From Octopus bimaculoides (Eukaryota), in NCBI RefSeq assembly GCF_001194135.2, contig NC_068992.1, positions 32,597,003 through 32,637,147 on the forward strand: a DNA stretch of 40,145 nucleotides, written 5' to 3'. Made by a program: the position numbers and the translations under genes. This document shows positions 1 to 40,145 of the stretch, in pieces. Positions within the stretch are counted from its first letter, which is position 1; each line of letters starts with the position of its first letter. The notes beneath the pieces are model-generated. The model was not told where the DNA came from. It did no database searches and saw only the letters and a list, made by a program, of their open reading frames with translations.

Positions 1-38
1 TATATATATGCAAGTATATATATATATATGTATACATA

Positions 39-104
39 GGTGCAGTGGTGGCTGTGTAGTAAAAAACTTGCTTGGCAACCACATGCTTCCGGGTGCAGTC
101 ACAC
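39..104 (+). mobile_element. Truncated tRNA-derived SINE head
   Basis: GGTGCAGTGGTGGCTGTGTAGT...CCGGGTGCAGTCAC: degenerate pol III A-box (TGGCTGTGTAG) and B-box (GGTGCAGTCAC), preceded by a TA microsatellite. Resembles the head of an abundant octopus SINE (from recollection). Confidence 0.6.
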
Positions 105-2598
105 ATTATGGTTGATTTTTTTTATGAGGTCTAACAGAAGTATTATACCGAAGTTTCTATGGGGAAGATTTATTAGAAGGTACATTTTTTAAATACTGAA
201 TTATATCCAGTTTGTATATATATATAAACAGCATGTTGGATATATTTCAGTATTTAAAACCTGTATCTTCTAATAAATCTTCCACATGGAAACGACGGAA
301 TAATATTTCTGTTAGACATCATAAAGAAACCAACCATAATGTAGATGGTGCCTCATGTAGTTGAATATTAACTTTGGCCTGCATAAGAAGGTGATTTCAT
401 GGTAAAATCCTCTTTACGCAATACATTAAGTTATGCAGATAGTTAAACATTCCTTAGAGCGTAATTTCCCTCGCACTTGCAAATACAGGAAAATTTATAA
501 TAAACACAAAACTAAACTTTCGATTTCGACTGCGCCTAACTTAACTGATAACATCGCTACTACTAATCATTATACATTGTGAAGGTTGTCACAGAGTAAG
601 CACAGCATAGATACAAACGTGAATTAGGCACCCTCCTAAAGCTTTCTCTTGTTGTCAAGTATCAAATGCCTGTGGGGATATAAGCAGGTTACAAAATTAG
701 GTTATTCTCTGTGTAGTTAACACTAAGAAAAATGCTCCTGTTATTAACTCTTAAAATGATTGAGCGATCGTTTGCCAAATTACTGATTACTACGAAAACT
801 GCAATATATTCGATAATGAACAAAACTTGAAATTTGATGTGAGTGCTAGCAAAACTCTCCTCATCAAAGTCTCTCGGCGCCTTTATCCGTAATAAACCCA
901 ACTGTATCATTACTATTAATTATAATGGTAGCAATGTTTTTAATATTAGTCGTTATCTAAAAATACGGGGAAATCGTTTGAATAACTAGAATAATAGTAA
1001 TACTAGTACTTATAAGGACTATAATGCAAATTGCGGTTGTTGAAATAAAAGTACTGGTAATGCTCCTCCTAGTGATACGCTACCGATTTAATAAGAGATT
1101 GCATATTTCCAGCGACTAACTGAAAGCCCACTAAATAATAAATGTTTCATCAATAATATTATTTATAAATCCACAGCTGCAGCTCCGAATCTGGTATTCA
1201 TATATATATATATATATATATNNNNNNNNNNNNNNNNNNNNNNNNNNNNNNNNNNNNNNNNNNNNNNNNNNNNNNNNNNNNNNNNNNNNNNNNNNNNNNN
1301 NNNNNNNNNNNNNNNNNNNNNNNNNNNNNNNNNNNNNNNNNNNNNNNGTGTGTGTGTACGTGTGTGAGTGTGTGTGTGTATGTGTGTGTGTGTGTGTGTG
1401 TGTGTTCACATAGGCGCTGCTGCCAACAGATTCGGATTAGTTGCATAATTTATTAACTTCATTAATATTAATTATTTAGGTATTAAAATAAAAGGGTATT
1501 AGTTACAAAATTTTATGTTCTATTATAAGAAACGCTATGCATTAATCTGGTTGAGGCAACTGCTGATCTTTGTGATGCATGGAAATTCTTGAAATCTTTC
1601 AATGTACGAAGAATCTTATTAATTAATGAAATTGGAGTTGCATATAAGTTATCCACATAGGATCAGTAAATCTATTCGATATCATAAACTTATATAATGA
1701 CTGTACCTGCTGTATTACTGGAGCTGTTAACAATGTAATTTGATTTGAATAATTAGTATCATATCTTAATTACACTGTTGGTACTTAATTTGAATTTTTT
1801 TTTTTATTGATATGTATTTTTACTCTAACGCGGTTTGTTGAATATCTTAACCGTAAAAGAGTGTGAACAACAGCAATTATAATCCGATACACTATTAATT
1901 AATGATAAAATATTAACATTTATCAATAAATATGCTAGCAATAACGATTAATAACTAATTTTTGTTAATAATTTCAGTATGAATTATTCATTAGACTTTA
2001 ACTTGTCTTTTTAATGCTAATGTTAACAATATTTAAGATAACACACTAAACTAGTAAATGTCAGTATGCTCACATATCTTCCTTGTTAAATTTTATTCAT
2101 TATTAAACGCCTCAATTTAACTACTTGTGATTTTTACTGAGAAGATGATTAATTCCGTGATAAAATTACACAGTTTTCTCTTACCTGAGCCAGACATATT
2201 TAAGGTAATCGTTAATGAAACATTTTTTAAACATAATTCAATTAAATAGTCTTTCCTAACATAATAATGTCACGATAATATAATGTTATTCCTCTCGTTT
2301 TCTTAGAATCGAAATTGCTGTTGATTTCCTCTTGATAAAGAGTATGGCGTCAATATACTTACTTGTCCCTGTAAATAATATAACTACATTTAGTACTTCG
2401 TGTTTTTTTTACATCGAAATTTCTAGATTAACTATATTATCTTATTTTACGTAAATTCCAAACATGGTTCACACTTAACAACTACACATACAAAAGTTAT
2501 TAGTATATATATATACACATATATATATATACATATATATATATGTACACATATATATATACATATATATATGTACACATNNNNNNNNNNTACACACG

Positions 2599-2633
<35 letters not shown>

Positions 2634-3053
2634 TCAAAAATTTGTGTAATACAATATGTATGCTAGCAATATATATGCATATATGTATATATATGGTGCA
2701 ACGCCGTGCCGATAACCAGCTGGTAGAAGATCTTTCTGGGGTTTCCTAGAAGTAACATGGAACAGCCACTTTGATGTGGCTTCAAATTTACTTGTTAGTA
2801 TATTTACCACTCTGATCTCTTCATGAGATTTTACAACTAGCTATTTTGCTTATATATATATATATATATATATGTTTAATTGTGGCACAGCAAGGCACCA
2901 ATGTTTGGTAGAAACAGTAGTCGATAACAGTACGACGCAACACAAAGCTTCACTGAATGTATACAGACAAAGATATGTGTGAGCGGCGAACATAGAATAT
3001 TTTCGTCGCACCTCAAGGAAAAACACTCGATTAAAGGACAACCTAGAATGGAT

Positions 3054-3129
3054 AACCTAGTACTAGAGTTTCGGACTTTCCAGAATACTCTTGTTATCGG
3101 AAACCCTGCCAGTCTTCTTCAGCTAGGTT
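3054..3129 (-). ncRNA. Type I hammerhead ribozyme motif, family A copy 0 (best preserved)
   Basis: Minus strand: AACCTAG-CTGAAGA-AGACT..(43 nt domain)..AGTCC-GAAA-CTCTAG-TA-CTAGGTT. Perfect 7-bp stem I, intact CUGANGA and GAAA boxes, GUA cleavage triplet. Stem II closing pair is A.C. Confidence 0.8.
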
Positions 3130-3148
3130 CATCGAAGACGAAATTTAA

Positions 3149-3233
3149 AACCTAGCTGAACAAGACTAACAAGACTAACCAGATTTACGATAACAAACGT
3201 ATTCAGCAAAGGCCGAAACTCGGGTACTAGGCC
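3149..3233 (+). ncRNA. Type I hammerhead motif, family A copy 1 (core mutated)
   Basis: AACCTAG-CTGAACA-(9-nt duplication AAGACTAAC)..AGGCC-GAAA-CTCGGG-TA-CTAGG. G8 of the core is changed to C, so probably inactive. Confidence 0.65.
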
Positions 3234-3567
3234 ATTTATTCGGCGTTCTTTCTACAGGGAAGACAAAATTATTTCATGTTCGCTGCCTATATAAATGTTT
3301 GCCTATATACATTCAATGAAGCTTTACATAGCGTCGTACGGTTATCCACTGCAAACATTAGTGCCTTGTTGTGCTATTATTTCCTATTTATAATTCTACC
3401 TTTACAATGTTTTATTTAGCTTGAAAACAATACTATTGTATTGCAATAATATTTATAAATTTTTTATATAAAACTTTTTCAATGATCTCTGTTCTGTTTA
3501 CGGCTAGGCGTATCAGCCGAATATACTGGCATTGATGTAGCGGATATTTTAAATTTCGTCGTCGGTG

Positions 3568-3643
3568 AACCAAGCTGAAGAAGACTAACCAGATTTAAGA
3601 AAACTAACGTATTCTCGTAAGTCCGAAAATCGCGTACTAGTTT
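3568..3643 (+). ncRNA. Type I hammerhead motif, family A copy 2
   Basis: AACCAAG-CTGAAGA-AGACT..AGTCC-GAAA-ATCGCG-TA-CTAGTTT. Core boxes intact; stems I and III partly mismatched. Confidence 0.7.
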
Positions 3644-4861
3644 ATCCATTCTAGGCTCTCCATTTATCCAGCGTTCTTCCTAGAGGTAAGACAATTTTTT
3701 TCTTTATGTTCACCGCCCGCATACATCTTTGCCTATAGGTATTCAGTGAAGATTTACATAGCGTCGTACGGTTATCGACTACTATTTCCAGAAAACATTG
3801 GTGCCTTGTTGTGCCACTATTTCCTGTTTATAATTCCACCTGAATGGTGCTTTATTTAGCTGGATAATAATATTATTGTATTGCAATACTATTCATAATT
3901 TTTAGACATTTAATAACAGAGTGCCGTGAGCACCACCTCAGCCATCTTTGAGGTTATTATATCATTTTCTTTGTGTCGACATCTAGAATCCGAAAAAGTT
4001 GGGAGGAAGAATCGGTGAGGTTTGCAATAAGGTCGAAAATCCGGCTGAAAAAATTGTACCTCGATGCTATTACCACAACGATCGCCCACCCAAACTCAAA
4101 CTAAGGAGTTTAGTAACGTACCATCGTAAGCACACACGTTCAATCAATAACTTTGGCGTTGGTCCCTGAATCGTTTTTGAGGTTTTATGGCTCAGTTTCT
4201 AATATTCCTCGTTACCATCATAACGATAATGGGCTATTATCTTACTATCTTGTCTTACTTCCCTCTTAAATATATTTACATTGGTATATTAAAACACAAA
4301 CAATACCTTTGGGAGGTCGTTCTATGCTTTTTCTAGATATTATGGCTAAAAATATGTAATGTGAGACTCGTTCCTTGTCGGGATATCATATTCTTAAAGG
4401 CACGAGTCTTTGACTGCGTTTTTTTAAAGTTGTGGCGCTTGCGACGGTCTGTTACTAAACGCCTCACCGGCAGAATGATATCCTTGCATTGTATGCAGAC
4501 AATTAGACCCAGCTGATTATATAATCCGCTCTTGAGCTATTCAGACATGTACATTTTATTGAATATGCAGTCCATATCATACTTCAGAATTTGTGAGGGG
4601 CATTGCTGAGACAGGTGAATAAAATATAAATAAATAATAATTGAAGGACCGGTGTCAGTTCATTACGGCCGTTTGTAACGAATCCTTTAATTGATTAACG
4701 AGTACATTATATTATTATAAAGAACCCGTTTTCCGCAGATACTTAATGACATGCCAAATGTTTTAACATACTTTAAAATGCACGGAGCGAAACACTTTCA
4801 CTGATTCTGCTACAATTTTAGTTGACAGATTCAATCAACTGAAATAGTAGACGAATTAGTG

Positions 4862-4935
4862 CCAACCAAAGCCTTGTGAGTGGACTTCGCTTGGTAGACG
4901 GAAACTAGAAAGAAACCTTTCGCACATATATGTCT
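4862..4935 (+). mobile_element. SINE body/3' fragment
   Basis: CCAACCAAAGCCTTGTGAGTGGA...TTGGTAGACGGAAACT ending in a TA-rich tail. Matches my recollection of the body of the SINE whose head lies at 39-104; no second copy in the window. Confidence 0.5.
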
Positions 4936-4974
4936 GTATATGCGTTTGCCATTGTGTCTAGGTTTATCACTTCA

Positions 4975-5155
4975 TCACTGCATGACATTCTGCATTATGT
5001 CTACATGTCCGTAACTTAACGTTTCGGTATACGAATCGACAGAAGGAGCATGAAACTAACATAGAAGTACTGGTGCCGATTTATTCGGCTATAAATATTT
5101 TGAGGCGGTACCCCAGCATGACCGCAGTCAAATAATTGAAACAAGTAAAAAGATA
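4975..5155 (+). mobile_element. SINE 3' fragment (dispersed family, several copies in window)
   Basis: 3' end CAGCATGACCGCAGTCAAATAATTGAAACAAGTAAAAAGA is the reverse complement of the starts of the copies at 14412 and 26645. Confidence 0.75.
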
Positions 5156-5424
5156 CACCAGGGTTAGTCGAATATTATCTGCACTTTCATTGAAACTAAG
5201 GACGAAAAAGCGCAAGAAACAGTAGATAGATAACTGCATAGGCAGCCAAAGCACTCTTCTCCACTGGAAGAAGCAAGCCTGCGGACTCCTGGAAGAAGAG
5301 CATTGAAACGGAAGGAGAGTATGTCGAAAATTAATGTACTCGTTCAACTTCGGAATTTTTTTCCAATAATAAAAAGAGTGCATGTAATTTTTTAAAATTC
5401 AGCCTCGTGTTTGGACACACTAAC

Positions 5425-5461
5425 ATACACACGCACACACGCACGCACACACAGATACACA

Positions 5462-5502
<41 letters not shown>

Positions 5503-5505
5503 CCA

Positions 5506-5545
<40 letters not shown>
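5425..5545. repeat. (CA)n compound microsatellite
   Basis: Direct inspection. Confidence 0.95.
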
Positions 5546-5549
<4 letters not shown>

Positions 5550-5914
5550 CATACTATTATAATCATTTTTAAAAATTATTATATTTATTAATGTTTTGCT
5601 GAAGAAACAGGGTAATCCAAGGGTCGAGACATTCCTACATTGGCATTAATTTAACTAGTTATAGGCCGAAGAGTCAAAAGTTACATTTCCTTCAATTATT
5701 GTAGAGCGAATTTTAAAAACTATTACATTGTTACGTTGATAATTTATATTTTTGGAATAATTTGCCCATTATGTCGTTCAATAAGTAAATACATAAATAC
5801 ATAAATAAACCATCATCTGTTTCACCTGTAACTAGTTTAATAATTGCATGCACGCAAAACTCTTTGCCTTTCAGTCTCTCTGTTGCTTCTGCTAAATATT
5901 AATAAAAATAAACA

Positions 5915-6350
5915 TATACTGATATTTTGAGTTGTATTATAATGCTTACAATTTCTGTATAAAAATGTCCACTGTTCTCGGTTCTGTTTATGGCTTCGGC
6001 TATCAGTTGAGTGTATAAGGAATTGATATAGCGGATATTTAAAATGTTGTCTTTCGACGAACCAAGTTGACTAGAACTAAACAGATTTATGATAACAAAC
6101 ATAACCTGTTAAGTTCGAAATTGGAGTACTCGGTTATATATTTTCTATTGCGTTGTCCTAGTAGTACGATGAAAACATTATTTTATTCGCCGTCCACACA
6201 CATTTTCGCATTTATACATTCAGTGAAGCTTTACTATGGTGTCATACGGTTATCGACATCCATTTCCAGCAAACAATGGTATCTTCTTGTGCCACTATTT
6301 CTTATATATAATTCAACATTTAGGGTGCTTATCGCTGGAGAACAATATAT
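5915..6350 (+). repeat. Solo, roughly unit-length copy of family A repeat
   Basis: Colinear with 3430-3880 (GTTCTGTTTA.GGCT, GCGGATATTT, CATTCAGTGAAGCTTTAC, TTGTGCCACTATTTC). Followed by (GT)n at 6360-6405. Confidence 0.85.
6060..6135 (+). ncRNA. Type I hammerhead motif, family A copy 3 (core mutated, stems intact)
   Basis: AACCAAG-TTGACTA-GAACT..AACAG..TTATG/CATAA..CTGTT..AGTTC-GAAA-TTGGAG-TA-CTCGGTT. Confidence 0.6.
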
Positions 6351-6355
6351 AAATA

Positions 6356-6411
<56 letters not shown>

Positions 6412-6427
6412 CATACAAACACGTGTG

Positions 6428-6467
6428 TGAAGGCGCACGGCTGAGTTGTTAGAGCGTCGGGCTCACA
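6428..6467 (+). mobile_element. Truncated tRNA-like SINE head
   Basis: GAAGGCGCACGGCTGAGTTGTTAGAGCGTCGGGCTCAC: A-box-like segment between (GT)n and (TA)n. Confidence 0.4.
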
Positions 6468-6891
6468 ATATATATATACGAAGTGTTGAACAGAAACAGT
6501 ACAAGGAGAAAAGTAAGACGAAATCAGAGTAAACGGGAAAGTAGACGAAATCTAAACCGACGAGAAATTACCTTTGATACTGATCAATTTTGCAGGCGCC
6601 AGTACTTTCATTAAGCTACTGCGAAAAACTAGCGCATGTGTGCAGTGACAAAAGCAAACAAGAAATTATATAAATACAACAAAGAACGAATTATGCATAT
6701 ATAAAAACACGACGCCTTACGGCTCTATACATACCTAGAGAAAAAAATACTAATAATTATACACATGCCATAAATACATCAGAAACAAATTTACAGTTAT
6801 CAAACGAACTAAGTAGGTTTGCACAAAGAGAAACTAGAGTAACTCCTAGAGGCCATTACGGACGTCCATAACGGACTTAGAGATATACGCA

Positions 6892-6892
<1 letters not shown>

Positions 6893-6922
<30 letters not shown>

Positions 6923-6950
6923 ATATCTATCTATCTATATATCTATCTAT
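6893..6950. repeat. (TATC)n microsatellite
   Basis: Direct inspection. Confidence 0.95.
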
Positions 6951-6966
6951 TTATAAATATATATTT

Positions 6967-8003
6967 ATATATATGCAGACACACACACATGAACGCACAT
7001 ATACTTCCACCCACACAGGACATACAGGCACAACAAATACATACATGCACACATACATATACACATGCGTACATGCACATCCACACTCACTCACACGCAC
7101 ATACGCACACACTTCTCCACACGCACACACGCCACCAGGTATACACACACTCATGCTACAATACACACACGCGCCACCATAGATGCCACCACACACACAC
7201 ACGCACATACACATACACACAGATAGCAACTATACTTCACACTCGTCTGCCCTAGGAAGCACTTTCTCTTTGTCCATTTACTTCCGGTCATTTCAAAAAT
7301 GTAACTATGCATGGACTGCTAGCAATTTTTTGCTCCTTCTTAGTTTTCTTTTGGACTTTCCTATGTCTCCTATTCCCGAAGAAAGGCTATGCTCCAAGCG
7401 TAAATCAACCACTCTTTTTTCCTTCTCTGAGCGTCTCATTAATACATTACATGTACTACGTCCTCCCATTGTTATTTTGTCTTGTCTTTTCTCCGTCGTT
7501 CTTTAAATTAACTATACATACATACATATTTCTCTCTCTATATATATGGGTGTGTGTGTTTGCGTGCGCGTGCGTGTGTGTTCGTGAATGTATGGAATAA
7601 TGTGCTATAAATCTCATCAATTTAGTTATAGAGGGAGGAGACAAGTTGTTAAAATATATAAAACGTTTAAATCTTGCAGACGATCGTTTTGTACAGAGAT
7701 ATGTTAATAAGAAGAATAATGTAAATTCATGGTTGGATTAAATTAAATTAATTAAATATCAATGTACTCTTCAATGCAGGAAGTAGAATCCATAATACAA
7801 GGACTTGAGAAGGAATATAGCAGAAAAATTGGATCTAGGAGATTCATATTATTTGAAGATATAAGTAAAGAGATATCACAGATGTTCCCTCTATTGATGA
7901 GTATAGAAATTAGAAATTTTAACTCCAAATAAGTAACATAGGGCAAATAAGTATCAGAAATATCCAATGGAAAAGACACTCGTAGGTTTGAATTCAAATA
8001 CAA
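6967..8003 (+). repeat. Left inverted arm (pseudo-LTR-like) of Penelope-like element
   Basis: CCTAGGAAGCACTTTCTCTTTGTCCAT (7250), TACTACGTCCTCCC (7455), TGCAGGAAGTAGAATC (7775) and AAATAAGTA..AGAAA..TCCAATG (7945) all recur inverted in 10122-11564, including the CA-rich low-complexity block. Confidence 0.9.
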
Positions 8004-8308
8004 GCAACCAAAATTTTACTAACGGAAAGAATAATATATATTTTAGTAATTTCCACCTTCCTAACCACACTAATATTAATAAACCTAGGAATACTGACAA
8101 CAAACATCAAAACTATATAATTAGAGATAAAAATAAGAACATTAATCCAATAAACAGAAAAAAATAAGAACAATCTAAGTACGCTAAATTCATTCAATAA
8201 CATACACAACCATAGAACTCAATAATGATGGGAACAGAATAGCAAAAACAGAAGCCAATACCTTGTATAAGAATAGCTGACACTCTAACCACAACACAGC
8301 CTTTCAAC

Positions 8309-9073
8309 AGAGCAAGCAAAAATTATACTACTTGGATTATAATCCTTTTTGCCAAACTTTTAAAATCTAACTTTATTAGAACCTTTAGAATGATAATTAA
8401 TAACATCTTCAAAAACTCTAAATTTGCTAAAATGTTTAATAATAAAAAAATTAGATTTGGATTTTCAGTTTCTCCAAATCACTTTAGGGTGATTTCTTCT
8501 TTCAACAATAAGAAACTGGATCTATTCTATAATAAAAAAAATACTACGATAACTGTACTTAGTTCTTCCAATTATCTTACAATTAACAACAACAATACTT
8601 CTAATAACCATAACGTTATTATTCCAACAAAATATAGACATAACACCACCACACCACCCACTAATCCAAATGCCTGTGAAGTAGATAGAAATTGTAAAAT
8701 GAAAGAAGTTGTATACCTAGCACCTATTATTACTCAGGACTTCTCTAGGTATAGGCTGGTTGCACACAAAACTCAATCAAATTGAGAATTTATAACCACA
8801 AATCGTCTATTAGGGACTATCGAAAAGAGAAAGTACAGGACGATCTAAAAGTGTTTGGCACTTCAAAAGAAACAATATTAATTTCTCGATCTCTTGGAAA
8901 ATCCTATCTGCTGCCCCCTCTTACAGAAATAATAATAAAAAATTGTAGGTTATGTTAAGAGGAAAGCTATAACATAAGGAGAATGAATGGAAATCAATCT
9001 GGTTAATACTAGGGATGAAAATGTTTACTCATGTTAACACATGACCAAATTCTTATTCACCAATGAAAAATAG
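8309..9073 (+). pseudogene. Penelope-like ORF C-terminus (post-RT region and GIY-YIG endonuclease), frameshifted
   Basis: Joined frames give ..W/YNP.FAKLLKSNFIRTFRMIINNIFKNSKFAKMFNNKKIRFGFSVSPN..ISSFNNKKL..C.VDRNCKMKEVVYLAPI..*AGCTQNSIKLRIYNHKSSI..VWHFKRNNINFSISWKILSAAPSY..CRLC*EE..LVNTRDENVYSC*HMTKFL. This matches the PLE GIY-YIG pattern (VVY..YIG..R..NH..W.I..A..Y..C.LC..EK..LN.R.E...C.H..K). Confidence 0.85.
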
Positions 9074-10121
9074 ATATTCACTCACCTTTTGCTTAGTTTG
9101 ATATTTAAAAAATATATCTATATATTACCATTTCCTATAGAATATAATTACTCATTACGTCCCCTTCACATTACTATATCTTACACTATCTTTGTACATT
9201 TTTTCTTTAATATATCCTTCTCACAAATGCATGACCCACCATATATAGGGCTATCACTTTATCTCCCCTACACTTTTTCCTCCACATGTTTGGATATAGG
9301 AAATTATATCTTTCCTTAGAATGCAGTATACTTATAATTTGGTGTATTTTATTTGCATAATCTATCTATGTACGCCCCATTTTTGCATTCCTTTCCCCTT
9401 GTCATTCTCGCTATTATTGGCATATGTTATTTGTTACTATACCTTATAAGTACATATATTTTACTGCTGATATATACACACATGTATGCATATATAGTAG
9501 TTATATTATGAGCAGATTTTCGTACACTTGCGTGTACCCTTCTACTAATACTTTTTCTTATACTCATACTGGCACTACACCCCTACAACATGAATATCAT
9601 TAAGACCTTGTTACCATTACATATCCTTCTCACATAATATTATGCTAGATTATTACCTCTCAAATAATTTTTTATATATAACACACTTACAAATCAATAT
9701 GCCAAGCTTTATTTATTTTTTTATTCTTCACTTTCTCCGTTCATATATCTCCCCTACATTTATTTATTGTTTTTGTATACCTATCTTTATTTTCAATTTC
9801 AATTTAACTTTTTTCATCTTTATAGATCCATCAAGTACGTACTATTTTAATTGTAATATTAACAACTGTTTTGCTGTTTTTACATTTTTAATGCTTTATC
9901 ATTAATACGTATTACCTAATATGATTTTCTATGCAAATGTGAGTCCCTTATATACATCATATTCTCTCTTTAACTCTTTCTTATCCCTCTATTTCTCTTA
10001 ACATTTGTTTACTTTAACTATCTAGTATTAGCTTCTTATATATCAAATCCTCACGCTAAACTTCATTCATATGTATAGAAATCTGTTTACAAATACATTA
10101 TACTACGTAATGATTTCAACT

Positions 10122-11564
10122 GTTCATATTTTAATTTAAACCTGGGAATGTCTTTTTCATTGGACGTTTCTAATACTTATTTGCTCTCCGCTACATATTC
10201 GGAGTTACAATTTTTACTTATATTTTCAAATAATCGTTGAAGCCATTTGTTATGGTTAAATACACGACATGACTCACACGTCTTTCTCACATGAATAATA
10301 TGAATCTACTAGTTCCAATGTTTCTGCTATATTCCTTCTAAAGTTCCTTGTATTATAGATTCTACTTCCTGCACTGGAGAGTGCGTTGATTTTTAATCTA
10401 TTTAAGACAAGAAAAAAAAAATATATATATATGCATGCATACTGAAATTCACGTTATTGAATTTCTGAATTCAGTTGTGTTGTTGCAATAAAATGTGTGT
10501 TTACGTATTTGGGTAATATATTAAAGTTTTAAAGTTTTCCTCAGTCGTTCCTTTGTCTGTCCATTTTGGAGAATACAGTAGGACTTTTGCAATGAAAATG
10601 TAAACATCCTTTTCATTGCAAAAGTCCTACTGTATTCTCCAAAACGGAGAAAAGAAAACAAGTTGCAGATAGTAAAGTTTTAAGACTTACTAAATATGGT
10701 CTTGTGTATGACCGCACAGAGAGAAATGGTAGTGTTCTTAGAATAAAAAGGCGGATGATGTTTGTTACTATTATTATTACTATTATTATCAATATTATTA
10801 ATATTATCAGTATTATTATTATCATTATTATCATTATTATTATATCTCTGTACGAGACGACCGTCTGCAAGAATTAAAATTCTTGTATATTTTAACATGT
10901 CTCCTCCATTTTTAACTAAAGTGATGAGTTTTATGGGACTTTATTCCATAAATTCACTATACAATATGTGTATGTGTGTGCAGTTAATTAAAATGACGGA
11001 GAAAAAGACAAGAAAAATAACAACGGGAGGACGTAGTACCTGCAAATTATTAATGGGACCCCCAGTGAAGGAAATAAAGAATGGTTGTTTTACGTTTTGG
11101 GCATAACCCTTCTTGGAAACAGAAGACATAAGAAAGTCCAAAAGAAAAGGAAGAAAGAGGGAAAAATCGCCAACAGTCCACGCATACTTACATTATTGAA
11201 ATGATCTGTAGATGGACAAAGAGAAAGTGCTTCCTAGGACAGAAGAGTGTGAAGAATGGTTAGTATATATGTGTATGTGTGTGTCTGCGTACCTGTGTGT
11301 GTGGTAGCACGTGTGTGTGGTAGCACGTGTGTGTGATAGTGTGTATGTGTATTGTAGCGTGAGTGTGTATGTGTGTGCGCGTGGAGAAGTGTGTGTATAT
11401 GTGCATGTGCGTGAGTGAGGAAATGTATGTACGTATCTGTATGTATATGTGTGCATATATGCCTGGGCATGTATGTATGGGCTGTTCGTATGTGTTGTGT
11501 GTAGAAGGTTGTATGTGTGTGTGGAGATATACGTGCGTTCGCGTGTGTGTGCCTGCATATATAT
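10122..11564 (-). repeat. Right inverted arm of Penelope-like element, with ~400 bp extra sequence at ~10400-10820
   Basis: Reverse complement of 6967-8003 at roughly 75-80% identity (visual estimate). Both arms keep a short coding relic (M/L)LKY..IL/RL.LAD.R.VQRY. Confidence 0.9.
10564..10644. other. Perfect 35-bp inverted repeat with 11-nt spacer
   Basis: TTTTGGAGAATACAGTAGGACTTTTGCAATGAAAA (10564-10598) is the exact reverse complement of 10610-10644. Confidence 0.95.
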
Positions 11565-11616
11565 ATATACATATAAAAGGAGAAAATATTTGTTATTATT
11601 ATTATTATTATTATTG

Positions 11617-11894
11617 TTTTATGTTCGACTTTTGTTTTGCATTTGTACAAGTTGGATCCAAGTCTCACCCAGAGACCTCAAGAGACAACAAGTTAGAAGT
11701 TCATGTAGGTGTTATGCCTAGGGTACCATATATTTGGATTTGTACATAGTGTTGTTCTAGAGAATGTTTAAGAAACCATAAGAAAAAAAGTGTTTGCTTT
11801 AAAAATTGAGATCACATAGACAGAATTTTACGTAGGATATGGGCAGATCCCATGAGCACTATCTTTTGAACTTCAGCCATTTGGGGGTTTCCTG

Positions 11895-11898
<4 letters not shown>
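11617..11898 (-). mobile_element. 5'-truncated R4/Dong-like (RLE) non-LTR retrotransposon in a (TAA)n tract
   Basis: Minus strand 11898-11812 reads IPGNPQMAEVQKIVLMGSAHILRKILSM*, the QK..L.G(T/S)AHILR C-terminus typical of R4/Dong/CRE-type elements. It is followed by ~190 bp of 3' UTR, with (TAA)n on both sides (11593-11615, 11896-11935). Confidence 0.75.
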
Positions 11899-11935
<37 letters not shown>

Positions 11936-12111
11936 NNNNNNNNNNNNNNNNNNNNNNNNNNNNNNNNNNNNNNNNNNNNNNNNNNNNNNNNNNNNNNNNN
12001 NNNNNNNNNNNNNNNNNNNNNNNNNNNNNNNNNNGTGGATTTGAAAAATTATAACATATAAGCACAAGACATGTACTCTATTACCTCGTATTTATATGTA
12101 AGTCTTGGCAA

Positions 12112-12181
12112 TCCTGCTGATGAGAGCTTCGCCTAGCAAATTATTTATTTGCTGAAGAGAGGTTGAAACCATTGTCCAGGA
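12112..12181 (+). ncRNA. Type I hammerhead motif, family B copy 1
   Basis: TCCTG-CTGATGA-(41 nt, inner hairpin AGCAAAT/ATTTGCT)-GAAA-CCATT-GTC-CAGGA. Confidence 0.75.
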
Positions 12182-12567
12182 AATAGTTGCTAATTGTTTT
12201 TATTTTTATTCATTTTCGAAATTACCCCTAATAGTGGTTTGGATTGTGACTACTCCCTCTAGTGGGTTCGATGTCCTATTATGGACATATTTTATGTGTT
12301 TAAATGTACACTTATATGAATAATATATAGACTATTTATTAGTTTTTCTACACGCTAGGCCACTGGTAATAAAACAATTCTAAATAAGTTTTTTCTACCC
12401 TGAAATTTATTAATGATAATGTTTTGGCTAATTTTGGAAGAATGTCGACGTTATTTATATTTGCTGCCTACAAAAAACTGCGCTTGCGCGGTGGATTTGA
12501 AAAGTTATAACATGTAAGCACAAAGCATGTACTGTATTGCCACGTATTTATATGTTAATCTTGGCAC

Positions 12568-12638
12568 TCCTGCGGATGAGAGCTTCACCTAGCAAGTTAC
12601 TTTATTTGCTAAAGAGAGATTGAAACCATGGTCCGGGA
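12568..12638 (+). ncRNA. Type I hammerhead motif, family B copy 2 (U4 to G core change)
   Basis: TCCTG-CGGATGA-..-GAAA-CCATG-GTC-CGGGA. Stem I is kept by a G.U wobble. Confidence 0.65.
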
Positions 12639-13029
12639 AAAAGATAGTAAATGTTTTTATTTTTCATTTCCTTTCAAAATTACCCCTAACAGTGGTTTGG
12701 ATTTTGACTATTTCTTCTAGCAGGTTAGATGACATATTATGGCGTTCTCTCATGTGTTTCAATGTACACTGTATTTATATGAACAATATATAGTCTATTG
12801 ACTAGTTTTTCTACAGGCTAGGTCACTGGTAGTAAAAAAGTCATAAATAATTTTTTGCTACCCTGAAATTTATTAATAATAATCTTTGGCTAATTTTGGA
12901 AGAAATTCGGCACTATTTTTATTTGCTGCCTTCAAAACACGGCGCTTTCGTGGTGGATATGAGAAGTTATAACTTGTAAGCACGAAGCATGTACTGTATT
13001 TCCGCGTGTTTAAATGTTAATCTTGGCAC

Positions 13030-13100
13030 TCCTGCTGATGAGAGGTTCGCCTGGCAAATCACTGTATTTGCTGAAGAGAGGTTGAAACCATGGTCCAGGA
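13030..13100 (+). ncRNA. Type I hammerhead motif, family B copy 3 (best preserved)
   Basis: TCCTG-CTGATGA-(42 nt)-GAAA-CCATG-GTC-CAGGA. Intact cores, 5-bp stem I, palindromic ACCATGGT stem III, GUC triplet with cleavage predicted after 13095. Base of stem II is imperfect. Confidence 0.8.
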
Positions 13101-13993
13101 AATAGTTGCTAAATGTTTTTGTTTTTCATTCACTTTCGAAATTACCCCTAATAGTTGTTTGGATTTTGACTACTCCTACTAGCGGGTCCGATGTCCTATT
13201 ATGGACAGGTTTTATGTGTTTNNNNNNNNNNNNNNNNNNNNNNNNNNNNNNNNNNNNNNNNNNNNNNNNNNNNNNNNNNNNNNNNNNNNNNNNNNNNNNN
13301 NNNNNNNNNNNNNNNNNNNNNNNNNNNNNNNNNNNNNNNNNNNNNNNNNNNNNNNNNNNNNNNNNNNNNNNNNNNNNNNNNNNNNNNNNNNNNNNNNNNN
13401 NNNNNNNNNNNNNNNNNNNNNNNNNNNNNNNNNNNNNNNNNNNNNNNNNNNNNNNNNNNNNNNNNNNNNNNNNNNNNNNNNNNNNNNNNNNNNNNNNNNN
13501 NNNNNNNNNNNNNNNNNNNNNNNNNNNNNNNNNNNNNNNNNNNNNNNNNNNNNNNNNNNNNNNNNNNNNNNNNNNNNNNNNNNNNNNNNNNNNNNNNNNN
13601 NNNNNNNNNNNNNNNNNNNNNNNNNNNNNNNNNNNNNNNNNNNNNNNNNNNNNNNNNNNNNNNNNNNNNNNNNNNNNNNNNNNNNNNNNNNNNNNNNNNN
13701 NNNNNNNNNNNNNNNNNNNNNNNNNNNNNNNNNNNNNNNNNNNNNNNNNNNNNNNNNNNNNNNNNNNNNNNNNNNNNNNNNNNNNNNNNNNNNNCGAAAC
13801 CACTATGATATATTGGGTCGTTGGCTGACGAGGAAATCGTCTAAGTTTTAGTGTAGTTTTCCGTTTGTTCTGCTTTCGTTTTTTCTCTTTCCTTTCCCTT
13901 GTTATGTTCTTTCATTTCAAGCCTTGATCTCTCCCCGTCCCTGTCTGTGTGACTGTTTGTCTCTCTGTCTCTGTACACGCACGCACGCACTCA

Positions 13994-14029
<36 letters not shown>

Positions 14030-14411
14030 AAATAAGTCATTATTCATGGTTATTTGAAGATCTCTTGCCAATAGGCAAAGACCTGATTTCTAAATTAGAT
14101 CCAAGGCTCTTTCATTGGAATTTCCACATCAGCAACACGGTATGTGTGTACCTACATCCGTACGGGTACATGCATATATATGACCAGATTTGTATGTTTT
14201 GTTTTTGTATGTCTTCTCATGCATATACTTGCATATCTTGACATGCTCATGTATTCTTAAATTATAAATCTCTGGAAAGTATCACTTGTTGTGATAGTTC
14301 CAAAGTTGGATTGGATCTCTAGTCTTCGAATCAGCTTTCTCTTTGTCTTTTTTTCAGATGCCTAATTTATCAAGGTTTGTATTTAGATAGTATGTATGTA
14401 ATTTTGTTTTA

Positions 14412-14630
14412 TTCCTTTACTTGTTTCATTCATTAGACTGCGTCAATCTCGAGCCATAAAGAACTTTTACTGGAACGAATCGACGTCAGTACATATTCTC
14501 TCTTTAAACTTTGTGCTATCCATATAGAATGTACTAATTCTATAGAACATAAACACAACAATATCGCTTATCAAACGGTGATGGGGAAATCACAGCTACA
14601 AAATCACATACACTTATATTACACATATAT
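14412..14630 (-). mobile_element. Diverged SINE 3' fragment
   Basis: TTCCTTTACTTGTTTCATTCATTAGACTGCG.. homologous to 26645 and to the reverse complement of 5100-5155. Confidence 0.65.
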
Positions 14631-17540
14631 ATGAGTGTGTGTGTGTACATGAGTACGCGTATGCGAGAATTCTTGCGAACTTAAACAGGTATTAACTATG
14701 TATGCAAATTGTTCATACACATTACTTTCAGAGGAAAACTATATATACATAATATTATCTTAAGAATCTAGATGTTAATATCTTGATATGGCACTAGGTT
14801 CCGGAAATCTTAGAAAACCCGAAAGGCTGCCTTGTTAGCTTATTTATAAGAAGTTTGATTAATTCTAGTCAACTGACCATAAACTCTAGCATAGATAAGG
14901 AAGTAGGCAATTTAATCACTTCTCTTTAAGAAGAGCGTACATTATCCAGATTGATTGTGAGATCAAGATGCCTGCATTTCGACTTTGACTTTGTTGTAAT
15001 CTTTGTTGTTTTAAGATAGTGCAGCTTCATTCATAGAATTTTTATGCGTCGCCTAAGTATTTGTTGACTATGAAATGTCTAAGAGTTCGAAAACTTATCG
15101 CCTTCTTGTTTGTATCGTACAATACACATTTGACGTTTCTAATAAAAACAAATGTAAGTTTGTTTATATATACACATATGGAAATTAAGTTGAATTCACC
15201 CGGTTATTTCTAGAAGTGTCCTGTCAAATGGGTACCAGGAATACACACCTGAAGTGTCCAATTATATTCATGGATAAGAGTATAAAACCGGTAGTCTTCT
15301 GAAATTCCTGTACTTCCACTTATTAATGTAAAATGAAAGGTATATTAATCAGTTTTTTGGGACAGTACTCTTATAATTGTTATTAACATTTTCAGATAAA
15401 AACAATACACAACCACAGATACTAATGATTTACTTCTAATTAATACGAAAGTCAAAACTAAAACGCAAAAATCTAAGCGTGTTTCAGGAGTGTAACGATG
15501 CGATAAATGTGTGGCTGTTAAAATCATTGTGGATGAATCAAATTTCACGTGACATCGACATATTCATTCATTATTCAGGTCTAGATTGAGTAAGAGTACG
15601 TGCATCATTTCTGGTTTCGTTTCTCTTCTATTGTCTATAAGATTCTATGCACTTTTGAATCAATGAAATGGTGGTTTTCAATAAGCGATTTTCAAAAAGT
15701 ATATTATTGTACCGATATAAGTGACGAAAATCTCTAAAGATTGGTCTCTACAAAGTTAATTAAAGTTATTGGTGTGTAAGTGTAAGTTCCTACACATACG
15801 ACATTATGTACTGTTGTTCGTTTAGAAATTCCCGTGTCACAACAATAGTAAAGCTGAAAAAATAATATTAAACATTGTAATTTAAGCTTTCATTAAGGGC
15901 AATTTCAACCAAGCACAAATATATTAAAAAAACCATCAATGTTGAAAAGTTTCCTTAAGAATATCAGTGAAAGAAAGACTTAAATCCACGTTACTGATTT
16001 CTCCAAAAGAAAAATGGTTTGCTAGAAAGGGCAGCCAACGAAGCTTTCACATAAATTGATGGAAGACGTTACCGGTGGAATATCCGGGAGAATATTATGT
16101 ACAAATTACGCCAAGAAATAGGTAGTGGCATATATATTACTGTTTCTGGCCTACATTATCAGTCCAGACTTTCGGAACCATTAACGTGTGATTCGATAGA
16201 GACTTTTAGAATATTTCTTGCTCATCTAAAGACTATTTCTTTCCTTTACTGTTATCTTATCAATGAACTTTCAAATTTGTTTATCGTAGACCTCTTTAGA
16301 GAGACCTTTGCTCTAGATAAGTTGCCAGATATATGTACCGTTCAAAGAAATTCATGCAAGACACTAAGATCTCTAGAACATGTCCCTAATCACATTATTG
16401 ACTGCAGTAAATTTTAATTGGTCATCCTTAAACCAGCAATCACCATTAGTAGCATCTTGACTCTCTTCCCATCACCTGCAACCGTTTTAATTTGTTGGGA
16501 TTCTTATAAAACATTGATGCTTTTGCAAATTGGTTAATTGAACTTGGAGCATTGGTATGAAATCTAATTAGTGTCGATAGAAGTAAGTTCATTCTGTCAT
16601 GATAAATAATGGATTTAATGAAATAAATATCTATTTTCTGCCACTTAAGTGAGGTCAAATTATATCGGGTTTATGATTACTCTTCTCATATTACTACATT
16701 TTACAATCGCATTTAATTAGATATTCAATACGTCTTAGTTGCCAGATACAACAGGTTATCAAACAAACTAATTTACAGTATATCATTTTCTCCGTTCTAC
16801 AAATCCTATCATGTTCTTACTTCGCCTCTATCTTTCTAAAACACTTATTTAAATTCTGCTGTGTTGCATCGACGAACCCTATGATCAAAAGTATTCAAAA
16901 CATGCTTAACGTCCTTTTCTGGGTAACTAACACTACATTATCCAGAATGTATCTTTATTTCTTGATACAGCAACGTGATATTTGTGCAATAGTTTCCTCT
17001 CATTTTATGCAGACTGTTTGTACATAGAAGCTACTTTATTGATAACATTTAATATTGTTTCATTCATTCAGTATGATCAGATCCTTACAAACATGGTCTT
17101 TTGTTTAAGTATTATAAAATGTGTTTTAAAATAATTTGCATTCAGAATTAAAAATTGCATCATGATACTACAAGCTAAGTTTGTTGATCCTGTTTGTGGG
17201 TTATTTCACATTATTTAGAATCTTAGATTCATTACTAAATGTTACCTGATGGTGCCGTGGTTTATATACCAAAATAAGCACAAAGATATCCGTCAACACA
17301 TCACATAAGTGTCAACTTGCAAGGTGATGTCTACAAATGAAAATAAGTCCAAGTGGAGAGAGGGATAAGAGATTTACATCAACAACAACGAAGTGATAAG
17401 GAAATGGATTTCATCCATAAGCCTGACACTTTGCTAGCTTTGAATAATTAATGATAATAGCAAACAGATGTTTCATTTACTTAAGTAGTTGGTTAGTTGT
17501 CGACGTCAGAAATATTGATATTTTCATCATCCATTTAAGA

Positions 17541-17855
17541 ATAATCCAAGGGATTACAATCGGGGGAATTAGGAGGTAAGAAATTGGGGCTGGTGAAGTC
17601 GTAGAAATTCTCTGACAACCAGTTCTGTCGCTTTCCGGAGGTGACACGGACCTTACTACCACATATTCTTGCTACCATATATCACAAACTCCTCTCTAGC
17701 CAGGGTTTCACCACTTTCTTCAGGAGTTTCAGATAGTTATCTGAATTGAGCTTAAAACCCTGTTCAAATATGTGGGGTTACATGACGTTAACCTCATTGG
17801 AAATAGACACAAAGACCATGGCGGTATTTGTGTGTTTGGTTCTTATGATGTCCAT
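17541..17855 (-). pseudogene. Tc1/mariner superfamily (DD37D/maT-like) transposase relic
   Basis: Minus strand: ..TKHTNTAMVFVSISNEVNVM*PHIFEQGFKLNSDNYLKLLKKVVKPWLER..TSGKRQNWLSENFYDFTSPNFLPPNSPDCNPLDY. The terminal (W)PPNSPD(C/L)NPLDY motif is characteristic. Confidence 0.85.
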
Positions 17856-19056
17856 GTCATGTCTTACAGCTTTTACAATTTTCACAGAACGTTGAACAGA
17901 AGACGTCATGTTGTCATTATTTTGATACCCGGCCAGAATCATTATGATAAGGTAACGCTTTTCTAGTATTCATGTGGCTTTCAGTCCTCAATGTCTGCCA
18001 ATTATTTTCTTAACTACATCGTTAAATGTTATATTGTCTCGTCAACGCCGTTGACATCAAGCTGATCCTGAATAAAGAAGTAATAAAATCGTGAGATTTA
18101 TCCCAAATATTCTGTAGCACATCACATACTCAAAAGGGGTTATACATCGGTACTCATATCATAATTTTAGTTACACGACTAGACACTAAATGAGATCTGA
18201 GTCATCAATTTTACACCCAGAAATGTCTAAATCCATGCTAACATTTTCGATATCCGTAGATATCTCCTACCTACAAGTAATCGAAGTAGATAGAAGTTTT
18301 AGATATTGTAATATAGGTTTTAAAGTGTACCTCACGTCCCTTCCTCTGACATTATCTGTTGACTGCAAAGCGTTAATGTCGAGTCATAAATCAAGTGTAC
18401 AAAAGATGAACCAAATGAGATCCAGAAAGGAGCTTCATGGAAATAGTTTTCTTACCAAGAAACCAAGACAAACACTACAAAATTAGCACATCGCTACTAA
18501 TGTAGATCAGCTGTAGATCGTGCATGACGATGGTGTCATTCAGATTTAGAGTTGAAATATTATATATAAAATGTTCTCTTTCATTAGCAACTGATATATC
18601 GGCTCTCAAATTCAAAAAAACTCGTCTGGCAATGCACATACAGAAAGAAAAAAAAAACGATGCAACCAGGGGGAAATGTTATTTGTAATTTTATCAGATG
18701 CAGCAATAGTTGCGGGTTGCAAGAAATTAATACAGTATATAATATATTCAGAAGTATATACTTTCACATGGCTACGTCTATCCGTATATAAGTGCAGATA
18801 GACAAATGTATATTTACATTATCTGATTGAATACAAACTGTAAATCCATCCGAGGGATAGTTCACAGTGTGGCACACGTATAAAGGAACGCAAATGGGGT
18901 TTAAAATTCACACCACGTGTTGCAACGGCATTTGATCAATTCATAGATTATATCGTAATAAAATGTACCATGCAAGTTTTCGTGGTTTTAAACAAACAAC
19001 CAGAGTAGTATGGGAGGAAATTTGAGTTAACTAACCATGTTTCATAGCGAAGCAAG

Positions 19057-19231
19057 TCTTCTTCTTCTTCTTCTTCTTCTTCTTCTTCTTCTTCTTCTTC
19101 TTCTTCTTCTTCTTCTTCTTCTTCTTCTTCTTCTTCTTCTTCTTCTTCTTCTTCTTCTTCTTCTTCTTCTTCTTCTTCTTCTTCTTCTTCTTCTTCTTCT
19201 TCTTCTTCTTCTTCTTCTTCTTCTTCTTCTT
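19057..19231. repeat. Uninterrupted (TTC)n microsatellite, ~58 units
   Basis: Direct inspection; source of the poly-K and poly-L ORFs in the track. Confidence 0.97.
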
Positions 19232-20084
19232 TTCCAACGTTCTTTTGAATGTTGATATGTTCGCGTCTTTTCTATGGATGTTTTTCAATATCAGGACTTT
19301 AATCCACATGGATTTACACTAGATTGCACCTAAGGACTTATGGATTTATTACTACAAGATTGTGACGTTAAACTGTGAACTTTTATGCTTCTTCTTTCTT
19401 CTCTTTCTTCATCTTCTTATTCCTTTACTCTATGTCGTCATTTCATTAATCTATATCCTTCTCATTTTCCCTGTTTGTCTCCGATAACAGAATATCCCAT
19501 ACTCTTGGATATCCCAGAAACAGCTGTAAGACTTTGAATTCTTTTCCAATAATAATAAGGCATATGACGTGAGATGTTTGCCTTGCCTTAACGTTTGTTG
19601 TCCTCTATAATGACTATATATCCGCTCTATCGAAAATCTGCTATGGCTCCATAAGTGCCGCCTCGGCNNNNNNNNNNTTTTGTTCTGCAAACCAGTACCT
19701 TCTTTTAGGATGAACCTTAAAAATGACCATGAAAATATACATAGATAATTTTATACGTACATGCATATTTACAATTAATACGTGCACTTATATATATTCT
19801 CACAGGCATGAAAAACTTTAACAAAAAAGGAAATGAAAAGATATAAATCTGGTGATCCTATGCCCACACTACATCATTAGGTTTTTATCTAGAATTAATG
19901 AGGTATTGTGTTACGAATATTTCGATACTATTTCCTTAAAAAGAGAAAGGTCATTGGTAATTAGAAAATTACAAGGCAACAAACTACTGAAACTAGAAAT
20001 ATCAGCAAAATATTCCACAATCAAACCTTTAGTACATACTTATAATCATATACATATATACATTTAATGCCAAAGTATTTGTAC

Positions 20085-20345
20085 AGTTGTTGTTGACACT
20101 CCGTCGCTTACGACGTCGAGTGTTCCAGTTGATCCGATCAACGGAACAGCCTGCTCATGAAATTAACGTGCAAGTGAATGAGCTCTCCACAGACACGTGT
20201 ACCCTTAACGTAGTTCTCGGGGATATTCAGCGTGACACAGTGTGACAAGGCTGACCCTTTGAATTACAGGCACAACAGAAACAGGAAGTAAATGTGTGAG
20301 AAAGTTGTGGTGAAAGAGTACAGCAGGGTTCACCACCATCCCCTA
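20085..20345 (-). mobile_element. Well-preserved SINE-like repeat
   Basis: GC-richer 260 bp block (CCGTCGCTTACGACGTCGAG..GATCCGATCAACGGAACAGCC..) with a (CAA)-like tail remnant on the minus strand. Recognised from memory as an abundant octopus repeat; single copy in the window. Confidence 0.55.
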
Positions 20346-23300
20346 CAGTAAGTACATAAGAACACTCACGTAGGTAAAACACTATAGATGCACAGTATTA
20401 CATATGTACATGCACATGCATACATGAACGCACAGGTACATACGTATGTACTTACATACGTACGAACATGCCTATCTTGTTGATATGTAAATTCTAAGGA
20501 AAAGAAAGACCTTGATTTTGCATAGGATACTGAGAAGGGAATATGCTGAATAAAATTATAATTAACTGATTCTCCGGTATATATTTTTTTTCAACTAAAG
20601 CCAAATATTTTCAGCACCTCCTGGTACATACGCTCGCAAGATCAAATAAATTTCCATCATTGTTCGGATATATTTATAATCAACTGAATTATCTTCTAAT
20701 TTAGCAATTATAGGGTAAATTATTCCACAAACACGTGTATCATTAACACGGTTTTCAGACAGAATCAACACGAGAGAGCGTTCAATAAAACTGAACCTTT
20801 GAATTACTTGAACAGTTAATCTGACGAGATTTAGCAGAGTTTCTATCGAATCTCACTCATAAATGCCAAAGCGATTCGAGGTTCTGGTAAAATACCATTT
20901 GTCAAAATGCTAGAGAAACTAACCTCGTGCTGTACAAGCAAGCTTATTACTCAGACTTGCTACTTTCATCCACACACACTCACACACACGCGCACAGCAT
21001 TTCCATAATGCACCCACACACATTTCCATAATGCATATACATACATACATACATCCATCCATCCATCCATCCATCCATCCATACATACATACATACAGAC
21101 ATACATATGTATATAAGCATACATGAATATAAACTGATAGATCTATACGCTCATCAACTCCATCTAGAGATTTCAATGTCGAACAGGCTTGATTAAAATT
21201 TGAAGTTTGTTGAAGCTAGTATAAGATAAGGGCGGGAATTGATAATCATGATAAATATAGATTTCTGTTTTTATATTTGGAAAGTTCATATGAGCTATTA
21301 ACTTTTGATTGTCAAATCAGCAGTATTGATATATCAAACTATTAGTGAAGTGTAGGAATCCATTTACACTGAAGTTGATGATCTATGACAAAAGATGTGA
21401 CAGATTACGTTCAGATACATGAAGAAGATGACGGTATTGTGATGAAGAGGGGAAAATAGCGATGAACAAGAATTGATAAATAAGTGGCATGTATAATTTT
21501 AATGATTTGAATTAAATCACCGTCTGGTGATAAGCGAATCACATTACTTAGATATTACTAAATTACTTTATTCATAGTAGCCGCATCATTGTTATCGCTG
21601 AAAACTCATTTTGACTGTAAAATACTATGAATTTATTGATTTCTCTCAGAACTCGAAGAAAAAACTGAGAACAACTGATTTTCTCATATTTGTGCGAATA
21701 ATTCTGAGTTTTATATGCTATCACTGTTACTATATCTTACAACATTATGAATATTTATACGCTTTCCTATAATTATGATTATTTATAATAGACAACAATT
21801 TAAAGTCATTCTGATTTCAGCACCCGTAATTGAAGACATTGGTATTATGTTGTTGTTTACTGCGGTGAAACATTACTTCTGGTTTTTACTCTCAGTAGAA
21901 TTTTTGCAGCAGTATAAGCCGTCTAACAGACATATATTTATGTTATAGTCATTGCTACCATCAGGGCTTCGACCGCTACATTATATTTTATAAATGACAA
22001 ATCGCTGACCTGTTGAGATATAACGATATTTCTCATAGTGCATAGCTAGTGGAAATGTGCAAATCAATTGCCTATCGGAGTAGCTATTTACTGCTAATTG
22101 GAATTAATTTTAAAAAGTCTCAAAGACCACAGAGATCCACAAATGAGGGAATACCATCTGTCTCTCTCTATATGTTGATTACTATTTCTCTATATTTTGA
22201 TTACTAACAAACGGAAAGATGGTCTTGGTTGATAAAAGAGTAAATGATGAAAGTGTCAATAAGATATTGAACAAGACCATACTTCAGATTTCGTATAAAC
22301 AACAGGAGATTTTTGTTTCATTCATTTCAGTATTTCTCTAACTATGTTTGTAGTTGATATTTAATGTCATCGATTAAATTGGACAAGATAAATGCTTTTA
22401 AATTAATGACCAGCAGAAAACAGTCTGAACACAAATGCTCACCAACTACAACGTAGCTTCTTTTATTTACATGTTTAACCTATTCGAGTTCCAACCGTGC
22501 TTAAAGGTGCAGTGAATGGTCTACAAGTTTTCAGATTGAAATTGAACAATGACTGAGATTCTCTGAAACAATAAATACGTCTACTTTTACAACTAGCTTT
22601 ATTTTCTGAAAAAGAGCTAATATCACTAATTCACTTTGCAATACACTTCAACACGTATGAAGGAAATATATAAAATATTTCGATAGTGAAATTCTAAGTA
22701 AACGTTTAAGATTTTACTGATAGCATAGTGCCACAAAAATGTCTCTGTATCACGCTATTAAATAAGTAAGTACATATAAGATGAACTCATCAAAAATGCA
22801 AACCATATTACAAGCAGAACGAGCAGCAACTTTAGTGGAGAAATATCTGAATAGTGACATTTACGTAATACGTTCTGGTTCAGAAGTGAGGAAATTCCGA
22901 AGTAATTAGGAAAAATATATCAACTTTCTTTCTTTCTTTTACCTTTTAGGTGTTCAATTAGATTCCGAAGTAGAATAAAATGAAAGAACATATTTTTGGT
23001 TATCTTTCATGTCTTATGATGGAACAAGACAAAAAAAGCAAAGCAAATAATTGAAATATTTTGTTTAAAGTCAGCGTACATTTCAGTCAAAATGTTATCA
23101 ATTCTAAATAAGCGGAATCATACTATAGTGTAAAAGGTTGCTTGCAATAATAGTTTCAAGTTTCCACGAACAGATATATTTTAGGAGCCATCAGTATGAA
23201 TTTTATCATTTTCATGTATGTTTATCCCGTTGCTCTTCTTCCACATTATCTTTCTTTCTTAATTCTCCCTCCTCTTTATTAGTATATCTCTCTTGCTCTG

Positions 23301-25989
23301 TCACTATCTCTCTCTCTTATTTTTTCTGTTACATTTTTTATCTCATACCTCTTATATTAGTTCTTAATTCATTTCTTGTTCATATTCCTATCTTTTCTAA
23401 GTTTAGTCCTGTCCCCTCATACTTCCTCACTCCTCATGCCACGCATGTTTTTATTTTCTTCATTAGATGATGAAGATGAGCGTCGTACTTTGTAATGTCT
23501 TAATATATGACAGGCTAGTTCATATTAAGTTACGTAACATATTAAGTTACGTAAACAGACAACCGTGACCACAAGTACCCGTGTAGGTGACCCGCTTAAA
23601 ATAGAGTAGCAGCTAAGGTACCATCTTCCTCTAAAATTGGTCCCATACACAAAATGTTAAATGTTACATCAGCACTGATTTCAACAACAATTAGTTATGA
23701 CTGAATACAACCAGAATGTAATACACTAAAAACATCAATAACTTAAAGATGGAACTTTGTAGTAATTACTGTTAATAAACCTCATTTTGTAAGCCATATA
23801 AATGTTAGGTAATATCGTTAATTTCAGTGGTTATCACTACATTTTGTGATATTGGCTGCCCCCAAAAGCATATGCGTCTGAACGCGTTTTGCCATATTTT
23901 CAACAGAAAGCAAAACGATTGTTGAAATGCTCACTCGAGTGAGTCACTTTATTTTAGCATTAATCACAATGTGATTTCTCACGATAGGGTAAATAGTTTT
24001 GAGTGATGTATACACAACAGTGTCGTAGTGTATATTTCTATAATCTACTAATAATTGAAGAATTACCTGAATTAAATAACAACTATGACCTGAAATGCCG
24101 ATGTAAATGACCAGAATGCATTGTAGAGAAAAAGTGTTTTGAAACAAATATCTTTCTTTCAGCAGCAGCAAGAGCATTTTATTTTTACAATCCTTTAAAA
24201 AAGAATAGTTCTACCAATATGAATGTTTTGGATATCTCACTATATATGAAATCTGATCGTTTGCTATTAAAGCTGATTGGTCTTAACTTCATCTAATAAC
24301 ATAGTGTTACCCTCAATCACTTTTGGGGTGGAGAAATGTTAGAGTAGTATTCAGCTCAGTGTAAATATTGTATAGTATCTCTCACATTGTACCTGTTCTG
24401 CCACTACTGTAAAACAAAACGTTGGAGGTCTGTTGTAAACAGAACCCACCTACTCGAACTAGTAAACCAGTTATCTATATGTCATATGAAAACAACAGAG
24501 CCACAATTCATCACACAATATGTTTGAAAGGAAGAATGATTAAGACAACGCTTACCTGTTACATCTACATACAGTAAGGTCTCACATATTAATATAGTAA
24601 ATTAATAAACACAGAACGAATATGATTTGAACTTTAATTAGTAGAACTAAATCCCATCTACGGGTTTCTAAAAACCTAAAATCAAGAAGCAAATTCCTTT
24701 TCAGATTAAAACCGAACTTGATGGACTGCTGTAAACAACTGAAAGCTTAGAGTTCATTAGGTGTACTCAGTGATGTATATCATACTCAATTGTTGGGTTT
24801 TTGAAGTGAGTAGTATTTATTTCATTTACAGAATTCAGTAGTTCTGATTATGAATATCAACAATAAAGTTGAGGTAAAATACTGCTGGGAAGCCTTTTGC
24901 ATAAGAAACACACATATTGTCGAATCACACTCAGGTTTTACTATGGATAGAAACACTTCCACCAACGAAGCCTAACTTTGCATGTGGTTTATATTCCGAA
25001 ACATTTGCTTTATTTGTTTGTTTGTTTTTTATATTCTCTTTTGTTTGTAATTTTTAAATTTTAAGCAGCTCCAGGGATGTTTATTTCACTTTATTACAAA
25101 GAAAATTTCAATCAATTAATTTTAATTTTACAGTACACCATAAACTAAATAGTTTGCAAAATGCCTTCATGTTCTAACGTTTCACAGACATTTCCAATAT
25201 AGCAGCCAATAGAGAATAACTAGTACAGTGCAGCAGTCACAGGATTACTCTCTTTCACACATGGGTAACCAGAGTTGTATACTATTACCTAGCATTAACA
25301 GGACGAATACAACTTCTTTTGTAAGTAACAACTGTATATCCGAGAAGGTAGACATCTTAGCTCTCAAACCTTCTTAAAACTTTCCAATAATCCCTGAAAA
25401 GTAAACTAGATCCCCCCATTGTTGAAAATAAAGCCAATGACTTCACAGTTATAAGTCCCACTTTGACTAGAATGCCGTATCTTAATTATATCTCTTACAT
25501 AAAGAATTCTGTTCAATCATTTCTCACAAAATCATCCTTGAAATGCAAATTATATCCCTCTTCTGTCACATCACATTTACAAGTATGTCTTATATTATTT
25601 CAAGCGTATGTCTATTCGACTCTCAGCCCTATGCCTATGGTATTTCCAGTTGATACGAAAGTATAACGCACCCAAAGATGATATTTTTAGTCTACGTTAA
25701 GCAAAGAATACCTGGTATTTAAAAGTTACGTATGACAATATTCTAAATTGTTCAATATTCTAAACTGTGACCTGGTGATAAAATATATATTCTGCAATCA
25801 TTTCAGTACAAATAAGTGCAAATGTACCTTTTTCGATCTCGGCTTGCGATCAGGTAAAAACCAACTTTCTTGAAAGATAAGAGAACCGTCCTCTGTTCTT
25901 TAAGTACCAAAATGGTATCAAATGGTGAGTATGCCATTTCACACGGAAAAATAAACATACAAAATGCTGCCACCATATTTTCGATTCAT

Positions 25990-26287
25990 ACAATGCATTT
26001 AATAAGAAACGGTTCTAGTTTACTGAGGTCTTGCGTTTACTCACTGCTGAAGAGCATGCTTTCTGTTAAACAGTGTCAGGTATTTTTTTTTCCGCACAGT
26101 GGCATACATCCGCTCCAGCGTTTCAGAGTACAGGTTGGCATTGATGTGTCGACCGTGTAGAACGAACTTGTATTATCCCTTCAAATATTCTACCGGACGA
26201 GGCGCGTCAACTTGTCTTCGAAATGCCAATGTTTTGTGACTGGCTTCGGAAGCTGGCCCACTGCTTATGCACATTAAGATTGCGATC
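25990..26287 (-). pseudogene. Mariner (DD34D) transposase relic, central catalytic region, inverted
   Basis: Minus-strand frames: ..EGII..LHGRHINANLYSETLERMYA..KYLTLFNRKHALQQ*VNARP, i.e. the Y..QL.R and (D)NARPH motifs. Confidence 0.75.
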
Positions 26288-26298
26288 AAATATTTTCC

Positions 26299-26490
26299 TC
26301 CGATTATTACTAGTTCTGATGCATGGCTCACTTCCTTAGCTCACGATGGTTCATCAACCAAAAGGAAGTGAAAGCTTCAGTGAAGGATCTTCGCCTCGAA
26401 GGACAAGAAATGGTACCAGCGCGAGATCAGAGAACTGATATTAGGGTGGCTTTTGTCGTACAATACCATGGCCTCCACCTTGACTGCTAG
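26299..26490 (+). pseudogene. Mariner transposase relic, C-terminus
   Basis: Plus strand: SDYY*F*CMAHFLSSRWFINQKEVKASVKD/FASKDKKWYQREIRELILGW..VQYHGLHLDC*, matching (AP)SDY.LF..M...L....F....EV......FF.SK...WY..GI..L..RW. Confidence 0.85.
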
Positions 26491-26644
26491 GTTCCTTTTG
26501 ATGTAACTCGATGAATAAAGCCAAGCAGATACCAAAATATTGCAAACATTTGATTCAAGACAATATATAGATATATTCTGAATATATTGTTTAATCAAGA
26601 ACTCTAAGAAAAGGATCGTAAATAGACATTATTCTTTTCTTTTA

Positions 26645-26845
26645 TTCTTTTACTTGTTTCAATCATTTGACTGCGAATATACTGGAGCACTGCTTTTAGT
26701 CGAGCAAATCGCCTCCCGGATTTATTCTTTATAAGTCTAGTAATTATTTTATCTGTCAATTTTGTCGAACCGTTAAGTTACATGGGCATAAACGTACCAG
26801 CATCAGATGTCAAGCGATATTATGGGGGCAAGCACAAACACACAC
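26645..26845 (-). mobile_element. SINE 3' fragment
   Basis: TTCTTTTACTTGTTTCAATCATTTGACTGCG..TTTGTCGAACCGTTAAGTTAC..; homologous to 4975-5155, 14412 and 39849. Confidence 0.75.
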
Positions 26846-27570
26846 TTTTTCCCTTTATTTTTATAATTTAATTTTTCGTTTTTACAAAGGCCTATGAAGA
26901 TTTTCTGTACTGGCACATGAGGTTTAATGCAATGATCTGGTTTATATTTTGCTAATTTTATCCATCCCCAACATTAAATATTTTTATACGTAATATATAC
27001 TATTTGCTATAAGACCCAAAGAAAATAAACGTGCGGTGTTACTTTCTTTATGACTCTCTTTCAAGTTATCATTTATACTTGCAAGTTATTAATGTTTATT
27101 TAGTAAATTAATTAAATGACTTTTCAGCAGAGTTCAACACTTGGTGCATAATATCAAATACTAGGACTTTTACTATTTACTAATAATTATATTTATTTGT
27201 TTTCAATTTATGGTTTGCATATATTTTGTTATTGTGAAATAGGCAGTGACATTGTTATCAGTTAAATGAAGCTTCCTTGGAACAATCTTTATATTCTACA
27301 TATTCTAACGACAATACTATGACTTCTAAAATTGTCAAATTATGGAGGAAGTAAGAATACTAAAGATGAAAGGTTCATCTACATACAAGGAAACTCGATA
27401 TATAGAGGATGTACTAAAGGTAGATTTACATATATGCACACACTCACATACACACACTCACATACACACACACACACACATATATATCTATAGCTCATCA
27501 ATGTGTACATATATCCTCATATACAAAAAGAATTATTTGATTGCGAATATTCGTATAAACGTGCATATCC

Positions 27571-27605
<35 letters not shown>

Positions 27606-28625
27606 TGTATGTATGCATGTATGTATATATATATATATATANNNNNNNNNNNNNNNNNNNNNNNNNNNNNNNNNNNNNNNNNNNNNNNNNNNNNNNNNNN
27701 NNNNNNNNNNNNNNNNNNNNNNNNNNNNNNNNNNNNNNNNNNNNNNNNNNNNNNNNNNNNNNNNNNNNNNNNNNNNNNNNNNNNNNNNNNNNNNNNNNNN
27801 NNNNNNNNNNNNNNNNNNNNNNNNNNNNNNNNNNNNNNNNNNNNNNNNNNNNNNNNNNNNNNNNNNNNNNNNNNNNNNNNNNNNNNNNNNNNNNNNNNNN
27901 NNNNNNNNNNNNNNNNNNNNNNNNNNNNNNNNNNNNNNNNNNNNNNNNNNNNNNNNNNNNNNNNNNNNNNNNNNNNNNNNNNNNNNNNNNNNNNNNNNNN
28001 NNNNNNNNNNNNNNNNNNNNNNNNNNNNNNNNNNNNNNNNNNNNNNNNNNNNNNNNNNNNNNNNNNNNNNNNNNNNNNNNNNNNNNNNNNNNNNNNNNNN
28101 NNNNNNNNNNNNNNNNNNNNNNNNNNNNNNNNNNNNNNNNNNNNNNNNNNNNNNNNNNNNNNNNNNNNNNNNNNNNNNNNNNNNNNNNNNNNNNNNNNNN
28201 NNNNNNNNNNNNNNNNNNNNNNNNNNNNNNNNNNNNNNNNNNNNNNNNNNNNNNNNNNNNNNNNNNNNNNNNNNNNNNNNNNNNNNNNNNNNNNNNNNNN
28301 NNNNNNNNNNNNNNNNNNNNNNNNNNNNNNNNNNNNNNNNNNNNNNNNNNNNNNNNNNNNNNNNNNNNNNNNNNNNNNNNNNNNNNNNNNNNNNNNNNNN
28401 NNNNNNNNNNNNNNNNNNNNNNNNNNNNNNNNNNNNNNNNNNNNNNNNNNNNNNNNNNNNNNNNNNNNNNNNNNNNNNNNNNNNNNNNNNNNNNNNNNNN
28501 NNNNNNNNNNNNNNNNNNNNNNNNNNNNNNNNNNNNNNNNNNNNNNNNNNNNNNNNNNNNNNNNNNNNNNNNNNNNNNNNNNNNNNNNNNNNNNNNNNNN
28601 NNNNNNNNNNNNNNNNNNNNNNNNN

Positions 28626-28657
<32 letters not shown>

Positions 28658-30749
28658 AACATATAAAGCCTATGTACTTTCGTATACATTGTCTCATTAT
28701 AATCATCATCATCATCATCATCATCATTTTCTCATCATGACACACAACAAATCTTAACTTCGTGTCTCTTTTATCTTGGTCTGAAAGCTTTTGCCACATA
28801 TAGTATATCACAGCGGAACGTGATAGTACTTGAGGCATATCATCTTACCACGGTCCAATGTTCATTTTGATTTTCGCATCATACGTAAATTTGACAGTCA
28901 CAATATTTTGCAGAGCTTTTTATTTAAATTCCATTCAGCACGCGTTGAAATTGTGTTCATGTTCACTTATTTCTTTAGTATTAAGTTTCACTAAACAGAG
29001 TCTTGTCAGCACAATTTCTTTCTCAATGGACATTACTGAATACATCTAGTTGAGCTACTACATATTTTTTTCTTTAAGTTTGAGCAACATGATTTAAATG
29101 ATTAACATAACTGTACTCGTCAGTATAATATTACTACATTATTTTCCACTCTGCAAATCACTCTTTTCTTTTCTGATCATGGACCCACCAGCTTTTCAAT
29201 GTCATTGATATTGCAATCTGTTCATAGCAGAATTTCGATAAATATATTAGATTTTACAGTAAAGAAACTGCTTTCTCGAAACATGGCACAATGAGACTAT
29301 TCGCATCATAATACATATCACCGCTTTTAACCTTATTAAGTACATTCTTTGGAAAGCGTGTCAGTTCTACTTTGGTCATTGTTTAGTGTCTTTTGTAAAT
29401 GATTTTCTCTTGAATTATTTGTATGATTTGATCCCCCCACCCATTTGTGTGAATTCATGTAGCTGTATGTGAAAAACAAATGATTCTTTTCAAAACATTT
29501 TTCGTTCCTGGGTGGCAATATTTCGTTTCTAATTGTATTTCATAAACAATTATTCAAAAATTATTAGCATTTCTATCACACTTAACTTCGATATCTGCCA
29601 CAAAGTGATAATTTCAATGTAATTTAATACAACTGGAACGCAGCAGACGTTTAACATCTCCATACGCTTCAGAAAGATGAACAGCATATAAATTATATTT
29701 AAAGAGTAATTGGCTTAAGTGAACAGGAAAGTTTAAAATTTAGTAGTTTCTCAATATTGAGGATTATAATGTTATTCACTTTTACGCCTCAGCTTGAAAT
29801 TCGCCTGCCATTCTGTTTTAATTATAACAGACTTCAAAATCTAGTGTATTCTAAAGAAACGATCGCTCTTCGTAATGACCAACTATGACCAACATTAATT
29901 TTTCAAGATTTGCACAAAGGCTGTGAACTTTTCTTGAAAATCTCTAGCACTTATTGCTTTACGCTAGAACCAGAGTCACCATATGATTCGCATATTCTTC
30001 TACAATGTGATTATCCAGGGAGCTACAAAATTAATGCACAACGCTGCCAATCCAAGACTGCTTTTTGCCGTCTTACTGATTTTGATGAAGAATTCCATGT
30101 ATTACCGTCTAATCACGCTCTTTATCTGCAGATGAATATTCAGTGACTCTCCTGCTATTCCTCATGCCTACTAACACTTTCTCTTATTGAGAGCTGTAGT
30201 GTGAGGAGTGGTAATTGACAGAATTGCAGACAATGTAACCTCTCATAACTCTCTCTCTCCCTCCTACATATATGTTTTTCTCTCACACAGATTTATATAT
30301 ATATATGTATATATATANNNNNNNNNNNNNNNNNNNNNNNNNNNNNNNNNNNNNNNNNNNNNNNNNNNNNNNNNNNNNNNNNNNNNNNNNNNNNNNNNNN
30401 NNNNNNNNNNNNNNNNNNNNNNNNTATATATAATGTACTGAACTCACTCTCTCATAGGATGTTACCTCTCATAACTCTCTCTCTCTCTCTCTCTCTTTCT
30501 CACACACACACACACACACACGCGCGCGCACATTTATTACTTCTCTTACTTCATTCTTTTTTTAACCGGTTGCGTTCTTTTCAATGTTTCTATCAGCGGT
30601 GTCATTTTGAAAAAAGATGCTGTTAGTCTTCGGTGAAAATTACAATTACACCATATTTGTAAAACACTATCTTCAAGTGCTATTTTTTTGTTATTGAATT
30701 GCTCTAAACGAATTTGACCATAAATATGTTGGAGATTTAGTACTTTTTA

Positions 30750-30976
30750 GGATATTAATAAAATTTGTCGGACCTATTTTCATGCCATCGGCCGTCGGAC
30801 CTATTCTTATATCTGTTTATATCGTTGCGTTTATGAATATGTTATTGAATGTACTGTAGTCTGATATTTCACGCATGCGTAGAATTCTGGAATAGCAGAC
30901 GTAAATAGTATGAACATTTCGTAAACTTTATGCATTCGATTGCATGAAAATAGGTTCGACTAATTTTATTATTACC
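30750..30976. mobile_element. MITE-like element (~227 bp) with ~35-bp TIRs, possible TTA target duplication
   Basis: TAATAAAATTTGTCGGACCTATTTTCATGCCATCG (30756-30790) versus the reverse complement of 30937-30971: 3 mismatches in 35. Outer ends GG..CC are flanked by TTA on both sides (30747-30749, 30977-30979). Confidence 0.65.
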
Positions 30977-31186
30977 TTAAAAAATACTAACTTTCATACA
31001 TTTGTATAGACAAATTAGTTTACAGCAGTTCAACAGCATAGACTTGCACTTTAAATAGTGTTTAGTTAGAGTGGTGTAATTGTAAATAAATACCCGTTCA
31101 TAGAAATTAGCTCAAATACTAACTGAATCGTCTCAAAACTTTTATTGTATAATTGTCATAAATATTCACGCTTTCAACAGAACACT

Positions 31187-34100
31187 GTGCCCAGAAAAAG
31201 AAGGGCAACAACCTGTCTCGAAAAGTTCCTTGTTCACAAAAGATTACTGAGTAAAGACAACAGACGTTAATTGAAGAAAGCAAACAAGGACTTAGCTCTT
31301 CTCAGTATCTCGAAGTAAAGCAAAGGTGATCGCAAGAAACCCGTGCAATGGAAATACCGGAAGAAACAGAGGCACGGAAAATGCAGATAGACAGAGGGGA
31401 CAGGAAACCCGAGCAATGGAAAAACTATAAGATTCAGAAGCACGGAGGAATGTGAATCGGATAAGAACACTGGAAACCAGCGCAATGGAAAAACCAAGTA
31501 AGCACGGAGAAAAGTGAATCGGCTGAGAACATAGAAAATCCGTGCAATGGAAACACCACGAGAAACAGAAGCACGGACAAATACTGATCGGCTGAGGAAA
31601 CAGGATTCTAGGGAAAAGACGTCGCTGCCACAAATTCAGCAGCGAAAAGCAAATAACCAGGCACGATACTAATCGCGACTTCCTCAGGAAAGAACGGGCA
31701 CTGAGAGAATGGCTAGAGTAGTTGATATGGCAGATTCTCATGAGAAAAAACGAAACCCAAGCCTGATGATGTTGCACTACTGTGAACATGTTTTTAACAG
31801 AACATGTCCTGACTGCAAAGCTTACTTTTGGGGTGCTAAGAAAACTAGCCTCTGCTGCGGCAAAGGAAAAATTAGCTATGACAAAGTTCCACAGATAAAA
31901 AAAAAACCCACAGAATTAATAGCTAAGTACTAAGATGTTAATCTAAGTGGTCAAAAGTTTCTGAACAAAATTCTTGACTACAATAATTTACTGTCTATGG
32001 CTTCACTTGGACTGAATAATTCATCAGTCGTAGCGTAGGATGTTAGCACTTTTATGCCTACTTTCAAGATTCAAGGAAATTTGTGCTACCGCATTGGAAG
32101 TCTTCTACCAGCAGTAAATAGGAAGCCAGTTTACGCGCAGCTATATATTGTTGACACTGAAGATGAGATGAGAAACAGGTTGTCATTCAGAGGATCAGAC
32201 AATGGCTTAATGAGAACATCTTGCTAGACTTGCAGAGAGCATTGCATATGCACACTCCATTTGTAAAGTTTTTAACAGGCTATTGATATAATCAAGGAAT
32301 ACTCTGCGCTAGGAAAATGTTCTACCGGTGATATTATTATAAGTCATGACAAAGGGCTTATTCCCGCTGCGTCACATGAGAGAACCTATAATCCACCAAC
32401 TGCATCAGAAGTTGATGTGATCATAGTGGGAGATGTTATCAATAATACCAATATTAAACCTGCGGATGTTGTTGTGCAGTACAGAGAGAACAATGGGAAG
32501 TAACATTAATCAGATCAACAGAAGCTATGACCATCTTCATTATGTACTTCTGTTTCCCTATGCAGAAGATAGCTGGAATTTGTTTTTTGAAGGATAATGA
32601 CCGAAGCAAAAAAAATCACTGTGACTTTTATTCTTATCGGCTTCAGATAAGATAGAAAGATCAAGATCGATTACACTTCCTGAGAACTCATCAAAAACAG
32701 CTTAAGGCTGAAAAGTACCAGGGCCTTCTAGATGTTATTGCAAATGGTAGTATGTATAACGTAGGGTCTAAAATCATTGCTCCCCCATCACACACTGGTT
32801 ATCCTCGATCTTACAGGGAGAGTTTCCAAGCTGAAATTGCTCTGGTGAGAGAGTTTGGAAAGCCAGACCACTCCATCACAATGACAACTAACACATACTG
32901 GACTGAGATAACGGATGCCCTGTTTGAAGGTGAAAGAACACAGGATCGACCTGACATTGCAGCCAGAGTGTTTAAAATGAAGTACGACTCTCTGAAGTAT
33001 GATCTATTAAAAAAGAGTGTCTTGGGAAACGTAATAGCACATGTCTCTACATATTGCTCTTTATGGCTGCTACAGACACGCCAAGAACGCCAGAGATCAT
33101 TGATCGAGTTTTATGTGCAGAGATACCAGATAAGGATATGAATTCAGACCTATTGGAGATTGTTGTAAAAAATAACATTCGTAGACCCTGTGGATGCCAT
33201 CCAGAATACAGACGCCAGTCACCAATCTTTGGAGGCAGGACACACATTATTAGAACTACTCGGACATCTACTGAAGTACGTAATAGCTTCATAGTGCCGT
33301 ACAACCCCCCCCCATTCTTATTTCTCCGATACAACTGTCATCTAAATGTTGAGGTTGTGCACACTGTACTCGCGGTGAAATATCTTTTGAAGTACCTCAC
33401 TAAGGGCCTGATAGGGTCAACGTTCATATCTGATCAAGCAGTACTGATGAAACAATTGGAATACTGCAAGAGTTTAACAATTCAAGCCTTAAATTGGTTG
33501 ATAATGAAATTGACACTTACCAAAATACATCTCATCTGGTGAGGCAATTTGGAAGATATTCTGGATTTCAATCCATTCCAGACAACCCGCTGTCATAAAT
33601 CTTTCATGCCATTTGAAAAATCAACAATCTCTTACTTTCGATGCTGAGCTACCTGAAAACATTGAGCTTGTAGCAAGAACAACTTTGACTGAGATTTTCA
33701 CATTACATAAATATGACTGCGACGCCAGAGACAAGCTATATGCTGAAATTCCAAAGTATTACACTTGGAATAAAGAAGAAAAGTGGCAAAATAGGAAAAG
33801 GGGAACAATCGGATGGAAACTATAAAACCAGTACTATTGGTCGCATACCCATTGTCGCTTACAATGTCCAGCAGAAGGAATTATATTACTTGAGGATGCT
33901 ACTACATCGTGTCAAAGGTCCCCAATTATATGCTGACTTACGGATTGTTAATGGTGGTCTATGTTTCAACTATCACGATGCGTGCACAAAGCTGGGACTT
34001 TTACAAGACGATGACGAAATCATTAGAACATTAGATTAAACCAAACATCACTGTTTCAGTGACCAGCTAAGACACGTATTTTGTACTGTTCTCCTCACTT

Positions 34101-35742
34101 GATGCCAAACGTTTATGGAAAAATACAAGGATGCATTGTGTGATAACAGCAAAAGGAAAAACTGCATAGGAAAACCAACAGAATTCCTTTACAATGAAGT
34201 CCTGCTTTCCATCAAAGTAAGAGTGACTAGAGAAGAAGTCATATTGGCAAATCTTACTCTTCCAGAGCCAGATTTTGAAAGTGAACTAGATGTTCTGCCT
34301 ATGATACTGCAGAAAGAGCTCAATGTTGATAAAGCTGCTCTCTATGACTGTGTTTTCGAGATGTATCCAACACTAAATTATGTATTTGAAGTATGTATTT
34401 GACCAAGCTGTTGGATCAGTTATAAACAAGGAGGGAAAAATATTGCTTGAACGCGAGTGGTAGCTCTGGAAAACTTACACAATCAATCTGATTCTCACTG
34501 AAGTTCGGTCACAAGGTCATATTGTTGTTGACATTTCAGTTTCCGGAATTGCAGCCACCCTGCTGGAAAATGGGGGAACTTTGTACTCCAGATGCAGTAT
34601 TCCACTGAGAATTGCAGAGGAATTTATGTGCCATATGAAAATAAGTGAATATGTGGTAAACGTTTCCAAAAGCAAGGCAACTGGTTATTGACGAGGTTAC
34701 AATGGGCCATAAGCATATCTATGAATGTGTTGATCGCAGTCTCAGAGAAGTTAGACAAGAACCAGTGAAGCTGTTTGGTAGTCTGACTGTTTTGTTTTCA
34801 CGGGACTGGAAGCAGATCCTGCCTGTGGTACAAAGAAGTTCCAGAGTCCAGATTGCTCAAGTCACATTAAGACAGTCATACATTTGGAAGGTTGTTCAAA
34901 GCCTGAAGTTGTCTGTCAATATGAGAGTCCAAAATTCTTGTGGTGATGACACTGCTTTCGCATCTTATCTGACCAGCTGTGGAATGGAACATTTCATATT
35001 AATCAAGAAATTGGTGAATACAAAATATCTATTCTTCCACCACATTTGATGGACTCAATAAGGCTACAGGACCTTTGTGAAGTAGTCTTCAGGGGTATTA
35101 ATGAGAAATATAGAAAGGGACAATGAATGAGCAGCAGGGCCATCGTTACTCCTACAAACAAGTTTGCTGAAGACGTTAATAAAGTTGTCAAGTCAAAACT
35201 TCTACAGGGCGATAGTAGAACTTATCGAAGTTGTGACACTTTACACGAAAATGAGACTGATCAATGATATCAATCCATGAGGATTTCTACCACACATTTT
35301 GGTTATGAAGAAGCACTCTTCCATTATGCTGCTCAGAAACCTTGATCCAGCAGTAGGTCATTGCAGCGGAATGAGATATTTAGTCTTGAATCTGCACAAC
35401 CACCTTATTGAAGCAGATGTGGCCAATGGGACACATGCTGAAATCCGAATAATGATACCACGAATTCCACTGATCACCACTGAAGACTACCCGTTCTTAT
35501 TTTCCAGGAAGCTGTTTCCTGTAAAACTAGCTTTTGGAATAACACCAAACCTATTTCAGGGCCAGACCTTAGAAAAAGGTGGAATTTACCTGCCAACACC
35601 TGTGTTTAGCCATGACCAGTTCTGAGTTGCCAACAGCAGGGTTGGTTCTGGGAACAACGTGCATATAATGGTTTTGGACTCAGAGTATAAAGGTATTAAA
35701 GGAATCTACACTGACAACGTTGTCTATAAGGAAATTCTTTAA
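31187..35742 (+). pseudogene. Helitron RepHel (HUH Rep plus PIF1-type SF1B helicase), multiply disrupted
   Basis: CPDCKAYFW..CCGKGK; GKPD..ITMTTN..WTEI..DRPDIAARVF; VPYNP..YNCHLNVE..KYLLKYLTKG; Walker A relic LNASGSSGK; IDEVTMG; DWKQILPVV; LSVNMRV; IMLLRNLDP; FPVKLAF..T..QGQTL; VFSHDQ; ends NVVYKEIL* at 35742. Confidence 0.92.
31337..31610 (+). repeat. ~69-bp minisatellite (4 units) in Helitron ORF N-terminal region
   Basis: GCAATGGAAA at 31345, 31413, 31482 and 31544; each unit also carries AGCACGGA/GGCACGGA and AATCGG-like motifs. Confidence 0.85.
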
Positions 35743-35801
35743 ACGATTAAAGCTTCACTCTTTTTATTTTCAAACTACAAGCAGGGGTTTTGACATGAAC
35801 A

Positions 35802-35839
35802 AGCTGAATCGACCGCCCGTAGGGCAGGTATTCAGCTAG
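35802..35839 (+). terminator. Helitron 3' hairpin and CTAG end (rolling-circle termination signal)
   Basis: AGCTGAAT-CG-ACCGCCC-GTA-GGGCAGGT-ATTCAGCT-AG|T. Confidence 0.85.
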
Positions 35840-38490
35840 TCTTTATAAATTAGCCACAGGCAGTTTATTGACTAAAGCAACTGCTTGCAATGCATCAATA
35901 CCAACTTGATAAATGATATAGGGTTATCCAGCTAAGTATCTAGAACTGAACTTCAAGGACATGTTTTAATATAGAAGAAAGAGTTATATAAATATTACGA
36001 GAGTGCTAAAAACATTTCTAGATAATAGATATTTCTTAAAACTTACCAGAAACGTTAACATTTCTCGAGAAAATTCTGTTTCCTCCAGAGCAATAAATCT
36101 ATTGGAAATGTTTTGCAAAATAGATATATACCGAAATACTATGATTGAGGTCACAAAAGCAAGGTTTGTAGATAATTATAGACATATCCTTCTGATTTTC
36201 ATACATATTTTGGACATTTGTAAAACTTATATATCTTACAATGCCAAAAAAAAAAATAATAAACACTCATAAAGTGTTATTGCTTATATTTTTTCCCTTA
36301 TCATCAACTTAACACAGTTGTAAAATATTTCTCATTCTTTTTACGATGTATAACCATTATGAAGTTCAGTTTGGCAGTTTTCTATATAGCAGATTATTCC
36401 ATTCTTAATAGCGACTTTAGGGTACTACCATTTGTTCGTACGTTGTACGTACACACACACACATATATACATACATGCATGTATGTATGTATATATATAA
36501 ATGTGTGCGTGTGTGCGTGTGTGTGTGTGCTTGCGCGTGCGTATGTGTGTATATGTATACATGTATGTATGTATATATGTATGCATGCATGTATGTGTGT
36601 ACACTTTGCGAAAGGTATTTGATAATATACTTGGTAAATTAATAAAATAACTCTAATCTAGCAAGAAAAGTAATAATAGTAATAATAATTTGTGAACGTG
36701 TTCTCGATAAGCTTTCTTATAAAACTGTTCATTGAATCCACTTTCAATACAGAATACTAGCTTTTGAAGTAGATAATTTTTTATTGTATGTTGAAACCTA
36801 CCATAAAATGTTATCGATGTCTTTACAACCCAAATAACACGAAGTTCCATCAGTTAAAAATATTTTATTGAATTTGAGTGCGTAGTCATTTAATACATAG
36901 AATATTAATGTTATGGATTTCGCATTCAAATACCTTCTTATTGCTTCTATCTTGCGCAGTAATTCTTCTGGATAACAGAGCTAGTAGTAAAACATCTATT
37001 TCATCTGGATCATTAAAGAAACGAAACATTTCCTACTATATGTCCTCAGCTCATCAACATCGACTCGAATTATACTAATTAACTCACGTAAATAACTTGC
37101 ACATACTATTACGATGGAAAAATCGCCATCAAAAATTATACAGTGATTCTAAATCCGTACTGCCTTCAGTGGAGATGATGAGATCTACTCAACTCTTAAG
37201 AATGAACTATTATTGTTTTTAAATCGTACATGTAATACATATATGGAAATAGATTCCATTGGCGTAATGCTATGGAACTGCGTGTGCATTTATCTAGCTT
37301 CCCTATATGCTATTCTGCAAATGTTCCGGAGTAAACAGTAGTGTGTTAAACTTTGCAGAAAAGTAAATATGATAACCTGAGAAATGCATAAGTAAATAGA
37401 TGGGTTGGCGAGATACTGCAGAAATGTTTCCGAAATATCAAATCCTGCAGTAAATACCTCAAATACAAATGACATCCTCATTAAATATGACCAGACTATC
37501 GATACCAATATTGGAGGAAAACACTTATCAAGAATCAAAATAAATATGATTTGATATTCTATTTTAATTCTAATTTGAAGAGAGGAGGATTGATATTTGT
37601 GGCATGCATGTTTTCCTTAATGCCGTAAATGATTTGTATTAGAGCGTTCAATTAAAAGTGGTTAACGAAATGGAAGCTAGTTGTGTTAAAAAGGTTATGA
37701 TTTTAGATCGAACAATATTAACTAACTCATTGTTTTAATGAGATTTAAGAGGCTTCCACCGACGAATGGACTTTAAATTTTAGATGAAGACGATGATGAG
37801 TATGATAAAGAGAATAAGGTTTATAACTATAATTTTACTCGTGAAATATATAAGTATAATGGCATGAGAAAAGCCATCGATATAAATCTAAAGTATAGAA
37901 GAATGCCATATACTTTTAAAGTTGTCAAAATGTAAGGATTTAGATTTTATTAAATACAGTCACCGACGTTACTCTTCTCAAAATTTACATGTGTATTGTT
38001 TTCAAGTTTCCCCAACGTTCTAGTAAAAACTGCTTCTAAATCTATTTGCAAATGACAAAACGTACAGGACAAATACATTTGGATTATTTAGATTGTCAAG
38101 TTACATGTTAAACAGAATAACCGGGAAATATGTCAATTCAAGCAAGAAATCAGCATAAAAATGAAGACAGGAAAATAAAGGAAAAATACATTGAGAAATT
38201 AAAACAAAGGCACCGAGCCTGACAGATGATTGACAAATATCGTTTGAAGAAAAGGATGTCTCCATTTGTTATATTTAGAATTTAATTTAAAGTTTATCGA
38301 AACGTGTTTAAAATAAGATATTCCATAATTAGAATAAATATAATTGCTTCAATCATACAATTGAGAATTATGACATCTTTAAATGTTTCCATATTTGAAT
38401 ATGGTGTTGAAAACCATGGTTGCTATAGAAATATATATCACTGTGACATTTGGTGTAACTTCCACATGCAGCAGTGTGAGTAACAGCAGT

Positions 38491-38563
<73 letters not shown>

Positions 38564-38582
38564 CAGCAGCAGCAGCAGTAGC

Positions 38583-38633
<51 letters not shown>
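38491..38633. repeat. (GTA)n microsatellite with (GCA) interruption
   Basis: Direct inspection; source of the poly-V and poly-L ORFs. Confidence 0.95.
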
Positions 38634-38635
<2 letters not shown>

Positions 38636-39848
38636 AAGAGCGGGCTGCAACAACAACTTTAACAGCAGCAACAACAGCAACTTACTTTTCCCCAAATCAT
38701 TTCTGACTAAACCAACCGGTCTTCCTCACCACTCACACATTTTCGTGTATCTACGAAATAGTTTTAGAGTCTTTTCACTCTTTAACAGCATAGTTTTAAC
38801 TCACTGTAAATTGTAGTTATTCCTGTCATCAACGATTATTCCAGACAGCCACGGTCATTTCAAATGCACTGGCTCATATGTAGAAACAAAGATACTAAAA
38901 GGGAAGAAAATTTTATATTTTAATCAAGACATGAGTCACTTATAAATATTTTGTAATTTTGAAGAAATATGAATTGCAAAAGCACATTAGATTAATACTC
39001 ACATATCTAGAACAGTATTGATCTTCCACATGCAAATATATTAGACAAATATAGGCTAGGCCGTCAGAATAATCTTTCGCAATGCCATTTTGGCCAGATA
39101 CATAACTTCTTTAGTTACTTTGTCTGAACTTACTTCGTCTCATCTTTTACTCGTCTGAGCTGTTACTCGTTTGAAATACTAAACATTCACCTAACAACTG
39201 TCTTCAAACACAACCAGTGCATTCCAAACGCTACCCATATATTTACATATTGCATTATTGATAAACACCTATGATCATTTTTGTTCCCCCGAAAGCTTTG
39301 ACAGTTATTCTGCACTATGAAACACTTATGTCGCTTCGTTAACCTACTTGCACTTATTGCTTATCAATTGGGCTTACTTTGTTACTATTGTCTTCTTTGA
39401 ATGTAATATGCATTGTCTATTTCAGCCGTATTAAGATTACAAATGTTATACAGCTATACATATACCACGCATTATTATATTTTTCGAATATAGGGTGTCC
39501 ATTTTTCACTAGCTATACCAATCGCTGTCCTTTTATACCGTAATTAAATATATATTTCAAGTTCGTGGTACATGATTTAAGAAATACATTTTTGCAACCA
39601 GATAATTGAAAACGCCTAAAGAGCTTACTACTACTGAAAAGGATTGTCCCTGCCAATAAAAAAGGCATGTGACAGATGTGATAGAAAATTGTTAACTGTC
39701 ACCATGTAATTCTGCAATCATTGGATTAAATGTCGCAGAAGCGGACAAGAGAAATATTTGTAACGGCTCAAGAGACATTAGGGAAACTCGCTGGAGATAT
39801 GCATTGATGTGATAAATGTCTAGAAGTGTTTAGTCAAATGGATTACCC

Positions 39849-39965
39849 AAAGTACTTATTTTCCCTTGTTTAAGCCTGGTACATTATTCGGTCAGTTTCC
39901 TTTGACGAACCGCTACGTTATGTGGACGTAAAAAAATCAACACTGGTTTCGAAGCAATGGTGTAG
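39849..39965 (-). mobile_element. Diverged SINE fragment
   Basis: AAGTACTTATT..AAGCCTGGTAC..TTTGACGAACCGCTACGTTATGTGGACGTAAA; colinear with 26715-26810. Confidence 0.6.
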
Positions 39966-40105
39966 AACGAATAAAAACATAAAGAAAGACATATGTACTC
40001 ATATATGCATAGATGCACACCAGTACACATAAACAAGTACGTAGGCACATACACATTTATACATAAATACATATATACACACTCACACACACACACACAC
40101 ACACG

Positions 40106-40145
<40 letters not shown>

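What the first reader, a model, noticed from the sequence alone, without database searches (positions are those of the whole stretch)
2881..3905. Family A: ~410-nt tandem repeat with a hammerhead ribozyme motif in each monomer (retrozyme-like)
Seen: every copy has stem I arm - CTGA(A)GA - 43-nt stem II domain - GAAA - 6 nt - TA - complementary stem I arm. Column consensus of the four stem III spacers (CTCTAG, CTCGGG, ATCGCG, TTGGAG) is CTCGAG, giving a loop-less palindrome ACTCGAGT before a GUA site. Predicted cleavage sites at 3226 and 3636 define a 410-nt monomer. Established: tandem type I hammerheads with weak or palindromic stem III that act as dimers occur in newt satellite 2 and metazoan non-LTR retrozymes, and related hammerhead repeats include Schistosoma Sm-alpha and cricket pDo500; retrozymes yield monomeric circular RNAs. 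Inference: a non-coding, self-cleaving RNA mobile family, possibly uncatalogued in this lineage, with an unusually long stem II. Local copies are partly decayed.
Basis: partly seen in the sequence, partly recalled or inferred. Interest (0 to 1): 0.85.

Follow-up and report, generated by a model that had tools for sequence, protein, structure and literature searches.

The report
Decayed hammerhead-ribozyme repeat in an octopus genome
This is an old, mutated set of copies of a small non-coding mobile repeat that carries a self-cleaving "hammerhead" RNA motif; such repeats are well known in animals, though the searchable papers held none describing them in octopus.

Summary
The repeat is real. 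Family A has four copies of a 410-440-nt unit:
- an inverted, 5'-truncated copy, M (2878-3150, minus strand);
- 1.8 tandem units joined to it head-to-head (3149-3905);
- a solo unit, c4 (5932-6350).

A type I hammerhead layout sits at the same place in every copy, but only M and the 3575 copy (c3) keep an intact CUGANGA box.

A hammerhead descriptor hits only this family and a second tandem family (12035-13221), against 0.003-0.2 hits expected by chance. The stems pair in 76% of cells versus 20-33% for shifted controls, with three compensatory pairs. The rebuilt locus ancestor has all core boxes, and two copies of it fold as the classic double hammerhead.

Against this:
- Rfam gives no hammerhead hit, even at E<=10.
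- The base of helix II is an A.C mismatch in three of four copies.
- The motif is no better conserved than the rest of the unit.
- The monomer does not fold better than shuffled sequence.
- No copies from elsewhere could be retrieved.

The host is an octopod. The insertion shape matches Penelope-like-element retrotransposition: an inverted truncated copy, a partial tandem and microsatellite flanks.

Verdict: fossil copies of a non-LTR retrozyme-type element. It is a new member of a known kind and of moderate interest.

The parts
2878..3150 (-). Copy M: an inverted, 5'-truncated Family A copy. It is joined head-to-head to copy c2 at about 3148-3150. Its 3' end abuts the (TA)n run.
   Evidence: Inverted repeats I1-I4. 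blastn and nhmmer hits on the minus strand. Alignment A1.
3054..3129 (-). Hammerhead motif of M, the best-preserved copy.
- Helix I arms: 3129-3123 and 3060-3054, 7 of 7 bp.
- CUGAAGA: 3122-3116.
- Helix II domain: 3115-3073.
- GAAA: 3072-3069.
- CUCUAG: 3068-3063.
- UA: 3062-3061.
- Predicted cleavage between 3061 and 3060.
   Evidence: Pattern match. It is the only hit of the strict descriptor, against 0.003 expected.
3149..3570 (+). Copy c2, the first direct unit. It is 5'-truncated at helix I and continuous with c3.
3149..3233 (+). Disabled hammerhead of c2.
- The box reads CTGAACA (3156-3162), a G8-to-C change.
- A 9-nt duplication (AACAAGACT) lies at 3159-3183.
- GAAA: 3215-3218.
- GTA ends at 3226.
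3571..3905 (+). Copy c3, the second direct unit. The array ends at about 3903-3909. The interval 3227-3636 is one cleavage-to-cleavage monomer of 410 nt.
3568..3643 (+). Hammerhead of c3.
- Helix I pairs at 5 of 7 positions.
- CUGAAGA: 3575-3581.
- Helix II: 3582-3624.
- GAAA: 3625-3628.
- AUCGCG: 3629-3634.
- UA: 3635-3636.
5932..6350 (+). Copy c4, a solo copy about 1.0 unit long. It is circularly permuted relative to the cleavage site and is followed by (TG)n.
   Evidence: The blastn coordinates map its start to unit position about 3436 on c2 and its end to about 3433.
6060..6135 (+). Hammerhead relic of c4.
- Degenerate box TTGACTA: 6067-6073.
- It has the best helix II (6074-6116), with 10 of 11 proximal pairs including G10.1-C11.1.
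- GAAA: 6117-6120.
- GTA ends at 6128.
   Evidence: (z = -3.0).
2851..2873 (.). (TA)11.5 microsatellite abutting the 3' end of M.
   Evidence: Penelope-like elements are reported to prefer microsatellite targets (PMC8557442).
6360..6406 (.). (TG)23.5 microsatellite just 3' of c4.

Best explanation
Family A is a set of old, decayed insertions of a small non-autonomous retroelement in an octopod genome. It is of the metazoan non-LTR retrozyme kind, which depends on Penelope-like elements (PLEs).

Each 410-440-nt unit encodes a type I hammerhead on one strand:
- a 7-bp open helix I;
- the CUGAAGA box;
- a long, interrupted helix II of about 43 nt;
- the GAAA box;
- a 2-bp helix III capped by a palindromic tetraloop;
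- a GUA cleavage site.

Inferred mechanism:
1. Multimeric transcripts fold two neighbouring motifs into a double hammerhead through the palindrome ACUCGAGU, and are cut after GUA into unit-length RNAs.
2. These RNAs may be ligated into circles.
3. A PLE reverse transcriptase/endonuclease copies a circular or multimeric template, starting from a fixed internal site about 220-270 nt 3' of the cleavage site.
4. This yields 5'-truncated partial tandems, an adjoining inverted truncated copy, and solo copies that are permuted relative to the cleavage site.

What is shown: the repeat anatomy, the motif, its pairing, and the insertion architecture.
What is inferred: cleavage, circularisation, and the PLE dependence.

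The four local copies are very probably inactive.
For: Motif is not chance:
- The strict descriptor gives 1 hit against 0.003 expected. Relaxed versions give 3 against 0.05 and 4 against 0.2. Every hit lies in Family A or Family B.
- The same descriptor gives 0 hits in 41 kb of Octopus vulgaris DNA.

Pairing:
- 76% of pair cells are paired, versus 20-33% when partners are slid.
- Three pairs changed on both sides, matched by 9 of 500 shuffles.

Ancestor:
- The majority ancestor of M, c2 and c3 has a perfect 7-bp helix I, CUGAAGA, GAAA, CUCGAG and GUA.
- Its minimum-energy fold keeps helices I and II.
- Two copies co-fold into a double hammerhead with an 8-bp intermolecular helix III, at -55.7 versus -45.4 kcal/mol for two monomers.

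Context:
- Family B in the same window has the same layout: a 41-nt helix II and a CCAUGG palindrome. It gets a sub-threshold Rfam Hammerhead_1 hit of 20.2 bits.
- The architecture is an inverted 5'-truncated copy head-to-head with a partial tandem, beside microsatellites. This matches published PLE insertions (PMC8557442; PMC11167929).
- Animal retrozymes have been reported as PLE derivatives (bioRxiv 10.64898/2026.07.22.740005).

Host:
- The host is an octopod.
- PLEs are abundant in octopus genomes (PMC13282606 and PMC8967140).

Non-coding:
- GC content is 34%.
- Open reading frames within the repeat reach only 67 aa, and a translated-frame search found no protein relatives.
Against: - Rfam gives no hammerhead hit at the gathering score, nor at E<=10.
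- A10.1.C11.1 replaces the conserved G-C pair at the base of helix II in three of four copies.
- c4 has the best helices but a ruined box, TTGACTA.
- The hammerhead segment is 66-76% identical between copies, and the rest of the unit 69-80%. There is no sign of extra constraint.
- The circular monomer folds no better than shuffles, with z = +0.38 and -1.04. Published retrozyme circles are described as highly self-paired.
- Only four copies from two loci are available. With that few, the compensatory-change evidence is modest.
- There are no expression or cleavage data.
Confidence: 0.75

Rival explanations
1. Family A is an ordinary SINE-like or satellite repeat. Its hammerhead-like motif is non-catalytic, either a chance resemblance or a long-dead relic. 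The conserved long hairpin serves another role or none.
For: - No Rfam hit.
- A.C mismatch at positions 10.1/11.1.
- c4 keeps the hairpin but not the box.
- The motif shows no extra conservation.
- The monomer has no compact fold.
Against: - Chance expectation for the full descriptor is 0.003-0.2 per window, and the hits fall only in the two tandem families.
- Helix I directly abuts both the box and the GUA site.
- The reconstructed ancestor dimer folds as a double hammerhead.
- Family B shares the architecture.
Confidence: 0.12
2. The copies are fragments of the pseudo-LTR or untranslated region of an autonomous Penelope-like element. They would then not be a separate non-autonomous family.
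For: - PLE pseudo-LTRs carry type I hammerheads with enlarged helix II and a small palindromic helix III (PMC4209133).
- The insertion architecture is PLE-like.
- Retrozymes group as sister to pseudo-LTRs in Xenopus.
Against: - The tandem period is 410-440 nt with no ORF between units.
- c4 is a complete solo unit of about 1.0 length.
- An autonomous PLE tandem unit would include a roughly 3-kb RT-EN ORF.
- No reverse-transcriptase search of the whole window was completed.
Confidence: 0.1
3. The tandem and inverted arrangement arose by local DNA duplication, inversion or unequal crossing-over of a single insertion. It would then not result from the retrotransposition mechanism.
For: - There are only 1.8 tandem units and a single inverted junction.
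- The copies are about equally diverged from each other.
Against: - The inverted copy joins exactly head-to-head, with both copies 5'-truncated.
- Microsatellite flanks occur at both loci.
- The independent solo unit has a similar 3' end.
- Together these fit the recurrent PLE pattern.
Confidence: 0.03

Closest known systems
Metazoan non-LTR retrozymes (Cervera & de la Pena 2020, PMC7229834), including mussel repeats of 350-390 bp and axolotl Rtz_331/Rtz_353
   Same: - Tandem non-coding units of a few hundred bp, each with a type I hammerhead, and GC below 50%.
- Helix III of 2 bp capped by a tetraloop (palindromic in Family A), as in HHR_Amex2.
- A mismatch at the base of helix II is tolerated in HHR_Amex2.
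- Dimer-dependent cleavage is reported for the axolotl motifs.
   Different: - Helix II is about 43 nt, with 11 interrupted proximal pairs plus a 4-bp distal stem, instead of about 4 bp.
- No recognisable loop 1-loop 2 contacts.
- No compact predicted fold for the monomer.
- Only 1.8 tandem units are present here.
- There are no expression data.
Minimal hammerheads of Penelope-like elements (Cervera & de la Pena 2014, PMC4209133)
   Same: - Enlarged helix II.
- A small palindromic helix III, implying dimers.
- High sequence variability.
- Pairs of motifs on opposite strands 100-700 bp apart.
- Tandem/inverted insertion structure.
   Different: [quoted passage not shown]
- Family A has no extra nucleotide, and has A.C at that pair in three of four copies.
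- Family A has a 7-bp helix I, compared with 4-5 bp.
- The unit carries no RT-EN ORF.
Newt satellite 2, Schistosoma Sm-alpha and cricket pDo500 hammerhead repeats (Rfam RF00163 Hammerhead_1)
   Same: - Type I topology.
- Tandem genomic repeats.
- A weak helix III.
   Different: - Rfam's RF00163 model does not detect Family A at all.
- It scores Family B at only 20.2 bits against a gathering score of 34.
- Helix II is much longer here.

Membership tests
Hammerhead ribozyme, type I (Rfam RF00163 / CL00010) | CUGANGA core box | tested here: inconclusive
   The box is intact in M and c3 and in the majority ancestor. It reads CTGAACA in c2 and TTGACTA in c4.
Hammerhead ribozyme, type I (Rfam RF00163 / CL00010) | GAAA box and an NUH cleavage triplet | tested here: met
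   GAAA and GUA are invariant in all four copies.
Hammerhead ribozyme, type I (Rfam RF00163 / CL00010) | Open-ended helix I directly flanking the box and the cleavage site | tested here: met
   M pairs at 7 of 7 positions. Across the copies 82% of cells are paired.
Hammerhead ribozyme, type I (Rfam RF00163 / CL00010) | Helix II hairpin closed by G10.1-C11.1 | tested here: inconclusive
   The hairpin is present and has three compensatory pairs. The closing pair is A.C in M, c2 and c3, and G-C only in c4.
Hammerhead ribozyme, type I (Rfam RF00163 / CL00010) | Score at or above the Rfam gathering threshold | tested here: not met
   No hammerhead match at the gathering score or at E<=10.
Hammerhead ribozyme, type I (Rfam RF00163 / CL00010) | Site-specific self-cleavage | not testable with these tools
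   This needs in vitro transcription of monomer and dimer RNA.
Metazoan non-LTR retrozyme | Tandem repeats of 150-450 bp, each with a type I hammerhead | tested here: met
   There are 1.8 units of 410-440 nt, each with a motif at the same position. A solo unit lies nearby.
Metazoan non-LTR retrozyme | Non-coding with low GC | tested here: met
   GC is 34%. ORFs within the repeat reach 67 aa at most. The translated-frame search found no relatives.
Metazoan non-LTR retrozyme | Monomer RNA highly self-paired | tested here: not met
   Circular-fold z-scores are +0.38 and -1.04 against shuffles. The copies are about 25% diverged, so this test is weak.
Metazoan non-LTR retrozyme | Expression as unit-length linear and circular RNA | not testable with these tools
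   No transcriptome data are available here.
Penelope-like-element type insertion | 5'-truncated partial tandem with an adjacent inverted 5'-truncated copy | tested here: met
   M on the minus strand joins c2 head-to-head at 3148-3150, and both are 5'-truncated. The criterion comes from PMC8557442.
Penelope-like-element type insertion | Optional 30-40-bp tail at one end, and microsatellite targets | tested here: inconclusive
   The 3' end of locus 1 lies about 30 nt beyond the 3' end of c4 in unit coordinates. The AT-rich ends make this alignment ambiguous. (TA)n and (TG)n microsatellites flank the two loci.
Penelope-like-element type insertion | RT plus GIY-YIG ORF (autonomous element) | tested here: not met
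   There is no long ORF inside or between units. If the element is PLE-related, it is non-autonomous.

The most novel reading that the evidence does not exclude
Octopods may carry a lineage-specific class of type I hammerheads with a bipartite helix II of 41-43 nt. The feature is shared by two repeat families (A and B) with no detectable sequence similarity. Younger copies elsewhere in the genome could still cleave as dimers and produce abundant circular RNAs of about 400 nt. The inverted-plus-tandem footprints seen here would then be direct structural evidence, in an invertebrate, that retrozymes are mobilised by Penelope-like reverse transcriptases from circular or multimeric templates.
Probability: 0.25. 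Interest if true: 0.6.

Novelty: new member of a known kind. Interest (0 to 1): 0.4.

Why it matters
Hammerhead-bearing tandem repeats are already documented across animal phyla, molluscs included, so their presence here is no surprise. Three points give the finding modest value.

1. A full-text search found no paper describing octopus hammerheads or retrozymes. Octopus repeat surveys list hundreds of unclassified SINE families (PMC13282606).
2. Two families in one 40-kb window share an unusually long helix II. Standard Rfam screening misses or under-scores both, so such elements may be under-counted.
3. The insertion anatomy independently fits the recent proposal that animal retrozymes depend on Penelope-like elements.

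Tried and rejected
- **Rfam.** The gathering-threshold search of the whole window gave no hits. The permissive search of 2700-4100 gave only weak miRNA-like and snoRNA-like matches, caused by the M/c2 palindrome.
- **External copies.** All attempts failed:
  - two metagenome pattern scans;
  - one scan of bacterial and archaeal genomes;
  - a protein-space search with an alignment of the repeat's most open translated frame, which gave 297 candidates and none scoring;
  - nhmmer of the Family A and Family B profiles on 41 kb of O. vulgaris DNA;
  - look-ups of two window ORFs, neither on record.
- **tRNA-like SINE head.** ARAGORN found none.
- **Homology between Families A and B.** nhmmer detected none.
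- **Minimal hammerheads lacking helix III.** None found in the window.
- **U3-A8 core covariation as an explanation for c4's TTGACTA.** Rejected, because U3.U8 is not a pair.

Full report
**What is there**

The window is eukaryotic. It is 34% GC, dense in microsatellites, and has seven runs of N.

Family A has four copies:
- M: 2878-3150 on the minus strand.
- c2: 3149-3570.
- c3: 3571-3905. It is continuous with c2, and the spacings are 410, 430 and 440 nt.
- c4: 5932-6350, a solo copy.

Pairwise identity between copies is 66-80%. Tandem Repeats Finder did not call the array, which has only 1.8 units. nhmmer with the family profile finds no further copies in the window.

**The motif**

All four copies carry the same layout at the same unit position:
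- a helix I arm;
- a 7-nt box;
- a helix II domain of 43 nt (52 nt in c2);
- GAAA;
- a 6-nt spacer;
- UA;
- the complementary helix I arm.

GAAA and GUA are invariant. The box is CUGAAGA only in M and c3. Copy c2 has a G8-to-C change plus a 9-nt duplication. Copy c4 has TTGACTA. The spacers and the 3226/3636 cleavage arithmetic are correct.

**Is it chance?**

I wrote a descriptor with these requirements:
- 6 bp of helix I abutting both the box and the cleavage site;
- CUGANGA;
- at least 4 of 5 pairs at the base of helix II;
- GAAA;
- a 2-8-nt spacer;
- UH (U followed by A, C or U).

| Helix I mismatches allowed | Hits | Expected (300 Markov simulations) |
|---|---|---|
| 0 | 1 (M) | 0.003 |
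| 1 | 3 (M and two Family B copies) | 0.05 |
| 2 | 4 (adds c3) | 0.2 |

Every hit lies in one of the two large tandem families. The same descriptor finds nothing in 41 kb of Octopus vulgaris DNA.

**Structure across copies**

- On the four-copy alignment, the hammerhead pairing scheme is satisfied in 76% of cells. Sliding the partners gives 20-33%.
- Three pairs changed on both sides: G-C to A-U, C-G to A-U and C-G to U-A. Nine of 500 shuffles matched this.
- With four sequences from two loci, this is supportive rather than conclusive.
- Helix II has 11 proximal pairs with a conserved A.A interruption, then a 4-bp distal stem and a conserved AUAACAAA loop.
- Copy c4 folds best, with z = -3.0.

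**Ancestor reconstruction**

The majority of M, c2 and c3 gives GAACCUAG-CUGAAGA-[helix II]-GAAA-CUCGAG-UA-CUAGGUU.
- It has a perfect helix I and intact boxes.
- Its minimum-energy fold keeps helices I and II.
- Two copies co-fold into the textbook double hammerhead. The helix III is an 8-bp intermolecular ACUCGAGU helix, at -55.7 versus -45.4 kcal/mol for two separate monomers.

**Evidence against**

- Rfam detects no hammerhead here, at the gathering score or at E<=10.
- The pair at the base of helix II is A.C in three copies.
- The motif is no better conserved than the rest of the unit.
- The circular monomer folds no better than shuffled sequence.
- The local copies are therefore fossils. 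Catalysis is untested.

**Context in the window**

A second family, B (12035-13221), has a 462-nt period and 2.6 units, and is bounded by assembly gaps. It shows no detectable sequence similarity to Family A. Its hammerhead is more canonical: CCUG-CUGAUGA-[41 nt]-GAAAC-CAUG-GUC-CAGG. It scores 20.2 bits on Rfam Hammerhead_1 (E = 0.072), below the gathering score of 34. A helix II of 41-43 nt and a 6-nt palindromic spacer are thus shared by two families. This argues that the long helix II is a lineage trait and not decay.

**Host**

The window's degraded Helitron spans 30425-35851.
- Its only protein relatives are from Octopus vulgaris, at 74% and 68% identity.
- It is 79-83% identical in DNA to two O. 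vulgaris loci.

The host is therefore an octopod.

**Mechanism**

Published PLE insertions are 5'-truncated partial tandems. They often have an inverted 5'-truncated copy at the 5' end, an optional 30-40-bp tail, and a bias toward microsatellites (PMC8557442).

A purified PLE protein cleaves and extends both DNA strands. It starts reverse transcription at internal template sites, and hammerhead cleavage is not needed in vitro (PMC11167929).

Family A fits this pattern:
- M and c2 join head-to-head, and both are 5'-truncated.
- (TA)n and (TG)n microsatellites flank the two loci.
- c4 is almost exactly one unit long but is permuted relative to the cleavage site. Its template was therefore circular or multimeric, and not a cleaved linear monomer.
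- The 3' end of locus 1 lies about 30 nt beyond that of c4. This is tail-like, but the AT-rich alignment there is ambiguous.

PLEs are abundant in octopus genomes, with an expansion near a Jukes-Cantor distance of 0.2 (PMC13282606). A 2026 preprint argues that animal retrozymes are PLE derivatives.

**Comparison with known families and novelty**

The closest known kinds are metazoan non-LTR retrozymes (PMC7229834) and PLE minimal hammerheads (PMC4209133).

Family A differs mainly in three ways:
- its very long helix II;
- the A.C closing pair;
- the lack of a compact predicted monomer fold.

No paper on octopus hammerheads or retrozymes was found. I file it as a new member of a known kind and rate its interest as moderate.

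Noticed in passing
window 12035-13221: Family B is a 462-nt tandem repeat of 2.6 units at 83% identity, bounded on both sides by assembly gaps, so the array is probably longer than assembled. Each unit has a type I hammerhead: CCUG-CUGAUGA-41 nt-GAAAC-CAUG/CAUU-GUC-CAGG. The middle copy has CGGATGA instead of the box. Rfam Hammerhead_1 scores it 20.2 bits (E = 0.072), below the gathering score of 34. It shows no detectable sequence similarity to Family A.
   Followed up: partly
window 30425-35851: A degraded Helitron with Helitron_like_N, PIF1 and Pif1_2B domains split over several broken frames. It is 79-83% identical in DNA to two Octopus vulgaris loci (OX597830.1 and OX597814.1). This identifies the host lineage.
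   Followed up: yes
window 2994-3241 (junction at about 3148-3150): The head-to-head junction of M and c2 creates a long imperfect palindrome, with arms of up to 157 nt at 72-81% complementarity. If transcribed it would form hairpin dsRNA. It is the cause of the weak miRNA-like Rfam matches at 3103-3174.
   Followed up: partly
window 31438-31558: A 62-nt unit repeated twice at 81% identity inside the Helitron-related region. Window segments 31300-31474 and 31502-32655 both map to overlapping parts of the same O. vulgaris locus, which suggests a local duplication.
   Followed up: no
window 19057-19231 and 38491-38633: Two very long trinucleotide microsatellites: (TCT)58 at 100% purity and (GTA)47 at 97%.
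   Followed up: no
window 3159-3183: A 9-nt tandem duplication (AACAAGACT, 2.8 copies) lies immediately 3' of the hammerhead box of copy c2. It lengthens that copy's helix II domain to 52 nt.
   Followed up: yes

What the first reader, a model, noticed from the sequence alone, without database searches (positions are those of the whole stretch)
12035..13221. Family B: 457/462-nt tandem array with a type I hammerhead motif in every monomer
Seen: three consecutive motifs TCCTG-C(T/G)GATGA-41/42 nt-GAAA-CCAT(G/T)-GTC-C(A/G)GGA, with predicted cut sites at 12176, 12633 and 13095. Substitutions in stem I (CAGGA to CGGGA) and the inner stem II hairpin (AGCAAAT, AGCAAGT, GGCAAAT against ATTTGCT) all keep pairing through G.U. 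Stem III is the palindrome ACCATGGT with no usable loop. Established: this is the architecture of dimeric hammerheads in newt satellite 2 and of metazoan non-LTR retrozymes (typically a few hundred nt). Inference: a read-through transcript would be cut into ~460-nt monomers able to circularise. Caveat: the base of stem II is weak (G.U, A-U, then a mismatch), so these copies may be slow or dead.
Basis: partly seen in the sequence, partly recalled or inferred. Interest (0 to 1): 0.85.

Follow-up and report, generated by a model that had tools for sequence, protein, structure and literature searches.

The report
Decayed hammerhead retrozyme-like tandem repeat
A 1.2-kb island of ~460-bp tandem repeats, probably in an octopus-type genome, carries in each unit the remains of a self-cutting "hammerhead" RNA motif like the one that lets retrozyme repeats make small circular RNAs; it is a new example of a known kind, and each of the three visible copies is damaged in a different way.

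Summary
Positions 12035-13221 are 2.6 units of a 457/462-bp tandem repeat (units 83-87% identical). Each unit has a + strand type I hammerhead layout with predicted cut sites at 12176, 12633 and 13095. The array is a contig island between two assembly gaps, so its length and ends are unknown. The layout fits newt-satellite-2/retrozyme hammerheads: a 5-bp stem I plus a 6-7-bp distal extension, CUGAUGA, GAAA, GUC, and a loop-less 8-nt palindromic stem III that can pair only between two units (hairpin 0, duplex -12.6 kcal/mol). The support is architectural only. Rfam Hammerhead_1 scores are 20.2 and 21.7 bits (gathering score 34), and copy 2 gets no hit. There is no compensatory covariation and no extra conservation of the motif. 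No related sequence turned up in any collection I could search. Each copy has its own lesion: copy 1 a broken palindrome, copy 2 a U4-to-G core change and a lost distal stem I, copy 3 a C-to-G change in stem II. The three-copy consensus repairs all three. Most likely this is an old, probably inactive genomic copy of a non-LTR retrozyme-type repeat in a cephalopod. That makes it a new member of a known kind, of modest interest.

The parts
12035..13221 (+). Tandem array, 2.6 units of 457/462 bp, GC 33-35%, no ORF longer than 57 aa. It is a contig island between assembly gaps.
   Evidence: TRF; blastn of the monomers against the window finds no copy outside the array; ORF list; GC
11936..12034 (.). 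Assembly gap (99 N) that hides the left end of the array. A (TAT)n microsatellite lies just before it at 11896-11935.
13222..13794 (.). Assembly gap (573 N) that cuts unit 3. The sequence after it is unrelated to the monomer.
12035..12491 (+). Unit 1 (457 bp)
   Evidence: alignment A1
12492..12953 (+). Unit 2 (462 bp), the most diverged unit: 25 private substitutions against 14-15 in the others over the region shared by all three.
12954..13221 (+). Unit 3 (268 bp visible, truncated by the gap)
12105..12193 (+). Hammerhead-like motif, copy 1. Core intact (CUGAUGA 12117-12123, GAAA 12165-12168, C17 at 12176). It has the best stem II and a 7-bp distal stem I, but stem III is ACCAUUGU (palindrome broken; self-duplex -0.9 kcal/mol).
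   Evidence: Rfam Hammerhead_1 20.2 bits
12561..12650 (+). Hammerhead-like motif, copy 2. Core box is CGGAUGA (U4 to G, 12573-12579), GAAA 12622-12625, C17 at 12633. Distal stem I is lost (3 changes) and stem II has C opposite A. The stem III palindrome is intact.
   Evidence: no Rfam hammerhead hit at E<=10
13023..13112 (+). Hammerhead-like motif, copy 3. Distal stem I 13023-13029 with 13106-13112; proximal stem I 13030-13034 with 13096-13100; CUGAUGA 13035-13041; stem II 13042-13083 (C to G weakens its base); GAAA 13084-13087; palindrome ACCAUGGU 13087-13094; C17 at 13095; internal loop AAUAG 13101-13105.
   Evidence: Rfam Hammerhead_1 21.7 bits
13033..13047 (+). First arm of a 15-nt internal direct repeat (UGCUGAUGAGAGGUU), covering the core box and the 5' side of stem II. 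The equivalent in copy 1 is 12115-12129.
   Evidence: read directly from the sequence; P about 0.00025 in shuffles of the segment
13069..13083 (+). Second arm of the direct repeat (UGCUGAAGAGAGGUU, 14/15 identical). It forms the 3' side of 'stem II' and holds a second CUGANGA box that has no usable stem II. The equivalent in copy 1 is 12150-12164.

Best explanation
This is an old, mutationally decayed genomic copy of a non-LTR retrozyme-type (newt satellite-2-type) tandem repeat. The host is probably a cephalopod.

The ancestral ~460-nt unit carried one + strand type I hammerhead. Its stem III is a loop-less 8-nt palindrome, so it cannot close as a hairpin and must pair with the same segment of a neighbouring unit (a double hammerhead).

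At this locus the units have since diverged by 13-17%, and each hammerhead carries a different lesion. The locus itself is therefore probably processed poorly or not at all. In the double-hammerhead topology the core of one unit cuts the site of its partner. On that basis only the site at 12633 has neighbours with intact cores.
For: Shown by the sequence:
- A tandem array of period 457/462, low GC (33-35%) and no coding capacity.
- All type I elements in the right order and on one strand only.
- Copies 1 and 3 are picked up by Rfam Hammerhead_1 as full-length 1-45 alignments, with no non-standard pairs in stem III of copy 3.
- Stem III has hairpin energy 0.0 but a homodimer energy of -12.6 kcal/mol. 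The unconstrained cofold of consensus x consensus (-54.8 against 2 x -23.4) adopts the 8-bp intermolecular stem III with stem I strands paired in trans.
- An extra 6-7-bp distal stem I with an AAUAG internal loop appears in the MFE folds of copies 1 and 3.
- The majority consensus of the three copies repairs every lesion, as expected for independent decay from a better ancestor.

Chance:
- The descriptor hits 0.0025 times per window. Multiplying by 0.056 and 0.11 for the features outside it gives about 1.5e-5 per window. That is roughly one occurrence in a 2-3 Gb genome, before requiring it to sit in a tandem repeat of retrozyme-like period.

Context:
- The + strand monomer folds somewhat better than shuffles (z -1.4 to -2.1), while the - strand does not (z -0.3 to -0.4).
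- The nearest relative of the window's Helitron fragment is from Octopus vulgaris, and 235 Hammerhead_1 loci are reported in the giant squid genome (PMC6962438).
- A second, unrelated repeat family in the same window has the same layout.
- Published class features and precedents for a weak helix II base and for dimer dependence are in PMC7229834.
Against: - No copy reaches the Rfam gathering score (34 bits). Scaling the E-value suggests about ten hits at 21.7 bits by chance in a Gb-scale genome.
- Position 11.1 is U, giving G10.1.U11.1 instead of the near-universal G-C.
- The catalytic register of stem II is 3-4 kcal/mol worse than a register shifted by one base that leaves G10.1 unpaired.
- The 3' strand of stem II is a direct repeat of the 5' strand rather than an evolved complement.
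- The canonical monomer fold lies 9-14 kcal/mol above the MFE, which pairs the CUGAUGA box with the stem III segment.
- There is no compensatory covariation, no excess over the shuffle control, and 7 broken cells against 4 preserved changes.
- The hammerhead segment is not clearly better conserved than the rest (84/92/84% against 83/84/84%).
- The whole-monomer fold is only 60-64% paired with modest z-scores, weaker than the 'highly self-paired' circles described for retrozymes.
- Only one locus is available. No relative was found in the viral, metagenome or prokaryote-genome contig collections or among proteins.
- The array ends are hidden by gaps, so target-site duplications and copy number are unknown.
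Confidence: 0.7

Rival explanations
1. It is an ordinary tandem repeat or satellite whose monomer resembles a hammerhead by chance. There is no ribozyme ancestry and no RNA life cycle.
For: - Rfam scores are sub-threshold.
- The loose descriptor would hit of the order of 100 or more times by chance in a Gb-scale genome (scaled).
- Stem II is flawed, and its 3' strand is a direct repeat of the 5' strand.
- There is no covariation and no extra conservation.
- Only one locus was seen.
Against: - Adding the distal stem I and the 8-nt palindrome brings the joint expectation to about 1.5e-5 per window, and it is lower still once a tandem-repeat context is required.
- The palindromic stem III matches the family-specific Rfam format.
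- The lesions differ between copies and the consensus repairs them.
- Type I hammerheads are already annotated in cephalopods.
Confidence: 0.08
2. It is part of a Penelope-like element: tandem 5'-truncated 3' ends or a pseudo-LTR carrying the element's own hammerhead. It is not an independent non-autonomous retrozyme.
For: - PLE insertions are often 5'-truncated partial tandems, carry type I hammerheads in their pseudo-LTRs, disrupt short-read assemblies and favour microsatellite targets (PMC8557442).
- This array is a gap-bounded island next to a (TAT)n run.
- Retrozyme families are reported to be sister to PLE pLTRs (bioRxiv 10.64898/2026.07.22.740005).
Against: - Three consecutive units of equal ~460-bp length, with the hammerheads 457-462 nt apart, fit a short-unit array. 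They do not fit a 3-4 kb element with closely spaced minimal hammerheads.
- The long ORFs of the window that I scanned contain no RT or GIY-YIG domain; the only domains found belong to a Helitron.
- The hammerhead has a long stem I and stem II and is not 'minimal'.
Confidence: 0.12
3. The locus is a currently active retrozyme array. It is transcribed and cut at all three sites into ~460-nt RNAs that circularise.
For: - Copies 1 and 3 keep all 13 core nucleotides plus stem I.
- The HHR segments fold at -17 to -25 kcal/mol, passing the -5 kcal/mol filter used.
- Weak helix II bases are tolerated in axolotl HHR_Amex2.
- Units hidden in the gaps could be intact.
Against: - Copy 2 has U4 to G in the core. 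From memory of hammerhead mutagenesis, core substitutions cost orders of magnitude in rate.
- Copy 1 cannot form the stem III duplex (-0.9 kcal/mol).
- Copy 3's stem II in the catalytic register is only -3.6 kcal/mol.
- The 13-17% divergence between neighbouring units indicates long neutral decay.
- The criterion of two consecutive complete hammerheads is not met.
Confidence: 0.1

Closest known systems
Newt satellite 2 / axolotl HHR_Amex1 retrozymes (about 330-bp tandem repeats with dimer-dependent type I hammerheads; PMC7229834)
   Same: Tandem non-coding repeat of a few hundred bp, one type I hammerhead per unit on one strand, and a helix III too short to close as a hairpin with a palindromic centre, so that two units must pair.
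   Different: The unit here is longer (457-462 bp). Helix II is 41-42 nt with a bulge and an internal loop instead of a short hairpin. Its base pair is G.U, not G-C. The conserved loop 1-loop 2 contacts cannot be recognised. The host is an invertebrate, and invertebrate hammerheads were reported as mostly monomer-competent.
Axolotl HHR_Amex2 retrozymes (about 350 bp)
   Same: Two-base-pair helix III capped by four nucleotides, and a weakened base of helix II (a U-U mismatch there, G.U followed by a mismatch here). That family was shown to cleave poorly as a monomer and well as a dimer.
   Different: There is no sequence similarity. Helix II is much longer here. Activity was shown for Amex2 and not for this element.
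Mytilus galloprovincialis retrozymes (350-390 bp; the characterised mollusc example)
   Same: Mollusc host, similar unit size, low GC, and a hammerhead lacking the archetypal loop-loop nucleotides.
   Different: The mussel motifs self-cleave as monomers (kobs about 0.1 per min) and number about 5000 copies with abundant circRNA. None of this is known for the present repeat, whose stem III predicts dependence on a dimer.
Rfam RF00163 Hammerhead_1
   Same: Full-length alignment to all 45 model positions for copies 1 and 3. The core letters and the 4-pair loop-less stem III match.
   Different: Scores are 20.2 and 21.7 bits against a gathering score of 34. There are 33-36 extra nucleotides in helix II, non-standard pairs at its base, and no hit for copy 2.
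Minimal type I hammerheads of Penelope-like element pseudo-LTRs
   Same: Type I topology, reliance on dimers, association with tandem structures and with assembly breaks.
   Different: PLE motifs are minimal, sit close together in tandem and lie beside an RT/GIY-YIG ORF. Here the motifs are 457-462 nt apart with long helices I and II, and no such ORF is nearby.

Membership tests
Hammerhead ribozyme, type I (Rfam RF00163) | Conserved core: CUGANGA box, GAAA, and a U-H cleavage dinucleotide after helix III | tested here: inconclusive
   Complete in copies 1 and 3. Copy 2 has CGGAUGA (U4 to G).
Hammerhead ribozyme, type I (Rfam RF00163) | Three helices around the core, with helix I open-ended (type I order) | tested here: met
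   Stem I 5 bp plus a 6-7 bp distal part, stem II 41-42 nt, stem III A-U and C-G around CAUG. The order is I-core-II-GAAA-III-UC-I'.
Hammerhead ribozyme, type I (Rfam RF00163) | G10.1-C11.1 pair closing helix II next to the core | tested here: not met
   G10.1.U11.1 in all three copies. The catalytic register is 3-4 kcal/mol less stable than a register shifted by one base.
Hammerhead ribozyme, type I (Rfam RF00163) | Score at or above the curated gathering threshold (34 bits) | tested here: not met
   No hit at gathering score. Copy 1 scores 20.2 bits, copy 3 scores 21.7 bits, copy 2 gives no hit.
Hammerhead ribozyme, type I (Rfam RF00163) | Site-specific self-cleavage 3' of position 17 | not testable with these tools
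   Needs in vitro transcription of monomer and dimer constructs.
Metazoan non-LTR retrozyme (Cervera & de la Pena 2020) | Short head-to-tail tandem repeats (150-450 bp; 51-972 bp in the 2026 survey), each carrying a type I hammerhead | tested here: met
   Period 457/462, 2.6 units, motif in the same position in each unit. This is just above the 2020 range and inside the 2026 range.
Metazoan non-LTR retrozyme (Cervera & de la Pena 2020) | Low GC (<50%), no protein-coding capacity | tested here: met
   GC 33-35%. Longest ORF 57 aa, with no homologue.
Metazoan non-LTR retrozyme (Cervera & de la Pena 2020) | No LTR, PBS or PPT; target-site duplications at the array ends when present | not testable with these tools
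   Both ends of the array lie in assembly gaps.
Metazoan non-LTR retrozyme (Cervera & de la Pena 2020) | [quoted passage not shown] 2026) | tested here: not met
   Units 1 and 3 are complete by core, but unit 2 between them is not.
Metazoan non-LTR retrozyme (Cervera & de la Pena 2020) | Monomer RNA predicted to be stable and highly self-paired | tested here: inconclusive
   Circular fold z -1.45 and -1.7, 60-64% paired. The minus strand gives z -0.3 and -0.4.
Metazoan non-LTR retrozyme (Cervera & de la Pena 2020) | Many genomic copies; expression as linear and circular RNA of unit length | not testable with these tools
   There is no other copy in the window. No searchable collection holds the source genome or its transcriptome.
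Dimer-dependent (double) hammerhead of the newt satellite 2 type | Helix III unable to form as a hairpin but able to form an extended intermolecular helix through a palindrome | tested here: met
   For copies 2 and 3 and the consensus, hairpin 0.0 against duplex -12.6 kcal/mol, and the duplex is present in unconstrained cofolds. It is not met by copy 1 (-0.9).
Penelope-like element pseudo-LTR hammerhead | Minimal hammerheads in close tandem within the terminal repeat of an element encoding RT and a GIY-YIG endonuclease | tested here: not met
   Motifs are 457-462 nt apart with long helices. The long ORFs of the window that I scanned contain no RT or GIY-YIG domain. The immediate flanks are gaps, so this is not fully excluded.

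The most novel reading that the evidence does not exclude
Octopods may host a live retrozyme family whose hammerhead departs from the canonical form. Its departures would be a G10.1.U11.1 base pair (or a bulged G10.1) at the base of helix II, a 41-42-nt bulged helix II created by an internal duplication of the core box, and obligate pairing between neighbouring units through stem III. On this reading the family would yield abundant ~460-nt circular RNAs in cephalopod tissues, and the present locus would be one decayed copy. The duplicated CUGANGA box could then act as an alternative, inactive pairing partner that gates cleavage against ligation.
Probability: 0.12. Interest if true: 0.55.

Novelty: new member of a known kind. 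Interest (0 to 1): 0.33.

Why it matters
Tandem repeats that carry hammerheads are the source of very abundant small circular RNAs in corals, mussels and salamanders. No paper in the searched library describes them in cephalopods, although 235 Hammerhead_1 loci were counted in the giant squid genome. If the family behind this locus is active, it would extend retrozyme circRNA biology to a clade known for unusual RNA processing. It would also add a natural hammerhead with a non-canonical helix II base and dimer dependence in an invertebrate. As it stands, the locus is a single degraded copy, so its main use is as a seed sequence for a genome-wide and transcriptome-wide search.

Tried and rejected
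- **Related sequences.** The 57-aa monomer ORF has no protein relative. Hammerhead-anchored and spacer-anchored DNA patterns found nothing in the viral, metagenome or prokaryote-genome contigs. These collections are unlikely to hold animal DNA, so the negative says little.
- **Literature.** Exact-sequence strings gave no paper. No paper on cephalopod retrozymes or on a ~460-bp octopus satellite was found.
- **Source record.** A look-up of a window ORF found nothing on record.
- **Inner CUGAAGA box as the real core.** Rejected: its stem II would be GAGGUU and its stem I 4 bp with two G.U pairs. It gave only a 13-bit RAGATH-1 alignment.
- **Minus-strand hammerhead in the array.** None found.
- **Other weak Rfam hits in the array** (RsaH, TUSC7, HtrA thermometer; E 1-7). 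Treated as chance.
- **Covariance model R1 built from the three copies.** It finds only those copies. The next hit (20598-20695, minus strand, 15 bits) has no core elements. Family A at 3.0-6.4 kb is not detectably related.
- **Strand-asymmetric A-to-G excess** as a footprint of RNA editing before reverse transcription. A>G 9 against T>C 6, p=0.19, not significant.
- **Extra conservation of the hammerhead segment or of the core.** Not significant (one core change in 39 site-copies against about 2.7 expected).
Full report
**What is there.** Tandem Repeats Finder reports a single array at 12035-13221 with period 462, 2.6 copies and 83% matches. The three units align over their whole shared length (alignment A1) and are 83-87% identical pairwise. 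The array is a 1,187-bp contig island: 99 N precede it (11936-12034) and 573 N follow it (13222-13794). The sequence beyond the gaps is unrelated, and no other copy of the monomer exists in the window. The true length, the ends and even the placement of the array therefore depend on scaffolding. The units are AT-rich (GC 33-35%) and non-coding; the longest ORF is 57 aa and has no homologue.

**The motif.** The elements are UCCUG, C(U/G)GAUGA, 41-42 nt, GAAA, CCAU(U/G)G, UC and C(A/G)GGA, with C17 at 12176, 12633 and 13095. I add three features.

- Stem I continues beyond the 5-bp proximal helix. UUGGCA(A/C) upstream pairs with UUGCUAA downstream across an AAUAG internal loop, giving 6-7 more pairs in the unconstrained folds of copies 1 and 3.
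- Stem III cannot exist as a hairpin (0.0 kcal/mol), but ACCAUGGU forms an 8-bp duplex with a second copy (-12.6 kcal/mol). The unconstrained cofold of two consensus motifs (-54.8 against 2 x -23.4 kcal/mol) adopts this duplex with the stem I strands exchanged between molecules. That is the double-hammerhead topology. Rfam's Hammerhead_1 model itself encodes stem III as four pairs with no loop (ACGcgCGU), and copy 3 fits it without a non-standard pair.
- The strand read as the 3' side of stem II (UGCUGAAGAGAGGUU) is a 13-14/15 direct repeat of the core box plus the 5' side of stem II, 36 nt upstream. Its chance probability is about 0.00025 in shuffles of the segment. It contains a second CUGANGA box that has no usable helices.

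**How good a hammerhead is it?** It is not good enough for Rfam. Nothing in the window reaches a gathering score. Copy 1 scores 20.2 bits and copy 3 scores 21.7 bits against a threshold of 34, and copy 2 gives no hit. Scaling the E-value to one family and a 2-3 Gb genome gives roughly ten such scores by chance.

The weak points are these:
- U at position 11.1, giving G.U instead of the near-universal G10.1-C11.1 pair.
- A catalytic-register stem II of -8.6 (copy 1), -8.9 (consensus) and -3.6 (copy 3) kcal/mol. A one-base-shifted register that leaves G10.1 unpaired gives -12.4, -12.7 and -6.6.
- A canonical monomer fold that lies 9-14 kcal/mol above the MFE.

From memory, and not checked here, natural hammerheads tolerate an extra nucleotide between A9 and helix II (the chrysanthemum chlorotic mottle viroid case). 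Axolotl HHR_Amex2 works with a U-U mismatch at the helix II base. These flaws therefore lower the expectation of activity but do not exclude it.

**Chance.** A deliberately loose type I descriptor finds copies 1 and 3, and copy 2 only if the core is relaxed. It requires a 5-bp stem I, CUGANGA, two closing pairs of stem II, GAAA, one pair plus a 4-8-nt loop, and U-H. It occurs 0.0025 times per dinucleotide-shuffled window. That scales to of the order of 100 or more hits per Gb-scale genome, so the motif alone proves nothing. The distal stem I (P about 0.056) and the 8-nt palindrome (P about 0.11) are independent of the descriptor. The joint expectation is about 1.5e-5 per window, roughly one per genome, before requiring that the motif sit once per unit in a tandem repeat of retrozyme-like period. 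I therefore regard chance as unlikely but not negligible (about 8%).

**Conservation.** Three copies give almost no power. On the 30 proposed pairs, 92% of cells are paired, there is no change on both sides of any pair, and the shuffle control shows no excess. Seven cells are broken, and copy 2 also has a core change. The hammerhead segment is not clearly better conserved than the spacer.

What does carry information is the pattern of lesions:
- Copy 1 has lost the palindrome (self-duplex -0.9 kcal/mol).
- Copy 2 has U4 to G, C opposite A in stem II, and three changes that destroy the distal stem I.
- Copy 3 has C to G at the base of stem II.

The majority consensus repairs all of these. This is the signature of independent neutral decay from a better ancestor. 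It matches the 13-17% divergence between neighbours and a near-neutral substitution spectrum (30 transitions, 24 transversions; copy 2 has the most private changes).

**What it is and how it would work.** The published description of metazoan non-LTR retrozymes fits this element. That description covers short, low-GC, non-coding tandem repeats with one type I hammerhead per unit, sequences that differ between species, and a weak helix III that often forces dimeric action (PMC7229834 and PMC7761336). The unit length lies within the 51-972 bp reported in the 2026 survey.

The mechanism I commit to is the published one: read-through transcription, pairing of adjacent units through stem III, cleavage after GUC, ligation of the ~460-nt monomer by an RtcB-type ligase, and reverse transcription of the circle by a Penelope-like element enzyme acting in trans, which yields tandem insertions. 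Only the sequence architecture is shown here; every step of this cycle is inferred.

For this particular locus, the double-hammerhead topology means that each site is cut by the partner unit's core. Site 12633 could therefore be served by the intact cores of units 1 or 3. Sites 12176 and 13095 would depend on the mutated core of unit 2 or on units hidden in the gaps. The locus also fails the working criterion of two consecutive complete hammerheads.

**Host and context.** The window is a low-GC, microsatellite-rich, gap-ridden animal scaffold. It contains a frameshifted Helitron: Helitron_like_N at 32656-33138, PIF1 at 34660-35046 and the Pif1 2B domain at 35281-35622. The only database relative of that Helitron is an Octopus vulgaris protein at 74% identity, so the host is probably a cephalopod. 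No paper in the searched library describes retrozymes in cephalopods, but the giant squid genome paper lists 235 Hammerhead_1 loci. The long ORFs of the window that I scanned contain no Penelope-like RT or endonuclease.

It has a 7-bp stem I, CUGAAGA, a 43-nt stem II with an A/C mismatch at its base, GAAA, and a four-copy consensus stem III (ACUCGAGU) that is again an 8-nt palindrome. Rfam does not detect it, and the Family B covariance model does not relate it to Family B. Two such families in 40 kb make it more plausible that this genome is rich in hammerhead-bearing repeats.

**Verdict.** The claims of a functional motif in every unit and of processing into monomers at this locus are not supported. 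This is a new member of a known kind, of modest interest. It becomes more interesting only if a genome-wide consensus and RNA data show a live family with this unusual helix II.

Noticed in passing
window 3040-3135 (minus strand); 3155-3250, 3565-3660 and 6057-6152 (plus strand); also 3318-3412, 3758-3852 and 6236-6330: A second repeat family (about 410-440-bp spacing, plus an inverted partial copy) with a type I hammerhead-like layout. The best copy is on the minus strand at 3129-3054: AACCUAG-CUGAAGA-43 nt-GAAA-CUCUAG-UA|CUAGGUU. The four-copy consensus stem III, ACUCGAGU, is an 8-nt palindrome. The mix of inverted and tandem copies recalls Penelope-like element insertions. Rfam gives no hammerhead hit, and the family is not related to Family B by covariance model.
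   Followed up: partly
window 12115-12129 / 12150-12164 and 13033-13047 / 13069-13083: A 15-nt imperfect direct repeat inside each hammerhead, 36 nt apart, duplicating the CUGANGA box and the start of stem II. It suggests that the long helix II arose by an internal duplication or a template switch. Its significance for folding is unknown.
   Followed up: partly
window 32656-35622 (+): A degenerate, frameshifted Helitron (Helitron_like_N, PIF1 helicase, Pif1 2B domain). Its closest database protein is an Octopus vulgaris hypothetical protein (74% identity), the only clue to the host.
   Followed up: partly
window 31337-31580: A minisatellite of about 45-62-nt units (AAACCCGTGCAATGGAAA...CAGAAGCACGGA...), 4 copies or 2 x 62 nt, overlapped by a 165-207-aa ORF on the minus strand that has no Pfam match.
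   Followed up: no
window 2503-2690, 6355-6440, 11389-11577, 27395-27647, 36440-36612, 40056-40145: Dozens of sub-threshold Rfam 'microRNA' hits (mir-297, mir-3149, mir-1277 and others, 25-53 bits). All of them lie on (TG)n, (TA)n or (TATG)n microsatellites, so they are low-complexity artefacts and not miRNA genes.
   Followed up: no
window 1222-1347, 2581-2590, 11936-12034, 13222-13794, 19668-19677, 27642-28625, 30318-30424: Seven assembly gaps in 40 kb, several next to microsatellites. This is a short-read scaffold, so repeat arrays here are likely to be under-represented or misplaced.
   Followed up: no
window 19057-19231 and 38491-38633: Long perfect or near-perfect trinucleotide arrays: (TCT)58 and (GTA)48.
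   Followed up: no
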